Shown here: piece after piece, positions 1 through 64,000 of the stretch
Layout: each line of letters begins with the position of its first letter
Position numbering within the stretch: the stretch's first letter is position 1
NCBI GenBank assembly: GCA_963742335.1
Contig: CAVULL010000013.1
Coordinates: forward strand, 15,297 to 79,296
DNA: 64,000 nt
Direction: 5' to 3'
Source: an uncultured Verrucomicrobiae bacterium
GTDB lineage: Bacteria > Verrucomicrobiota > Verrucomicrobiia > Chthoniobacterales > JAFAMB01
Position numbers and translations under genes: made by a program
The notes under the pieces: generated by a model
Seen by the model: the letters and a program-made list of their open reading frames with translations, nothing else
Databases searched by the model: none
Told to the model about the DNA's origin: nothing

Positions 1-309
1 GATGCAGAGGATCGACGGACTGGCTTTTTTTTTGCCTGGGGAGACGAAAGAGCGCATTGCAAAATCCAGGGTTTTTCCATCAACGCCCTGAAAGCCCAGG
101 TGGATCTCGATCGGGCTTGGATCGGCAATCGCCCTTTCCAAGCGAATTCTGTCAGCGGCAATAACCCGTGTCAGCACTCCTTCGACGAACCAGAGTCTCT
201 CCTCGAGGTCCCCCCCAGTGCTCACCAGCGACGAAAATAGCTCGTTATATTCGACTACTTCCGCGCTGACCGGTTTGATGCGGACAGCAGGAAAGCCGAC
301 TTTCTGCAT
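1..309 (-). CDS. hypothetical protein, cut by window edge
   Basis: Frame is open from ATG at 309 (MQKVGFPAVRIKPV...) to position 1. It starts 30 nt after the response-regulator stop. No recognisable motif. Confidence 0.3.
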   Translation of the reverse strand, partial: MQKVGFPAVRIKPVSAEVVEYNELFSSLVSTGGDLEERLWFVEGVLTRVIAADRIRLERAIADPSPIEIHLGFQGVDGKTLDFAMRSFVSPGKKKASPSILCI

Positions 310-338
310 CAGCGCGCAAAACTCCTCTTGGCTCTTTG

Positions 339-716
339 TCACGGCTGTTGGCCTTTCCGCTTCTCAACCTCCCGCAGGAGCCTCAGCAGCACCTCCGGTG
401 TAAAAGGCTTGACCAGATGGTGATCGTACCCGGCTGCCTGGCTCCTCAATTGATCGGTTCCCGTGCCATAGCCGCTCATTGCGATGGCCACCGGCGGTCG
501 ATTGCCCCCCAATTTTTCCAAAAGCACCCATCCATCACCGTCTGGGAGACCAATGTCACTTATCAAAACGTCGCAGCCCGACTTTGGAACCTCCCGCAGG
601 GCTGTTTCCATGTCCGCCGCGACCCTGACTTTGTAATGCAATTGTTCCAGATATAGCTGCATATACCTCACCGTATCCGGATGATTTTCGACCAAAAAGA
701 CACTTAGCGAAGCCAT
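339..716 (-). CDS. response regulator receiver domain protein (CheY-like, single domain)
   Basis: Carries VLISDIGLPDGDG (phospho-acceptor Asp region) and the conserved LVKPF near the C-terminus. 125 aa. Confidence 0.85.
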   Translation of the reverse strand: MASLSVFLVENHPDTVRYMQLYLEQLHYKVRVAADMETALREVPKSGCDVLISDIGLPDGDGWVLLEKLGGNRPPVAIAMSGYGTGTDQLRSQAAGYDHHLVKPFTPEVLLRLLREVEKRKGQQP

Positions 717-1276
717 GGGGGACTATTTTTCGTGCCCATCTCGCGGACCCTCGCTTTTTTACCGATTTTTTCAGGCGCCTTCATCGTACTGTTACGTCCC
801 TCAGGATGCCGTGGTGGCAAGGAAGAATTCAAAACCCCCCTTTGCCTCGGGACATGACCGAAGAATATTGCACTGTTCAATGCCACCACAACATCAAGGT
901 CATGGCAGCGTTTTGGGGCGCAGATGGCGGAAACGCGTTTAGTCCGGCCAATGATCACGCAGCGGTTAGACGCAGGGACTGGAATGTTCATTCCCAAAAT
1001 CTGCTTTCGGACCACGAATTTTCGACGGCTTCTGCAGCTTTCAATGCGGCCGCCTAAGGTGTCGCGGCGTATTGGCCCGGTTCCGGGCGCGCCCTCGTCT
1101 TGGCGCCCGCTCAATTCAGACTCTGTTCTCAGTGAAGCGTAGGGGAGAAATTGGTAAATTATCCGGATCACCCTGACCCCGAAAAATTATGACGTCTGGA
1201 ACCTCAGGCTTTCGCTGAGCCTTCTATCGTGGTCACCACCGATTTTCATTTGCCGCGAACCTTCTAGGCTTTCCCT

Positions 1277-1873
1277 GTGATAATTCAACAAGATATTAAT
1301 CAATCGGCGAAGGCTTCGGATGATCAATTGATGAAGGCAGTCGTCAACCGCGAAGAGGACGCCCTCGAAAGCATTTATAAGCGATACGAATCGCTCCTGC
1401 GAACAGTTATTCTAGGAGTTATTCGGGACGAATCAGAGGTGGATGACGTGCTGCATGACGTCTTGTTGCAGGTTTGGGAACAGGGACACCGTTACAATCC
1501 AAATGAGAAGGGATTGCGCGGCCTGCTGGTTACCTTGGCGCGACGGCGTGCCTTTGATCGACTGCGCCGAAGAGCAGCTTATCGACGTGCGACAGAAAGC
1601 CTGAAGACGGATACGGACAACCCTTTGACTTTCGAGACCGCGTCCATGACAAGCGAAGTCGAAGTCCATGATTTATCAAAGCTTCTCAACAAAGTGATCC
1701 AGGATTTGCCCGATGCTCAAAAAGAGGTTATTGATTTAGCCTTCTTCAAGGGAATGAGCCAGCGCGAGATTGCCGCAAAAAGGCAAATCTCTTTGGGTAC
1801 GGTGAAAACACGCCTCCACTTGGCCCAGAGAAAGTTGTATAACTTTCTGATGCCAATCCAGCACAAGATTTAG
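1277..1873 (+). CDS. ECF-type RNA polymerase sigma-70 family factor
   Basis: Region 2 (DDVLHDVLLQVWEQGHRY) and region 4 HTH (MSQREIAAKRQISLGTVKTRLHLAQRKL). Start is GTG or alternative. Confidence 0.85.
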   Translation: MIIQQDINQSAKASDDQLMKAVVNREEDALESIYKRYESLLRTVILGVIRDESEVDDVLHDVLLQVWEQGHRYNPNEKGLRGLLVTLARRRAFDRLRRRAAYRRATESLKTDTDNPLTFETASMTSEVEVHDLSKLLNKVIQDLPDAQKEVIDLAFFKGMSQREIAAKRQISLGTVKTRLHLAQRKLYNFLMPIQHKI

Positions 1874-1941
1874 TGTGCCGCCCACTTAAACAACTGATTC
1901 GGTCGATCGGGAGATCTTTTTATTGTCGGAGTCAAATTCAC

Positions 1942-2709
1942 TTAAACGTCTGGCGGAGGAGCATAGCGAGCTAACGCTGATGAACCAACCAGCTCCATCA
2001 ACCGCAGCGCATTGAGCGGTGCACGAGTATTCATATCATTGTTGAAGTAGACGACTCCCATAATGCCATCTTTGTGACAGCATTGCAGAAAGTCCGCCCA
2101 AGGAGCCAACTCTTGATCGGTGTAATCGTGGGCGGCGCCCCCCTCCAAGCCGTGAAAGCGGACGTAGACGAAATCTGCCGTCAGTTCAAGACACCTCGGC
2201 ATGACTTGCGAACTGAGTGCCACGTTGGCCACACGGTGCCGGCGCAAAACGGCGAACACTTCTTTATCCATCCAGGTAGGGTCGCGAAATTCGATGGCGT
2301 GCCGAGTCTGGCGATCAAGGGTTCGTAAAAAACTTCGCAGACGAGGAAGATCTTTTTTTAGCGTGGGCGGAAGCTGCCACAGGATGGGTCCCCGATGCTT
2401 CCCCAGCGCCTCTGAACGGTTGATCAGCAGGGCCAATGATTTTGCGCCAGGGCGGAGGCGCTTGAAATGTGTTACCGCTCGGCTCCCCTTAACACTGTAT
2501 AAAAATCCTGGAGGCGCTTTTTCATTCCAGCCGCCGAAAGCCTTTTGGCTTGGGAGGCGATAAAACGTGTTATTAATCTCTACGGTAGGAAATCTTTTGG
2601 TGTAGAATCTCAGCTGTTGGTTAGCCGGCAGATCTGGCGGATAAAATGTTTCCGCCCAACTTTTGTAAGACCAGCCACTCGTCCCGATGTAAATGCCAGT
2701 GGCTTTCAC
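1942..2709 (-). CDS. DUF72 (YecE/UPF0759) family protein
   Basis: N-terminus IYIGTSGWSYKSWAETFYP and FPTVEINNTFYRLP are typical of DUF72. Confidence 0.85.
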   Translation of the reverse strand: MKATGIYIGTSGWSYKSWAETFYPPDLPANQQLRFYTKRFPTVEINNTFYRLPSQKAFGGWNEKAPPGFLYSVKGSRAVTHFKRLRPGAKSLALLINRSEALGKHRGPILWQLPPTLKKDLPRLRSFLRTLDRQTRHAIEFRDPTWMDKEVFAVLRRHRVANVALSSQVMPRCLELTADFVYVRFHGLEGGAAHDYTDQELAPWADFLQCCHKDGIMGVVYFNNDMNTRAPLNALRLMELVGSSALARYAPPPDV

Positions 2710-2973
2710 GGGGCCGCTGTGGATCAGATTGCGCTAAATCCTGCCCATCAGGACCAGGACGAGGATGATGATAAAAACTAGACCTAAGCCACCCGTTGGG
2801 TAATAGCCCCATCCTGAACTGTACGGCCAGGTTGGGAGTGCGCCGACTAACAATAAGATTAGCACTATTAAAAGGATTGTTCCCATAAGTCATCTTCTCC
2901 AGATTGCAATTTACTTCACATTCGCGCGATCAGGTGACCTCGGTCGTATCGACCCTTATCCTGTCTCGAAAAA

Positions 2974-3032
2974 GTAAGCGAACCGTCCCGGTTTGCCCTA
3001 CTCGGAGAGGCAAAGCGGGACCCATCGCTAAC
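2974..3032. repeat. REP-like imperfect palindrome (family gtaRgcgaaScgtcYcgSttt / caaaScgRgacSSttcgc)
   Basis: gtaagcgaaccgtcccggtttgcc-ctactcggagag-gcaaagcgggacccatcgctaac. Related copies lie at 5219, 19037, 19166, 27291 and 32571. Confidence 0.6.
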
Positions 3033-3215
3033 CCCGCCAGATCGCAATGCCGACAACCAGCAGCCAGCCAAGGCCAATAACGATAGGGGAAATCGCTCAA
3101 GTCATCGAAGGACTGAAGAGCTTAGCCCAGGGCTTCAACCAGGTTTTGAGTGGATCCGTTTATCGGCTCAGACGCGAAATGGTTCTAATTGTTCCATGCG
3201 AAAGGACCAAAAGTT

Positions 3216-3695
3216 ATGAAAAAATCTATCCTACCAATTGTGATCGCTGCGGGAGCTTTGCTCCAGACCGTAGCACGAGCAGATGAAATTCAATTTACGA
3301 CTTTGCCTCAACCGGTTCAGACGACCGTGGTCCGGGAGACGCACATTCCAGGGCCGGGAGGTGTCGTCCGGGTTATTCATGAGTCGAATGGAATATACGC
3401 TGTAACAGTCCGGGGCGATGCCGGTCAACAGGTTGTCTATGTAAATGAGGCCGGGGCTATTGTCCAAGCACCCGCCACTACGACAACAACAACGGTGCGG
3501 GAGACCGAACAAACCACGCAACCGACTACGGTCGAAACGACTCAGCCGGCACAACAGACCGAAACGGTGGTGACTTCTGACGAGATTCAAAAAAGCCAGT
3601 CCCGATACGAACTGATTGAAAAGAAGGGCAAAAAGGAAGTTTACCTGGACCATCAGACGGGACAAAAGGTCACGGTGAAACGAGAAAAGGATTAG
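3216..3695 (+). CDS. secreted hypothetical protein with Thr/Gln-rich linker
   Basis: Signal-peptide-like MKKSILPIVIAAGALLQTVARA, then a TTTTTTVRETEQTTQPTT low-complexity stretch. Confidence 0.6.
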   Translation: MKKSILPIVIAAGALLQTVARADEIQFTTLPQPVQTTVVRETHIPGPGGVVRVIHESNGIYAVTVRGDAGQQVVYVNEAGAIVQAPATTTTTTVRETEQTTQPTTVETTQPAQQTETVVTSDEIQKSQSRYELIEKKGKKEVYLDHQTGQKVTVKREKD

Positions 3696-3743
3696 TTAGT
3701 GGCTAAGCGGGTAAATTGAGCGGGCCACCGATCGTGAGACGAG

Positions 3744-4163
3744 TCAGCCTGGGCAGGTTAGCAGTCCTTCATCCTTCTCTTCTGCCTCGCTCGCGGCGGT
3801 CCACTCTTTTATCTGCTCCGCGGTCATTGCCCCGGGTCCTTGTTTTCGGCCATCCAGAAAATTATCCCAATCAAGATCGGAGTTGAATTGATTCCGTGAG
3901 AGAAACGGACCGTTGCAGACGTTTAAACGCGGCGCCTCGGCGCGCTGTTCCGAAATCATCCGGCTCAATAGCTTCTCGATCACCTCTCCGGGAATCAAAT
4001 CCCGTTTTGAAGGGTAAATGAAACCAAAAAGCACCAGATGGCTAAAGAGAACCCGCCAATCGCTGCCAAATCTTCTCAAAAGATGCTCCCAATCAATTTG
4101 TTCTCCACAACGTAAAAGAAGATGTGCAATGTCAGCTCCATCGAAAAGACTTCGGCGGGGCAT
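3744..4163 (-). CDS. hypothetical protein, possibly the C-terminal part of a nucleotidyltransferase-family protein
   Basis: 139 aa ORF (DGADIAHLLLRCGEQIDWEHLLRRFGSDWRVLFSHLVLFGFIYP). By memory it resembles only the C-terminal half of longer NTase-family proteins. Its 5' end overlaps the divergent neighbour by 42 nt. Confidence 0.4.
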   Translation of the reverse strand: MPRRSLFDGADIAHLLLRCGEQIDWEHLLRRFGSDWRVLFSHLVLFGFIYPSKRDLIPGEVIEKLLSRMISEQRAEAPRLNVCNGPFLSRNQFNSDLDWDNFLDGRKQGPGAMTAEQIKEWTAASEAEEKDEGLLTCPG

Positions 4164-4817
4164 CTCAAAGACACCTTTGTACGAGCTTCCGAAACGGCAG
4201 ATGTCTTAGTCGTTTGTGGCGATATGACCGATTATGGTTTACCGGAGGAGGCTGCAATCCTTGCCCAGGATTTCAAGGCCTACGTCCGGATCCCCTGTGT
4301 TGCAGTAGTGGGTAATCATGATTTCGAATCGGGCCAGATCCAGGAGGTGCAGAACATTTTAACGGCAGCTGGAATGCACATTCTTGATGGAGAATCGACC
4401 GAAATTCTAGGAACAGGTTTTGCGGGCGTTTGCGGGTTCGGAGGCGGGTTTGACCGGCAGATGCTACACCCCTGGGGCGAACCAATGGTCAAGGCATTTG
4501 TCCAGGAGAGTCTCGATCACTCGCTCCGGCTGGAGAAAGCCCTGAATCGTCTGACCATGGAAAAACGTGTGGTACTTCTCCACTACTCGCCGATCCGAGA
4601 GACTGTCCAAGGCGAACATCCGGAAGTTTTTCCGTTTCTGGGTTCAAGCCGGCTGGAAAATCCGATCAATCAATTCAAGGTATCAGTCGTCTTTCATGGC
4701 CATGCTCACAATGGGAAACCCCGGGGAAAGACGTCCGCTCATGTCCCGGTATTCAATGTGGCCCTCCCCGTCATCTCGCGACACAATGAAATACCTTTGT
4801 TTGTTTACGAACTCTAA
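4122..4817 (+). CDS. metallophosphoesterase (calcineurin-like)
   Basis: Has the GDMTDYG, GNHDFE and VVFHGHAH motifs. The first D-x-H motif is absent because an in-frame TAA lies 6 nt upstream of the ATG. Confidence 0.75.
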   Translation: MCNVSSIEKTSAGHLKDTFVRASETADVLVVCGDMTDYGLPEEAAILAQDFKAYVRIPCVAVVGNHDFESGQIQEVQNILTAAGMHILDGESTEILGTGFAGVCGFGGGFDRQMLHPWGEPMVKAFVQESLDHSLRLEKALNRLTMEKRVVLLHYSPIRETVQGEHPEVFPFLGSSRLENPINQFKVSVVFHGHAHNGKPRGKTSAHVPVFNVALPVISRHNEIPLFVYEL

Positions 4818-5269
4818 AACTGCTATTTGATTGTTAGAGGACTCAATCAGGCTTTTTCCAGTTTATCCGGCAAAGAAATATCAAGCCATGCGCCCGCGGT
4901 GTAGCCGGGATTTTGCCCGTAGTAGAGATGCCACAATCGATCAACGCGCGTCGCGCCCTCGATAATCGCCCGGTAAGGCTGCGCGCCAGATTTCTTCTGA
5001 GGCAACTTCAGAATCAGCGTGAGGCTGCACTACCACGGTGTAGCCACCTTCTTTCTGTTGAATCACGTCAATGATATGGATATGTAAGGTGCGCGCCTCT
5101 CTGGTCGGATCGCTACTGGTGTTCATGGTTAGCAGTTCGCTGCTTGAACGGATGCCGGTTGTCTTGGCCTGAAAAAGCGGTCAGGGGAAGCACTGGCTTT
5201 GCCTCTGGCAGACCTTGGTCAACCGAGACGGTTCGCCTGAGTCAATTCATGGCCATTGATAGAGCTTAG

Positions 5270-6109
5270 CTAAGCGGCCTTTTTTCGGCGAGAGGTTCGC
5301 GTCGTCTTTTTTGATAAATCTTCTGACTTCGGTTTAGCCTGTGATTGGTGAATACTCTGCTGAAGGACAGAAACCAAGTCGACAACATTTGTCGGCTTCT
5401 TCTTCTTGGTTTCTACAGGTGGCTGTTCGCTTCCATGCTCTACCTTTTCCTCAATCATCTGCTCAAGCGCCTTGTGATACTCATCCGTGTATTGCTCAGG
5501 TTTCCATTCTGAAGTCATACTTTGAATCAGCTGCTTGGCCATTTGCATCTCCGCCTTTCCCACAGGTTTTTCCGCCGGTTCCTTAAATTCAGAAGCGTCC
5601 AGAAGCTCCTCCGGAAAGTGCATTAGTTCGAGCATCAGGCCTTTCTTTTGCGGTTTGACCGCGGCGAGGTGCTGGCGAGTCCGAATCACTACCGTAGCGA
5701 TTGCGATCTTACCGGACTCGATGAGGGCATTTCGAAGAAGCACATACGCTTTATCTCCACCTTTCCCGACTTCAAGGTAATAGGGTTTATAAAAGAGAAG
5801 GGGATCGACTTTTTCCAATGAGACGAAATTCATAATATTGACGGTTTGAGTAGCCTCCACATCAACGCGGGCAAAGTCTTCCGCCTTGATGATGACAAAC
5901 TTCCCCTTCTCATACTCATACCCTTTTGCGATCTGATCCCAAGGTACCTCTTTGCCGTCGGCTTCCGCCACGCGCCGGTAATTGACCGGGCTCTGATCGG
6001 ACTTCCGGAGAAGTCGGAACTTCAATTCCTCTCGTGCGGTGGCCGGATACAGCGAGACGGGGATAGTCACTAAGCCAAAACTGATGGCGCCTTTCCAGAG
6101 TGCTCTCAT
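5270..6109 (-). CDS. ku: Ku DNA end-binding protein (NHEJ)
   Basis: MRALWKGAISFGLVTIPVSLYPA...PVNYRRV...VPWDQIAKGYEYEKGKFV is the canonical bacterial Ku N-terminus. Basic C-terminal tail. Confidence 0.9.
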   Translation of the reverse strand: MRALWKGAISFGLVTIPVSLYPATAREELKFRLLRKSDQSPVNYRRVAEADGKEVPWDQIAKGYEYEKGKFVIIKAEDFARVDVEATQTVNIMNFVSLEKVDPLLFYKPYYLEVGKGGDKAYVLLRNALIESGKIAIATVVIRTRQHLAAVKPQKKGLMLELMHFPEELLDASEFKEPAEKPVGKAEMQMAKQLIQSMTSEWKPEQYTDEYHKALEQMIEEKVEHGSEQPPVETKKKKPTNVVDLVSVLQQSIHQSQAKPKSEDLSKKTTRTSRRKKAA

Positions 6110-6157
6110 AAATTGTTGAATATATCATCTTTGGGCGCCTGAACGTTTGCCAAGCTG

Positions 6158-6730
6158 TTAACTATCGACGATCCGCTTCAGCACATTGAACGCTGCTACC
6201 TGTTTGCCTTCCTCCAGAGCCTTCATCGCGTGGCGCACCTGGTCTTTAATTTCTTCGATCTCAGCTTGGACCCCATTTTCACCTTCAAGACCGGGATCTG
6301 GAAACTTCACCACCCTGGGCGCCGGAAGCTCTCTGAGTTCCTTTGCCGGTGCCGCCGGAAGATCGAAATTCTTCCGTGTGCGCCCTGCCGGACGCCTGGC
6401 CAGCCGGACCTGAGGCGCTTGTTGGTTTTTTGGAATGGTGGGCCATTCTAGCAGGTCGTATTTTACGCCGATCACCCGTTTGTCTGAGAATTGTTTTAGT
6501 GATTTGGGAAATATCAGAATCTGGCCCGAGGCAATCTTTTGAAATCCGACGGCCCCATAGTCGGTTTTTGCATCGGCGGGCCTTTGCACAATGGTCATGA
6601 CTCGGTTTGTCCTGATGGCCTTCTGCAAAATTGCATCTTTGGCTGGATCTACCCACAAGAGGTGAACGCTTGGCTTGCCAGTCGCTTCAACTACCTTAGA
6701 GAACCGGACTGTACCTGAGCTTCCTGTCAT
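6158..6730 (-). CDS. hypothetical protein directly upstream of ku
   Basis: ORF trimmed to the internal ATG (MTGSSGTVRF...) to avoid overlap with the upstream gene. No motif recognised. Confidence 0.5.
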   Translation of the reverse strand: MTGSSGTVRFSKVVEATGKPSVHLLWVDPAKDAILQKAIRTNRVMTIVQRPADAKTDYGAVGFQKIASGQILIFPKSLKQFSDKRVIGVKYDLLEWPTIPKNQQAPQVRLARRPAGRTRKNFDLPAAPAKELRELPAPRVVKFPDPGLEGENGVQAEIEEIKDQVRHAMKALEEGKQVAAFNVLKRIVDS

Positions 6731-6797
6731 CGCATGCGGCAACTGGGGAGGGGAGAACCTTTTCGCGACCACAGTTACGAGGAGACGGACCGAACCT

Positions 6798-7646
6798 CTA
6801 GGCCGCTTTTTCCGAAACAGGGTCTTCAACCGTAGCTTGGTCGATTTCATCGGTAAAGACCTGGAAGCGCAAAAGCGATTGTTTTCCGAACGACATGGTA
6901 ATCGGTACGTCAGCCGCGTCGCACCCCGATCCCATCAGAACCCTCCCGATTCTCCTGCGGTTATGACGGGCATCAAAGGTATACCACCTTCCCTGCAAAT
7001 AGACTTGGAACCAGGCACTGAAGTCCATCGGATCGGGAACTGGAGGTACCCCAATGTCTCCCAAATAACCGGTGGCGTACCTGGCAGGAATGTTCAAGCA
7101 CCGGCAGAGGGTAACTGCCAGGTGCGCGAAGTCCCGGCAAACCCCAACCCGTTCTCGAAAGGCCTGGAATGCCGTGCGATCGGAACGCGCTTGCTGGTAA
7201 TCGAATCGCAGGTGTCCATGGACAAAGTCGCAAATAGCCTGAACTCGTCGCCATCCGGGATTTATCTGACCAAAATTCCGCCAGGCAAAATCCATCAGTT
7301 CACTGTCAACCTCGCAGTATCGACTGGGCAGCAGAAAAGTTAGTATCGACGCGGGGATTTCAGAAACATCCAATTGCATTGCATTGGGTGCGTATACGTC
7401 GGGGTCACCGCTGTCGCGAACAACTGCCTCGCTGAAAAAGCGGACGCGGCCAGCCGGGACGCAAACGCGCCCGCGTCGGTTGCCGAATCTATCGTCGTAT
7501 TCTTGAATGGGAAGATCCGGGTCCGTCGCAAGCCGTTCCGGTTCAACGAGGTCGGGAACTCTCGAGGGATGAACGTTAAGCAAATGGATCACCGCCGTGG
7601 GAAATGGAAATTCGAGCGTAATGTCGAAACCGATCTTAATAAGCAT
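6798..7646 (-). CDS. transglutaminase-like family protein
   Basis: GVCRDFAHLAVTLCRCLNIPARYATGYL is the catalytic Cys region of the transglutaminase core. Bacterial N-terminal domain is present. Confidence 0.85.
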   Translation of the reverse strand: MLIKIGFDITLEFPFPTAVIHLLNVHPSRVPDLVEPERLATDPDLPIQEYDDRFGNRRGRVCVPAGRVRFFSEAVVRDSGDPDVYAPNAMQLDVSEIPASILTFLLPSRYCEVDSELMDFAWRNFGQINPGWRRVQAICDFVHGHLRFDYQQARSDRTAFQAFRERVGVCRDFAHLAVTLCRCLNIPARYATGYLGDIGVPPVPDPMDFSAWFQVYLQGRWYTFDARHNRRRIGRVLMGSGCDAADVPITMSFGKQSLLRFQVFTDEIDQATVEDPVSEKAA

Positions 7647-8154
7647 TTCTGTCTTTCAGGTAATTGTCCGCTTAATTACTCGGATTCTCGAGAGATCAAG
7701 ATGCTAGGATCTGCGCAAACGAGTCGATGTAAGCCTGACTGAATTTTTCGAAGTTCGAATCGAAGAAGGCAGCTGGACGTACTCTCCCGTCTCTTTCGCT
7801 CTGCCTTGATCCGGCTGGCTCACTCGGCCGCTCCTTTACAAAGGTAATCTATTTTCTGGCGAGTCTTTTCCTGGAAGTTTGTCTTTTAATTTTCAACTTG
7901 ATTCGTATTGATCACGGCCGATCTGAGCAGGCCAAGAGCATGAAGGATCTTCTGCTGCACTTTGCTCGCCGCCGCCCATGGCGGGAAAAATCCTGCAGAA
8001 TTGAGTCGCGCTGCCGCTAAAAAACTGGCATAAGGCTTGCTCTACTTTTCGCGTGGAAGATAAAGGGCGTTTGACACTGTCGGAACGCGTGTATTCTACG
8101 AGGAGAAAAAGAATCAATTCGGAGGTTCAGCTAGAACAAATTGCTTGAGGGACC

Positions 8155-8988
8155 TTGGCCATGCTAGATCTTATAGAGTTGCCCCAGCCCTTTGCGACTG
8201 CGGATTACGCACCGAAGAATATTCTGTCGAGCGAGATTTCCCGAGCCAAACCTTCGTTGAGAGCGCTCGGAATTGGGTTCTCCGTTTCTCACGCTCAAAA
8301 ACGGATAAGGGCCGGCAAACCTAAAAAGCCCCCCTATTTCGCTTGTTGCTACAACGTCGGTAATTTAGGCAACGTCAACATTGTCGCATTTTATCATCCG
8401 CTCATTGCCGATTGGGACCTCATGGAAAGAGACGCGGATGCTTACCGGATGCGCATACGCTCAGCCATCCGAGAGGAGATGATCCATTCGATTCAGGTCA
8501 TCACGGTCAAAAGCAGGTACGACGCATCGCTTGATCTGAGCAACCAGTTCAAGACGGCCGAAAAATACTACGAGCATCTTTTAGGCAAAATCATCGAGGA
8601 GCTGACCACCACGAGAGAGGGTCAGGAGGTTGTCTGTACCGCGGCACAGCTTTACTATGAGGATTGGAGCATCACTTCGATGCAAAAGTTGCGAGAGACC
8701 GATAAGAGACTTCACGGTCGCGACGGGTATCTCGTGAGCGAGCTTATTCGACAACTTGTACAGATCAGATTTGGGGAGTTAACCAGCGAAGAGGCCAAAG
8801 GGAAGGCTTGGGACCGAAAGCGGCTTTTTAACACCTCGAAGTTTGGCACGACGGAAAATCTTTTGCGATTCATGGCCGGCACGTTGAGGCAGGCGCTGCC
8901 GAAACTGATCAGTCTAAGCCCAACTTTGGCCGAAGCTCTGGCAGAGATTGAACGGACGATTCAGAAGATTCAGCAGATTCAAGCCTAG
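8155..8988 (+). CDS. hypothetical protein
   Basis: 277 aa ORF with balanced composition. No motif recognised. The ATG at 8161 is an alternative start. Confidence 0.5.
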   Translation: MAMLDLIELPQPFATADYAPKNILSSEISRAKPSLRALGIGFSVSHAQKRIRAGKPKKPPYFACCYNVGNLGNVNIVAFYHPLIADWDLMERDADAYRMRIRSAIREEMIHSIQVITVKSRYDASLDLSNQFKTAEKYYEHLLGKIIEELTTTREGQEVVCTAAQLYYEDWSITSMQKLRETDKRLHGRDGYLVSELIRQLVQIRFGELTSEEAKGKAWDRKRLFNTSKFGTTENLLRFMAGTLRQALPKLISLSPTLAEALAEIERTIQKIQQIQA

Positions 8989-9014
8989 CCGGGCAATCTA
9001 TCGGGGACAGGTCA

Positions 9015-9129
9015 GAATGGCGCGAAGATAAGGAAAGTTCAGGGCAAGCGGCTCCTCCGAAAGTAGGCGAATCGTTTCGATTTGCTCTGTCCCCCTCGGG
9101 AACCTTCGACGCTTATCTTCGTGCCATTC
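9015..9129. mobile_element. 115 bp MITE-like element, full-length copy
   Basis: Terminal inverted repeats gaatggcgcgaagataag / cttatcttcgtgccattc. Partial copies lie at 48740-48800, 50897-50980 and 59615-59707 (inverted). Confidence 0.6.
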
Positions 9130-9317
9130 GGGACAGGACACTAGGATAGGATCGGCTGCCGTTATTACCAGACTGACCAACCGCCTCGGGCGACTTTAGT
9201 TGCCCGAGTCCGGGGCCGAGCCTTTCGCCAAGAGTTCGCAGCCTGGCACTCTTTCGTCATTCATTCTGGATGCGATTGGCAAAAACGGGGGACGTCTGAA
9301 AAATCGGGAATACAAAA

Positions 9318-9674
9318 CTACTTCAAGAAGTCCCAGAGCCAACGGTCCATGCGATTCTCGGACTCGGCACCCATCTGGTGGATCTGAAATAGATGAGGGG
9401 CGCTATCTTTCAGAAATCTTGCCGCACTAATGAACTGGAATGCCTGCCTTTCGAGCAGGGCCGAAATCCTGGGATCCTCTAAGGCAAATTTGAGGGCGGC
9501 CCCCAAACTGGGGGAATACGCAATTTCTGAAACCATTCGAGACCACCGCATGTGCGGCCGGAGTTCGCACGCGGGTAGATCGATGGATTTCATTCGAGCA
9601 ACATGTTCGTAATATTTTGAGAACCGATCCCAATGATCTGTGCGATCTAAACGAAGATAAATTCCATGAAACAT
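9318..9674 (-). CDS. hypothetical protein
   Basis: ORF trimmed to the internal ATG (MFHGIYLRLD...). No motif. Confidence 0.3.
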   Translation of the reverse strand: MFHGIYLRLDRTDHWDRFSKYYEHVARMKSIDLPACELRPHMRWSRMVSEIAYSPSLGAALKFALEDPRISALLERQAFQFISAARFLKDSAPHLFQIHQMGAESENRMDRWLWDFLK

Positions 9675-10139
9675 TATGTCCTTTGTCTGGTGGACACGGA
9701 TGAGGCCGCACAAACGATTCTGCAAGCGCTGAGCCGTACCGGTTTTGCAAAAGAAGAGACGTTCGTATGGACATCTCCTGGTCAGGACGCCGAGGAAATT
9801 GCCGGTCGTCAAAAAGCGGAAGGGGATAGCCGCGAATCGACCGAAAAGGGCGTTGGTCTTTTAGCCGGCATCGGGCCGGAAATCGTCGGTGGCTCTGGAC
9901 ATTTCATCGGCCCCCGTAGCGCTGTGGGCGCGTCAAACAGGGGTGAGTTAGGCGTGCAGGAGGGGGAGTCCCCAGTGATTTTCGATCGGTTTGGGCTTTC
10001 TGAAGCCGCCGCGCGACAGTACCAAAGCAGACTGGCGGAAGGGGGAACACTCATTGCTGTGCAGGCGGAGGGCAATCAGACAGCAGCGGCCAGAAAGATC
10101 TTTGAAGAAGCTCACGCTCAAGAAATCTCGGAGGTATAA
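9666..10139 (+). CDS. hypothetical protein, weakly general-stress (YflT-like) in character
   Basis: 157 aa. N-terminal MKHYVLCLVDTDEAAQTILQAL and C-terminal GLSEAAARQYQSRLAEGGTLIAVQAE resemble YflT-type repeats by eye. Confidence 0.45.
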   Translation: MKHYVLCLVDTDEAAQTILQALSRTGFAKEETFVWTSPGQDAEEIAGRQKAEGDSRESTEKGVGLLAGIGPEIVGGSGHFIGPRSAVGASNRGELGVQEGESPVIFDRFGLSEAAARQYQSRLAEGGTLIAVQAEGNQTAAARKIFEEAHAQEISEV

Positions 10140-10223
10140 GGGAACAAGAGTCAGTCCGGTTGACCTTGAAAGGAGGAGACGGAATCGATCAGACTACGCA
10201 TAAAATGCCCGCGATAAAATGCT

Positions 10224-10544
10224 ATGGCTGCTGCACCTTTCTTGTTTCAAATCCTATTGGCAGGGTTAAAAGACGTCTCACCTGAAAACGTCAATCGATC
10301 GATCGTCGTCGAAGTGGACCCTGCCCTGATGGCTTGGGTCAGCCCGACTGGCGAGAAAGCAAAAATTGAGCGTGAATTCGCCGAAGTAACGGCCCGCGCT
10401 GCCGCCGCGGAGATCATTCGGAGTGAATTTAGCGTGACGTGCGATCGGTTGGATTCTCTCGCGCAGATCGGCTCTCTGCCGGATAAAATCCGAGCGCGAG
10501 CTCCAATTCTTCAGCGGGCGGGCGTGCGCGCCTGGCTGCTCTAA
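10224..10544 (+). CDS. hypothetical protein
   Basis: 106 aa ORF, no motif. Confidence 0.3.
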   Translation: MAAAPFLFQILLAGLKDVSPENVNRSIVVEVDPALMAWVSPTGEKAKIEREFAEVTARAAAAEIIRSEFSVTCDRLDSLAQIGSLPDKIRARAPILQRAGVRAWLL

Positions 10545-10660
10545 CTCTGTTTGAAGGCAGGGGCGCGCACTTCTTTTGGACGGTTTGTGACGCAGATTCT
10601 GGACGCCTGAACGCCGAAATTCGGTTGCATCCAATTGGCGGCTCTGCCGCGATCTAATCC

Positions 10661-10942
10661 GTGCGAACAAGAGATTCGAGACCGACGCCGGAAGAGCCTG
10701 ACGGCTCCCCGGCATGGTTGCAGATCGTGGTCAGCTCTACGCAGTTCGAATGGCTGACGAAGCAGAGCGAGTTTCTGGGTATCTCTAGACAGCAACTCGT
10801 AGTGGACGCAGTGGAAGAGTGGGTCTGTCGAAACCGCTCCGCTTCTTTTCCTGGCGATCCATCCATAACCGCGCAAACGGCTCTGGACGACTTTATGCGA
10901 CGACATCGAGATGAATTTTTGTCAGACGCGGACGAGACATAA
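10661..10942 (+). CDS. hypothetical protein, possible ribbon-helix-helix
   Basis: QIVVSSTQFEWLTKQSEFLGISRQQLVVDAVEEWV looks like a beta-alpha-alpha RHH pattern. Confidence 0.3.
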   Translation: MRTRDSRPTPEEPDGSPAWLQIVVSSTQFEWLTKQSEFLGISRQQLVVDAVEEWVCRNRSASFPGDPSITAQTALDDFMRRHRDEFLSDADET

Positions 10943-11127
10943 GTTGTAGAGAGGGATGACTGATGTCCGGGAGTGTGGGACGAGATAGATCCACTTTTGG
11001 CAAATCTTGACAGGTACCGTGAGATCCAGCTGTTCTCGCAAAAGCGAACCTTCAAAAGCAGTGCGAACACCTCGCGGGCGAATTGCCCTTTTCAGAAATA
11101 ACCTTAAATCGACTAACTTTCGATCTT

Positions 11128-11277
11128 ATGCTTTGGACAATCGCGATTATTTTATTGGTCCTTTGGCTTCTTGGTTTGGTATCGGCATTCACCATTCACG
11201 GCTTCATCCATATCCTTTTGGTGGTGGCTATTATTCTCATCGTCGTACGTCTCGTTAGCGGGGGTCGGGCGGTCTGA
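11128..11277 (+). CDS. lmo0937-family small membrane protein
   Basis: MLWTIAIILLVLWLLGLVSAFTIHGFIHILLVVAIILIVVRLV is the typical two-helix signature of this family. Confidence 0.7.
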   Translation: MLWTIAIILLVLWLLGLVSAFTIHGFIHILLVVAIILIVVRLVSGGRAV

Positions 11278-11318
11278 ATTTGTCGTGATTGATGCGCCGT
11301 AGGGCTTGATTTAGTTCT

Positions 11319-11771
11319 ATGCCCAGGAAAAAGACTTTAGAGCGGGTGCGTCAGGCGGAGCACGACGGTAAGGCGCCTTCTACGCAGGCCGGTGAATTTG
11401 TGCGCGAAGAAATCGAGAATATTCGTGCAGGAAAACATGGGGCGCGATCGACTAAGCAAGCGATCGCCATTGGGCTTTCGAAGGCGCGGCGGGCCGGGGT
11501 AAAACTGCCGCCCCCCGAGAAAGGGTCGGCCCCTGAGGAGACCCGTCGGAAGGCGGAAAGGGAATACGAGCAGGCGCAAGCGGGAGAGCAAAAGCCACCT
11601 TCATCCAGTCGGGCGCGGGCGACGATCAAAGCTCTTAAGCGCGAGAGTTCGGAGGTGGTCTCGAAAAACTTGCTCGCGCAACAGACCCGTTCAGCTGCTC
11701 GGCAGCGAAGTCCTGCCGACAGATCAGAGTCGGCGAAAAAGGCCGCGGTGACGCGTGCCAAAAACAGATAG
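11319..11771 (+). CDS. DUF6496-like basic protein
   Basis: GKAPSTQAGEFVREEIENIRAGKHGARSTKQAIAIGLSKARRAGVKLP matches my recollection of the DUF6496 family. Confidence 0.7.
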   Translation: MPRKKTLERVRQAEHDGKAPSTQAGEFVREEIENIRAGKHGARSTKQAIAIGLSKARRAGVKLPPPEKGSAPEETRRKAEREYEQAQAGEQKPPSSSRARATIKALKRESSEVVSKNLLAQQTRSAARQRSPADRSESAKKAAVTRAKNR

Positions 11772-12090
11772 GAAGCTGAAAGCTATGAGCGATACGGAAG
11801 ACTACCCAGGTCCAAGTGAGGACCAACCCGAAAAGGAAGGCCAGGATCCACGCGGCAAAGCTGACGAGCGAATGGTCAAACCGCCCGCGCGGCCAGAGAA
11901 AGAGTCCGAAGAAAAACTGGCCCCTCAGCCGAACCGCAAGCGATAGCGTGCGTGGCGAACAGGCGGCCAACGCATAGGTCAACCCTTCCAGCCTGTCTGT
12001 TTCGCCAAGTAAGAGTTAGAGGAAAGCGAAAAGCCTCCCGGCGCCGGACACGCCCCCACCTTTCCCGATCTACGCCGACACGTAGTTCTC

Positions 12091-12288
12091 CTATTGAGAA
12101 GGGGTAACGACTGTCGTGGTCGTTGAGGTTGGGGGTGGAAGAGGAACCGCTTCACTCATTGTTGTGGTCCGTCTAACTGTAGTTGTCGTAGTGGCCGGCG
12201 GCGGTGTGCTGACAACCTCCTCGCTAGTGCATGCGCCGAAGATGGCCGCGGCACCCATCGCTAAAATAAGCCGTGATACTGTTTTCAT
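12091..12288 (-). CDS. small Thr/Pro-rich lipoprotein
   Basis: Lipobox-like MKTVSRLILAMGAAAIFGAC followed by PPPATTTTTVRRTTT. Confidence 0.55.
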   Translation of the reverse strand: MKTVSRLILAMGAAAIFGACTSEEVVSTPPPATTTTTVRRTTTMSEAVPLPPPTSTTTTVVTPSQ

Positions 12289-12495
12289 AGTCTGTTAAAA
12301 GTAAATTTCGCGCGAGCGCTACGCTGCGGATCTGAACGGCGGTCCTTTTTGTGTAAAGGTGAGCGCCGAAAAGAGTGGTCTCTTGCGTCCTGCCGAGTCT
12401 TGGAAAGCGATCTAAAAAGGGAAATCGTTCTATCCGTCTGGTGGCTTTCTCACAGCAAAAACCACGATAAGATAGACAGTAAATTCAGGACTCTC

Positions 12496-13380
12496 ATGAA
12501 CCAGAACTTAGACCTGCTTCGACAAAAATTTTGCCGTCCGTCCACCGCCGCCGGCAAAGGATCAGACTACCTTTTTCCTCTCGAGAGGGAATGCCCACAG
12601 GGGCGTACGCTCTGCACTAAATCGCCCGGGAAGCTCTTTCGCTTTCAGGAGTTTAGCCCATTCGGTCTTCAGCAGACTTATCGAGACCAATCGACCGGCT
12701 TAGAACTCCCGCTTTTTGCCGTGTTCGATCTTGAAGGTAAACACCAATTTGTTTCGGAGATTACGACCGATTCGATTTCTCCGATAGCCGAGCCGAAAAG
12801 CCTGCCTTCGTACATTCCGTTGGTGAAGACGCAAACCTCTTTAAGGGAGCTCAACAAAGGTCGAATGAAAAGCGAGCAGGTAGTGTCCCGTATCTCCGTA
12901 ATCCTGGGAATCTTTCCGGCGTTAATTTATTTTTTGTTAAGGACTACCGCCATTCCTGGGGTCATGGAAGCCGGTATCCTGGCGGGAGGGTGGATCCTGG
13001 GCGCTTTCCTGATATATGCCGTGAGCCTGTTGATTCTCGATCGGCTCTGCCCCTGGAAGAGATTGGTTTTGACCGCGGAATTTGATGGCATTCTTCCGAA
13101 TAAAACGCGAGTAAAAGCACGGGCCGCTAAAGACCACTTCGAACATCTCTACGTCGTTGTCGATCAGCAGAACCGTTGGAAAAGTGCCCTTCTTCCTGAT
13201 CCGAGGCCACGTGCACTTGATCCGCTCCTGATTGGCGAGCTAGCACAAGGCCGGAGCCGAAAGTTCTTTCTGATTGATCAATTCGATCTTACGGAGGCGG
13301 AACAGTATCTCGCCGACGAGTTTGCCGTTAAGCCGGAAGAATTTCTTGGTCCTGGCCAAGATGATAAATGCCTTCTCTAA
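12496..13380 (+). CDS. hypothetical membrane protein
   Basis: ORF trimmed to the ATG at 12496. Two adjacent hydrophobic helices (ILGIFPALIYFLL / ILAGGWILGAFLIYAVSLLIL). Confidence 0.5.
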   Translation: MNQNLDLLRQKFCRPSTAAGKGSDYLFPLERECPQGRTLCTKSPGKLFRFQEFSPFGLQQTYRDQSTGLELPLFAVFDLEGKHQFVSEITTDSISPIAEPKSLPSYIPLVKTQTSLRELNKGRMKSEQVVSRISVILGIFPALIYFLLRTTAIPGVMEAGILAGGWILGAFLIYAVSLLILDRLCPWKRLVLTAEFDGILPNKTRVKARAAKDHFEHLYVVVDQQNRWKSALLPDPRPRALDPLLIGELAQGRSRKFFLIDQFDLTEAEQYLADEFAVKPEEFLGPGQDDKCLL

Positions 13381-13667
13381 GCGTAACCGTTTGCGAAATG
13401 TTCAAGAAAAGCGGCCCGGACTTTTCGTGCCACTTAGTACGCCGCCCGGACCGCCCGTTGGGAAATTTGAAAGCAGTTCGTCTATCCGGCGGTGTTCGGA
13501 CTGCCTGCCGATCGATTTCAGTGGAAAAGATGATTATTGGCGAGTGGCAGAGAGACGAGGCGGCCAGGGAAGGATCGGTCGTCGGCGTTTCAGGCGACAA
13601 TTGTGACATCTACTAAAAATGCGATCCGTACCACATTCAAGCGGGTCGGTTGGTAAAGGCGTTTTCT

Positions 13668-15707
13668 ATGGATAGCTCCGCGGTAAGTGAGGCATCATGG
13701 GGCGGGGATTCTAATGCGGAATGGATGAGTCTTGCCGTGGAAACCGCTGGCATCGGGACTTGGGAGTTTGATCTGGAAGAGGGGACGGGCTTTATCTCCG
13801 AGCGATGTTCGGAGGTAATGGGCTATCCCAAAGATGCCCAAAGGTTGATACGCTTTGAAGACTGGCTTTCGATGATGCACCAGGAAGATCGTAAACGCGT
13901 TCTTCAAGCTTGTGATCCAGAGGGAGATCGGGAATTAAAAATACGCCTCCAGTTAATCAGTACGCTAGGGACTGTGCGGCATGTCCTGGTCCGAGGACGT
14001 GCCTTCTTTTCGATCCGAAATGCGCCGGGAGGTGGGCCAGTTCGATACCCGGTCCGCTTGGTGGGGATTGTCCGTACTCTGAGCGACCGTCAATTCTATC
14101 AAAGGGCCCTCGCGGAAAGTGACGAGAGATTGAGATGGGCTCTCCAGCACGCGCCTATCCCAATCATGATTCACTCCGAGGATGGGCAGGTGATCGAGTT
14201 GAATCGCGCTTGGCAACGGATCACCGGCTATTCAATCGAGGAAATTCCAACCTTAGAGGCTTGGGCGGAAGTCTCATGGGACCGATCAAGCGCGCACAAG
14301 ATGTTGGAGGAGATTTACCGTGCAGGTGACGGCTTTGTTGGTAGTCCGGTAGAATTGCCTCTGCAAACTAAAAGCGGCGAAATCCGCCAGTGGCTATTTT
14401 ATTCCGCAGCCCTGGGAAATATGGATCAGGGACGACAAGCCCGGATGACTTCCGCCCTGGATCTGACGGAACGGAAAGCAGCGGAAGAAGAGAGAAATCG
14501 GGCCCTGGGACAGGCGGAGGCGGCCAATCAATCGAAAGATCAGTTTCTCGCCACTCTGAGTCATGAACTAAGGACGCCTCTCAACGCGATTCTTGGCTGG
14601 ATATTTCTAATGAAGCAGGATTCGGTGAAGCCGGAAGTGCAAAAGGAGGGCCTTGTGGTGATTGAACGCAATGCCCGCGCCCAAAGCAACCTGATAGCTG
14701 ATCTTCTCGACATTTCGCGGATCGTTGCCGGCAAGCTTCGTTTAGAGCCGCGACCTTTGAATTTCCTTTCCTGCCTCGAGAGCGCTCTCGACAACATTCG
14801 CCCGTTGGCCAACGAAAAGCGTATCCAGATGACGAGCAAAATAGATTCTACAGTTTTGCCTAAAATCCCAATGTATGGAGATCCGGTCAGGCTGGAGCAG
14901 GTCCTCTTGAATGTGCTGGCCAATGCCATAAAATTTACCCCTGCCAACGGGAGCGTTGAGGTCACCATCGAGACTTCTGGCGCACTAATGCGGCTGACTG
15001 TGGCGGACACCGGCATCGGAATAGCACCTGATTTTCTTGCTTGCTTGTTTGATCGATTTAGTCAGGCGGACGAAAGTTTGAGAAAAGATCGTGGACTAGG
15101 GTTAGGACTAACCATCAGCCGACACATCCTCGAGTTGCATGGGGGGAAGATTTCTGCTGCCAGCGAAGGGCCAGGAAAAGGAGCCTCATTCACCATCCAA
15201 TTGCCGATTGCCACCCTCCAACTGGCGAATATGGCAGAGGAAAGCGCGCTGCCGAACTACCGAGTCCAAGCGGTTCGGACATTGGATGACGTAACAATAG
15301 TCTCAGTCGACGACAACGCGGACGCCTTGGCATTTATAGATCAAGTATTAAAGCTTCACGGCGCTAAAGTGTACTCGGTCGACACGGGTGCAAAAGCCAT
15401 CGAGGCAGTGAGGCAACATCATCCCGATGTTGTTTTATGCGATCTGATGATGCCCGAAATGGACGGATATGATGTTCTGCGCCACATTCGGACCCTGGAG
15501 GATAAAAAAGCGAAGATCGTCCCGGTAATAGCTTTGACGGCGTTTGCCGGAGCGGAGAACCGGATAAAGACAGCACAAGCCGGATTTCGAGTTCATTTGG
15601 ATAAACCGATCGATCCACCTCAGTTAGTTAACACGATACGAGGACTTATTGAGGCGGGGAGAACGGGGGCAGGAGTTCAGAAGGCAGAAGCCGGAAGTCA
15701 GGAGTAA
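13668..15707 (+). CDS. PAS-domain hybrid sensor histidine kinase with C-terminal receiver
   Basis: H-box FLATLSHELRTPLNAI, N/G boxes (NVLANAIKFT, DTGIGI, GLGLGLTI), and a receiver domain (VLCDLMMPEMDGY...KP). Confidence 0.9.
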   Translation: MDSSAVSEASWGGDSNAEWMSLAVETAGIGTWEFDLEEGTGFISERCSEVMGYPKDAQRLIRFEDWLSMMHQEDRKRVLQACDPEGDRELKIRLQLISTLGTVRHVLVRGRAFFSIRNAPGGGPVRYPVRLVGIVRTLSDRQFYQRALAESDERLRWALQHAPIPIMIHSEDGQVIELNRAWQRITGYSIEEIPTLEAWAEVSWDRSSAHKMLEEIYRAGDGFVGSPVELPLQTKSGEIRQWLFYSAALGNMDQGRQARMTSALDLTERKAAEEERNRALGQAEAANQSKDQFLATLSHELRTPLNAILGWIFLMKQDSVKPEVQKEGLVVIERNARAQSNLIADLLDISRIVAGKLRLEPRPLNFLSCLESALDNIRPLANEKRIQMTSKIDSTVLPKIPMYGDPVRLEQVLLNVLANAIKFTPANGSVEVTIETSGALMRLTVADTGIGIAPDFLACLFDRFSQADESLRKDRGLGLGLTISRHILELHGGKISAASEGPGKGASFTIQLPIATLQLANMAEESALPNYRVQAVRTLDDVTIVSVDDNADALAFIDQVLKLHGAKVYSVDTGAKAIEAVRQHHPDVVLCDLMMPEMDGYDVLRHIRTLEDKKAKIVPVIALTAFAGAENRIKTAQAGFRVHLDKPIDPPQLVNTIRGLIEAGRTGAGVQKAEAGSQE

Positions 15708-15709
15708 CG

Positions 15710-15737
15710 TAGCATAGGCCGAGATCAGCCTATGCTA
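15710..15737 (+). terminator. perfect 10 bp stem-loop 3 nt after the kinase stop
   Basis: tagcataggc-cgagatca-gcctatgcta. There is no T-tract, so intrinsic-terminator status is uncertain. Confidence 0.35.
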
Positions 15738-16006
15738 TGTTACCCTCGAGCAAGGGCGCTAACTAAAAATCTGGCTTCAGCCATGAGCTTGCGGCCCGAG
15801 AGGACCAAAGGGCCGAAAGATCATAAACTACATTATGGCCCGGTTTTTTCCCACCGCATTCGCCCGAAGCTGAAGAGGCGGCCGATGCCTTTTAGAGTGT
15901 TTGCGGATCTATTATCAAAATGCGCTACGTTTGGTCACTCTGTCGCGCGCTTGCCGAAGCCCCTTCAGGGGCACCAGAATCTTGGTGGCGCCGCGGCGCA
16001 ACGAAA

Positions 16007-17113
16007 TCACCTATGAGCGCCGCCCGATCCTGGCGCATCTCGCAACTGAGCTAGTCCTTTCGTCGAAGCACTGCAGACGCCGCGTTCCGTAATTAACGCC
16101 GTTACATAGCGGGCAGGCGTCACATCAAAGGCAAAATTGGCCGCTCGACTTCCCTCCGGCGCAATTGTCACGGTGACGATCTCTCCGGCTGCCGTCTTTC
16201 CGGTGATGCGAGTGACTTCATCCGAGGATCGCTCCTCAATCGGGATTTCTTTCACTCCATCTTGGAGTTGCCAATCGATAGTTGAGAATGGCAGTGCTAC
16301 ATAGAAGGGAACAGCGTTCTCGTGCGCGGCGAGTGCCTTCAGGTAAGTTCCGATCTTATTACATACATCACCCCCGGCAGTGGTGCGGTCGCTTCCGACG
16401 ATACATAAATCAACCATGCCGTGCTGCATCAGATGTCCGCCTGTATTGTCGGCAATTAAGGTGTGCGGAACTCCATGATGCGCCAGTTCCCATGCTGTCA
16501 GGGATGCTCCCTGGTTGCGGGGCCGAGTTTCGTCGACCCAGACGTGGACCGGAATTCCAGCGTCGAAAGCTTTGTAAATTGGCGCGAGCGCCGTCCCCCA
16601 ATCGACTGCTGCCAACCATCCTGCGTTGCAGTGAGTCAGGATCTGAAGTGGCCGTTGTTGATCCAGGCGACCCCAGATCTCGCGAAGCAAAAGCAATCCA
16701 TGGTCGCCCAGCAGAGAACAATTTTCGGCATCTTCGTTGGCGATCAAAAGAGCCTCGCGATAGGCAGCGTCGGTGCGTTCGGAAAGAGGAAGGCTCTCCA
16801 GAAGGCCGCACATCCGGTCAAGAGCCCATCGTAGATTGACCGCGGTGGGTCGCGATTGCACAAGTAAATTGTACGCCTGTCTGAGCGACTCGTCCGAAGG
16901 GTTCGACTTCATCGCTAAAGCGATCCCGTAAGCCGCTGCGGCCCCGATCAGGGGTGCGCCGCGAACAACCATCGACCGAATGCCCTCGGCGGCATCCTCG
17001 ACGAAACGCCATCCCGCTACCTCAAATTTGTGAGGTAACTTCGTCTGATCGATGACAAAAACCGATTGCCCCTCTGCCCAGATCGTCCGGTAATGGTTGC
17101 CCTCTATTTTCAT
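16007..17113 (-). CDS. mtnA: S-methyl-5-thioribose-1-phosphate isomerase
   Basis: [12 protein letters not shown]...[19 protein letters not shown]...[22 protein letters not shown] overlap with mtnK. Confidence 0.9.
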
Positions 17114-18378
17114 CGATTTTCGTAGATTGCCCGCGCGGCGGCTGTTACTTGATTGACGTGACCGAATGAGGATGCGTCGAGTACCAGCCTTCGCGCCAGC
17201 GCCAGCGCATTCGTTTCACAAACAGCTCGGACTTGTCTGCTCCCAATGGCTTCCAAATCTTCCACATGTGCGAGTCCCAAGATTCGCCGAATCATTTTCG
17301 CTCCTGCGAAGCGCAGAGAATCTTCGAAAAGGTTAGTGACGAACCTTTGACGCTCCGCCTCGATGGCTCGGAGCTCATCGAGCGAACTGAAGAGCATCCC
17401 GGCAAACGCGTCACCCGACGGATTTGTCGCCCAGAGCGCAAGAAATTTGGACGAAAATCCACTCCAGAATTTCTCGGTGAGCGTCAGGAGCCATTCGCGG
17501 TACTCATCTCGCATCCCGGGCGCGCTCTCGTGGCCCGTCTGAGAAAAATAGGCGAGAAGTAGATTTCCGATGAGGGCGCCGACGTCGAAGCCCATCGGCC
17601 CATAAAAGGCAAATTCGGGATCGATGATTCTGGTATCCTCGGGAGTCACCATCACGGAACCGGAATGTAGATCGCCGTGGATCAGCGCTTCGGCGGCGCT
17701 CAGGAATTTAAACTTCAGTCTCTGCACCGCTATCTTGAGGTCAGTGTCTCGGCGGAAATTCGCTGCGGTTTCATCCAGTTCGGGAGATGTCCATCGATTT
17801 AGTTTCGCTTGCCGGTATGGATCGGTGAAGACGAGATCTTCCGTGATCTTGCAAAGCTCCGTGTTCGCGCAGAATATTTGCATACGAGCTTTTTTCACTG
17901 CTGCCGGGAGATAAAGATCCGACGTTTTGAAAAGGGTTTGAGCCGCGAATTCTGCAAGATCATCGGCAAGCTGCGGGTAGATGATGCCTCGAATAAAACC
18001 TTTTCTGAGGATGATGTGTGGAGACAGGTACTCCATCACGATAGCGGCCATCGCTTTGTCGAAATGTAATATTTTAGGCACCAGGTTCGCTGCATGTGCC
18101 GCCTCTTCCGTTAAAGCAAGGTACTCGAAATAGCTCCGCTCGAGCGGCAATGGCCATGCGTCTCCGACCAGGCGAAGATAAGGCAGCGCCTGTTTGACGA
18201 CCAGGCTCCCGGCTTCGCCGCGTACGATATAGACGGCGTTGAGATTACCATCGCCGACCTCGCGGGCAATCCACTTCGAGCCATCGGAACCCAGCAAGCT
18301 GCCAACTCCGGGGACCTGTTCCAAGAACTTTGGGATCGACGAGTTCGATAGCGGGAAATAACGCTCTAACATCTGCAT
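17110..18378 (-). CDS. mtnK: S-methyl-5-thioribose kinase
   Basis: [27 protein letters not shown] and [16 protein letters not shown] motifs. Confidence 0.9.
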
Positions 18379-18405
18379 GCGTGGGTTGGGATCCGCCTTG
18401 CTCTG

Positions 18406-18906
18406 TTATCGTGACAGCGTCGCAATCAATGCATTCACCCCCGCCTTGCAGGCTCCGTCATAGTCACCCGCATCAAGGCGGGGTGCGATCGTATCCAGAA
18501 AGACCTTCTTACAAGTCTCTTCCGTGAGCTTGGTCGACAGCCCGCGGCCAGCCTGGATGCGTCCTTGTCGCTCTTGGGTGCTAATTAGAAGCAGCGCGCC
18601 GGTATCCTTGCCTCGCTTACCGATTTTCCAACTATCGTACAGTTGCCGAGCGTATTCTCCGATCGAAACCCCTTTTGGAAGATTGGGTAAGATGACGATG
18701 ATCAACTCGTCCGCGGTCCGCTGATAGAAATCCGCAAGCTGGCTGCTGAGGCGATTTACGGTCTCGGTCTTTAGAACAGATGCGTTGTCTGTGACATACT
18801 TGGAAGGAGCAGCAGGCATGGGAGCCTCTACCGCCTGCAAATTGGTCAGCAAAACCGAGGGGAGAAGCAGAATAAAGAGAGCCGTTTTGATTGGAAGATT
18901 CTTCAT
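18406..18906 (-). CDS. TPM-domain (YgcG-like) protein
   Basis: Signal peptide MKNLPIKTALFILLLPSVLL, then YVTDNASVLK...ELIIVILPNL...GALLLIS...GRIQAGRGL. Confidence 0.8.
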   Translation of the reverse strand: MKNLPIKTALFILLLPSVLLTNLQAVEAPMPAAPSKYVTDNASVLKTETVNRLSSQLADFYQRTADELIIVILPNLPKGVSIGEYARQLYDSWKIGKRGKDTGALLLISTQERQGRIQAGRGLSTKLTEETCKKVFLDTIAPRLDAGDYDGACKAGVNALIATLSR

Positions 18907-19036
18907 TTTTTTCGTTCTACCGCTAATTGTGGAAACCATTATCGGTCTTCGTGCGAAAAAGACAAAAGGGTTCAATCTCAAATTTGGCTAAACAAAGACG
19001 AATTCATTGTCACCCCGGAGGGAACCGCCTCGGCGT

Positions 19037-19192
19037 GGTAAGCGAAGCGTCCCCGCTTTGCCGCCTTGAGCAGGACGGCCTCAACTAAGTCTTAGAGGCC
19101 CTAAATACGCCGACACGCCCCCACGCCCTAGGCCGACACACTCAGCCAGCGCCCTTCCGCCCAAAGAGGCAAAGCGGGACGCTTCGCATACC
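19037..19192. repeat. pair of inverted REP-like half-sites flanking about 100 bp of gccgacacg-type repeats
   Basis: ggtaagcgaagcgtccccgctttgcc (19037-19062) against gaggcaaagcgggacgcttcgcatacc (19166-19192). Confidence 0.5.
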
Positions 19193-19391
19193 AGGCCGAC
19201 ACGCTCAGCCGGTGCGGTCAATGCTCAAATTCGGATCCCACGCCCACACGTTCAGCCCGCGCCCTACGCCGCTACGCCCACCGTTTCTGCCCACGGCCTA
19301 CGTTTCTTTTCGGTATCTACCGGTGAAGCAATCGGGCATACTGGCGAAACCCACGAAGCGGGGTTGCTCGCTATTGATCGTTCTAACTACA

Positions 19392-20360
19392 ATGAAACAG
19401 AAATATTCCGTTATTCTCGGCAACTTGGGAAATACTCGAGATCGTTTTTGTCCCGGCTACAAAGACAATCCTCCGACTATGGAGATGCTCCGGCGAGCTT
19501 TTAGCATCCCGGACGTAACCGGTATCGAATTAGTAGGCACCTGGGATATTCGATCGGACAATGCGAAAGAGATGAAATCGGCCTTGGGCGATGCGGGCTG
19601 GCAATGTGTCTCAATCATTCCGGACCTGTTCACTCAACCGATTTACGGCAAAGGCGCTCTCTCCAGCTCGGATCAAAAGGTGCGACGTCACGCCATCGAC
19701 AATACGAAATCGATCTGCGACGCTGCGCTTGAACTGAATTGCGATCTAATCAATCTGTGGCCCGGACAGGATGGATTCGATTACCTCCTCGCCACCGACT
19801 ACGAGCAAGAGCGTGAGAACGAGTGCAGTTCGGTTCGGGAGCTGGCAGAAGCCTATCCGATGTTGCGATTCGCGCTCGAATATAAGCCAAAAGAACCAAG
19901 AACCCACTCTTATCTCGCTAGGATGGCGGATACTTTATTGCTCGCGCAAGAGACCGGACGTCAGAATGTCGGGGTGACGATTGACACTGGGCACGCCTTT
20001 TATGCCGGTGAAGTTGTTGCCGACCAGGTGATTGTGGCTAAGCGCGCTGGAAATCGGTTATTCCATATGCATTTCAACGACAACTTCGCCGCCTGGGATG
20101 ACGACATGATCGTGGGATCTGTTCATACGGTAGAATACTTGGAGATACTTTACTGGCTTGATAGAACCGGTTACGATGGTTGGCTTTCGATGGATCAATA
20201 TCCCTACCGAGAGGAGGCTGCTGAAGCCATCGGTGAAAGTGTGCAGTGGCTCAGGCAATTCGAAGCAATCCTCGAGAAATCGCGTCCCGAGATCGATCAG
20301 CTGATCACCCAGAGAGATGGCGTCGCGACTTCTCGATTCTTGCGCCAGGTTTTGGGATAG
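19392..20360 (+). CDS. sugar phosphate isomerase/epimerase (xylose-isomerase-like TIM barrel)
   Basis: ALEYKPKEPRTHSY, DTGHAF and HMHFNDN motifs. Start moved to the ATG at 19392. Confidence 0.8.
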   Translation: MKQKYSVILGNLGNTRDRFCPGYKDNPPTMEMLRRAFSIPDVTGIELVGTWDIRSDNAKEMKSALGDAGWQCVSIIPDLFTQPIYGKGALSSSDQKVRRHAIDNTKSICDAALELNCDLINLWPGQDGFDYLLATDYEQERENECSSVRELAEAYPMLRFALEYKPKEPRTHSYLARMADTLLLAQETGRQNVGVTIDTGHAFYAGEVVADQVIVAKRAGNRLFHMHFNDNFAAWDDDMIVGSVHTVEYLEILYWLDRTGYDGWLSMDQYPYREEAAEAIGESVQWLRQFEAILEKSRPEIDQLITQRDGVATSRFLRQVLG

Positions 20361-20425
20361 CAGGCTCCCTGAAGCGTCCGCGCGCGCTGCGTTCTGACCC
20401 TCGCTCTGACCCCTTCTTGTATTCA

Positions 20426-22792
20426 ATGCACTCGGTCCTTCGAATCGCCTTACTTACTATTCTGGCTTTAGTTCCCAGTGTCGTCTCGGCGCTCAGCCAG
20501 CCAACCCCTGCCTCACCGGCGAAGCCGAATTTGGCTCCCACGCCCGTCCCACTCGTTAAAGTATCGTTGGAAGCGCAATCCGCGCTTGCTTCTCTCAAAG
20601 AGATCGACGCGAACGTATCGGGGCAACGGTCAAACGCGGACGGCTTCACCGGCACTCTCTCGGACCTGACAGGTGAAATCGATGCCAGAACTGCCGACGA
20701 CACGAGGCTCCTGAGCAGCAGTGCGTCCCTTGACGTGCTTTACCGACTCAAGCTCACCTGGCGACAGTTTGAAGTTCGTTTTTCGGTACTAGATGGTCTG
20801 TTGACACGTCATGCAGCGAGTTTGGAAGAACAACTCCAGCGACTGGATCAGTTAGGCAAGACCTGGCAAGCAACGCTCCAGTTGGCGAAAGAGACCGCAA
20901 CGGCTGCGCCAATCTTGCAGCGCGTGCAGAGTGTAGTCGACGCCATCGCACGAACGCAGCAGATGGCCGAATCTGCCCGGCTGCTTGTTTTTACCTTGCA
21001 GAGCCACCTTTCCGAGCAGGAAGCCCGTGTCCAAACAGCTCTGTCTTCGATCGAGCTGGCCGAAAATCGGGCGTTGCAAAATATTTTTGTTAGAGATAGC
21101 CCACCTATCTGGAGCGTTGAGACCAGCCTGGCCACAGAGTGGAAGAAGCACAGCTCTGAGTCGTTTTCTTCGCAATTGAAAACATCCATCGCTTTCACTA
21201 AACGACTCCCTTACGCGTACGTGATCCACGCTCTTTTCATTGGGCTGACAGCCTCGGTGCTGCACTGGATGCGCCGCAGAATTCGAAAATTAGCAGAAGA
21301 AAAACCGGATCTGCAACGCGCTCTGCCGATCCTCGATCTCCCTGTATCAACAGCCGCTGCGCTTTCAATTCTGCTCATCCCGTTGATCTATGAGCAAGCT
21401 CCACGCTTGATTCTTGCCATCATGGGAGCGCTCACGCTGATCCCAGCTGCAGTGATTCTCCGGCGATTGCTGGAGCGTTATTCCTATCCGATCCTCAATG
21501 CAATCGTCATCCTGTATTTCGTTGGTCAATTTCGCGTACTTGTAGCCTCTCTTTCAGTGTTGGCCAGGGTCATATTTCTCTGCCAAATCCTGGGTGCGAC
21601 TATCTTTCTTGTCTGGGTGCTTCGGAGCTGGCGCCTACCGAAGGAAGCGGCTGAAACGCACGGCCACATTTGGCGCACCATCCGAGCGATCGCCAAAATC
21701 GGGCTTGTTATTTTGCCAGTAGCCTTCCTGGTAAATATTTTCGGATTCGTCAATTTGGGAAACCTTCTGGGAATCATCTTTCTCAGGAGCGTTTACATCG
21801 CAGCCATGCTCTACACTGCCATTCGGATCCTCGAAGGATTGATAATTATTGCCCTGCAGGTCCGACCGCTCGGCTCGTTGCGGGTCATTGGCCTCCATCG
21901 CGCGATGCTTACGCGACGGGCCTGCCGCGTACTCGAGTTTTTGGCTTTTTTGTTCTGGTTGAGCCTGCTGATGAACTTTTTCGGTCTGGCAACGCCGTTC
22001 GTCTCGGCGGCTCAAACGGCGGTAAACGCAAACCTAGGCTTCTTTAACATAACTCTTGGTCGCTTCCTGGCCTTCGTGATTGCGATTTGGGCTTCCTTCA
22101 TGGTCTCGAAATTCTTGCGTTTTCTACTCGAAGAAGACGTCTATCATCATTTAAAGCTTGCCCGGGGCATTCCGTACGCGATCTCTACGATGCTTCACTA
22201 TCTCATCCTGCTCCTGGGTCTTTTCATCGGCTTGGGTGCGCTCGGAATTGATCTGACAAAGGTTACCATCCTGGCTGGAGCGTTCAGCGTGGGAATCGGA
22301 TTCGGATTGCAAAACGTGATTAATAATTTTGTGTCCGGACTGATTTTGCTTTTTGAACGTCCAATTAAAGTTGGTGACGTCATCGAGGTCGGTGGAAATG
22401 TTGGAGAAGTCAGTCGCATTGGCATCCGGGCCAGCGTCATTCGCACCGCGGACGGTTCGGAAGTCATTGTGCCGAATGGATCGCTGATCTCGAGTCAGGT
22501 GACCAACTGGACCTTTTCGGATCTCCAGCGCGCGGTCGAAATCTCCGTCAGTGTCATTGGAGGCGTGGATCCTCAACGCGTCATCGAATTGTTGAAAAGT
22601 ACCGCTCTTGCACATTCTGGCGTAACAAAGGAACCACCCCCGCAAGTCTACGTCGTCAACTTCAGTGCCAGTGCGATAAACTTTCAACTTCGAGCGTGGA
22701 CGGATCGTCATCAGGACTGGACACAGCTGCGAAGCGATCTTTCCCTTGCAGTGAACGATGCCTTGGTCCGCGAGAAAATTGCCATCGCGTGA
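20426..22792 (+). CDS. large mechanosensitive channel, MscS/MscK family
   Basis: Signal peptide, long coiled-coil periplasmic region, multiple TMs, and the MscS core FGLQNVINNFVSGLILLFERPIKVGDVIEV. Confidence 0.85.
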   Translation: MHSVLRIALLTILALVPSVVSALSQPTPASPAKPNLAPTPVPLVKVSLEAQSALASLKEIDANVSGQRSNADGFTGTLSDLTGEIDARTADDTRLLSSSASLDVLYRLKLTWRQFEVRFSVLDGLLTRHAASLEEQLQRLDQLGKTWQATLQLAKETATAAPILQRVQSVVDAIARTQQMAESARLLVFTLQSHLSEQEARVQTALSSIELAENRALQNIFVRDSPPIWSVETSLATEWKKHSSESFSSQLKTSIAFTKRLPYAYVIHALFIGLTASVLHWMRRRIRKLAEEKPDLQRALPILDLPVSTAAALSILLIPLIYEQAPRLILAIMGALTLIPAAVILRRLLERYSYPILNAIVILYFVGQFRVLVASLSVLARVIFLCQILGATIFLVWVLRSWRLPKEAAETHGHIWRTIRAIAKIGLVILPVAFLVNIFGFVNLGNLLGIIFLRSVYIAAMLYTAIRILEGLIIIALQVRPLGSLRVIGLHRAMLTRRACRVLEFLAFLFWLSLLMNFFGLATPFVSAAQTAVNANLGFFNITLGRFLAFVIAIWASFMVSKFLRFLLEEDVYHHLKLARGIPYAISTMLHYLILLLGLFIGLGALGIDLTKVTILAGAFSVGIGFGLQNVINNFVSGLILLFERPIKVGDVIEVGGNVGEVSRIGIRASVIRTADGSEVIVPNGSLISSQVTNWTFSDLQRAVEISVSVIGGVDPQRVIELLKSTALAHSGVTKEPPPQVYVVNFSASAINFQLRAWTDRHQDWTQLRSDLSLAVNDALVREKIAIA

Positions 22793-22846
22793 ATCCAACA
22801 GCGGGAAAATTTTACAAGCGCTTTGACTTGTCAGTTTTCGCGCTGA

Positions 22847-23398
22847 TTACCGCCGGCGCAATTCCGTTGCCCGCCGCGTGGGCTTCATGACTGGCGAATA
22901 CCGAGTAAAGAATATTTTCAAGAGGTTGCCCTTACCGAGTCGGGCGTTCAATTCCTCGACCGAGGTGTAGACCAGAAAAAGAACGAAGATCCAAATCTGG
23001 ATAGCCGCGAAGCGGTGCCAGGTGAAGTGAGTTGTCACGTACTCTGGAATCGCTCTGAAGGATCCTCCGGCGAAAAGGTATTCGATCAGCTTTTCCAGAA
23101 ACCGCACGACGAAAACAGCCATCCAATAGACGATCGTTTTAAACAGGATCGGTTGGATCAGCGGAGCCGTGTCAAAGCGGCGCAATAATGGCATTGCGTT
23201 CGCGATCAGCACCGACTTTCCGACCACCAGAGCTGTTACGGTTGCGACCATGAAGTTACCAAGGCTGGCGTAGTAATCAGCGAGAAGAAGGTTGGTCGTC
23301 AGAACGACGAGATTGAAGCCGAAAGCGAAGAACACCGTGGGCGGCACGACTTCGCGGAGCTCTTTGATTACGAATGCGAGGAGACGCGACTTGGACAT
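22847..23398 (-). CDS. hypothetical integral membrane protein
   Basis: 183 aa with four or five hydrophobic helices. Confidence 0.55.
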   Translation of the reverse strand: MSKSRLLAFVIKELREVVPPTVFFAFGFNLVVLTTNLLLADYYASLGNFMVATVTALVVGKSVLIANAMPLLRRFDTAPLIQPILFKTIVYWMAVFVVRFLEKLIEYLFAGGSFRAIPEYVTTHFTWHRFAAIQIWIFVLFLVYTSVEELNARLGKGNLLKIFFTRYSPVMKPTRRATELRRR

Positions 23399-23537
23399 GA
23401 AGGGATTCCTGATTTATCTGCGACAGGCCCGAAGATGTGTTCTCCGTAACCACCTGGACAATAGTCACTCTTATCAGAAAGTCTCCGGAGTCTTCAATGA
23501 TCGCCGGCAGAATACACATGTTATTTCGGGGACAGGA

Positions 23538-23815
23538 CTAGTGCACCGTCTCCTAAATCCCTTGGGCTCCGCCGCAGGTCAGTTGGCTGTTTTTCAAGAC
23601 GCGAGCGAAGCGCCGCTAACTGGATCATAGCGGTCGAGCGAGCAACGTGGAAAAACAGCCAACCGGCCGTGGCCCACAGGGTTGCGTTGAAAATGGGTCG
23701 CCTGCTTCGTTGTTCGTCAGTCACGTATCGATCCAGATATGCTCCTTCCTCCCGCCTCGCAGGCGACCATTTTGAACGCAACGGAGCCCAAGGGATTTAG
23801 GAGACGGTGCATTAG
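23538..23815. mobile_element. 278 bp MITE-like element, complete copy
   Basis: Perfect 30 bp terminal inverted repeat tgcaccgtctcctaaatcccttgggctccg (23542-23571 versus 23782-23811). A second, inverted and truncated copy lies at 51858-52105. Confidence 0.7.
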
Positions 23816-25227
23816 CTCTCCGCTTGCACTTCGATGCGGCCTTCCCGGGCCGCCTTCAGCATTGCTTTATAATCGCGTTCGTTCTGCTCGGCGTAGGCCT
23901 GCGCGAAATCGGCCACCGCCTCGTCGAACTGATCGCCTTTGCCCAGATAGCCCGCGATCAGGGCGGGTTGGCCGGCCCGGGCGTGTGCCCGAGCCAAGGC
24001 CCAACCGCAAACCTCCGCATACTGGCCCATCACGCTAAGAGTGAAAAGCTCCACCAATAGCTTGACCTTCATGTCATGCAGTTGCCGGATATAGAAGTGG
24101 CGACCCTCGCTGCCCTCGGTCCAGCCAAGGAACAGGTCGCTGGCCGACTGCATGAGCCTTAAACCGTTCACCACTCGCTGACCATGATTCCCATAAATAC
24201 TTCTTCCCGCATAGGGCTCCAGGACGGACGGTCCGGCCTCCTTGACCTGAAGGAACAGCGGGTCGTCGACGTCGGCCATCATCAGGACCACGGCACAAAA
24301 TGTACCCACGCTCCCCACACCGACGACCTTGATGGCCAAATCTTTCCTTTGGAAGCGATCCAGCAGGACACGGCGCTCATCAGGCAGGGAATCCCGGTAG
24401 CCCGCAAAAGCGTCCGCCACCCTCGCCTCGAACGCCGGGCCGGCTTGCTCACGCAAATGATAGATCAGAGGAGGATTGTCCCGGATCGTCGGCTCCCCAT
24501 TTTCCTCACTGACCAGCTTTGGGAAATCTGTTTCGAGGACGTCGCTTGTTTGCGCCTTTTGCACGCGCCGCTGGAGGCGTTTTTGCGCCTCTTGGTCCTT
24601 GATCGTGGGAAGAATTGTTTCCAGGTCCAATCGTGCATACCAGATCTCCATCGTGCGCATCTGTGCGAATTCGGCCATCCGTTCCCGGTAGCTTCGAACG
24701 CAGCGGAGAACTATCTTGCGGGCGTCCGATTCGTTGAAACTGTTGCTGCGACTGGCGATAAGAAAGCTTGTTGCTAGCCGTTTGACATCCCATTCCCAGG
24801 GCGCCGGGAGCGTCTCGTCGAAATCGTTAATGTCGAAGACGATCCGGCGTTCCGGCGTGGCAAACGACCCGAAGTTCATCAGGTGAGCGTCACCACAGGC
24901 CTGAACCCGGATCCCCGTGGACGGAGTATGAGCCAGGTCGGCCGCCATGATCGCGGCGGCGCCGCGGTAAAAGACAAACGGCGAGGGAATCATCCGTCCA
25001 TAACGGACCGGAATCAACTCTGGAAGCCTTCCCTTGTTGGATGCTTCCAGAATTTCTACGGGGTCTAAACGGTCCACCGGAGGTTTCCAATGTGCGTGGC
25101 TCCGTCGGGAGCAGGAATTGCGGAGCGCCTTGCCCTCCGCGGAGAGTTGCTCCCGCGAACGTTGCCGAATTACGTTTGGGCTGACAAGTTTGTCCGCTTT
25201 ACCTCGAAGACGTTTCTTTTTTGCCAT
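23812..25227 (-). CDS. DUF2252 family protein
   Basis: RYGRMIPSPFVFYRGAAAIMAADLA...ACGDAHLMNFG is typical of DUF2252. Confidence 0.85.
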   Translation of the reverse strand: MAKKKRLRGKADKLVSPNVIRQRSREQLSAEGKALRNSCSRRSHAHWKPPVDRLDPVEILEASNKGRLPELIPVRYGRMIPSPFVFYRGAAAIMAADLAHTPSTGIRVQACGDAHLMNFGSFATPERRIVFDINDFDETLPAPWEWDVKRLATSFLIASRSNSFNESDARKIVLRCVRSYRERMAEFAQMRTMEIWYARLDLETILPTIKDQEAQKRLQRRVQKAQTSDVLETDFPKLVSEENGEPTIRDNPPLIYHLREQAGPAFEARVADAFAGYRDSLPDERRVLLDRFQRKDLAIKVVGVGSVGTFCAVVLMMADVDDPLFLQVKEAGPSVLEPYAGRSIYGNHGQRVVNGLRLMQSASDLFLGWTEGSEGRHFYIRQLHDMKVKLLVELFTLSVMGQYAEVCGWALARAHARAGQPALIAGYLGKGDQFDEAVADFAQAYAEQNERDYKAMLKAAREGRIEVQAES

Positions 25228-25361
25228 AATGTGAATCCTTTTTAACCGGCTAAGTAAGGTTGATCCGCCGTCCTAGTGTTGGTATTGGCTTGGGGGGATT
25301 GGCTCAGAAAATGGCTATTAAGCGAAGCTACGACTAAACACTGGAAGAAAAAGCTCCTCGC

Positions 25362-25655
25362 TTAGTTCCCCTTGGCCGCCAGTCCTAGGGTGATGCAGAA
25401 CAGGAGGCTTAGAAAAAGCCATGCGGTGATAGAGACCATGATCCCCACCGGGCCCGTCAACAGGCGATTGTGATTCACATCTTCTCTTTCGTTAAACAAC
25501 GCGCCTGAACTTCCGGCCGGGTGATCGAGAAAGCAAGGGTAACCTCTGAATAGCTCCCCTGAGCGCGTCATCTCCGTCAAGCGCTGGTGCGGGAATTTCA
25601 GTATATCCTTGGAATACCTATGATTCCAAAGAACCGTTCTCGTTAACCTTATCAT
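25362..25655 (-). CDS. hypothetical tail-anchored membrane protein
   Basis: 97 aa with a C-terminal hydrophobic helix. Lies 5 nt downstream of the SDR gene. Confidence 0.3.
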   Translation of the reverse strand: MIRLTRTVLWNHRYSKDILKFPHQRLTEMTRSGELFRGYPCFLDHPAGSSGALFNEREDVNHNRLLTGPVGIMVSITAWLFLSLLFCITLGLAAKGN

Positions 25656-25660
25656 TTGCC

Positions 25661-26617
25661 TTAAACTGAGGTTGTCGATTTCTCGGGGCCGAGCATGGGT
25701 AGGTTAGCGATGTGGAACTGCCGCATCACCAAAAAATCAAACCATCTGGTTGGCAACCAGCGTTTGAGAAATGCAGCGATTCTCGCGTCTTGACCCACCA
25801 GGACACGAGCGGGAGCGCGGTGGGCGGTCAACGCACGCAAAACTGCGTCCGCTGCTCTTTCCGGGGGAATAGCGGCGGCGGCAGCTTGAGTCGCCGCCTT
25901 GTGCAAACCGTCGATCTCCGCGGCGTAAAGCTGGTGAGCCGGATGGTTCGGGCCAAATTCTGCCAGAGACGCTTCTCCCTTGCCCCAGATGGCTGTGGCG
26001 ATGGCGCCGGGTTCAATGACGCTCACACCAATACCCTGCCGGCGAAGTTCCAGTCGGAGACTGTCCCCCAGTGCGGTCGTGGCCCATTTGCTGCAGGTAT
26101 ACGGTGCCAGGAATGGCTGGGCAACCCGTCCGCCAATCGAGCTCACCAAGACGAGACGTGGGACATAAATTCCTTGGGCACGGACTCCTTTCCGCAGGAG
26201 AGGCAAAGCGGCGCGGATGACTTCGATCCAGCCGAAAAAATTGATGTCAAATTGGCGTCTCCATTCAGCTGAACTCACTTCTTCCACCGGGCCACCCATC
26301 GCGACGCCCGCGTTGTTGACCAGCGCCCAGAGCCCATCCGCTCCGGTTTCTTCCTGCACCCCCTCCATCGCATTCTGGATCGAGACGTCGTTCGTAACAT
26401 CCAGGATGAGTGGTATTATCCGGCCTTTTTTGCGCGGCGCTTCCTCAGAAATTCCTGAGGCTTCGGTAAGCAATGCGTCACCATCGGCGGAACGGCGAAC
26501 GCCGGCAAATACGTTCACACCTTCGGCGACAAGCCTGAGCGAGATTGCTTTACCAATACCGCTGGAGGTACCGGTCACCAGCGCGGACCTGATGGATGAA
26601 TTTTTTGAGGTGTACAT
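25661..26617 (-). CDS. SDR-family oxidoreductase
   Basis: TGTSSGIGKA (TGxxxGxG), NNAG, and a YTCSK catalytic Y-x3-K. Confidence 0.9.
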   Translation of the reverse strand: MYTSKNSSIRSALVTGTSSGIGKAISLRLVAEGVNVFAGVRRSADGDALLTEASGISEEAPRKKGRIIPLILDVTNDVSIQNAMEGVQEETGADGLWALVNNAGVAMGGPVEEVSSAEWRRQFDINFFGWIEVIRAALPLLRKGVRAQGIYVPRLVLVSSIGGRVAQPFLAPYTCSKWATTALGDSLRLELRRQGIGVSVIEPGAIATAIWGKGEASLAEFGPNHPAHQLYAAEIDGLHKAATQAAAAAIPPERAADAVLRALTAHRAPARVLVGQDARIAAFLKRWLPTRWFDFLVMRQFHIANLPMLGPEKSTTSV

Positions 26618-26731
26618 TGTAAGTGAACGCAGTACGTCTTAGCGGCCCGGTTAGGATCTTCAAGTAATGGCCTTTACCAGGTTTTCTCGTCGAGTACGAA
26701 AATGAAAAACAAATAACCAAAAGGAGATCGC

Positions 26732-27259
26732 GTGGATAAGACACTGTCAGCATATCGGGAGCTGGGGCCCAAGCGTTACCGCGAAACATCAGGCCTCTAT
26801 TACGAAGACTTTGAAGTTGGCGACATATTCGAGCATCGCCCCGGGAGAACGATCACGGATGTAGATAACATCTGGATGACGCTGCTCACCATGAATGTGC
26901 AGCAGGTCCATTTCGATGCGGCCTACGCGGCGAAGACGGAATGGAAGAAGCTGCTGGTGGATAGCACGTTCACCCTCGCGCTGATCACCGGCATGAGCGT
27001 TCGCACGGTGAGTGCCAAGGTCGTCGCCAATCTCGGTTGGGACAAGGTAAAGGCAACCCGTCCGGTTTTCGCCGGCGACACGCTCTATGCAGAATCCACT
27101 GTGCTTTCGAAGCGCGAGTCAAAAAGCAGGCCGACTCAAGGAATCGTGACGGTGTTCACCCGCGGCATCAATCAGGACGGTGTCGAAGTCATGAGCTTCG
27201 AGCGGACCATGCTGATTCATAAAAGGGGACACTCACCGGAAGAAGCGGCCGGCTATTGA
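26732..27259 (+). CDS. MaoC-family (R-specific hydratase-like) dehydratase
   Basis: FEVGDIFEHRPGRTITDVDNIWMTLLTMNVQQVHFD is the hot-dog fold signature. Confidence 0.85.
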   Translation: MDKTLSAYRELGPKRYRETSGLYYEDFEVGDIFEHRPGRTITDVDNIWMTLLTMNVQQVHFDAAYAAKTEWKKLLVDSTFTLALITGMSVRTVSAKVVANLGWDKVKATRPVFAGDTLYAESTVLSKRESKSRPTQGIVTVFTRGINQDGVEVMSFERTMLIHKRGHSPEEAAGY

Positions 27260-27290
27260 AGTCCAGCATCGCGATTTGGCTAACTGCCAG

Positions 27291-27351
27291 GGTAAGCGAA
27301 GCGTCTCGCTTTACCTCTCCGAGTGGAGCAAACCGAGACGGTTCGCCTACC
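27291..27351. repeat. REP-like imperfect palindrome, complete hairpin
   Basis: ggtaagcgaagcgtctcgctttacc-tctccgagtgga-gcaaaccgagacggttcgcctacc. About 20 of 24 arm positions pair. Lies 32 nt after the maoC-like stop. Confidence 0.6.
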
Positions 27352-27390
27352 TTTGCCTACGGTAAGATCGTTCCGGCCATCGGCGAATCC

Positions 27391-27867
27391 TCAACGCGGA
27401 ATCGCGGCTAAATATTCCTGTGCTTCCACTTTGTGTTTAAGACCGGCGAGGGTTTTTCCGGCAATATCATGAATGAAGAATCGCTCCGCCGCCCAACTAG
27501 TGAGAGCCGGTCCAATGGATATCCAATTGCGGTTGTGCTGGTGGTTGATGCTGACGTGGACGAAGCCGCCAGGCCGTTCTTCGAAATTCCAGATCACTTT
27601 CATGCCCCGAGTTGCATGGAGCGTCGATTGAAGATGGTGAAAGTGCAATTGTCGATTGGCGGTGTCTATCAGGAACTCAGAAATCCACCTGACTTTAATT
27701 CTAGAGCTGACGCAGGCCATTCTCACGATTCCGCCCGAGGGCGTTTGTGAAATAAATCGATTATAGCGGTAATGGGGCAGGAACTCCGGCCAACGCGGAA
27801 GGTTGGAAGCCACGCCGAAGATTTTTACCAGAGAGGCGCGGATGGTAATCTCGTCGGTAAGGTTCAT
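27391..27867 (-). CDS. SRPBCC (START/polyketide-cyclase-like) family protein
   Basis: 158 aa with a pattern typical of the SRPBCC fold (IRASLVKIFGVASNLPRWPEFLPHY). Confidence 0.7.
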   Translation of the reverse strand: MNLTDEITIRASLVKIFGVASNLPRWPEFLPHYRYNRFISQTPSGGIVRMACVSSRIKVRWISEFLIDTANRQLHFHHLQSTLHATRGMKVIWNFEERPGGFVHVSINHQHNRNWISIGPALTSWAAERFFIHDIAGKTLAGLKHKVEAQEYLAAIPR

Positions 27868-27930
27868 TCTAATCTAACTAGCTGGTGTGATGCCAGGGCC
27901 AGGAAAGATGGGTATGCAATTCAACGTTCT

Positions 27931-29685
27931 TCAGACGAGATAATAGACTGCTTCTTTTTCGCCTGCTTTACCTTCTCCATTCAAAAGATCGTAGGCGTGG
28001 CGCACCGCATTCAGGGTCGCTGAAAATTTTTCATCCTTTTCCGGGAAGATGCGGTCGGCAGGCAGCCACTCGCTGGCGCGAACGTTGCGCAGGATTTTGG
28101 AAAGACTTGAGCGAACGCCAGCCAAAAGGACGGTGACGCCGCGTTTTTCCGCGTCTCGAAGGAAGTGTTCGAGGTGCTCAATAGCCACCATGTCCGGGTT
28201 GCGGGTTCGTCTGAAGCGCAGCACTACCACTTTGATTTGGGAGCGGATCGTTTCCTGTCTGATTTCATCCAGATAGCGATCCAACTCCGGTGCTGCACCA
28301 AAAAAGAGCTCGCCTTCGAGATCGTAGATTAGCACTGAGTCTGAACGCGGTTCGCCTTGCTCACGCTCCCGGACCACCCGTTCGGGGGTCACGATCAATT
28401 CCCGAATTCCTAGCCTGGAGACACGGGGAACAAAGAGGAGCAGGGAAATCGCGACGCCGATCAGGATGGAATCCTCGACACTAATAAAGATCGCTGCGAA
28501 GGCCGTCGCAAAGACGAGTATCCCATCAAAGCGGGACGCTCGGATCGCGTAGCCGAGTCGTCTCCAGTCAATCAGGCGGGCAGCGGTGATGAAAAGCAGC
28601 CCGGCCAGAGCCGGCTTAGGGATGAAACGTGCGTAAGGCCCGAGTGCGAGTACGGCGATACCTACGATGATACTGGAATAAATGCCAGACATGCGGGTGA
28701 TAGCACCCGACTGATAGTTAATCGCCGAGCGCGTCAGCGAGCCGGAACCGGGTAAAGATTGGAAGAAGCCGCCGACTAAATTGCCCAAGCCTTCGGCGAG
28801 ACACTGACGATTATAGTCCAGCGGTTGGCGCGTGTGGGTGGCAATCGACTTAGCGACGGCCAGCGCTTCGAGTAAGCCGAGAAATGAAATTGCTAAAGCA
28901 CCGCCAAGCAGGCGGTTCACCCACTCGAATTTGATTTCTGCGATGTGGAACGACGGCAAAGCGGCAGGAACCGTTCCGACCACGGAGATAATCGTCTTGC
29001 CATCTGGCTTGGGTGTCGACCAACCAAAGGAGGTGGCCACGATGGATGCGATGATCAGCGCCACCAGCATGTCCATTTGTGGGAGTTTGTATCTGTTTAT
29101 TACTTTTCGCAGCAGCAATGCCGCCAAAAGGGTGCCAAGGCCCAGTCCTATGGCCAGTGGATTGAAGCTGCCGGTTTGTCTGACCGTTTCCCAGAGGTTT
29201 ATCAGCACGGAATGTCCACTACCACCCGCTTTGGGCACTCCCAGAAAATTGCCGACCTGTCCGATCGCCACCAGCAGACCCGCTCCAGCCATGAAACCGA
29301 GCACCACTGATTCTGAAATGTACCGCGTCAAGTCGCCTAGTTTGAAAACTGAAATCAAGATCTGGATCACTCCAACCATGACCCCAAGGAGAAACATTGC
29401 CTGGAATGCGTCAAAGCGCGCGTCGAAGCCGATCAATGCACTGAAGACCACCAGGGAGATGGCGTTGGTCGGTCCGTTAATGAGATGAGACGATGAACCG
29501 AATAAGGAAGCAACCAGGGTCACCACGATAGCCGAATAAAGACCGAATCGAGGGTCGACGCCGGCAATGAGCGCGTAAGCCATCGCCTGCGGGATGGCAA
29601 TGGCGGCGACCGTAGCGCCTGCCACCAGATCGCGCCGCGCGGTGTCGCCCGTATAAGTAAACCGTAGATTGAAGGGTAAGGTCAT
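27931..29685 (-). CDS. SulP-family anion transporter with C-terminal STAS domain
   Basis: AGATVAAIAIPQAMAYALIAGV and the polytopic core. The STAS region is LIYDLEGELFFGAA...VVVLRFRRTRNPD. Confidence 0.9.
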   Translation of the reverse strand: MTLPFNLRFTYTGDTARRDLVAGATVAAIAIPQAMAYALIAGVDPRFGLYSAIVVTLVASLFGSSSHLINGPTNAISLVVFSALIGFDARFDAFQAMFLLGVMVGVIQILISVFKLGDLTRYISESVVLGFMAGAGLLVAIGQVGNFLGVPKAGGSGHSVLINLWETVRQTGSFNPLAIGLGLGTLLAALLLRKVINRYKLPQMDMLVALIIASIVATSFGWSTPKPDGKTIISVVGTVPAALPSFHIAEIKFEWVNRLLGGALAISFLGLLEALAVAKSIATHTRQPLDYNRQCLAEGLGNLVGGFFQSLPGSGSLTRSAINYQSGAITRMSGIYSSIIVGIAVLALGPYARFIPKPALAGLLFITAARLIDWRRLGYAIRASRFDGILVFATAFAAIFISVEDSILIGVAISLLLFVPRVSRLGIRELIVTPERVVREREQGEPRSDSVLIYDLEGELFFGAAPELDRYLDEIRQETIRSQIKVVVLRFRRTRNPDMVAIEHLEHFLRDAEKRGVTVLLAGVRSSLSKILRNVRASEWLPADRIFPEKDEKFSATLNAVRHAYDLLNGEGKAGEKEAVYYLV

Positions 29686-30707
29686 TTGGTTTGGGCAGGG
29701 TGGATAACCTCGAATATCCCATTGTCGCCGAAGAACTTTGATTGGGCGTCAGCCCAGTCTTTGGCTACCAGGGTTATCGGGAAAAGTTCGATATACGGCA
29801 GCCGATCCTGATACTTTTTTAAAACCGCCTGACTGACAGGTCTATAGCCATTTCGGGCAAAGATTTCCTGCGCAGGTTCAGTGAACAGATACCCCAGGTA
29901 GGCCTTGGCCGCAGATTCCGATTTGTGCTTTGCTACATTCGCATCAACCCAGGCAACGCTTGGCTCGGCCAGGATACTTACCGGAGGATAAATAAGTTCA
30001 AGTTCCCCTTTGGATTCCGCCACTTCCCGGAGCGCCTCATTCTCCCAGGTCAGATGCACGTCACCTTCTTTGGCCAATGCGAACGTCGTTGAGGACTCGC
30101 GAGCTCCCTGACCAAGGAGTGGTACATGTTGGTAGAGCTTCGTGACAAAGTCGCGCGCTTGATCTTCGCTTCCGCCTCGATAAATCACCGACCCCCAGGC
30201 GGCCAGGAGGCTCAGCTTACCATTGCCCGAGGTCCTGGGATCCGGTGTGACCACGGTGACCTCAGGCTTGATCAGATCCGGCCAATCTTTGATTCCAATC
30301 GGATTGGTCTTCCGGACCACAAAAACAATCGTAGACGAATAAGGCTGTGAATTGTGCGGGAACCGGCTTTTCCAATTGCCGGCGATGAGCCCGCGTTTAG
30401 ACAGGAGTTCGATATCCGAGGGCAAGGCCAGCGTTACGACGTCCGCCGGCAGGCCCTCGGCAACCGCCCGGGCCTGGCGAGAAGACCCGCCGTGAGATTG
30501 CTCAATGCTCAAGCGTTCCCCGGATTCAGCCTCGTACCCCGCGAGGAATTTGGTATTGATCTCATTGTATACCTCGCGAGTGGGGTCATAGGAAACATTA
30601 AGAAGGGGATTGATCTTGTTTCCCTGGTAGTTCTTGAACGCCACCAGACCTACCGCGATGGCCGCCAGTCCAAGAGCAAACGTATTAAGCCATTTCGTTG
30701 TCCTCAT
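29682..30707 (-). CDS. sulfate/thiosulfate ABC-type substrate-binding protein (Sbp/CysP-like)
   Basis: NVSYDPTREVY...SHGGSSRQARAVAEGLPADVVTLALPSDI...TSGNGKLSLLAAWG is the canonical Sbp signature. N-terminal signal anchor. Confidence 0.85.
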   Translation of the reverse strand: MRTTKWLNTFALGLAAIAVGLVAFKNYQGNKINPLLNVSYDPTREVYNEINTKFLAGYEAESGERLSIEQSHGGSSRQARAVAEGLPADVVTLALPSDIELLSKRGLIAGNWKSRFPHNSQPYSSTIVFVVRKTNPIGIKDWPDLIKPEVTVVTPDPRTSGNGKLSLLAAWGSVIYRGGSEDQARDFVTKLYQHVPLLGQGARESSTTFALAKEGDVHLTWENEALREVAESKGELELIYPPVSILAEPSVAWVDANVAKHKSESAAKAYLGYLFTEPAQEIFARNGYRPVSQAVLKKYQDRLPYIELFPITLVAKDWADAQSKFFGDNGIFEVIHPAQTK

Positions 30708-31019
30708 GATCGGGGGATTTCCTTCAAAAGGAAAATTAAATGACGCCGCGAGGCCGGGTTGCCTTTCGGAAGATGAAGACCGCCCGCCGGAATTTGCAGG
30801 AAAAAGGGACTAAATGATGCTGTTGACATCCTTCAATAAAACACGATATCTCTACTCGCTTAGTAGGAGAATACCAGTCCTTTTTCCATCTGGAGCGAAT
30901 ATTAATTCTGGAAGGGTCAGCGACAAGAGGAGCCGAGGTGAGTTTGTCTCTCTGTCGCTCGGTCAAGGCTGGCCGTTGAGTGCTCTCGACTGTTTAAAAA
31001 ATTTAAATCGATTATCTAC

Positions 31020-32477
31020 ATGGCCGCTTTCGTGCAACCACCTGAAACCTCACAAAATCTCAAGAAAGACTATCTCTCGTACTCGGAGGTAATCGCCCAA
31101 TCGATTTCCGTCATTGCTCCCTCTACTGTTCCGGCAGCGATTCTGGGCTTAATCTTTGTCAGTGCCGGCAACGGTACATGGCTTAGCTTTCTCCTCGCCA
31201 CCATCGGGCTGCTCTTTGTCTGTTTTAACATCAACCAGTTTGCCCGGCGCTCGGCCTCTCCGGGTTCACTTTATACCTATATCGTCAAGGGGCTCGGGCC
31301 AATCGCAGGCGTTCTCAGCGGATGGGGATTGCTGCTTGGCTACATGGTCACGGGAATGTCAACGCTCTGCGGATTTGCGATTTTTGGTCGGATGTTGCTC
31401 GCACCGCTTGGGATCCATTTAGACGTTCTGGAGTTGTTTGCTCTGTGCGTCATCGTGTCTTATGGCGTCGCCTGGAGAGATATTAAGCTTTCGGCGAAGA
31501 TGATGCTGATCTTTGAGGGCGTCTCGATATTTTTTATCCTGGGCTTGGGGATAATTATCTGGATGCGCAAAGGTTTCGCCGTCGATGTGGCTCAATTAAC
31601 GCTTAAAGGCGCTACGCCGGGCGGCGTCATCACCGGGATCGTCCTCGCCGTCTTTGGCTTTTCCGGTTTTGAGAGTTCCACCGCTCTGGGGGACGAGGCG
31701 AAGGACCCTCTACGAACAATTCCGCGATCGCTCCTTCAGAGCACAGCTCTATCGGGAGTTTTTTTTCTCTTCATGGCTTACGTGATCGTTCTGGGCTTTA
31801 AAAACTCCGGAGTCGACCTTGGCAAGAGCGAGGCACCGCTCGCCATTCTTGCGCCGCAGACCGGCCTGGGTTTTCTGGGCACCCTGATTAATATCGGTGC
31901 ACTTCTAAGTTTTTTTTCCTGCACCCTTGCCTGCATCAATTCGACTTCCAGGATAATTTTTTCGATGGCGCGCCACGGTCTCTTCCACGATGCCTTCGGC
32001 GAAGCGCATGAGACAAACAAAACGCCCCATTTAGCTGTGGCCCTCTCTGCCTTAATTACGTTTCTCGTTCCTGCTGGAGTTTATCTTTCCGGGATCAATG
32101 CTTTTGATGCCCAGGGCTATTTTGGCACGCTCTGCAGCTTCGGTTTTTTGCTGGTCTACGTTCTGGTTTCGATTGCCGCGCCAATGTATCTTCGCACTCT
32201 AGGCAAGCTCCATCTAGCCCACCTATTCTACTCGCTGGCAGGAGTCGGTTTTATGCTCCTCCCTATTTTTGGCATGATTGGAATTCCTGGAAGCACTTTG
32301 TTTCCTCCCCCCTCCTTCCCTAACAATTTGCTGATCTGGATCTTCGTTGCTTATATGGCTGTCGGGTTTGTCTGGCTTTTGATCCAGAAAGCACGCTCTC
32401 CGAAGATGCTTCCGAAGATGAAGAGCTCGATGGATGAAATTGACCTGAAATTCGAAGACGTGGAGCACTTTTCCTAG
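31020..32477 (+). CDS. APC-superfamily amino acid/polyamine permease
   Basis: About 12 TMs. FSGFESSTALGDEAKDPLRTIPRS is the typical APC motif. Confidence 0.85.
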   Translation: MAAFVQPPETSQNLKKDYLSYSEVIAQSISVIAPSTVPAAILGLIFVSAGNGTWLSFLLATIGLLFVCFNINQFARRSASPGSLYTYIVKGLGPIAGVLSGWGLLLGYMVTGMSTLCGFAIFGRMLLAPLGIHLDVLELFALCVIVSYGVAWRDIKLSAKMMLIFEGVSIFFILGLGIIIWMRKGFAVDVAQLTLKGATPGGVITGIVLAVFGFSGFESSTALGDEAKDPLRTIPRSLLQSTALSGVFFLFMAYVIVLGFKNSGVDLGKSEAPLAILAPQTGLGFLGTLINIGALLSFFSCTLACINSTSRIIFSMARHGLFHDAFGEAHETNKTPHLAVALSALITFLVPAGVYLSGINAFDAQGYFGTLCSFGFLLVYVLVSIAAPMYLRTLGKLHLAHLFYSLAGVGFMLLPIFGMIGIPGSTLFPPPSFPNNLLIWIFVAYMAVGFVWLLIQKARSPKMLPKMKSSMDEIDLKFEDVEHFS

Positions 32478-32570
32478 TGCATCGCCTCCTTCCTCGCGCC
32501 CCCTTGAAGACTAGCAACGACGACGAGCAACGACTAACAATAGAGAGATCATCCCGAAAGCTGTCGGCTA

Positions 32571-33131
32571 AGGTAGGCGAACCGTCCCGGCCGCACCCTG
32601 AAGCCCCTTCAGGGGCGCTTCGCAAGGCACACGTTGGTTCAATGTACGAAGGTAACCCAGGGTGCAACGTAGCGAAAAGCAAGGCCGGCCGCCCTGAAGC
32701 CCCGGCTATGAACCGTTTTGAGCGGCTGAGCTATCTGGGCCCTTCGGGCCCTGCAGTTTGGACATCGAAGGGGGTCACTGCTTAAAGATCCCGCGGGACT
32801 TGCCCCTCGTTTAGTTGGGGAATGATTTATGCCCCGAAGGGGCTTCAGGACTCAGCCCAGGGTTTCAACCCTGGGAATTTGAAAATAAACGATTCGCCCT
32901 GAAGGGGCGAGAGGCTAGCAGATGAATCTCGCACCTATCGTTGCGCAAAATAGAGTGCGCAATTGAGAGGTGCTACAATTGGACTTTATTGCCGCGTTGT
33001 TATGTTCGATCTGCCGCCCCTTCAGTTTCAGGGCGAGGGCCCTTCGGGCCGTAGGATGACCGGCGCTAAACACGTACCAGGCTTCAGCCTGGGTTTTGGA
33101 ATTTAATTAAACGCCTCCAGCCGTGAAGGCG
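32571..33131. repeat. cluster of at least 8 short GC-rich stem-loops plus one REP-like half-site
   Basis: Examples: gggccc-ttc-gggccc (32737), gcccc-gaa-ggggc (32831), cccaggg-tttcaa-ccctggg (32856), cgccc-tgaa-ggggcg (32895), ccaggc-ttca-gcctgg (33077). Confidence 0.65.
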
Positions 33132-33204
33132 CTTCCGAAAAGCACCCGACCCCGGCAATTAACATCCCAAACACTCCTTCACTTCGCGCCATTCGGGGCT
33201 GCGA

Positions 33205-35871
33205 TCAAATTCTCCCACGGGTCGTTATTTCTGCACGCCGATCCGAGAAGCTACCGATGGGTGGTAGATACTCTATAATCCTATCTTTCTCCGCCTGGGC
33301 TTCGGCGACTTTGCGAAGGGGGAGAAGACCGTTAATGAGGGCGAAGACGGCGCCAATCTGGTTGAAGACCATCGAGTGCATGACGCCGAAGCCGGCCAGA
33401 AACGCCCCGCTGACGCAGATGATATTGGGAACGATTATCAGACCCCAACTCCGGTCGACATTGCGCTGAAGATCGTGTGAGATATCACGCAGGCTCAAGA
33501 GCTTGGTCAAGCTCTCTTCCATGAAAACGACCTGGGCGGTGTCGGTGGCGATCGTGGAAGCGCCGCGCAAGGAAATGGAAACGTTGGCTTTTTTCAGAGC
33601 GATTGAATCATTGATACCATCTCCAACGAAGCAGACCGTTCTGCCTTCTTTTTGCAAAAGTTCTACGTATTTGGCCTTATCCTGCGGGAGGACTTCCGCA
33701 AAGTAGCGGTCCATTCCTAATTTCCTGGCCAGCGTCCGAGTGGGACGATCGTGATCGCCTGAGATAATCGCCAGATGCTGAGCGCCGCGTTCCCGCAGTC
33801 CGTGGATAACAGCCATCGCTTCGGGCCGAGTCGCGGCGCACAGCTCGATCGCGCCCCCCAGCGCCCCGTCGACCGCTACCAAAATCAGGGAATTACCCTC
33901 TTCGTGGACATTTTCCATTTCGTGGTCGAGCTCAACCGGCAACGAGATGTTTTCGTGCTTCATGAACCGCGCGCTACCGACTCGGATGGTGTGACCGGCG
34001 ACATGGACGGTGATCCCGTAACCCACGTGATATTGTGACTCGTCCGTCCTGGCCATTGGGAGCCCAAGGGATTGGAATTTGGCCAGAATTGCTTTGGCGA
34101 TCGGATGGCTGAACTTGTCTTCCGCGGCGGCAGCCCATTGCAAGATTTGCAGTTCGGAGTGCGAGCCGAAGGTCAAGATGCGGCCTACTTCCGGCTGTTC
34201 TCGCGTGAGCGTCCCGGTTTTGTCGAAGAGAAACGTATCGACCTTCCGCATTAATTCCAACGCCCTTCCGTCCTTAACGAGAATGCCGTGCTGCGCGCAG
34301 AGGGTCAATGAAGTTAGCATGCCAAGCGGAGCCGCCATACGAATCCCGGTCCCCAAGTCGCAGTTAATGATGGCGGTGGCGCCGTTTAGACCGATGGTGC
34401 TGAGCCCCAAACTGGCCAGAGCCAGCGTCGGTATCACCGCTTTGTCGGCCAGTTCTTCGCCGTGCGATTGGGAGCGGAGTTTGTAACCGGCGGTGTCATT
34501 CAGAATCCGGGTCAGTTTGGCAGATGTGGTTTCGCTGCCCGTGGATGTCACCGCGACCTGGATTTTGCCGGCCAGCATAATGGTTGCCGCGAAAACCTTA
34601 TCGCCCTTAATCTTCTCCGCAGGCGCAGATTCACCGGTGAGAGCGTGCTGGTCGATCATCGCCATGCCGTCCACGATCTCCCCGTCCACAGGAATAGTCT
34701 CTCCGGTATGGACAATGATGATGTCATTGAGTTTTAGCCTCTCGAGCGGGATTTCAATCTCGATGCCTTCGCGATAGAGCCAGACGAACCGTGGCTGTTT
34801 GCCAAAGACGCTGAGAAGCATCTTTTTTGAATCGTCTTCGGTCTTCTTTAAGAGCTTGCGACCGAAACTCAGGCACCATGCCAGAACGGCGCCGGCAAAG
34901 ATCTGGCCGGTGCCGAGGCAAGTAATAACGACGATCGAATCGAGAACGTCGACTCCAAGTCGCTTCTCTTTAAAAAGTACTTTGTGGGCGCTTTTGAAAC
35001 TGGGAACGACTGAGTAAATGAAGACTCCCGCGCTGATGGGAAGAAATACCGGAGCGAGGAATTGGCTGGCCGCCGCCAAGCCGAGCGATGCGGTGGCCAG
35101 CGCGAAATCAAGATCGGTGGGAGTTGTTCCAAGTTGTTCCGATTTATGAAGTACCTCATCGAGAATTTCAACCAGTTGATGCTTTTGAATTTGCCGGTGA
35201 TTGTAATAAACCAGGACGCTCGCCGTCAGATCATTGGTGTGGTAGCTATCGACTCCAGGAACGCTCATCAATTCTCGCTCGATCGCCTGGCATAAGTCGC
35301 GTTTGCGGTGTAAGGCGACGTTTTGGAAGCGAATGCGTCCTTCAGTCTCGTGTTTGATTGACCAGGTCGAGAGAACCGTTCCATGTCGATAAACTCGGAC
35401 CACATTCTTTTTCAAATCGCGCAGGATATTGGGAAAAGACAGCGGCGATTGGCTAATCGAAGAATCGCCGTTTTGTGAAAAGAGGCGTGACATCTTTCCG
35501 ACGAATTCGCGTAGCGAAGTTTCAGCAGTGCGGATTGAGATTTCTGCGCGTTGCTTGCGACCGTCGATTTTCACGGATTTTACCTCAGAAGCGAGGAAGG
35601 CCCGTTCCATGAATTGGCGGGAGAATAAGCTGTGAGCATTAGAAAAAAGGGCAGCACTATGGATCTGAACGCGGCCAGATCCTGGAAAGGAAATTTGAAT
35701 ATCCCGAACTGGCGAAAGCGGAACGATCGGTTGGTGGCCGTTGAGCGCCACCGTTCGGATAGGCTGTCGCTTGGATCGGCGTGAGGCAGGGGCAACAGAA
35801 TCTTCGGAATTGATAGTCTTCGCCAGCACAAAAGCGGGAGAGGAAAGGGCAGATGTTTTTAGACGTAACAT
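33205..35871 (-). CDS. P1B-like P-type ATPase, catalytic motifs intact, non-canonical transport site (paralog P1)
   Basis: TGES (34627-34638), DKTGT (34210-34224), SHP, ISGD and GDGIND (33607-33624). The TM-site CPC is replaced by NCD. Two N-terminal HMA-like domains lack CxxC. Confidence 0.9.
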   Translation of the reverse strand: MLRLKTSALSSPAFVLAKTINSEDSVAPASRRSKRQPIRTVALNGHQPIVPLSPVRDIQISFPGSGRVQIHSAALFSNAHSLFSRQFMERAFLASEVKSVKIDGRKQRAEISIRTAETSLREFVGKMSRLFSQNGDSSISQSPLSFPNILRDLKKNVVRVYRHGTVLSTWSIKHETEGRIRFQNVALHRKRDLCQAIERELMSVPGVDSYHTNDLTASVLVYYNHRQIQKHQLVEILDEVLHKSEQLGTTPTDLDFALATASLGLAAASQFLAPVFLPISAGVFIYSVVPSFKSAHKVLFKEKRLGVDVLDSIVVITCLGTGQIFAGAVLAWCLSFGRKLLKKTEDDSKKMLLSVFGKQPRFVWLYREGIEIEIPLERLKLNDIIIVHTGETIPVDGEIVDGMAMIDQHALTGESAPAEKIKGDKVFAATIMLAGKIQVAVTSTGSETTSAKLTRILNDTAGYKLRSQSHGEELADKAVIPTLALASLGLSTIGLNGATAIINCDLGTGIRMAAPLGMLTSLTLCAQHGILVKDGRALELMRKVDTFLFDKTGTLTREQPEVGRILTFGSHSELQILQWAAAAEDKFSHPIAKAILAKFQSLGLPMARTDESQYHVGYGITVHVAGHTIRVGSARFMKHENISLPVELDHEMENVHEEGNSLILVAVDGALGGAIELCAATRPEAMAVIHGLRERGAQHLAIISGDHDRPTRTLARKLGMDRYFAEVLPQDKAKYVELLQKEGRTVCFVGDGINDSIALKKANVSISLRGASTIATDTAQVVFMEESLTKLLSLRDISHDLQRNVDRSWGLIIVPNIICVSGAFLAGFGVMHSMVFNQIGAVFALINGLLPLRKVAEAQAEKDRIIEYLPPIGSFSDRRAEITTRGRI

Positions 35872-35880
35872 TACGGCGGT

Positions 35881-36306
35881 TCAGGAACGAGGTTTCGGTG
35901 AGGAACGCTTCGATTTCTTGGACGAAACAGGCACCGCGGAACTCTTGCTCAGTTCATCCTTGGTCGCTTTGCGGGTTCCGCGCCGCGTGGCGCGTTCAGG
36001 CGCGCTTTGTTCCTGGCTTTCGCGGATTGCAGCGCGGGAGTGAGCTTTTCTTTCTGCGAGCCGATCTTCAAAAGCCTCTTTGTGCTCATGAATAGCTTGA
36101 GCCGCAGCGGAGTACAGATCGTCAAGTTTTTCGCGGCTCACTCGTATCCATGAAGAAAGTCTTCCGCGCAGATTTGGCCACCGCTTGTCGATTCCGCGCT
36201 GCAAACGAGCTCCTATTTCCGGACCGAAGACCATTGAACCGGAGTCGGTCTTTTTTTGGGGCTTCCTTTTCTTTTTTGAACCGCGGGTTGGAACTTTGGA
36301 AGACAT
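35881..36306 (-). CDS. small basic helical protein (S1), 141 aa
   Basis: ATG at 36306. Stop lies 10 nt before the P1 start. N- and C-terminal K/R/S tails (SKKKRKPQKK; SSKKSKRSSPKPRS). Confidence 0.5.
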   Translation of the reverse strand: MSSKVPTRGSKKKRKPQKKTDSGSMVFGPEIGARLQRGIDKRWPNLRGRLSSWIRVSREKLDDLYSAAAQAIHEHKEAFEDRLAERKAHSRAAIRESQEQSAPERATRRGTRKATKDELSKSSAVPVSSKKSKRSSPKPRS

Positions 36307-36402
36307 TGGGATTGACCTTAGAGAAACCGAAACGGGAGCATGGAACGAAGAAGATGATTTCTTCCGTTCCCGGCTGGCCGTCGGAGACGCTTCCTTGACA
36401 TC

Positions 36403-36549
36403 GCAGCAAAATAGAAAGCCTACTAAAAGAGTCAAGTTTTTCGTCGCTGCGCGGGAGGCCTATGAGCGATACTTTTCAGATCCTCGAACCAGTTATCACT
36501 AAATGGCCGCTACATCTTGACTTTGTAAGTAGCCTTTTTATTTTGCTGC
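36403..36549. promoter_or_regulatory. long-range inverted repeat in the divergent S1-P1 / P2 intergenic region
   Basis: gcagcaaaatagaaagcctact (36403-36424) against agtagcctttttattttgctgc (36528-36549), 20/22 complementary. A nested agtcaagt / tcttgact pair lies inside. Confidence 0.35.
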
Positions 36550-36624
36550 CAGATCGGGCGAGTGGTTGAGAATTCGCTGCGAACTAGCTGGTTTAACGAA
36601 ATACCACCCAAGGGTTAGCGCACG

Positions 36625-39393
36625 ATGTCCGTTAAAGTTCCGACCAAACGCAGATCCAAAAAGAGGCCAACGCTGGTCGCGGGGGCGCCGTTATTGAATC
36701 TCGAGGCTGTGGAGGAGCAATTTCAACCCCCGGCGGTATTTCCAAGGACTCGGATTGCCGGTGAGCACGACGGCGTAGCCATCTGGAGCGACGAGTTGTT
36801 TAGAGATCCCGTCACTCAATATCTTCGACAGTTTCTGTCGCGGGTCTTCATGCTGGAGGAGATATCGGCCGTTGAAATCGATCGCCGGGCCGGAGTAGGG
36901 CGCCTCAAATATGGATCGTCGGAGGACGCGCCTTCGATCTGGCGTGAGCTCAAGAGGGTGCTCACCCAGTCCACGAAAACTTATCTCGACCGTGAGGATG
37001 AAATTCGAAGTGAGTACCAGGCCACCGCCTCTGGAGTCGATCTATTGTACCTGGATGGACCACCAGCGCTGCCAATCCGGGTCGGTCGTGTCGGTTCTTC
37101 CCTCTCGACCTGGTACTTGCGCCTGCAGACTGAAGACCGCGTGCGACTCGCCCATCCTGTTCTGCGTAACCGCAAGGATGTCGCCTATCGGCTCGAAGAA
37201 GAGTTGACCGCCATCCTGGGTGTGCGCGCCTGCAGAACGAACATCTTGGCGTCCAGCGTGATCGTCCATTTCAATCCGCGCCGTCTCAATGTGGATCGAT
37301 TGATTCGCCACTTGGAAAATGCGTTACCCCGTTTGCTGAATGGCTTGGAGGGTCCGCCTCCAAGTCGACGGTTTTTCGCTTCTTCCACTTTGATCACGAC
37401 TTCTTTTGTCGCCCAGTTTTTTGTGCCGGCATTGCTTCCTTTTGCCGTGGCAGGAGTTGCCATCTATGGATTTTCAAATGTCCTCAGTGCTCTGAAATTG
37501 CTGGCTCACGGAAAGATTGGGCTCCCGGTTTTGTACACTGGAACGCTGACCTTTACTCTTTTAAGCGGTTTGCCCTTTTCAGCGTCGATGATGGCTCTTC
37601 TCATGCAATTGTGGCCTCGGTGGGCCTATCAGACGATGACCAAGAGCCAACGCCGCCTGTTTGCCACCCACCGACAGCGGGCGACTTGGGCGCGGCTTGT
37701 GCATGCCGACGGATTGGAGTTGGAAGTAGATATCGAAAGGCTGAAGGTGGGTGATACCATAGCGGTTCACGAAGGGGAAATTGTGCCGGTCGACGGGATC
37801 ATTTCAGCGGGTCTGGCGGCTGTCGACCAAGAGGCCCTGACCGGCAGGGCCGGTGCGTTGGATAAAGCGCCCGGCGACAGGGTGTACGCTTCCACGTTCT
37901 TGCGGGCCGGGCGAATCATGGTCAGGGTCAGCAAGTTGGGCACTGATACCCTGACTGGCTATATCGGTGAGCAATTGCCGCATGGGCGTATCTCACGTCT
38001 GCCTTCTTCCGCTGAGGCCGATGAAATTGCCAATCGAATGGTAGCTCCGGCTCTTGCTATTTCAGGTCTGAATCTGTTGCTTACGGGAATGGTATTGCCC
38101 TCACAGGCTACCATCCGCCCTGATTATGCCACCGGACCCCGCCTCAGCGCGCAGCTTGCAGCGCTCTATGCCCTCAGCGATGCGTTGCGCCGGGGCATTC
38201 TATTTCGCGATCCTGCCGCGATCGACCGGTTGCCGGCGACCGACATTTATGTCTTAGATGATTCGTCGGCGCTGACGCGCGGACGAATCGAAGTAGGAGA
38301 AGTGATTGCGGATGTGGACGTGCCGGCGAACATCGTTCTAAGTTACGCCGCCTCGGCTTTTCCAGCCTTTCAGAACGAGCGCGCTCGAGCCCTGCTCGAG
38401 CGATGCGCCAAGGATCGTGCGCCGCTTTTGGAAATCAGCGATCGTGCCCGGCAGGCAGGGTTGATTCGTTACCGTGACGATCGCGATCAATTGGTGGAGG
38501 TGGCTACTCCTGCCTATGTCGCCGCCAGCGGGGTTGAAATCCCTGCGGCGGTGGAGTCTGCCATCGCGAATTCGCCGACCGCATGGGCCCATCAGGGCGG
38601 TGGAGACGATCCGGAAGGAATTCCCCATGACGATCCAACGATGCGCCCTCTTTGGGTGTCGGTGAACGGCATCGTTTTGGGCGCCGTGACATTCCACCGA
38701 AAGGGCGAACCCGAAGCGACTGAAGTGATCGCGACCCTTCGAGCACGTAATCCGCGGGCCAGCTTTCTCTATATCTCGAGCAAACCTCAGTCTGAAGCTG
38801 AAGAAATAGGCCACAGAATCGGCGTCTTGACCTGCATCGGCGATCTCGACACCGAGGGCAAGGTTCGTATCCTGGAAAATCTCGGAAGGCGCACCATGTG
38901 GATTGGCAATGGTAGTTCGCCGGAAGCGCTCCCGTGTATTGCAGCTAGCACGGTCAGTATCTCGGTGGCGGGATCGCAAACTGTGCCTCATGATGCGGCA
39001 GACGTCATCCTGTTGCTTCCCAGCCTGCGCGGACTTGTCCCGCTGAGGCGCATCGGCCGGCTGCACCGCGCCTTGCTCAAGGATGGGTATCGGTCGGTGT
39101 TTGTGCTGAATCTGTTCTGCGTCGCCGGTGCCTTTCTGGGCGGGTTCGACACCTTGATTGTGGGGCTCACCACGAATTTCGGCACGGGTTACGTCTACAG
39201 AAATCATTTAAAACGGCTGAATGAGCTGATCTCTCGAATGGAGTCAAAAATGGCCACTGAACTCGGTCCGGAATCCGAAGAGCATGACCCGGAGGAGGGG
39301 ACTTCCGACGACGGCGCCCACGAGGTAGAAGAACACGAAGACTACAGCGAGCACGACCTCGATGCGGAGACTCCGCACGAACGGCCAGTGTAG
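36625..39393 (+). CDS. P-type ATPase-like protein with degenerate catalytic motifs (paralog P2)
   Basis: Same architecture as P1, but TGES is TGRA (37840-37851), DKTGT is DDSSA (38257-38271), SEHP is SAFP, TGD is ISS, and GDGxND is GNGSSP (38905-38922). Acidic C-terminal tail. Confidence 0.85.
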   Translation: MSVKVPTKRRSKKRPTLVAGAPLLNLEAVEEQFQPPAVFPRTRIAGEHDGVAIWSDELFRDPVTQYLRQFLSRVFMLEEISAVEIDRRAGVGRLKYGSSEDAPSIWRELKRVLTQSTKTYLDREDEIRSEYQATASGVDLLYLDGPPALPIRVGRVGSSLSTWYLRLQTEDRVRLAHPVLRNRKDVAYRLEEELTAILGVRACRTNILASSVIVHFNPRRLNVDRLIRHLENALPRLLNGLEGPPPSRRFFASSTLITTSFVAQFFVPALLPFAVAGVAIYGFSNVLSALKLLAHGKIGLPVLYTGTLTFTLLSGLPFSASMMALLMQLWPRWAYQTMTKSQRRLFATHRQRATWARLVHADGLELEVDIERLKVGDTIAVHEGEIVPVDGIISAGLAAVDQEALTGRAGALDKAPGDRVYASTFLRAGRIMVRVSKLGTDTLTGYIGEQLPHGRISRLPSSAEADEIANRMVAPALAISGLNLLLTGMVLPSQATIRPDYATGPRLSAQLAALYALSDALRRGILFRDPAAIDRLPATDIYVLDDSSALTRGRIEVGEVIADVDVPANIVLSYAASAFPAFQNERARALLERCAKDRAPLLEISDRARQAGLIRYRDDRDQLVEVATPAYVAASGVEIPAAVESAIANSPTAWAHQGGGDDPEGIPHDDPTMRPLWVSVNGIVLGAVTFHRKGEPEATEVIATLRARNPRASFLYISSKPQSEAEEIGHRIGVLTCIGDLDTEGKVRILENLGRRTMWIGNGSSPEALPCIAASTVSISVAGSQTVPHDAADVILLLPSLRGLVPLRRIGRLHRALLKDGYRSVFVLNLFCVAGAFLGGFDTLIVGLTTNFGTGYVYRNHLKRLNELISRMESKMATELGPESEEHDPEEGTSDDGAHEVEEHEDYSEHDLDAETPHERPV

Positions 39394-39480
39394 AGGGAAC
39401 CGATCGGCGTGAGCGAAAGCGGGTCAAGGGGGATTTCGGGCGGCTCGCTGACGAATCCTACACCCCTGCGGCGGTGGGGA

Positions 39481-41619
39481 CTAATCTTGCTCTTCGGTCT
39501 CGGCTCGATACAAGATGGTGCCAGATCGAACGTAGTCTGCCAGCATGCCAAGGTTGGTTAAGAGGACGGCGACAGAGGTCGGGCTGGCCAAAAAGAGTGC
39601 ACCGAAAACGGCAGCGAGATTTGGAGCCAGGCTAAGACGAAAACCGAGCTTGAATTCGTCGATCGCTTCCCTCGCGATGGCCCGAAGCTGGAGGATCTTG
39701 ATCAAATCCGGAGAAAGGAAAGCAATTGTACCTTTGCTGGTTTTGTTATAAGGCGCTTCCAATACGGAAATAGCCACGTCCGCCTGTTCAGCGACTGCGC
39801 CTTCCTTGCTGCAGTCTCCGACGTAAATGACCGAATGGCCGGCTCTTTGCCGTTCTTCAATATAAGCTCGTTTTGAGGCGGCGGAACTGTTCTCTCGAAC
39901 GACAAGGACGCCCAAACTTCCGGCCAGCTCTGCCGCGGATTTCTTGGAATCGCTTGAGAAAAAGATGATCTCGGTGAACCCCTGCTTGAGAGCCTGTTGA
40001 ACAAAAGTCTCCTGGCCGGTTTCGGGTGTCCGCCACCCGATGCTGTCGTCGAAAACGATCGAATCGCATCGAGTCAATTTTTCCAAATAAGAATTTCCCG
40101 AGATCACGATCCCACGGTTGGCGGCTCGGATTACGGTCGCCAAACCGGACATTTTTTCGGCAATTGCCGGCCCCGTCATGTAATCAGGGCGAATCGTCGC
40201 CTTGGCCATGGACAATCCTCCCTGCGCCAAGGCTGCTGCACCTAACAGAAGGATAGGCAAGGTAGTGCGATCTGCCAGATCGCCCGCATGGTGTTCAGAA
40301 TCCTGGCGCCGCAGGGCTTCACGATGATAAAGAGCAACACGCGCCACAGCGGTGTCGGCACCCACCGAGCTAATCTTTACCCGAACGGCCCCCTCCACGA
40401 TGCGACTCGCCGCGTAAATCGGATTTCCCGGGGTTTTGTAAATGTCATCTGCGGCACCGTTGAGGAATTCTTCATTTATTTGAGCAGAGCCGCTTACGAT
40501 GATCCCGTCGCCAGGAACGGTATCTCCCGCGGTGAGGTTCACGATGCTGGACGGTGATAGCTCTTCTAATCGCGTCTCGACCGAAGCCCCATCTCGCTCC
40601 ACCCAAACTCGACGCGGAAGACGGCGATATCGGGCGAGGAATTTCGCATGATGCAACTCGTATAGCTGCCCGGTCCTGCGAGGCCAAAACTGCATGAACC
40701 AGTACATCACTGCCGCTGGCAGGAATTCGAAAGTGATTGCCGTCAAAAGGGTGCTTGCGAGATAGAGAAGTTCGACCGTGAACTTGCCCTTACACAGAGA
40801 AATCACGGCGCGAGGGATGTATTTGAGACTGATGATGGTGGTCAACGCCAAATTGACTATACCGAGCGGAGGAAACAAAAAATCAGCAAAGGGGGCTAGA
40901 GCCAGATTTGTGTTGACCATCATCTCGGGCAATTTGGTCGCACGATGAGTCGAGCCTGAGGAAAGACATCGAGTCAGAACCGGATCCAAGACCTCCTGAA
41001 AAACGGCCGGATCTATCCGATGGGGCCGGACAAAAACCAGAAGCGAGTCGCCACCCGACAACAGAACAGAAAAAGATTGATGAACAACATCCGAAAGCGT
41101 GCCCAATTCGTTAAGAACTTCTTTCCGGACGACATCCGAGCGCAATAAGGGATGCGCTAATCTGTAGAATCTGGTCGACGGCATATCAATCCGCCAAAGT
41201 GTAAGACCTGAGCCGAGTCTGTGGATTTCAAAGGAAGAGAGACCTTTGTTGCGAAGGATAACTTCTTCGTGAAGAAGTGGCAGCGCGGCGGGCGGGCGTC
41301 CTCCCATCGCTGAAGAGAGCGCCGTCAGCACCTTGGCCGTCGAATTTGGATGCGCGGCGAATTCTAAGTGGACCTGACCCTTGCGCCAATTGAGCCGCAA
41401 AGATTTAAGCGATGAAATGGAGAAAAAGCGATTGATCAGCTGTCGTCGCGTAGGCACCTTGGCGGCCTCGGCGATTGACTCCCCAGAAAGGAGTAAAACC
41501 GGTTCGCTGCCCAGAACCTGAATCCGCAAACCGGGCAATAAAACTTCCTCGAGGGGTAAAACCCCAGTTCGCGGACGGCTCTTCTCGGGGATTACGGCAA
41601 TCTCTCGCGAGGTGGACAA
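39481..41619 (-). CDS. P-type ATPase-like protein, degenerate motifs and no N-domain (paralog P3)
   Basis: TGES is NGAA (40450-40461), DKTGT is DDSIG (40036-40050), and GDGxND is GDCSKEG (39799-39819). Only about 20 aa separate the DDSIG site from the SSD (TGD-equivalent) motif. Confidence 0.85.
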   Translation of the reverse strand: MSTSREIAVIPEKSRPRTGVLPLEEVLLPGLRIQVLGSEPVLLLSGESIAEAAKVPTRRQLINRFFSISSLKSLRLNWRKGQVHLEFAAHPNSTAKVLTALSSAMGGRPPAALPLLHEEVILRNKGLSSFEIHRLGSGLTLWRIDMPSTRFYRLAHPLLRSDVVRKEVLNELGTLSDVVHQSFSVLLSGGDSLLVFVRPHRIDPAVFQEVLDPVLTRCLSSGSTHRATKLPEMMVNTNLALAPFADFLFPPLGIVNLALTTIISLKYIPRAVISLCKGKFTVELLYLASTLLTAITFEFLPAAVMYWFMQFWPRRTGQLYELHHAKFLARYRRLPRRVWVERDGASVETRLEELSPSSIVNLTAGDTVPGDGIIVSGSAQINEEFLNGAADDIYKTPGNPIYAASRIVEGAVRVKISSVGADTAVARVALYHREALRRQDSEHHAGDLADRTTLPILLLGAAALAQGGLSMAKATIRPDYMTGPAIAEKMSGLATVIRAANRGIVISGNSYLEKLTRCDSIVFDDSIGWRTPETGQETFVQQALKQGFTEIIFFSSDSKKSAAELAGSLGVLVVRENSSAASKRAYIEERQRAGHSVIYVGDCSKEGAVAEQADVAISVLEAPYNKTSKGTIAFLSPDLIKILQLRAIAREAIDEFKLGFRLSLAPNLAAVFGALFLASPTSVAVLLTNLGMLADYVRSGTILYRAETEEQD

Positions 41620-41637
41620 ACTGAACTTCCTATCGCT

Positions 41638-42063
41638 TTAGCTCGCCGCGGCAGCACTAGCTTGAGAGGCCTTTGGAGTACCCTGCTTTGTGACACTCCG
41701 ACTTCTGCTTTTCGGTTTTGTTTTCGTTGCCCGTGCGGAAGAAGTGACGGGTTCCTCCTTCTTCTCGGCATGAGCCTTAATCTGAGCGTCTGTGGCACCT
41801 TGTTCCAAGCCCCGTCGCAATGAATTTTCCTCGGGCAATAGTTCCGTCAGATAGACGGTACTGTAGACCAACCCATAGGAAACCCAATAGGCGGTATTGT
41901 ACACTCCCCCCGCAAATACTTTTCGCGTAGCTTGCGCCGCTTCCTTTGCCGACTGACGGGCAACGGTAGAGCCTTCCTCGAATCTCTCAGCGGCAGATTC
42001 CAGCGCCTCTCCCAAAGCGGAGAACGCATTGGTCTCCGCGGCCTTTTCTGTTTTTGTACTCAT
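41638..42063 (-). CDS. small protein (S2), 141 aa, with a central hydrophobic/aromatic segment and a basic tail
   Basis: ATG at 42063 (MSTKTEK). Stop lies 18 nt before the P3 start. Hydrophobic segment VFAGGVYNTAYWVSYGLVYSTVYL. Tail TKTKPKSRSRSVTKQGTPK. Confidence 0.55.
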   Translation of the reverse strand: MSTKTEKAAETNAFSALGEALESAAERFEEGSTVARQSAKEAAQATRKVFAGGVYNTAYWVSYGLVYSTVYLTELLPEENSLRRGLEQGATDAQIKAHAEKKEEPVTSSARATKTKPKSRSRSVTKQGTPKASQASAAAAS

Positions 42064-42191
42064 AAATTCTCGCTTGGAATTACCTTGGTGGCATGACAGG
42101 TGCAATCGATATTTTTGGTTCTTCGAGCTGCGGCGTCTTTACTGGGATGAGATAGATTTCAGAAGATCGAAATGACCTGGTCGATCGTTCA

Positions 42192-43346
42192 TTAAGTTCT
42201 AGCTTGTAATAAAAGTGGGGACGAATAATTCAAACTTGGATTCGGTTTTTTTATGGTGAATGGATTTCGTCTGCTCATTTCTTCTCGGAGCCGGCTGGCA
42301 ATCTCTTCGGCCGTCGGGCTATTGTTAGGATTGTCCCTGATCAGGTAAGAGATGGCTGCGATATGAGCTTCACCAAATGCGGTGGTGAATACACCTGCCG
42401 TAATCCCTGAAATGAGTCCATGAAGGATAGGGCCTGCCCCCGGAATTAAAAGCAAGAACGCGCCCAGGAACGAACGCCCCACCAGGGTTCCTCCGCCTCC
42501 CGCCAAAGTAGAACTGACCAGTGTCGCAAAAAAGCCGGTATCAACGGGTAACCCGAAGGTGGCGGTAATGCTAGCCAGCATCGAAATCTGAATGGGCACC
42601 AGGAGATAGGCGTCAGCGAAAGGTATCGGAAACGCCCCGATACCGGAAGCTGCGGTTGCCGCGCTTGCCACGATGAGATGAGCCCTTTCTCTTTTTAGCC
42701 GCAGCGTGACTTTCTGCGCTGCCGCAAAGGCATTCTTTTGACCCTCTGGAATAACGTGCATGGTCCACTCGACGAGGTCCGTCAAATTCATCGGAGCCAA
42801 GACATGTCCATCATCCTGCAGTTCCGGAATGGCCCGCACTCGAATAACATTGCTGGCTCTCGGCAGCAGTCGGTGGACCTCGGATCGAAAACCATTGTCT
42901 GCTCGCGACTTGGTGATGACCACCACGACAGGAATGTGCTTGGCCAGCAAATTCAGCAGCCTTATTTCGGCGTCCTCAATCCGCCTTCCGTCTTCCGAAA
43001 GGCAAAGCCAGGCGCAGTGAATATGGTCGTTAGCATCCTCTGACTGAGCCAGCCCACAGATGAGGTCCTCAAGCTCTTCGAGAGATTCTGGAAATCGGTC
43101 CAGCTCGAGACCTCGGGTATCGAAAATATAAAGCGGAATGCCCTTCTTTTTTATCTTTCTGGTATTTTTGGTCGCCGGTCTCCCGTGGCCGGTACTGGCA
43201 AAATTTCCTTGGAATACAGCGTTAATTAATGTGCTTTTGCCAACGCCTGTTTTGCCTGCTACCAGGAGGTTTACTCGCCCTCGCTTTCGAACTGCCTCCT
43301 TCAGCTGTTTCAACTGATCGTTAAGGATCGAGGCAAAATCATCCAT
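42192..43346 (-). CDS. P-loop GTPase with C-terminal DUF697-like membrane domain
   Basis: G1 GKTGVGKS (43233-43256), G3 DTRG, and G4 TKSR(AD). C-terminal Gly/Ala-rich hydrophobic region (AATAASGIGAFPIPFADAYLLVPIQISML) is typical of DUF697. Confidence 0.85.
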   Translation of the reverse strand: MDDFASILNDQLKQLKEAVRKRGRVNLLVAGKTGVGKSTLINAVFQGNFASTGHGRPATKNTRKIKKKGIPLYIFDTRGLELDRFPESLEELEDLICGLAQSEDANDHIHCAWLCLSEDGRRIEDAEIRLLNLLAKHIPVVVVITKSRADNGFRSEVHRLLPRASNVIRVRAIPELQDDGHVLAPMNLTDLVEWTMHVIPEGQKNAFAAAQKVTLRLKRERAHLIVASAATAASGIGAFPIPFADAYLLVPIQISMLASITATFGLPVDTGFFATLVSSTLAGGGGTLVGRSFLGAFLLLIPGAGPILHGLISGITAGVFTTAFGEAHIAAISYLIRDNPNNSPTAEEIASRLREEMSRRNPFTIKKPNPSLNYSSPLLLQART

Positions 43347-43598
43347 GGGAGTGATGTAAAAGAGCAGATCGATTTAAGCAAGATCAATTCCTACTAAAAA
43401 GATCTGCTTTGTCAAATTTTCTGCCCCCTCGATGAATCGTCGCCGTTCCGGAGACCGTGGGCCAAACAATGGAAAGCTCGGCTTTCCTGGCCTTCGAAAT
43501 CTATCGCCCACGCGAACCTGCCGCGTTGGCTAAACAATACCGCAACAGGCGGACAAACTGAGGCTCTTTACCTGAAAGCGCCGAAAGGTTCTTACCGT

Positions 43599-44375
43599 CT
43601 ATGGTCGGCCAAGTCCCAGAAAGGAAAACAACCCGAAGACCACACCCCCGAGCAGCGCCAGGGAAGCGATTCCCGCCACAACGCCTGTAAGAACCAATAT
43701 TCCGTCGTCCTCAACCAATCCCATCGCGATAATGAAGGAGGAGATCGCCTGCGGCATGTTGAAGCCCGGTATGGGAAATGCGATGGAAAGAGCGAGAATG
43801 AAAATGAAGACGCCCAAAAGCCGTCTTGCCAGGGGAGTCGTAGCCCATTTCCATCGCGGTTTCGATACTTTTTCCGCTTTCTCCAAAAGGGGAAGAATCG
43901 CGTGAATGGCGGCCGCCAAAGCTTTGCGCGGCACGCTCTTTTTTAGGATGAACTTCGGGAGTCTGATCTGCTTTTGGCCAGAGGCCATTTGGGCGGAAAT
44001 GACGGCGGTTGGGATCACTACGATCGCGGCTAAGCCTGGAACCGGTATCGGCACGACTTCAGGAATTGCGAAAAACATCAGCGAAGTTCCAAAAGAACTT
44101 TCGCCAATCGAATCAATGATCATTTCTACCGTGAATTCTTGAACATCTGGATTATTTGCTAAAAGATTTCGCAGGATTTGAGAAGTGCGTGATTTCGCCG
44201 GGCCGAGCACCTTCTTGCCGGAACTACGAGTTCCGTTCCGGGCAGCTTTTCCTTCCGCCGGAGAACTCTCACGGACGGCTGTTTTCTTTAAAGGTTTGCC
44301 GCGAGCAGACAACTTCTTGGTTTTAGTGCCGGGCTCGACCAGAGGATTGCGGGTTAGGGCAGCTGATGCGCTCAT
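43599..44375 (-). CDS. ExoD-family (exopolysaccharide synthesis) membrane protein with a 70-aa basic N-terminal extension
   Basis: FGTSLMFFAIPEVVPIPVPGLAAIVVIP and the C-terminal TMs are typical of ExoD. The N-terminus is K/R/S/T-rich. Confidence 0.8.
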   Translation of the reverse strand: MSASAALTRNPLVEPGTKTKKLSARGKPLKKTAVRESSPAEGKAARNGTRSSGKKVLGPAKSRTSQILRNLLANNPDVQEFTVEMIIDSIGESSFGTSLMFFAIPEVVPIPVPGLAAIVVIPTAVISAQMASGQKQIRLPKFILKKSVPRKALAAAIHAILPLLEKAEKVSKPRWKWATTPLARRLLGVFIFILALSIAFPIPGFNMPQAISSFIIAMGLVEDDGILVLTGVVAGIASLALLGGVVFGLFSFLGLGRP

Positions 44376-44516
44376 GAGGGTGTGGCTAAATTTCGGTTAT
44401 CATCGTGATCGGCCCCCGGGCTGTCAAGCGCGCGAAGAAGAGGAAAGAAAAATAGACTACCGAAATAGTATACAAATGTCGTTGCTTTTTGCAGGAGAAT
44501 CTGGGATGCTCCGCCT

Positions 44517-45116
44517 ATGCCAAGACGAAAGGTCGTTCTTAGTGGGCTGCTTGCCTTTGGAGCCGGCGTCGCGGTCGGAGCAAATTGGCCTAGAGCGGGT
44601 AACATCGTGGGATATATCCTGCAAAGGCTAGGCTTCGAACTGACCGACCTGACGTTATGGATGTGGGATCCGGAAAAATTGACCGACCAAGCCGAATTAG
44701 CCCTCCCCGTCGGAAGACCTAGGGCGAAGAAAAGAAGGCGCAGGACCCCTTCGGGTCAACCGGGCGGTCTCGCCGCCAGCCGCTCAAGAGCGAAGAAGAG
44801 CTCTGTTTCTCCGGGAACGCCGTCCGGTGCTGGGAACGGAGGAAACCGCAAAATCGCAGCCCAAACCTCAGAGGCCTGGATTCTTAATTCCCGATTATCG
44901 GGATCTCGTGCGTCCGGAATCGACACCCCTGAGCTAAGTTCGAGGACCGGGAAAGCGGCTTTGACCAAGCTGGACAATTCCGCCGTTCAGACGGTCCGTC
45001 GAAAGGCAAAAAATGCGGCGATCAATAGCAAACGAAAATCTCCTGTTGCTGGAAGCAACAGGAAAATCAGCGCGTTTTCTAAGAGTGCCTTACCTGTTAA
45101 TTCCGCTCTTAACTAA
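44517..45116 (+). CDS. hypothetical protein with an N-terminal TM and a long basic disordered tail
   Basis: VVLSGLLAFGAGVAVGANW followed by RPRAKKRRRRTPSG... low complexity. Confidence 0.45.
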   Translation: MPRRKVVLSGLLAFGAGVAVGANWPRAGNIVGYILQRLGFELTDLTLWMWDPEKLTDQAELALPVGRPRAKKRRRRTPSGQPGGLAASRSRAKKSSVSPGTPSGAGNGGNRKIAAQTSEAWILNSRLSGSRASGIDTPELSSRTGKAALTKLDNSAVQTVRRKAKNAAINSKRKSPVAGSNRKISAFSKSALPVNSALN

Positions 45117-45142
45117 CTCCCAATTCTTCTCCGCACGGATCG

Positions 45143-45457
45143 ATGAAAGAGAAGTTATACGATATACCTATTGACAAGCCGCTTACCTCTGCCAGACGTA
45201 AAGCGCTTAATCTGCACATCGTTCAAAACGTTTATTTAACTAATTCCCCGATAAGCTACCAATGGGACGAACTGGATGGGAAAGTGCTACACCTTACGGC
45301 CGAACCTGTGACATTTGAGGTGAGATTCCACACGAAAAAGGTCGAAATTTACGGGACTGCTCCGCTCTGGGCCCGGCTTCTACTGACGGCGAAGAAGAAA
45401 GCACAGCTCAAGCAGGAAATTCAATCGATTCTTTCTCTAACTGGTTTTTGTCGTTAG
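45143..45457 (+). CDS. small protein, possibly of the polyhydroxyalkanoic-acid-system family
   Basis: 104 aa. The C-terminal KVEIYGTAPLWARLLLTAKKKAQLKQEIQSIL resembles that family by memory only. Confidence 0.4.
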   Translation: MKEKLYDIPIDKPLTSARRKALNLHIVQNVYLTNSPISYQWDELDGKVLHLTAEPVTFEVRFHTKKVEIYGTAPLWARLLLTAKKKAQLKQEIQSILSLTGFCR

Positions 45458-45634
45458 TGGGGAGTCGAAGTCGGAGCCAAATCGGAGGTCTACCGGATGA
45501 CACCGGTAAACCCAAATTGGCTGTCCTAACTTTCCTCCACCGGTTGGCGGCGGTCTTTCCGTATGACCCTCCAACAAATGGCGAGTTACCCAGGCGAAAT
45601 CGTTGGTCTATATCCTAATCCACCGGAAAATGAC

Positions 45635-46627
45635 TTACATCGCCGACGCAACTCGCACTGCCACATCGCCGTATAATGCGGACTCCATTTCGACCTTGCA
45701 GATAACGCGTTCCTCTTCAGGGAAGAGAAGCGCCTTACGGTCCGCAAGGTAGTAGAACATCTCCATTCCCTCGGGCCATTGGAGCAGATCGGCTATTTTC
45801 ACGAGCATCTTTCTCTGCTCAATCGGGTCAAGCAGGGTGAAATTCCAAGCCAGCGTCGTGAGTTTAAGGATCATTTCCTTCGATTCGTAATCCGGTGCGG
45901 ACTCCAGCAGCGGTTCGGCTATCAGCCAGATCGCGTCGGAAACCTTTGGGCGACCCGGCGGATTGATCCGAACCTTCGTGCCGGGCTGACTGGCGCGGAG
46001 TCCAGCGGCCATCCGCTCGGGCCCTGTTCGACCGACAGGATCGGTGACGGCGCGTTCGCCGTTTTCCTCTTCGCCGTCGAGGGGCTCGAAGTCATCAGCG
46101 ACAACGATGTAATGGTAGCCGCCTTCGCCGCACCGGGCTTCGAGCGCGCGCAGAATTCTCCCGACGCTCGCCCGCGAGTCCGACGGCCCCTGGATGTAGA
46201 GTGGTTTGTCGTTTTCGCCGAACCTAAATTGTTCATCGCAGTCCGCCGTTGTGATGCCGCCGAAAACGCGGCTCGCCTTTTTATAATCGGCGCCCGGCGA
46301 AAACCCGAGTCCCCTGGCATAGCTGATCGCGTCCTCAGTCAACTTGCGCGCGGCGCCCGGCGTCATTCGGACCGAGTTCCCATCTGGGAAGAGCCGATCT
46401 ATAAGGCTTTCCTGGTAATCGGCAATACTGTGGAACTGACGGTAACCCGCGTCTTTCACACCCAGGCAAAATACGTCAAGCAGGAAAAACCCAGCCTCAA
46501 CGCGGCCGTCGGCCCTAAACCTGCTCACTACGAGATAGCCGCAGCCGGCCTCAAAAAGGTTGGCGGAACGCAAGGCTTCGGGAGAATGCTTCATATGGCC
46601 CTTAGATACAATATGTGGTGGTGGCAC
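45635..46627 (-). CDS. conserved-looking hypothetical protein
   Basis: 330 aa with balanced composition (GFFLLDVFCLGVKDAGY...). The opposite-strand 322 aa ORF is Arg-rich and looks like a shadow ORF. Confidence 0.6.
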   Translation of the reverse strand: MPPPHIVSKGHMKHSPEALRSANLFEAGCGYLVVSRFRADGRVEAGFFLLDVFCLGVKDAGYRQFHSIADYQESLIDRLFPDGNSVRMTPGAARKLTEDAISYARGLGFSPGADYKKASRVFGGITTADCDEQFRFGENDKPLYIQGPSDSRASVGRILRALEARCGEGGYHYIVVADDFEPLDGEEENGERAVTDPVGRTGPERMAAGLRASQPGTKVRINPPGRPKVSDAIWLIAEPLLESAPDYESKEMILKLTTLAWNFTLLDPIEQRKMLVKIADLLQWPEGMEMFYYLADRKALLFPEEERVICKVEMESALYGDVAVRVASAM

Positions 46628-46804
46628 CGCAAGGAATTCCTATGGATTGTGGTTGGATTCGCTCGGCCACGTCCGTCATTACACCTTTATTGCATTGCTT
46701 TCAGGAGATGGTGCACTAGGTACGGACAGTATGAGGGTTACGAATAACGAACTCGTCAAAAGTCGAAAAGCTAGTAACCTCTAACGTCTCTCCGGCACAA
46801 ATAG

Positions 46805-48613
46805 ATGGTCTATCTCGAAGTCTCTTACGCTCAAAAAGATGTGGCCAAGCTTTTCGGCGCCCGCTGGGATTTAAGAAAGAAACTTTGGTACTTTCCCGGC
46901 GAGGTTCTTCCCGAAGAGCTGGAGCAGTTTCGGCCTGCAACGGAAGGAAATGGGCCGTTCGCAAAAATCATCCTGGATATCCCTTTTACCTATCGGGATA
47001 TCGCTGCAAAGGCCGGAGCTCGGTGGGACTCCGAGAATAGAGTCTATTTCTTCGATAAAAGGCTGGGACATGAGTTGCCAATCGAACTTGTCGGGTTCGA
47101 ACCCAAAGAGTTCAGTTGGGAAGAGAAGATCCAGAGGGAACTGAATGGTCAATCGTTCGAGGAGGTTCCTCCGCAGAAAAAGATCACCCTCAAACCGCAC
47201 CAGCTCGAGGCGGTCACGGAGATATTCCTTGCTTACAAAGAGGGTTATCCAGGCTTTCTTCTGGCCGATGATATTGGTCTTGGAAAGACCTTCGCAGCCT
47301 GGGCCAGTATTCTCAAGATCCTCGAAAGTTCTGAGGAGAAAAGGAAGATACTTATCGTTTGCCCCCTCGGCGTTGTCGCCAACTGGCGTTCCAGTATCCG
47401 ATGGATGGGGACCAATCGATGGGTCGAGGAAGTAGTCATATTGAACTATGACCGTCTGGGCAAAATTTTTGAGACCAAACCTCGCAAAGGTACGAAAAAG
47501 ATTAGCAAGAGAGACTTGGCCCGGCGAGGGGCGGCGAGCGAAAAATTCGATGTTGTTCTCTTTGACGAATCCCACGCGCTTAAGAACCTGAGCGCTCTGA
47601 GGTCCAAATTCTCCATCAAACTCTACGAAAGCGCCAAGATGATCTTCTGGCTTTCGGCCACTGCTGGGCAAAATCCGCTGGAACTCGGGTACTTGCTTCC
47701 AATCCTGGCCAGGAAGACCGGTGACAGGGCTCTCACTACCAAAGATTTTGAGCAATGGTGTGCTCAGAATCTGCCTGGCGTTTCAAGGGGTGCTTTCGGT
47801 GCCTGGGAATGGGCAGGTGGAAAGGAGGACGAGGCAGAGATTCGCCGACTTTTGTTTGATCCGGACAAAAAAGGCGTAAAGGCAGCCTTGCGGCGCCGAC
47901 CCGCCGACCTGATCGGATGGCCCGAAGTGAACCGCATCGTTCATTTTGTCGAACTCGATGGAAGGGCGAAGCACCTCTACAGACTTGCCTGGAAAGAGTT
48001 TAAAAAGGCACTCGAAGGAATCGGAAGTCTCAGTAAACAACGGGCCACGCTCGTTCAAAACGAGGCTGTCATCCGGCTCCGGCAGAAATCGTCGCTCCTC
48101 AAAGTGGAAGACACCATCGAGCTTTGCCAGGAGCTATTGGACAACGGTCGCCAGGTCGCCATTTCCTGCGAATTCCTCGCGACAATGGATGCGATGGAAG
48201 CGGCTCTCGCAAAGAAAAAGATCGAGCACGCCCGCATAGACGGACAGCGCACCAAAACGTCTCAGTCAAAAGAGAGCGAGCGGCTACGCTATCAGCGCGG
48301 AGAAACTGAAGTCATGCTCTTCAACATCGCTGAAGGGATCTCATTACATGAAGGCGAAACCAACAACGGCGGAAACAATGTCCCCCGCTGTCAAATCGAT
48401 CATGATTTGCGATGGTCCGCCATCCAGGCTCACCAGATCGACGGCCGCAGCCACCGCGACGGGAAGTTTGCCCAGGTCTATTGGGTGGTCGCCAAAGAGA
48501 CGATTGACGCCCGTGTCGCCGAAGTCCTCCTGAGAAAGTTGGAGTCGATGGGCAATCTCCAGGGAGATTCAACCAGGGAATTTGAAGAAATTTTCAACTT
48601 GATAAACGAGTGA
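46805..48613 (+). CDS. SNF2-family helicase with two N-terminal DUF5710-like modules
   Basis: Motif I LLADDIGLGKT, motif II LFDESHALKN, motif III LSATAGQN, motif VI QAHQIDGRSHRDGK. The N-terminus repeats Y-x2-KD-x-AK-x2-GARWD twice. Confidence 0.85.
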   Translation: MVYLEVSYAQKDVAKLFGARWDLRKKLWYFPGEVLPEELEQFRPATEGNGPFAKIILDIPFTYRDIAAKAGARWDSENRVYFFDKRLGHELPIELVGFEPKEFSWEEKIQRELNGQSFEEVPPQKKITLKPHQLEAVTEIFLAYKEGYPGFLLADDIGLGKTFAAWASILKILESSEEKRKILIVCPLGVVANWRSSIRWMGTNRWVEEVVILNYDRLGKIFETKPRKGTKKISKRDLARRGAASEKFDVVLFDESHALKNLSALRSKFSIKLYESAKMIFWLSATAGQNPLELGYLLPILARKTGDRALTTKDFEQWCAQNLPGVSRGAFGAWEWAGGKEDEAEIRRLLFDPDKKGVKAALRRRPADLIGWPEVNRIVHFVELDGRAKHLYRLAWKEFKKALEGIGSLSKQRATLVQNEAVIRLRQKSSLLKVEDTIELCQELLDNGRQVAISCEFLATMDAMEAALAKKKIEHARIDGQRTKTSQSKESERLRYQRGETEVMLFNIAEGISLHEGETNNGGNNVPRCQIDHDLRWSAIQAHQIDGRSHRDGKFAQVYWVVAKETIDARVAEVLLRKLESMGNLQGDSTREFEEIFNLINE

Positions 48614-48739
48614 GAATTTCTAACCGCTTCAACGCGTTCAGAATTTCGATGCCGCCGATGTTCCCTTCTCTGTAACTAAGCGCTTTCGGGCAGCATTTCA
48701 ATCGGGCTGACCTGAATGGCGCTTCAGGGCTAGCGGGTC

Positions 48740-48800
48740 CCGAAAGTAGGCGAATCGTCTCGATTTGCTCTGCCCCCTCGGGAACCTTCGACGCTTATTA
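48740..48800. repeat. 5'-truncated copy of the 115 bp MITE-like element
   Basis: ccgaaagtaggcgaatcgtctcgatttgctctgccccctcgggaaccttcgacgcttat matches 9058-9115. Confidence 0.55.
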
Positions 48801-48903
48801 CGATCCCTGCGAGCTCATGGATCTGGCCCGCGCGGATCATTTGCCAAGGAGCGCTCCAACCTGTGTGTGTTAGTGTAGTCGATAGCGATGTGATAGCTGT
48901 CGA

Positions 48904-49341
48904 TTATCGTGATGCCCTCCTTGTGGATGGTTTGTACGGCAGTGCCTGCAAAGAAATTGTCCCTTTCAACCGCTCAAACTCCGGATCCTTGTGGATCAAG
49001 ACCGCTGAAGTTAGCTGGGCTATGGCCGCCACGAAAGCGTCAGCCAGCGAAACAGACTGAGTTGCTTTTATCTCGCCGGCAGCGAGGCAAAGGCTCTCGT
49101 CGGGATAGATTATCTTCATGGGCCATGATTTAACGACAGCGACGAATTCCTCCGCCCGCCCCTTTCCCTGGCTTAGATGCGTAATGTAGAATGTCTCCGT
49201 CAAACTAACGAAGCTTGCTCCAAGCTTGATATTGCCTGCTCCGGCCGCCGCGATCTTCTGCTCGACCAGATCCGCGCCCGGCTCATCCTCGAGCAGACAA
49301 ATGATCGCGGATGTGTCAAGGACGGCGTCGAGCTTGTTCAC
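48904..49341 (-). CDS. vapC: PIN-domain toxin (VapC-like)
   Basis: LDTSAII...D...ADAFVAA pattern of PIN acidic residues. Overlaps the upstream antitoxin by 26 nt. Confidence 0.8.
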   Translation of the reverse strand: MNKLDAVLDTSAIICLLEDEPGADLVEQKIAAAGAGNIKLGASFVSLTETFYITHLSQGKGRAEEFVAVVKSWPMKIIYPDESLCLAAGEIKATQSVSLADAFVAAIAQLTSAVLIHKDPEFERLKGTISLQALPYKPSTRRASR

Positions 49342-49573
49342 GCTTCTTATCCTTGGCGCGTTCCGCCAGAAGTCGCTGGGAAAGCCTCATACCTTTAGCT
49401 ATGCCGCGCCCGTATTTGCGTGGGCCTTCCGGCAGGGGAACAACCCGGATGCTGCTCCCATCGTCGATCCACGCGAGCCGAGACTGTTCTGTCAGTGCAT
49501 GCCTCCTGCGAATTTCGGCCGGGATTACGGTTTGGCCTTTGGATGAGATGGTGCTCGTTGAGGTAATGCCCAC
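49316..49573 (-). CDS. vapB: AbrB/SpoVT-type antitoxin (VapB-like)
   Basis: ISSKGQTVIPAEIRRRHAL is the swapped-hairpin AbrB signature. Confidence 0.8.
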   Translation of the reverse strand: MGITSTSTISSKGQTVIPAEIRRRHALTEQSRLAWIDDGSSIRVVPLPEGPRKYGRGIAKGMRLSQRLLAERAKDKKREQARRRP

Positions 49574-50020
49574 GATGAAAATGTAAGACGGTACGCGTAT
49601 TGGTCAACGATTATCGCGATTGTCTTACCACCCTAAACCGCGTTAGCCAACGTCTCAGACGACGACAGTGGGTTAGTTAGTCCAGGCAGCGGACGTCAGC
49701 TCGACAACTCGATTTATTGGACGATCAATTTCCGCCCGTAGAAGAGGGTGGGGAAGGGAGGAGTGGGGGAGCGACGACCGGACCTCCGGTTCGTTGCCAT
49801 TTTAGATTAGAAACCGTTGGCTGATGTTATGATCCGCCCAACCGAGGAGTCTGAGCCTGGTGCCGTGCCAGTGGCGGACGAGTTCCCTGAGGTAATCGAT
49901 ATCGGTGCCCAAGGCCCAATTTCCTTCCTTTCTTCCTTGCCAGCCCGTATCGACAAACGCACAATCCGCATTTTTAACCTCGTTAACTGGACGGTAGTGT
50001 GGCTCCCACTTTGTAATCAC

Positions 50021-50740
50021 ATGAAAGATTTTTTATCCTTTTTTGCGTATGTACGGACGGCTTATGGTCAGTCCGGCGCGCGACATCTCGGAATCGTGTT
50101 CTTGGGTCTGTTTGTTTATTTTGCAGGCTGCTCGGCCTTCGCGGCTTCCATGGAATTCACCGTAAGAGATTGTACGGGAATGATTCAGGATTTCACTCGG
50201 ATCCCGGAGCGCTCGATTCCCGAGGTCGTACTTCGGGATGCCAAAGGAATCGCTGTGATTCGAGTACTGAAAGGGGCCTTCGGCGTGAGCGGCAGAATCG
50301 GTGAAGGCGTCGTGATCGCGAGACTGCCGGCGGGCGGTTGGAGCGGTCCTTCCGCGATCGCCACCGGTGGGGGTGGATTCGGCTTTCAGGTCGGCGGCCA
50401 AGTCACGGAGTTCATAATCATCCTCAATACGGAAGCGGCGGTTCGGGCGTTTGCGCGAGGGGGAAACGTGGAGTTCGGCGGTGCGCTGAGCGTTGCGGCA
50501 GGCCCGGTAGGACGCGCGGCGGAAGCAGGGGTTCTTCCTGTCGCCGCAGTTTACACCTACAGCCGAAGTCAGGGTTTTTTCGCAGGTGCGTCTTTGGAAG
50601 GAACGCTCCTTGTCGCACAATCCGGAAAGAATGCAAAATACTACCGAGAGCGGGTCACTCCCGAGGAGATCTTAAGTGGCCGCGTGATTCCCCCGCCAGG
50701 GGCACGCGGGTTAGCTGCAGCTCTTCCGTCTCTGTACTAG
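50021..50740 (+). CDS. SYLF (Ysc84/DUF500) lipid-binding domain protein
   Basis: GGWSGPSAIATGGGGFGFQVGGQVTEFIIILN...GGALSVAAGPVGR...YTYSRSQGFFAGASLEG. Confidence 0.8.
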   Translation: MKDFLSFFAYVRTAYGQSGARHLGIVFLGLFVYFAGCSAFAASMEFTVRDCTGMIQDFTRIPERSIPEVVLRDAKGIAVIRVLKGAFGVSGRIGEGVVIARLPAGGWSGPSAIATGGGGFGFQVGGQVTEFIIILNTEAAVRAFARGGNVEFGGALSVAAGPVGRAAEAGVLPVAAVYTYSRSQGFFAGASLEGTLLVAQSGKNAKYYRERVTPEEILSGRVIPPPGARGLAAALPSLY

Positions 50741-50896
50741 TCTAGAATGATGCCGGTTTTTCCTCTTCCCTCTCGTTAATGGGCGCGCCCCTGAATCGAA
50801 ATGCACAGAACGTCGAATCCCTGGTCGTATTTCACTTTTATAGTTCTCTCCAATATTTTCTGATCGTACAGGGGCAGCAGAAAGGGGTCATCTGTC

Positions 50897-50980
50897 GAAT
50901 GGCGCGAAGATAAGGAAAGTTCAGGGCAAGCGGCTCCTCCGAAAGTAGGCGAATCGTCTCGATTTGCTCTGTCTCCTCGG
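50897..50980. repeat. 3'-truncated copy of the 115 bp MITE-like element
   Basis: gaatggcgcgaagataaggaaagttcagggcaagcggctcctccgaaagtaggcgaatcgtctcgatttgctctgtc matches 9015-9098. Confidence 0.55.
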
Positions 50981-51043
50981 TGGACGCCTTTGAAAGGGGT
51001 CAGTCATTGGATCAGCTGGCTGCTTCGTAGTAGCAAGCTAACT

Positions 51044-51847
51044 ATGAAACCCTCTCAGCGCAAAGACGTTTGGTCTGCCGGTGCCCTATATGAACTTTAC
51101 GTCGGTCGCTGGAGCCGACTGGTCGCTAGAGAGCTGCTGAAATGGCTATCGATTCCAGTCCAAAAAGATTGGCTCGATGTCGGATGCGGGACCGGTGCAC
51201 TAAGCCAGATCATTCTCGAACATGGGCTGCCTAACGCGATTAAGGGAATCGACTCTTCGACGGACTTCGTGACGTACGCGAAGGTGCACGTCGACAGTGC
51301 GCGCGTAACATTTGAGGTCGGAGACGCTCAGGCGCTGCCGATCGATTCGGCCAGCTTTGATGTGGCGGTTTCTGGGCTTGTGCTGAATTTTGTGCCCGAG
51401 CCGCGACTGGCTGTCGCGGAGATGGCCCGTGTGGCACGACCGGGCGGCACAGTGGCGGCCTATGTCTGGGACTATGCGGAAAAAATGGAGCTGATGCGCT
51501 ACTTCTGGGACGCCGCCGTGGTGCTGGATCCGACCGCCTTGCAGTTCGACGAAGGCCGTCGCTTCCCGATTTGCCAGCCGTCCCCTCTTGCCGAGTTGTT
51601 TAAGAACGCCGGTTTGCAGGAGGTCGAAGTGCGCCCGATCGACATCCCCACTCACTTTCGCAATTTCGACGATTATTGGTCACCGTTCTTGGGCGGGCAA
51701 GGCCCCGCACCGGGCTATGCCATGTCGCTGAGCGAAGAGTGCCGAGGTGCGCTCCGGGAACGAATTCGTTCGAACCTTCCAATTGCCAAGGATGGATCGG
51801 CGCCTTTAATGGCTCGGGTGTGGGCGGTTCGTGGACACGCGCCATGA
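51044..51847 (+). CDS. class I SAM-dependent methyltransferase
   Basis: Motif I LDVGCGTG, post-I, and FDVAVSGLVLNF. Confidence 0.85.
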   Translation: MKPSQRKDVWSAGALYELYVGRWSRLVARELLKWLSIPVQKDWLDVGCGTGALSQIILEHGLPNAIKGIDSSTDFVTYAKVHVDSARVTFEVGDAQALPIDSASFDVAVSGLVLNFVPEPRLAVAEMARVARPGGTVAAYVWDYAEKMELMRYFWDAAVVLDPTALQFDEGRRFPICQPSPLAELFKNAGLQEVEVRPIDIPTHFRNFDDYWSPFLGGQGPAPGYAMSLSEECRGALRERIRSNLPIAKDGSAPLMARVWAVRGHAP

Positions 51848-51857
51848 TCTTGTCGGG

Positions 51858-52105
51858 CTAGCGCACCGTCTCCTAAATCCCTTGGGTTCCGTTGCGTTCA
51901 AAATGGGTCGTCTGCAAGGCGGGAGGAAGGAGCATATCTGGATCGATACGTGACTGACGAACCACGAAGCAGCCGACCCATTTTCAACGCAACCCTGTGG
52001 GCCGTGGCCGGTTGGCTGGTTTTCCTCCGCCGCGGCGGATCGACTGCTATAAGCCAGATAGCGGCGCTTCGCTCGCGCCTTGAAAAACAAGCCAACTGAC
52101 CTGCG
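51858..52105. mobile_element. second copy of the 278 bp MITE-like element, inverted and missing the distal TIR
   Basis: About 90 percent identical by eye to the reverse complement of 23575-23815. Homology stops at ...ccaactgacctgcg (52105). Confidence 0.65.
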
Positions 52106-52540
52106 CGAAGCCACCTTCGTTCAGGTTCCGCCGAAGCCTCTATCTGTGCGGCTCGAATTAGGCTTAGTAGTTCGTCGTTGAAATGGTAAGCGCGCAAATC
52201 AAACGGCACCGGCGGAATAGGAGGGCCCTCCACTGGGATCGGTCGAAAATCTGGAGATCCTTCCCTCTTATAGCGCTGGAGTGCATAGCGGGATTCTCTT
52301 TTAACCCATTTAGAATGAAGCGCATTCGTTGACCAAATGACCACGAAAAGATCGCAGTCATTTATGGTCGCGAAAATCTTTGGAATCCATTCATCACCAG
52401 GCGAAGCTTGAGCACGTCGACAAACGTCTCCAACCCGCTTGCCTGAAGTCCCTGCGCACGCTTGAGCATTTCTACCCTATCAAGTGACGAGTATGAGCAA
52501 AAGCATGAGCGGTAGTGTCGAGCTTCGTCTCCGACCGGCT
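52106..52540 (-). pseudogene. TIR-domain gene remnant (frameshifted, C-terminus cut at the MITE)
   Basis: Frame A reads CFCSYSSLDRVEMLKRAQGLQASGLETFVDVLKLR. Frame B reads PGDEWIPKIFATINDCDLFVVIWSTNALHSKWVKRESRYAL. A 1-nt loss lies near 52400, and no start codon is in frame. Confidence 0.7.
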
Positions 52541-53710
52541 TTAGGTCGGCTTCTCTACGCGGCGAGCCACCTCGATTTGAAAGCTGATTCTGCCGACCGG
52601 AGTTTTATCTTTCCAAACTCTCACTACGCCGATGTGCTGCCCTAATTTGCAGCCCGCCGGTACGACGAACGGGAAGCCCACAGATTGAGGCTGGCCGGTC
52701 CAGAAGAGCGTTTCCACTCGCTCAGAGAATACAAAGCCTTGTACTTCCACGTCGAAGGTAAACTTTGTGCCAATCGGGGCATCGAGTATCAATGATCGAT
52801 GGCCACGCTCCTTAGTTCCAGGGTCAAACTTCAAGGCGGTCGCCTCCGCCCGCTCTCGATCCTTCGGAGCGTGTAGAAATACCTGCAGCAGAGCCTGCTG
52901 CTTCCGCTCTACGCGATCGGGCGCGAAGACAGTGCAGTCCGCCGGATGGTGCTCCGGCTCGGTTACGCCAGGTAGCACTGTAACCTCCTTCGGAAATCGG
53001 CCGCTGGCTAGTTTGTTCAGCAGGTGTGACGACGATTTCACCGGAGAATCGCCGGGTTCCCGAATGTCATGAGGAAGGGAATCGTCGATGATTTCCTGTT
53101 GCGGCAAAGCGTTGTAGGAACTGGGACCAGCGCCTTCATATTCATAAGGCGCCGGAGCATTCAGTTGGGTGGCGATATCTTTGGCCCAAAACAGTCTTTT
53201 TTTTCGGAGCGGGCCTTCGGCGGCAACGATGGCAAAACCGAGCTCCCCAACTAACGCTTCGGCCCCGCCGCGGGCCAGCACTCATGCGAGCGGACGGTGG
53301 CGCAGATGCGGCCAACGTTCCGACGAATGTTCCGCCAGGTCCATAATGGGAATCCGGATTGGCTCAGCCAGCGTGGCTGCGAAGTGCACCATCGCGTTGC
53401 TGACTATCGTGTCGAACTCACCTACTACCGCGGTGGCTTCCTGAGCCTGCACGCGCTTTTCCAGCTCGTCCAGCGCGCGTATCGTCAGCCCGCCTGCGGC
53501 TTGTGGAGCGACGGAGGCAAGCGCCTCGCGACGTTCCGGCTCGAGATTGATGTTGAGGTGCTTCATCGAACACGCTGTCCCGCAGCTGCCGGAGTACTTC
53601 CTCAGCCAATGCCTGGTCGGGCCGGGCGCTCCCGTCTTCTGCGGGCCCGCGTCGACACCAGTGCTCGGTGTGCCGTAGACATCCAGAATTCCTGTGAGGC
53701 CTCCGATCAA
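52541..53710 (-). pseudogene. 389-codon frame interrupted by one in-frame TGA (53282-53284); the C-terminal half is a beta-rich module often seen with bacterial TIR proteins
   Basis: The 142-aa and 246-aa ORFs are contiguous and in the same frame (...RPLA-TGA-VLARGG...). The C-terminal half reads DCTVFAPDRVERKQQALLQVFLHAP...GRISFQIEV. Confidence 0.55.
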
Positions 53711-54147
53711 CAGAGTCGATTCCGAGGTAGCGCGGCGTCGGGTCTTTCCCTTGCCCGCAATCGGGCCAGTTTATGCTCGTACAGGCCGGTGAGAAACGAT
53801 CCAGTAAAGGCGGAAGCGGGCGTGCGGCCGCCAGTGCATCGTAGGTCGTCTATTGGGTAAACCCATCAGGAGTCTGGCCCGCCAGAAACTGTACGTCGAC
53901 TAGGCGCAGCAAGTTTTTCTTTTTTGGCGTGCAGATCTAAATGCTCACCGATGCGCTCCACAATGGAGAGCTCAAAGCAGGCGATTTGGCGAATTTCGTT
54001 CAGAAAATCGTTCAATTGGCTGTCAACGGGTGTTAGGAAGACTAACTGCTTCAGGGTTTGTTCGAAGTGAGCGTCGCTTCCAACGGACATCGTTTACTTG
54101 TTGGCCGGTATTGCTCTTGTTCCTGCGTTTCAGTACCATTTTCAAGG

Positions 54148-54396
54148 ATGCCACCTCCAAAACAGGGCAAAACCAAGGTTGCCACCAAGAAGAAAAGCAG
54201 GCCGGGAGGCCCGCGCCCCGGCGCCGGGCGTCCTCCGATACAACCGGGCCGTTCTCCAGTTAAAATTCGTTTGGATAGTGAAGTGATTTCCGCGGTCGAC
54301 ACAGTCGCTAAACTGCGAAAGCTGGATCGAAGTCGTGTTATCGAAGGTGCATTACGGCAATGGTTGAAAGAGGATAAGACAGCCCCTGGTGTATAA
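54148..54396 (+). CDS. ribbon-helix-helix (CopG-like) protein with a basic N-terminus
   Basis: VKIRLDSEVISAVDTVAKLRKLDRSRVIEGALRQWL. Confidence 0.55.
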   Translation: MPPPKQGKTKVATKKKSRPGGPRPGAGRPPIQPGRSPVKIRLDSEVISAVDTVAKLRKLDRSRVIEGALRQWLKEDKTAPGV

Positions 54397-54545
54397 AGAG
54401 CGAGCGCATGATCGACCGGAAGCGCGTATTGCTTTCCTAAATGATTATGGTACCGTAATCGGATGATCAGTGACGGCGTTCGAGCCCTGGTGAAGGCCGT
54501 ACAGGTTCCACCCTTTTGAAATAATCTTAAAACCCGCGAAGTCTT

Positions 54546-54779
54546 ATGTTCCAAATCATCGAAGTATTTTTAGGTTTTAGCATCGGGATCGCCGTACTGT
54601 GGGTCACCATCCTGGCACTGGTGAAATTCACCCGGCGTGTCATGAGCGGGGAAGAGTGGCAGGACGTGTTAAAAGACTTGTGGAAGAAACCATTAAACGG
54701 CGTTCTACCCGCCAATACCAAGAAGTCGGTTTCGGAGGATTCTAGAAGCAACGGACAAGCTCGGAGAAGAAATCTTTGA
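54546..54779 (+). CDS. small membrane protein
   Basis: N-terminal TM FLGFSIGIAVLWVTILALV. 77 aa. Confidence 0.35.
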   Translation: MFQIIEVFLGFSIGIAVLWVTILALVKFTRRVMSGEEWQDVLKDLWKKPLNGVLPANTKKSVSEDSRSNGQARRRNL

Positions 54780-54869
54780 ACACAAACTTATGCGAAATCG
54801 GCTTACACGGAACTCGCTTTAAAAGATCGGTTTAAAAAAGACGGCATCAAGTGACCTCACAATTTAGCG

Positions 54870-55406
54870 ATGAGCGCAATCCAACAGCCCAAGCTCCACC
54901 GTTTCAGCCTCGAGCAATATTACGAGCTCGGTGAACTCGGTCTGCTAGATCAACGGACCGAACTGCTAGAGGGCATCATCACAGACATGGAACCCATAGG
55001 GCCGTATCACGCCAACGTCGGCGACCATCTTTCGCAAATTTTTCAGCAGCAAGCCGGCGATCGGTACCGAGTACGCGTCCAGTACCCGATCAACCTTGGC
55101 CGCCTAAGCCAGCCACAGCCTGATCTAGTGATATACCGGCCAGGTCTTTGGCGCGGACAACATCCCGGTGCGGCGGATATTTCCCTGGTCGTTGAGATCA
55201 GCGAGTCGAGCCTTGCATTCGACTTAGGCGAAAAGCTAGCGCTCTACAAAGCGGCCGAGATCCGGGAATACTGGGTTGTAGACCTCAAAGCCAGGCAGGT
55301 GCACTGCTTCGTCGCTCCAGAGTATAGGCGCCAGACGCTGAGCGATTGGATAAGCCCAGAAGCATGGCCAGATATCAGGATCGAGCTGGGCGAGCTCTTC
55401 GCGTGA
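54870..55406 (+). CDS. Uma2 (DUF820) family endonuclease
   Basis: FSLEQYYELGELGLL...ELLEGII...PDLVIY...LVVEISESS...K..LYKAAEIREYWVVDL. Confidence 0.85.
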   Translation: MSAIQQPKLHRFSLEQYYELGELGLLDQRTELLEGIITDMEPIGPYHANVGDHLSQIFQQQAGDRYRVRVQYPINLGRLSQPQPDLVIYRPGLWRGQHPGAADISLVVEISESSLAFDLGEKLALYKAAEIREYWVVDLKARQVHCFVAPEYRRQTLSDWISPEAWPDIRIELGELFA

Positions 55407-55844
55407 TCGGCCTCTCCCAATGAACGCCTCTTACGTCGCCGAGCTTACGGCTGATTTGCTTCCTCACTACTTTCTTCGAGGTTTATCTCGGCTGTAGATC
55501 CAGTCCAAAAGTTCTCAGGCTGAAGATGGCAATATTCCGGCAGGACCGCCGTGTGTATACTGCTGGAGTTCTGTAGTAAGCATAGACAAACATAGCAAAA
55601 TCGCTTTTACCGGATTTTTGGCAATTTCCCGTCAGCTGTGAGCGCCTATGCACGTTAGTGTGCCGTCGTGTGCTGGCAAATTTAGTCGAAAATAGCTGAC
55701 GACACTGTCAAACGAAATTCTTGCGATTTATTAGAAGCTACATTATGGGCTGTCCGTCTGAGCAAACGCACGTTTGATGGGTTTAATATCTCCGCCAGGT
55801 TTTCGACAGATTTCGTCGGTATACGCCGCCTGAATATCGATGGC

Positions 55845-56237
55845 TTACTTCGAAGTGCCCTGAAGCATCTCGACAGGTTCAAGGACCGACCCCGACGTGA
55901 GGACTATGGCGAAGAAGACTTGGCGAGACCCGGAAAGGTCGCCGTCGAACTTAGCCAAGTAGTAAGGAATAGGTCCCTGTCGGAGCTCCACGGACCGCAG
56001 ATAAATCTCGGGCGCTCCGTAGAATTGCTTCGCCCAGGTTAACGCAGCGACACCTGCGTTGTGCTGCTGTTGGACCGCTTCGTCCCTCTCGCGGCCGGTA
56101 ATGCTTTGCCCGACAGCCGCCGGAATGGCGGCTCCGTGTGAATGCGGGACCACAATGTCTTCATGTTCGATTTGGCGTTCAAGAATCGCGACTTTCGGAT
56201 GAACCCGGAAGGTCAAAACACGGGTGGAAATCGCCAA
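55845..56237 (-). CDS. hypothetical protein (intact copy of a duplicated module)
   Basis: 130 aa ORF. A frameshifted paralogous segment lies at 56600-56900. Confidence 0.45.
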   Translation of the reverse strand: MAISTRVLTFRVHPKVAILERQIEHEDIVVPHSHGAAIPAAVGQSITGRERDEAVQQQHNAGVAALTWAKQFYGAPEIYLRSVELRQGPIPYYLAKFDGDLSGSRQVFFAIVLTSGSVLEPVEMLQGTSK

Positions 56238-56729
56238 GATTAAACTCTGGAGTCATCTTACTGTGCCAATGTGCAACTAACTCTTGCCGGGCTTTGTACT
56301 TCGCCGAGCTTTTACTTTCGCGGTTCCGAGCTCCCAAATTGGATTTCCATTTGTCCCAATCACCGCCGAGTTCTGCAGTTGATTGAGTTTCTTGTGTTCG
56401 ATGTCCGTTCCGAATTTTTTAGTTTTTTAGTGTTAAATCAGCAGCAATGGAAGAGAAAGAATCGCTAGGATAGGTAAATCGAGTAGAGGTTCTTATTTGG
56501 GACGTCTTCGATGTGGGAAATATCGCTTCACATGATCGTTTTTCCAGCATTGGACGATGACCGAAATCGCTTCTCACCTTCCTGGACCCTTTCTCCGACA
56601 ACGCGCTCGCTATCCCGCTTCTTGAGGTGGCGGTTGAATCACGAACCGCCGGAACCCGGAGCGTGACGGCTGCGTTGGCCAGCGCATCTTTCCGACAGCG
56701 ATGCGAAACTGGGGGCATCTCTCCCGGTC

Positions 56730-57100
56730 CCGGCCGGTAACGCTCTGCCCGACCGCTGCCGGAACGGCGGCTCCGCGTGAACGCGCGGGGCACGATGTCT
56801 TCAGACGCTGCGATTTGGCGTACAAGAATCGGCGACTCTTCGGATGAACCCGGCAGGTCAGAACACGGCGGATAATCGCCTGAGATCAAACTTTGGAGTT
56901 CAGCCTACCCGGCCAATGCGCGACAACTCTTGGCCGGGCGAAGTACATCGGTGGACTGCGCCGAGCTCCAAGCCACTCAAAGGGCCACTGAACCCGCCCA
57001 ATTGGATTCCCATGCCGTCCCAAAACAGCCTGCTGAAACTCGACGTCGCCGTGCGACCGACCGAAGTAGTTCTTGTGATCGATGTCCAGTTAGCGAATAT
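56730..57100. repeat. diverged, frame-broken duplicate of 56090-56410
   Basis: Nucleotide similarity is visible by eye (for example acgctctgcccgaccgctgccggaacggcggctccgcgtgaacgcg against atgctttgcccgacagccgccggaatggcggctccgtgtgaatgcg). The peptide HGAAIPAAVGQSITGRERDE against RGAAVPAAVGQSVTGRDRER falls in a different frame. Confidence 0.5.
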
Positions 57101-57134
57101 TTGAGTATTCAAGTAGGCCTATGAAATATCGGGG

Positions 57135-58325
57135 TTAGTGACTCTCAACAATACCGGGCAAAAGGGCTTGGCCGACCTTAGCGCCGAATGGATCTTCAAT
57201 TCTTTTTTGGAGTCTAGTTCGCTTTTGAATCTCGACCAAAACTGGAGAAGCCCCGTATGCTCTGCTCCTTGTCTCACCGATCGGAACTAAAAGTCCTTCG
57301 TCGACCAATAACTTTAAATCCCTGCTGGCAAGATTCTCACTGATCTCAGAGATTTTTCTGTAGGTTGAATTACGAATTCTATAGCCTCGGGTAGCATCCA
57401 CGAGAGCAAACATGCATCGCTCGGGAAGCCGTTTCTGTTCAACCAACTGCTCAATTTCATCCGAAATTCGCTTCAGCTCTTCAATTCGTCGAACAATGGT
57501 TTTTGCCTGGCGGTAATGCGCAGTTAGTGAGAATCGGATCCAGAGCCGGGCATTATTTTTTGGATGCCAGCTCCCTTGGCCCACTTCGGCCAATACGTTG
57601 TAATATTCCTGGGTATTGCGTCCTAGGTATTCTTCGATGCTACAAAATTGTGGTTCTAGGATACCTTCACGCGCTAGCACCAAGGTCTGAAGACATCGCG
57701 ACATCCTGCCGTTCCCGTCCGAAAATGGGTGAATCATGACTAAATTAAGATGAGCCATTGCCGCACGGATAAGCGGGGAAGCCGAAACCTCACTGTTTAA
57801 ACACAAAAGAAGCTCTTTGATCAGTTCTGGTATTTCTTCCGCCTCTGGCCCTTCGTAAACGATATTTCCACTTTGCTGGTCACGGACGTAGATCACGCCC
57901 GGGCGCCACGTTCCAGGGTGTTTGGAGAGCTCATGTCCGAGCATCATAAAATGAAGAGCCTTTAGTAAACCGTCACTGTAGGAAAAAGTCGGGTCGTGGG
58001 CTAGTTGAAGCACATAGGTCATGGCGGTCTGATAGCCCTTTATGGCATGCCAAGTATCGGCAAGAGCATCAATGGGGGCTTCTCCTTCGACCGCAGCAAT
58101 AGCATCCTCTTCAGTGACGTTATAGCCTTCGATGCTGTTGGAGCCACGGATCGCTCGAGCGAATGTGCTCCGACGCAACAAGCCTATCCACCGAGCAGGC
58201 GTGTGAAGAGAATACTTAATGCTCGTGCGGATTTTCCCAATCTCGTCCAATACGTGGTTCTCGGCTGGACCAAGCTCCGGGCACCTGAAGACCATGCAAG
58301 AAATACATATGCAATACCGCGACAC
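57135..58325 (-). CDS. Fic-family protein
   Basis: Fic motif HPFSDGNGRMSR. C-terminal winged-helix-like region. The start could be an internal ATG. Confidence 0.85.
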   Translation of the reverse strand: MSRYCICISCMVFRCPELGPAENHVLDEIGKIRTSIKYSLHTPARWIGLLRRSTFARAIRGSNSIEGYNVTEEDAIAAVEGEAPIDALADTWHAIKGYQTAMTYVLQLAHDPTFSYSDGLLKALHFMMLGHELSKHPGTWRPGVIYVRDQQSGNIVYEGPEAEEIPELIKELLLCLNSEVSASPLIRAAMAHLNLVMIHPFSDGNGRMSRCLQTLVLAREGILEPQFCSIEEYLGRNTQEYYNVLAEVGQGSWHPKNNARLWIRFSLTAHYRQAKTIVRRIEELKRISDEIEQLVEQKRLPERCMFALVDATRGYRIRNSTYRKISEISENLASRDLKLLVDEGLLVPIGETRSRAYGASPVLVEIQKRTRLQKRIEDPFGAKVGQALLPGIVESH

Positions 58326-58855
58326 GTCAAATACATTCTGATATAATATCGCTTATTTGCTTGCATTCTGATCTACTTATAAATACAAATTTACAGGTTC
58401 AGAATCTGTGGGTGCCTCGTTTTTTGGCCTCTTGTTGGGGCAGTGTTTGGCCGATGGCTTCTTCGTACGCCAGCGCCACTGAACCGGTCCATCCAAAGCA
58501 TTTGGATGACGTTGTTGTGCGAGGCCAAACGGGAGACCCGACTCAGGCGGAGCTTCGCGCCTACCTGGTGTCGGGACTTCCGGCGTCAACCCATCAGTAA
58601 ATAATTATTCAGCGGACCTTCGCTCGGGTGCGACAGTGACCTGTGCCGAAGCCATCCAAATCAGCGGATCAAGGCGATTCCGACGACCCAGCACAGACTA
58701 GCAAAGAGGCGCTGGCAAAGATCGCAGAAAATGCGCCTCAGATACTTCCGGGTGAGCCGTCGGGCAACCCGCAGCCAGGTAAGCCGCCCTCGATGGCTCC
58801 TATCGCTGATGACAAGGACGGAACCGAGGAACCTAAGCTTCCCAGGCGCGGTGGA

Positions 58856-59047
58856 CTACCGCCGGAGAACGATCCGCCGGCCGCTTAAAATATTAGGGCA
58901 GGGCTGTCGGCCTCGCCGGAAAAAATCGTGCAAGACGGCTTTGAAACGCCCCTGAAAAAGCGGGCTGCGCCTGTGATGTAACTGGTTGTACCAAGCACTG
59001 AACGAGAGATTGAGCCATTGGATGTCTCGACTCTGGTTGGGCCTCAA
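58856..59047 (-). pseudogene. fragment of an IS200/RAYT-type (Y1) transposase
   Basis: WYNQLHHRRSPLFQGRFKAVL matches the conserved xxNRRHxRxGHLFQGRFKS block. Only about 40 aa are recognisable. Confidence 0.5.
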
Positions 59048-59138
59048 TCTCTCGATTTGGAGATGGTAAGTGGACTTGTTATTAGGTCAGCCGCCCTCAA
59101 CTTGCGTAAGTACATCATAATGAACAACTTGTACACCA

Positions 59139-59491
59139 TGGAGGCGAGGGGAGTCGAACCCCTGTCCTTAAAGCCATCGTTCCAAACTTCTACATGCGTA
59201 TCCGATCGATATATAGAATGAGTTTAGCGGATCGGCGCGCGTCGCTCACTCTTGTGTCCACGAGATAACTCTCATCATCCGGCGCGGTCACCCCGCCTTC
59301 TGACCAGCCTGCTGTCGTCGCATCCAGCCTTAGCAGGCATCCGGCTGGACACGTCACGGATATTTAGGCCGCGAGAGCGAGATCGTTAGTCTCAGCAGTT
59401 ATTTTTTTGACTCGATTTTTTACGAGGCCAACGAGTCTTCCTCGGCATGCCGCCTGGATCTCAAACCCTAAGTCGAAACCAGTACGCCCCC
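59139..59491 (-). ncRNA. ssrA: tmRNA (SsrA)
   Basis: 5' GGGGGCGUACUGGUUUCGAC pairs with 3' ...GGGGUUCGACUCCCCUCGCCUCCA (acceptor stem with G3:U). Tag-like reading frame GCU GAG ACU AAC GAU CUC GCU CUC GCG GCC UAA (59364-59396) gives AETNDLALAA. Confidence 0.85.
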
Positions 59492-59614
59492 AGTTTAATG
59501 GGCCCAGGAAGATACGCTGTTGCTCCTGCGGAAGCAAATGGAGGCTGGGCAGTTTTTCAGGGTCAGTTGCTCAGGCAGTCCGCGATTGGGCAGATTTTCT
59601 CACTGATACTGACC

Positions 59615-59707
59615 CGAATGGCACGAAGATAAGCGTCGAAGGTTCCCAAGGGGACAGAGCAAATCGAGACGATTCGCTTACGTTCGGAGGAGCCGCTTGC
59701 CCTGAAC
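59615..59707. repeat. inverted, truncated copy of the 115 bp MITE-like element
   Basis: gaatggcacgaagataagcgtcgaaggttcccaaggggacagagcaaatcgagacgattcgc... is the reverse complement of 9037-9129. Confidence 0.55.
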
Positions 59708-59719
59708 GGGGACAGGAGA

Positions 59720-60166
59720 CTAGATCTCAAACGCCAAGGCGTGTTCGCCGCGGCTTTCGTCGAGAAGATCCTGAACAGTCTTCGAATTGAACAGATCGCG
59801 AATTGTCTCTCGGGTCTGTCGCATCAACGGGCGCAAGGGACAGTGGATCGGATCCGGGCATCCGCAAGGTTCACCTGGTCGCTCCAAAGCGCATGGTAAC
59901 GGAGCGATCGGTCCATCGAGCAGTTCGATAATGTCCAGAACAACGATTTCCGAAGCCCGTTTGCGGAGCGAATAACCGCCTCCTACTCCTCTTTTGCTCG
60001 TTAAGAGCCCTTCATTTCTGAGGTGCAACAAGATCTGCTCCAGAAATTTCACCGGAATATTCCCGCGCTCAGACAATTCCTGTATCTGGTGAATCTTTTC
60101 TGTTTGATCCCTGGCGATCAACAACAAGGCTCTCAGCGCATATTCCGCTCTCCTGGAAATCCGCAT
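59720..60166 (-). CDS. Rrf2-family transcriptional regulator
   Basis: MRISRRAEYALRALLLIA...IPVKFLEQILLHLRNEGLLTSKRGVGGGYSL. Cys cluster (C-x-C-x5-C region) near the C-terminus. Confidence 0.85.
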   Translation of the reverse strand: MRISRRAEYALRALLLIARDQTEKIHQIQELSERGNIPVKFLEQILLHLRNEGLLTSKRGVGGGYSLRKRASEIVVLDIIELLDGPIAPLPCALERPGEPCGCPDPIHCPLRPLMRQTRETIRDLFNSKTVQDLLDESRGEHALAFEI

Positions 60167-60310
60167 CCTCTCCAATAAACCCTAAAACCCCGGAAGTTTC
60201 TAGAGTATTTGGCAAAAACGTGGGCGAGGGGCGGGGGAAGAAACGCAACGGGTGGCGTCGTCGCTCCGATTCCCCCTGGACCCGCGGACAAAAGGCGTGC
60301 AGCGTTCGTG

Positions 60311-61189
60311 ATGCTCTATCCCCCCGTCCCGGTTAGTTTTCTTGGCGTCGGTTTGATGGGTAAACCGATGGCCATGAATCTCATCAAGAGGGGTTACCAG
60401 GTCACTGTCTGGAATCGAACTCCCAGCAAGGCTGCGGAACTCATGAGTGCCGGGGCCAGGCTAGCCAAATCGCCTGCCGACGCCGTGCGCCAGGCTGAGG
60501 CTGTCGTATTGATGCTTGAGAACGGTGTTGTGGTGACTGACTTACTCTTCGCCCAAGGCGTCGCGGACGCCTGCCGCGATCGGGCTCTCATTGTCGACAT
60601 GAGTTCCATTGCGCCGGCCATCGCAGAGGATCATGCCCGACTGCTGGTCAAAACCGGGCTGCGCTACATTGATGCCCCGGTCTCTGGCGGAACGGTTGGC
60701 GCGGAGGCAGCTACCCTGGCAATTATGGCCGGGGGCGAAGAAGCAGATATCCTGGAGGCGAATCCGATTTTTGCCGCGATGGGAAATGTAACTCACGTGG
60801 GACCCCATGGACGGGGACAACTCTGCAAACTTGTCAATCAATGCATCGTTGCGGTGACGATCGGCGCAGTGGCGGAGGGATTGACCCTGGCCAAGGCTGG
60901 TGGCGCCGATCCGGCTCAGGTGCGCAAGGCTATCACAGGCGGCTTTTGCCAAAGCCGGATCCTGGAACTTCATGGCCAACGGATGATTGACCGGAATTTC
61001 GTCCCGGGGGGATTCATCAAGAATCAGCTCAAAGATCTGAACGCTGTTCTCGAACTGGCCGCGAATCTTCAGATTCGGCTACCGCTCACAACGCAGGTCT
61101 CCGAACTTTTTAAAGCTCTTGCCGATTCTGGCAAAGGAGAACTGGACCATAGTGCATTGATCCTCCAGATCGAGGCCATGCGGGCATGA
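60311..61189 (+). CDS. NAD(P)-dependent 3-hydroxyisobutyrate/2-hydroxy-3-oxopropionate dehydrogenase-like oxidoreductase
   Basis: Rossmann FLGVGLMGKPMAMNL, DAPVSGG, and a catalytic-Lys region. Start set to the ATG at 60311. Confidence 0.85.
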   Translation: MLYPPVPVSFLGVGLMGKPMAMNLIKRGYQVTVWNRTPSKAAELMSAGARLAKSPADAVRQAEAVVLMLENGVVVTDLLFAQGVADACRDRALIVDMSSIAPAIAEDHARLLVKTGLRYIDAPVSGGTVGAEAATLAIMAGGEEADILEANPIFAAMGNVTHVGPHGRGQLCKLVNQCIVAVTIGAVAEGLTLAKAGGADPAQVRKAITGGFCQSRILELHGQRMIDRNFVPGGFIKNQLKDLNAVLELAANLQIRLPLTTQVSELFKALADSGKGELDHSALILQIEAMRA

Positions 61190-61207
61190 TCAATTTCATT
61201 CCACTGT

Positions 61208-62353
61208 TTATCGACTATAAGAGGTTTTTGATCTGATCCGTCTGAAAAGCGTTTGGTATTGGTCTGCGACCCGTTCAAGGTCGAATCGTTCAACCATTTC
61301 CCAACTCATCTGGCGCATGGCAAGACGAAGATAGGGATCGGAAAGGAGCGCTCTTAATTTTTCAACCCACTGGTCGGGGGTTTGCAGCGGAAGGAGAAAT
61401 CCGTTGACTCCGGAAATCACACACTCGTGGAGCGTCGGAATATCCGAACCCACCAGCAGCAGCCCGAATTTCAGGGCTTCCAGCGCTGCAACGGAGAGTC
61501 CCTCAGCCAGAGAAGGGAAGATAAAAATCTCGCCGTCACTCAATATTTTTTCGACCGCTGGTCGATCGAGCCAACCGTGGAAACGAACTCGCTCGCGGAG
61601 AGCGAAGTTTGTGAACGCGGTTTCAAGGGCGCCGCGCTCTGGACCGTCTCCGACAATATCAAATTCCCACGGCAGCTCTCGGACATTCGCGAGGATCGGA
61701 GGGAGATAGTGCAGGTTTTTTTGCGGGTTCAGCCTCCCGACAAACACCAGTCGAGGGATAGTCGCGGAGAGTTGGGGTCTTGGAGGACGGTCTGAAAGCG
61801 ATATTCCATTCGGAATGATTGTCAGTTCGCGTCCATAAGCTTTTTGGGCGAGATCACCCACGAATTCACTGACACCGACAAGTGCGGCGGCCTGGCGCCA
61901 AATGGGTTGGATCAAAGGGTTTAACCAGCGAAAAAGCGTGTCCGTTTGCTCAGGGATCGCACCAGGAACGTCGCCGAGCTGGGATGTGATAACGTAAGGG
62001 CGCCGCCCAAAGCTTTTGCCGATCAAGGCTAATACCCCGGTTGGAACCGCGAAATGGGCATGAATCAGGTCGGGGTCGAACTCAGCGATATGACGCAGGG
62101 TCGGAATCGCGCTGGAAATTAGATATCCAGCCATCTCGAGCGGCGAACACCGATCTGCTCGCTGCCGAAATCCCCAGCTCCGATAGACATCCACCTCCGC
62201 GACGCGCTCGCGGGCAGGTGCATCTCCAAAACGGATTGTCTGAACGCGCACCTGATGGCCTCGACGCGCCAGGGCTTCAGCGATATCTTTCGCCGCTCGC
62301 CCGCCTCCGCCTCCAACCGGAGGCCACTCGTAACAGAGGGTCAGGATCCGCAT
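61208..62353 (-). CDS. GT4-family glycosyltransferase
   Basis: MRILTLCYEWPPVGGGGG N-terminus. C-terminal E-x7-E region (FIFPSLAEGLSVAALEALKFG). Confidence 0.85.
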   Translation of the reverse strand: MRILTLCYEWPPVGGGGGRAAKDIAEALARRGHQVRVQTIRFGDAPARERVAEVDVYRSWGFRQRADRCSPLEMAGYLISSAIPTLRHIAEFDPDLIHAHFAVPTGVLALIGKSFGRRPYVITSQLGDVPGAIPEQTDTLFRWLNPLIQPIWRQAAALVGVSEFVGDLAQKAYGRELTIIPNGISLSDRPPRPQLSATIPRLVFVGRLNPQKNLHYLPPILANVRELPWEFDIVGDGPERGALETAFTNFALRERVRFHGWLDRPAVEKILSDGEIFIFPSLAEGLSVAALEALKFGLLLVGSDIPTLHECVISGVNGFLLPLQTPDQWVEKLRALLSDPYLRLAMRQMSWEMVERFDLERVADQYQTLFRRIRSKTSYSR

Positions 62354-62405
62354 AGGGCTCTCTTGCCGCCTGATTCGCATTGTTAGCTTTTCAATGTGTG
62401 GAGTA

Positions 62406-62757
62406 GCGTTCGGCGTTCAACGTTCGGCGTTCAACGTTCAACGTTCGCGTTCGCGTTCGGCGTTCAACGTTCGGCGTTCGGCGTTCACCGTTCGGCGTTC
62501 GGCGTTCGGCGTTCGGCGTTCGGCGTTCGGCGTTCGGCGTTCGGCGGCGCTCTCTTCAACTAAGCTCTCAAGCGCCGACACGCTGTTACGTTGCTTTCCG
62601 ATGGCGGCAGAGAGCCCCTCATTTTTGCAGAGCATTTTCGATTGGACTCAGATGAAACGCAAAACATCGTCGATTCGACCGTCGCCCGCCGACTGCGCCG
62701 CCGAACGCCGAACGCCGAACGCCGAACGCCAAACGCCAAACGCCAAACGCCGAACGC
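62406..62757. repeat. inverted arrays of a heptanucleotide tandem repeat flanking a 150 bp unique core
   Basis: Left arm has about 20 units of CGTTCGG/CGTTCAA (62406-62546). Right arm has 8 units of CCGAACG/CCAAACG (62701-62757), the reverse complement. Confidence 0.85.
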
Positions 62758-62765
62758 CAAACGCC

Positions 62766-64000
62766 TCACCTCACGAGCTGCGAGTTCTCCAACAACCAGG
62801 CGCACCATAGCATCCCGCGATCGTCTCGTCTGCCTGCCCGGTGATCGGCCAAACGGCGGCTGATCCAAGACCAATCCAGTTCCTTCGGCTTGGCCGCAGA
62901 CGTATCCAGGGTCAGTTGACCGCTTTTAAACCAATTCCCGATCGGACTTCCGAAGCCTTTTTTCGGTCGGTCAATGACTTCATCTGGGATCAGCCCGCGA
63001 ACCGCTTCCTTCAGAATATATTTCGTGATGCCTCCTCGCAGTTTGTAGTTTGCGGGAATCCTGCGCGCAAAGTTAACGACATTAACGTCTAGAAACGGAC
63101 AACGGGCCTCTAGCCGGTGCATCATGCTCGCGCGATCCGTCTTCACCAAAATGTCATCCTGAAGATAAAGCCGAACATAAAATTGAATTGTGCGATCAAC
63201 GTCATTATTCGCGGATGGATGATTCCAGGCGGCAATCGCCTCTGAGTAAAGTTCTTCCGGATCCGGTTGAGAATCGAAAAGTTCGCCGATCCCTTGAAGA
63301 TCGAGTGGACCCATCCAGGTGGCTAGCCAGTATTGCTCTGGACGGCTGAGCCCTCGGAGTATCCGTTTCAATTTGAAATCAAGGCTCATATTGGCATGTG
63401 AAACGGGCAGTCGTTCGACCAGAGAACGAATGAGGCGATTGATCTTTCCTGGCGCAAATGCACTGTAGAGTCTGGCCGGTTTTAAGGCCCGAAAAGGATC
63501 GTATCCGGCGAAGAGTTCGTCGCTGCCATCTCCGCTGAGCGCGACTGTCACATGTTGGCGAGCTAACTTGGCAACGAGGGCTGTTGGAAGAACAGAGCTA
63601 TCACCCATCACTTCGTCGAGTTTTCCGGCCGTCTGAAGCGCCCAGGTCAGATAACGGTCTGGCGAGAACACTTCCTCGTGGTGACGCGTCCCGGCGATTT
63701 TGGCACCTAGCCGAGCAAACTCCCGTTCATCGAATGATTTTTCCTCAAACCCGATGCTGAAGGTTTCAATGGAGGGATGATGTTTGGCCGCCAGGGTGGC
63801 GATGGTGGTTGAATCGATTCCTCCACTTAGAAAAACTCCCACCGGTACATCCGCTTGCAGCCGGCATCGCACAGCTTCATCGAGCAGCTGGACCAATTCT
63901 TCGCCCCAGGTCCGCTCTGGATTATTGGGGATCACCTCGAAGGGATCGAGCTCGAACTCCCAATATTTGCGAATCTCGCATCGCAAACTCTGGACAGGCA
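62766..64000 (-). CDS. asparagine synthase (glutamine-hydrolysing), C-terminal synthetase part; N-terminus lies beyond the window
   Basis: SGGIDSTTIA (PP-loop SGGxDS). ALSGDGSDELFAGY. The frame is open to the window edge. Confidence 0.85.
   Translation of the reverse strand, partial: PVQSLRCEIRKYWEFELDPFEVIPNNPERTWGEELVQLLDEAVRCRLQADVPVGVFLSGGIDSTTIATLAAKHHPSIETFSIGFEEKSFDEREFARLGAKIAGTRHHEEVFSPDRYLTWALQTAGKLDEVMGDSSVLPTALVAKLARQHVTVALSGDGSDELFAGYDPFRALKPARLYSAFAPGKINRLIRSLVERLPVSHANMSLDFKLKRILRGLSRPEQYWLATWMGPLDLQGIGELFDSQPDPEELYSEAIAAWNHPSANNDVDRTIQFYVRLYLQDDILVKTDRASMMHRLEARCPFLDVNVVNFARRIPANYKLRGGITKYILKEAVRGLIPDEVIDRPKKGFGSPIGNWFKSGQLTLDTSAAKPKELDWSWISRRLADHRAGRRDDRGMLWCAWLLENSQLVR

Follow-up and report, generated by a model that had tools for sequence, protein, structure and literature searches.

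The soil Verrucomicrobia DNA analysed here (64,000 nucleotides in full, hereafter the window) can tentatively be described as holding a conserved, horizontally spread membrane-transport module, in which one autonomous pump, P1, is combined with one or two non-autonomous paralogues, P2 and P3. The paralogues are perhaps best explained, with somewhat more doubt than conviction, as non-catalytic partner subunits of P1—either within a hetero-oligomeric pump or as paralogue-derived regulatory or scaffold subunits—the physical association, the transport direction and the substrate being inferred.

Three paralogous P-type ATPases

The three genes at the centre of the locus are as follows:

P1, 33205..35871, minus strand: catalytically intact P1B-type ATPase, beginning with a domain of the CoBaHMA (HMA_2) type
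P2, 36625..39393, plus strand: full-length paralogue without TGES, DKTGT, the ATP-binding residues and GDGxND
P3, 39481..41619, minus strand: shorter paralogue with a TTG start and the nucleotide-binding domain deleted

All three open reading frames were verified at these coordinates and are free of internal stops, so that the first-pass annotation was right to describe P2 and P3 as long open frames. Their paralogy, also proposed there, was borne out by pairwise sequence comparison, P1 and P2 sharing 27% identity across 869 residues (E 1e-86), with E 9e-36 for P1/P3 and 2e-37 for P2/P3; the deep branching order of the trio was left unresolved by a neighbour-joining tree. Outside its own family, P2 has by far its nearest relative in P1 (266–285 bits vs at most 122 bits for other ATPases). 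The single architecture that had been assigned to all three does not hold in full for P3, from which the whole nucleotide-binding domain (N-domain) is gone, likewise in 81/81 members of its family. The CPx motif in TM4 is missing from all three proteins, and the trio belongs to the CoBaHMA or "R-rich" branch of P1B ATPases with FezB (P1B-6) nearest, the P1B-6 signature itself having failed. The motif set listed earlier for each protein was found in the respective sequences; the example peptides given for P1 and P2 had been assigned the wrong way round.

P1 retains every cytoplasmic motif (TGES, DKTGT, SHP, ISGD and GDGIND), scores 407.6 bits on the NCBIfam P1B model TIGR01525 (cut-off 346) and matches the Pfam families E1-E2_ATPase, Hydrolase and HMA_2 (45.9 bits, above the cut-off), all of which agrees with its previous description as catalytically intact. 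Its best PDB match is the A. fulgidus CopA (230 bits). Where CPC would be expected in TM4, it has NCDLGTG, the unusual membrane site comprising N-C-D in TM4, N in TM5 and MHSMxFNQ in TM6.

Both paralogues match Pfam E1-E2_ATPase, not Hydrolase, and reach only 174 bits (P2) and 114 bits (P3) on TIGR01525 (cut-off 346). P2 exhibits the substitutions TGRA, DDSSA, SAFP/FQNERA, ISS and GNGSSP, and P3 has NGAA, DDSIG (FDDS with the residue before it) and GDCSKEG (with GDC), as well as RPDYMTGP in TM4. The claim that every catalytic signature had been replaced goes too far: TGES, DKTGT, the ATP-binding motif and GDGxND are lost, but the phospho-acceptor Asp, the motif-III Lys and the first Asp of motif IV are retained. 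In P2 itself, D545, K746, the GDG/GNG motif, RPDYATGP of TM4, N829 of TM5 and SNxGT of TM6 are kept, the residues R498, D500, Y501, D545, K746, N829 and N851 being invariant or nearly so in the family; the N-domain carries a conserved motif of its own, QNERA, and the C-terminal tail is acidic and His-rich. On HMA_2 (PF19991) P2 scores 28.4 bits, the majority of its orthologues being already annotated with this family.

The AF2 model of P2 (pLDDT 79, pTM 0.75) presents a complete P1B ATPase fold: two N-terminal ferredoxin-like domains (residues 43–114 and 151–239), four TM helices, the A-domain, two TM helices, the P/N domains and a final pair of TM helices; M4 has a break at R498-P499-D500. 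Its top structural matches are P1B ATPases (7r0g, E 3e-30), it superposes on AfCopA, ZntA and LpCopA, and the extra CoBaHMA strand with basic residues is seen in the model and in the RxR strand.

Conservation and selection

The loss of catalytic motifs is shared throughout both families, i.e. by about 80 relatives of P2 (38–85% identity; 80 sequences compared) and 81 relatives of P3 (34–76% identity), all of them without TGES and DKTGT, those of P3 also without the N-domain; strain-specific decay is therefore ruled out, as the first-pass annotation had maintained. The P3 family at the same time retains RPDY, DD[ST] and GDC. Neutral evolution is not supported either, dN/dS being 0.09–0.14 for P2 and 0.11–0.14 for P3 vs 0.07–0.09 for P1. 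Since orthologues of P1, found in 29 loci, are 58–86% identical vs 36–82% for those of P2 and P3, the paralogues are under looser constraint.

That P2 and P3 might be functionless—freshly inactivated pseudogenes or annotation artefacts, as the missing canonical motifs and their public annotation as "hypothetical protein" or generic ATPase could suggest—is practically excluded by about 170 full-length, open-frame sequence clusters down to 34% identity with identical substitutions and new invariant motifs, by the dN/dS values of 0.09–0.14, by the confident AF2 model of P2 and by synteny kept across phyla.

The conserved module

The genes surrounding the trio, together with one short repeated element, are as follows:

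SulP-family anion permease with STAS domain, 27931..29685, minus strand: Pfam Sulfate_transp + STAS, TIGR00815 353 bits; in the sbp operon
sbp, 29682..30707, minus strand: periplasmic sulfate-binding protein (Sbp/CysP type), PRK10752 320.9 bits (cut-off 288), 1sbp E 1e-85
APC-superfamily permease, 31020..32477, plus strand: AA_permease (Pfam); core of the module
sA, 35881..36435, minus strand: small basic protein of the P1 operon, encoded 9 bp ahead of P1
8-mer CCTACTAA, 36419..36426, plus strand: in a promoter-like gap; other copies at 30860-30867 (minus) and 43390-43397 (plus)
sB, 41638..42105, minus strand: small helical protein, 18 bp upstream of P3
GTPase, 42192..43346, minus strand: MMR_HSR1 P-loop with C-terminal DUF697 membrane domain (Pfam); in the sB–P3 operon
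ExoD-family membrane protein, 43599..44375, minus strand: PF06055, E 5e-49; core of the module
o199, 44517..45116, plus strand: between ExoD and o104
o104, 45143..45457, plus strand: small conserved protein

Co-inheritance of P1 and P2 extends across Verrucomicrobiota, Alpha- and Gammaproteobacteria, Myxococcota and Binatota; the pair is accompanied by ExoD, the APC permease and two small proteins, and often also by genes for sulfate uptake. A survey of 36 non-redundant P2 loci revealed P1 in 29, ExoD in 32, sB in 29 and the APC permease in 28 of them; with at least 8 kb available on both sides of P2, P1 was present in 16 of 17. In the opposite direction, all four loci seeded from P1, among them those of Methylocella silvestris BL2 and Xanthobacter oligotrophicus, carry a P2-like gene together with ExoD and the permease, and co-conservation of P1 and P2 was thus seen from both sides. 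The P1–P2 gaps range from 62 to 7754 bp, half of them being divergent promoters. On one Beijerinckia-like contig (L003), which has two copies of P2, P1 is missing from the surrounding 10 kb; an orthologue of P1 is nonetheless encoded by B. indica, on a contig reported to be as long as that with its P2 homologues.

The cluster flagged originally, while correct as to P1 and P2, proved to be only a part of the real conserved one, which extends over approximately 27931–45457 and does not include P3 and the GTPase in its core. These two are a Verrucomicrobia-only addition to the P1+P2 module. P3 has been found in Verrucomicrobia only, where P1, P2 and P3 recur together in four loci (L005, L006, L008 and L011), and orthologues of the GTPase (87–89% identity, dN/dS 0.06) occur only in L005 and L006. 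In L008, sB is followed by an active paralogue, P1b, which in turn directly precedes P3 in the same orientation.

Concerning the small proteins, sA probably starts at M44 (about 36306), has no Pfam match and is weakly conserved, homologues of 36–55% identity (dN/dS 0.3–0.46) adjoining P1 in six loci. The hydrophobic helix of sB bears the motif GxYxxAYGxSYGxVF; GxxxG is found in 39/60 sequences and its second Gly in 59/60, the relatives comprise 204 representatives at E<=1e-3, and the AF2 model (pLDDT 74) has three helices. In other genomes sB usually comes after the APC permease. No Pfam match was obtained for o199, with homologues in five loci, Verrucomicrobia only, and no Pfam family for o104, with homologues in 19/36 loci; the latter gene is located directly 3' of ExoD in three loci (L037, L003 and L039) and overlaps ExoD in Methylocella.

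Copies of the APC permease, 54–68% identical, were found in 28/36 loci of several phyla, the nearest solved structures, GkApcT and CAT1, matching merely at E 1e-8. The sbp gene shares 4 bp with the start of the SulP gene; in 12 loci from several phyla it is found no more than 10 kb from P2. The SulP permease is present in 11 loci, and in Xanthobacter CysTWA stands inside the module instead. Neither a riboswitch nor a recognisable regulator site was detected. The 8-mer CCTACTAA has four matches in the window vs 0.49 expected, with 0/100 shuffles reaching four; three copies sit in promoter-like gaps of the cluster, and L005 retains one 32 bp upstream of its GTPase. It is possibly a shared cis element of the cluster.

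Possible roles of P2 and P3

What has been observed comprises the motif losses, their conservation across the families, the purifying selection, the fold and the joint inheritance with P1 and the module. In the proposed mechanism, P1 would bind ATP, autophosphorylate and pump a cation, probably a divalent metal of unknown identity. P2 would derive from P1's CoBaHMA or "R-rich" branch, and P3 would have arisen within Verrucomicrobia. Both have shed the elements that unaided ATP use requires: the nucleotide-binding residues (in P3 the whole N-domain), the dephosphorylation loop TGES and K, G and T of DKTGT. Selection has retained the basic CoBaHMA domain at the N-terminus, the folds of the A- and P-domains, a phospho-acceptor pocket made up of Asp, the motif-III Lys and GD, and an invariant or nearly invariant membrane site of R-P-D-Y (TM4), N (TM5) and NxxT (TM6), the Arg of which could serve as a built-in counter-charge to the Asp. 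It is these losses, taken together with the four retained features, that lead to P2 and P3 being read as non-catalytic partners of P1. They would act together with ExoD and o104, with the APC permease and the GxxxG-type sB, and often with a sulfate importer.

The heteromeric or scaffold interpretation, already put forward in the first-pass annotation, remains supported in that nothing in the conservation, co-conservation or dN/dS data refuted it, contact between the proteins being inferred. It should be pointed out that there is no direct evidence of P1 contacting P2 or P3, that co-location would equally fit separate steps of one pathway, and that L003, where P1 is missing near the two P2 copies, also counts against partnership, as does the looser constraint on P2 and P3. 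No description of a pump arranged with conserved dead paralogues was found in the literature for this pump family.

It is conceivable, albeit rather unlikely, that P2 and P3 work independently of P1 as ATP-independent channels, carriers or ligand sensors sharing its substrate or pathway, with the RPDY/N/NxxT site as the working part and the cytoplasmic domains as a gate or signalling head. Conservation in both proteins does peak in the membrane site and in the CoBaHMA domain at the N-terminus, not on any known oligomer surface; the spacing (62 to 7754 bp) and orientation of P1 and P2 vary, P1 is absent near the two P2 copies of L003, and the conserved QNERA of the P2 N-domain suggests a new ligand or partner. 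Independence is, however, hard to reconcile with the co-inheritance of P1 and P2 almost everywhere, whichever of them is used as the seed, and a passive channel with the retained A/P-domain machinery and phospho-acceptor pocket. To our knowledge, no P-type ATPase acts as a channel without ATP turnover.

The same pocket admits a further, still less probable possibility, namely that P2 and P3 are non-autonomous phospho-switches whose invariant Asp receives its phosphate in trans, either from the N-domain of P1 or P1b within a complex or from a small phosphodonor; the membrane site would be driven or gated in this way although neither protein has a domain of its own for binding ATP. The HAD core is kept in both families: the nucleophile Asp is found in 80/80 sequences of P2 (D545) and at least 95% of those of P3 (D524), and in P2 Ser/Thr at +2 occurs in 58/80, the motif-II Ser in 24/27, the motif-III Lys (K746) in 26/27 and the first Asp of motif IV in 67/80. 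P3 keeps the pocket despite having no N-domain, and in L008 the active P1b is encoded directly upstream of it. Nevertheless, Lys, Gly and the second Thr of DKTGT, the Glu of TGES and the ND of motif IV, which aid phosphoryl transfer in every studied P-type ATPase, are all gone, and the window's own P2 has Asn for the motif-IV Asp (GNG). We know of no demonstration of trans-phosphorylation between P-type ATPase protomers. Since a possible phospho-acceptor pocket is kept, "dead" may, for P2 and P3, mean "not autonomous".

Comparison with known systems

The ferrosome (fez) clusters, encoding the P1B-6 ATPase FezB (Grant et al., bioRxiv 10.1101/2020.01.10.902569), offer several likenesses. After P1, the next matches of P2 are three other ATPases (107–122 bits) and the proteins P0095–P0120 (about 93–97 bits), many of the latter bearing the FezB signatures D[YF]SCA, HNxxT and N-terminal RGRIR. 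One of them can be aligned with P1 across 676 residues at 29% identity (255 bits), and the alignment takes in the HExxGRIRF strand at the N-terminus, which is the "R-rich motif". Common membrane residues are the TM4 Asp, TM5 Asn and TM6 Asn, and, as in fez clusters, the module also encodes small hydrophobic proteins of the GxxxG type together with a second P1B-like protein (cf. FezH). The P1B-6 signature is, however, unmet (CDLGTG/FNQIG in P1, PDYATG/SNxGT in P2), the P2 model has eight TM helices vs six reported for FezB, and FezH has not been reported as catalytically dead. Moreover, iron genes (Feo, Fur, ferritin-like) are absent from the module, its partners being ExoD, the APC permease and sulfate uptake, and its hosts are mostly aerobic soil bacteria.

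With CopA, ZntA and CadA the trio shares eight TM helices and N-terminal ferredoxin-like domains, P1 passing the NCBIfam P1B model with every cytoplasmic motif; it differs by lacking CPx in TM4 and CxxC in the CoBaHMA-type N-terminal domains, and P2 and P3 by lacking the catalytic motifs and scoring far below the family cut-off. The CoBaHMA family (HMA_2, PF19991), first seen in calcyanin of carbonate-forming cyanobacteria (PMC8890360; 10.1101/2024.07.07.602159), is matched by P1 (45.9 bits) and P2 (28.4 bits), but the domain is here fused to pump-like proteins and preceded by a second ferredoxin-like domain.

KdpFABC is likewise a P-type ATPase functional only in complex with a transporter-like membrane subunit, and KdpB is among the structural matches; there is, however, no KdpA-type channel-like subunit here, the partner candidates being unrelated. 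The analogy, which is only an idea and not a finding, would allow a second membrane path to be supplied by the APC permease or P2. Plant PH1 retains its catalytic motifs, and FUPA24 was reportedly recognised by Chan and colleagues in 2010 as a fusion in which the type I ATPase is dead and the type II ATPase live. PH1 (P3B), without transport of its own, boosts PH5 (P3A) and is a precedent for one P-type ATPase enhancing another (PMC10654040); in FUPA24 proteins (CtpH/CtpI), which are extended by a long additional stretch at the N-terminus, the functional motifs are confined to the C-terminal half (PMC3573892). FUPA24 is, however, a fusion, whereas P1, P2 and P3 are separate genes, and neither of these two systems has two independent, widely conserved families of dead paralogues or shows the loss of a whole N-domain, as is the case with P2 and P3.

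The three ATPase genes and their motifs

The three large reading frames described in the first-pass annotation were all found where it had placed them, open throughout:

33205-35871, minus strand: P1, 888 aa, with TGES, DKTGT, SHP, ISGD and GDGIND
36625-39393, plus strand: P2, 922 aa, with an E1-E2_ATPase match and no Hydrolase match
39481-41619, minus strand: P3, 712 aa, TTG start, with an E1-E2_ATPase match and no Hydrolase match

P1 matches the Pfam families E1-E2_ATPase, Hydrolase and HMA_2 and, with 407.6 bits, exceeds the curated cut-off (346 bits) of the NCBIfam P1B model TIGR01525, P2 (174.4 bits) and P3 (113.8 bits) both remaining under it. Pairwise BLASTP gave 27% identity between P1 and P2 over 869 residues (E 1e-86), an E-value of 9e-36 for P1 and P3 and one of 2e-37 for P2 and P3; the trio are thus true paralogs over their whole length. 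At the DKTGT site, FDKTGT in P1 corresponds to LDDSSA in P2 and FDDSIG in P3, only P1 meeting the P1B feature. The A-domain loop LTGESAP of P1 is represented by TGRA in P2 and NGAA in P3, Glu not being among the commonest residues at this site in either family; the N-domain motif (S/E)xHP is FSHPIA in P1 and FQNERA in P2, P3 being without an N-domain; and the P-domain motif GDGxND is GDGIND in P1, GNGSSP in P2 and GDCSKEG in P3. P2 and P3 fail at all three.

That the proteins share one architecture holds for P2 but not for P3, in which the nucleotide-binding domain is missing. The AF2 model of P2, made with 27 orthologs as input (pLDDT 79, pTM 0.75), has two N-terminal ferredoxin-like domains (residues 43-114 and 151-239) followed by four TM helices, the A-domain, M3 and M4, the P and N domains, and M5 and M6, in other words an 8-TM protein complete with its A, P and N domains, M4 being broken exactly at R498-P499-D500. 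Its closest structures in Foldseek are CopA, ATP7B, ZntA and KdpB. The C-terminal tail of P2 (residues 880-922; 39262-39393), with a very high content of Glu, Asp and His, e.g. HEVEEHEDYSEHD, is disordered in the model and resembles the metal-binding tails of some metal transporters.

Conservation of P2 and P3

The searches returned about 90 sequence clusters for P2 (38-85% identity) and about 87 for P3 (34-76% identity, every one 670-750 aa long), and DKTGT is absent from all 80 P2 and 81 P3 relatives. In the former, TGES is represented by [ST]G[RAT][A..] and DKTGT by DD[ST]xx; the phospho-acceptor position D545 is conserved in 80/80, as are R498 and D500, with P499 in 77, Y501 in 78, N851 in 75 and T854 in 73 of the 80; in a 27-sequence alignment, N829 is invariant and K746 is kept in 26. 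The P3 relatives lack the N-domain in all 81 cases and conserve RPDY[LF]TG, FDD[ST] and GDC. Nei-Gojobori dN/dS, calculated against the orthologs from four related loci (L005, L006, L008 and L011), was 0.07-0.09 for P1, 0.09-0.14 for P2 and 0.11-0.14 for P3; the values are rough, dS being near saturation, with dN still far under dS.

P2 and P3 had been proposed to be maintained rather than decaying, and the same motif losses across the 80 and 81 relatives, together with the low dN/dS, uphold this; strain-specific decay, which would have refuted the proposal, does not apply, since the relatives share the loss of DKTGT. Decaying pseudogenes are ruled out by the open frames, dN/dS of 0.09-0.14 and approximately 170 conserved sequence clusters. 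The further statement that every catalytic signature had been replaced is correct as far as ATP binding and the dephosphorylation loop are concerned, but it is overstated because the residues of the HAD pocket are retained. Judged from their sequences, P2 and P3 are thus maintained proteins without ATP binding or a dephosphorylation loop, which keep the membrane site and a bare HAD pocket (the Asp, the +2 Ser/Thr, the Lys and the first motif-IV Asp).

Gene neighbourhood and taxonomic spread

A scan with the P2 alignment over GTDB species, each represented by a single genome, was complemented by look-ups of the encoding contigs and yielded 36 non-redundant P2 loci, the content of which was established by BLASTP of the window proteins against their six-frame ORFs. 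They cover Verrucomicrobiota (Chthoniobacterales, Methylacidiphilales, "Spartobacteria" and strain LW23), Alphaproteobacteria (Methylocella silvestris BL2, a Beijerinckia-like contig, Methylopila, Hansschlegelia, Xanthobacter, Lichenihabitans, Acetobacteraceae and Neomegalonema) as well as Azomonas macrocytogenes, Myxococcota and Candidatus Binatus, the loci closest to the window being those of Chthoniobacterales/Verrucomicrobiae MAGs with 79-82% identity, which identifies the window as verrucomicrobial. Experiments should be feasible, M. silvestris BL2, Xanthobacter, A. macrocytogenes and Methylopila being culturable; in M. silvestris BL2 the module occupies about 3,116,000-3,126,000 of CP001280.1.

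Occurrence of the cluster proteins at the 36 P2 loci
ExoD: 32/36
P1: 29/36
sB (small protein): 29/36
APC permease: 28/36
o104 (small protein): 19/36
Sulfate-binding protein: 12/36
SulP-STAS: 11/36
P3: 4/36
GTPase: 3/36

The expected co-conservation of P1 and P2 in other genomes is confirmed by the presence of P1 at 16 of the 17 P2 loci with at least 8 kb of flank on either side and of a P2-like gene, together with ExoD and the permease, at all four loci seeded with P1. The sole P1-less locus of the 17 (L003) carries two P2 copies; Beijerinckia indica itself encodes a P1 ortholog, reported to be on a contig equal in length to that of its P2 homologs. The GTPase and P3, also counted in the arrangement by the first-pass annotation, do not belong to its conserved part (3/36 and 4/36 loci): the GTPase, a GTPase-DUF697 protein, and P3 are additions in Verrucomicrobia, as are the unassigned proteins sA and o199. 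All P1 orthologs contain DKTGT, GDGxND and the TM4 motif NCDLGTG, and all but three TGES; every P2 ortholog at the loci lacks the catalytic motifs and has RPDY. One Chthoniobacterales MAG encodes a fourth paralog, P1b:

14747-17323 of locus L008, minus strand: P1b, with DKTGT, TGES and GDGIND intact and NSEVGTG in TM4

It is 50% identical to P1 and lies directly upstream of P3, after sB. The window P2 exhibits 54% identity to its counterpart from Verrucomicrobia LW23, 56% to that of an alphaproteobacterium and 55% to that of Binatus. Since identity between phyla is as high as within a phylum, these comparisons suggest that the module moves horizontally as a unit; a search of PLSDB for plasmid carriage revealed no P2 ortholog.

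The small proteins sA, sB, o104, o199 and o330 have no Pfam or NCBIfam match even at E=5, the longer relatives of sB and P2 were uninformative as to gene fusions except for one Xre-HTH fusion, and de novo clustering of all locus ORFs was swamped by shadow ORFs of the GC-rich genomes. At L006, from a close relative, a group II intron match (13770-13846, plus strand) is located between P2 and P3, and several genes of that MAG, namely P2, the permease and ExoD, are split, probably as a result of long-read sequencing errors. On the chromosome of Chenggangzhangella methanolivorans CHL1 (L031), P1, P2 and the permease are each broken into several ORFs, reflecting either decay of the whole module or assembly indel errors. 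In Beijerinckiaceae (L003 and L037), OsmC genes adjoin the module, with HdeA genes at the former and a TerC gene at the latter, and many of the module hosts originate from acidic peat or bog soil; these neighbours and habitats may hint at stress or pH homeostasis.

Sulfate genes, spacers and candidate regulatory elements

The link to sulfate takes two forms—an sbp-sulP operon, present in the window, and, in Xanthobacter, CysT, CysW and CysA lying within the module. The window Sbp scores above the curated threshold, its match to PDB 1sbp having an E-value of 1e-85.

27931-30707, minus strand: sulfate-binding protein gene overlapping the start of the SulP-STAS gene by 4 bp

This pair, which recurs in other phyla, would be a binding-protein-dependent SulP secondary transporter, of which we know of no characterised case.

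The 8-mer CCTACTAA occurs four times in the window against 0.49 expected:

30860-30867, minus strand: CCTACTAA
36419-36426, plus strand: CCTACTAA
43390-43397, plus strand: CCTACTAA
19530-19537, minus strand: CCTACTAA

Three of the four copies fall in promoter-like gaps of the cluster and one copy is retained 32 bp upstream of the GTPase gene at L005; the 8-mer may serve as a common regulatory site. Between 27000 and 47000, the Rfam scan gave a single match:

32830-32875, minus strand: Acido-Lenti-1, 41.4 bits against a gathering score of 37, 330 nt 3' of the P1 stop codon

No riboswitch or leader RNA is thus available as a clue to the substrate, this only match being without conservation in seven orthologous loci. 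It overlaps a member of the GC-rich hairpin repeats in the spacer (32478-33204, 727 bp) that separates the convergent permease and P1 genes and is full of short GC-rich palindromes, e.g. GCCCCGAAGGGGC, CCCTGAAGCCCC and GGGCCCTTCGGGCC, in direct and inverted REP-like copies. The string KVPT[KR] followed by basic residues lies at residue 47 of sA, 4 of P2 and 54 of P3, these being three of its four six-frame matches in the window; as a shared N-terminal peptide it was rejected, since the orthologs do not conserve it. Just past the cluster (46805-48613, plus strand), there is a SNF2-type helicase with an N-terminal DUF5710 domain, apparently unrelated to the module.

Position among P1B-type ATPases

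The CPx-type motif of TM4 (CPC, CPH, SPC or TPC; ACPCA in CopA) is met neither by P1 (NCDLGTG) nor by P2 and P3 (RPDYxTGP); the P1B subgroup signatures have reportedly been listed by Smith et al. 2014. A joint alignment places N-C-D-L-G-T-G of P1 and R-P-D-Y-x-T-G of P2/P3 against V-D-[YF]-S-C-A of FezB-like proteins and A-C-P-C-A of CopA in TM4, with Asn in all in TM5, and with FNQIG (P1), SNxGT (P2), TNLGT (P3) and HNxxT (FezB-like) in TM6. The P1B-6 group, to which the ferrosome pump FezB belongs, is marked by D[Y/F]SCA in TM4 and HNxxT in TM6, FezB and related ATPases also having an "R-rich motif" (bioRxiv 10.1101/2020.01.10.902569). The TM4 and TM6 signatures are not found in P1 (CDLGTG/FNQIG), P2 (PDYATG/SNxGT) or P3 (PDYxTG/TNLGT), which share with that group only the Asp(-Tyr) of TM4 and the Asn(xxThr) of TM6; the N-terminal R-rich (RxR) motif is met, with HETEGRIRF in P1 against HEVRGRIRF in a FezB-like protein, and DRVRL in P2. 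From these very starting points, P1 aligns with one FezB-like protein at 29% identity and 255 bits, the alignment spanning 676 residues. Beyond its own family and P1, P2 matches many proteins with D[YF]SCA, HNxxT and an N-terminal RGRIR at about 93-97 bits, three other ATPases without FezB signatures matching slightly better (107-122 bits).

HMA_2 (PF19991) corresponds to CoBaHMA, first described in calcyanin, the marker of cyanobacterial intracellular carbonate formation (PMC8890360, 10.1101/2024.07.07.602159). P1 matches it with 45.9 bits and P2 with 28.4 bits, just under the 30-bit cut-off; most P2 orthologs are pre-annotated with it, and residues 151-239 of the P2 model display the CoBaHMA fold, which is ferredoxin-like with an extra strand and conserved basic residues. 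P3 has no match and aligns through the CoBaHMA region. Because of the shared R-rich motif and the TM4, TM5 and TM6 alignment with FezB-like proteins, the trio is assigned to the CoBaHMA/R-rich branch of P1B ATPases, next to P1B-6 and outside both the P1B-6 and CPx-type signatures. The module defines a new P1B subgroup with a putative non-thiolate membrane site (N-C-D, N, N-Q) and, after the ferrosome and calcyanin proteins, is a third system connected with the CoBaHMA/"R-rich" domain. The branching order of P1, P2 and P3 remains unresolved: in the bootstrapped neighbour-joining tree with outgroups, distances are saturated and support at the deep nodes is 0-25%, the solid groupings being limited to the P1 clade (99%) and P1 with P1b (100%).

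Proposed function of the module

P-type ATPases, which rank with the most thoroughly studied membrane machines, are treated as self-contained, each polypeptide binding ATP, phosphorylating itself and moving its substrate. Judged from its sequence, P1 has everything needed for such autonomous pumping; P2 and P3 are predicted to be unable to bind ATP or to dephosphorylate via TGES, selection holding their membrane site, the basic N-terminal domain and the A/P scaffold with the acceptor Asp. Given these retained features and their almost obligatory inheritance together with P1, P2 and P3 are most simply read as partners of P1 that lack autonomy, whether as components of a hetero-oligomeric pump or as regulators or scaffolds derived from paralogs. 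This reading is favoured only tentatively, at slightly less than an even chance, there being no interaction, expression or transport data. The Arg beside the TM4 Asp in P2 and P3 may act as a built-in counter-charge, by analogy with ZntA, for which Lys693 and Asp714 provide the model.

The retained membrane site of P2 and P3, taken with their lack of ATP binding, could also belong to an independent ATP-free channel, carrier or sensor, a possible though rather unlikely role, the co-inheritance of P1 and P2 weighing against it. The acceptor Asp kept in 80/80 P2 relatives is what a switch phosphorylated in trans would use; with the TGES loop lost, this is regarded as doubtful. The pseudogene reading, despite the lost motifs, retains virtually no weight under the observed constraint; what weight remains goes to readings other than these.

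The partnership of P1 with P2 and P3 apart, a divalent metal seems a likelier substrate of P1 than Cu(I), to judge from the site chemistry (one Cys, Asp, Asn and a Met-His-Ser-Met stretch) and from the acidic, His-rich C-terminus of P2, transport data being lacking. The sulfate importers, ExoD and the APC permease recurring beside the pump show it to be one part of a larger transport unit, the purpose of which is open; ExoD, a membrane family of unknown function, and the SBP-linked SulP transporter thereby gain a testable context.

With only slight confidence, the module may also be envisaged as encoding an undescribed membrane-bounded ion-storage or biomineral compartment of aerobic soil bacteria, granule formation being hypothetical. 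P1 would load a cation, and the counter-anion would come from the sulfate importer (Sbp-SulP; in Xanthobacter, CysTWA); P2/P3, sB with its GxxxG and the membrane GTPase of Verrucomicrobia would serve as scaffold, sorting and membrane-shaping parts, recruited to anionic lipids via the basic CoBaHMA domains. Such a compartment may be a relative of ferrosomes and cyanobacterial carbonate granules.

Comparison with known systems

Ferrosome fez clusters comprise FezA/FezC-type proteins and iron-homeostasis genes and give rise to iron granules. Here, 39 of 60 relatives of sB carry GxxxG in the hydrophobic helix, a feature reminiscent of the fez proteins with GxxxG; the window cluster and the related loci examined showed neither a FezC-like HMA+2TM protein nor a Feo, Fur or ferritin-like gene. 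Some fez clusters contain a second ATPase, FezH (bioRxiv 10.1101/2020.01.10.902569). A Kdp-like reading, with the APC permease as entry subunit, has no support beyond co-location and remains an analogy only, no genes for the channel-like KdpA or for KdpC/KdpF being found in the window cluster or the related loci examined.

In the literature, nothing was found on PF19991 ATPases or on ExoD with pumps, nor any account of an active P-type ATPase whose genomic companions are dead paralogs, mention in a prior survey not being excluded. Closest as precedents come PH1/PH5 in plants (PMC10654040), the FUPA24 fusions (PMC3573892), which Chan et al. 2010 are also reported to describe, and the second ATPase FezH of some fez clusters. 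Two separate families of pump look-alikes, unable to use ATP alone, have here long been kept under strong selection beside a working paralog, which suggests that the paralog of a pump can take on the role of a subunit, regulator or scaffold—a fate comparable to that of paralogs in rotary ATPases, with their catalytic and non-catalytic subunits, and in ABC transporters with one degenerate site.
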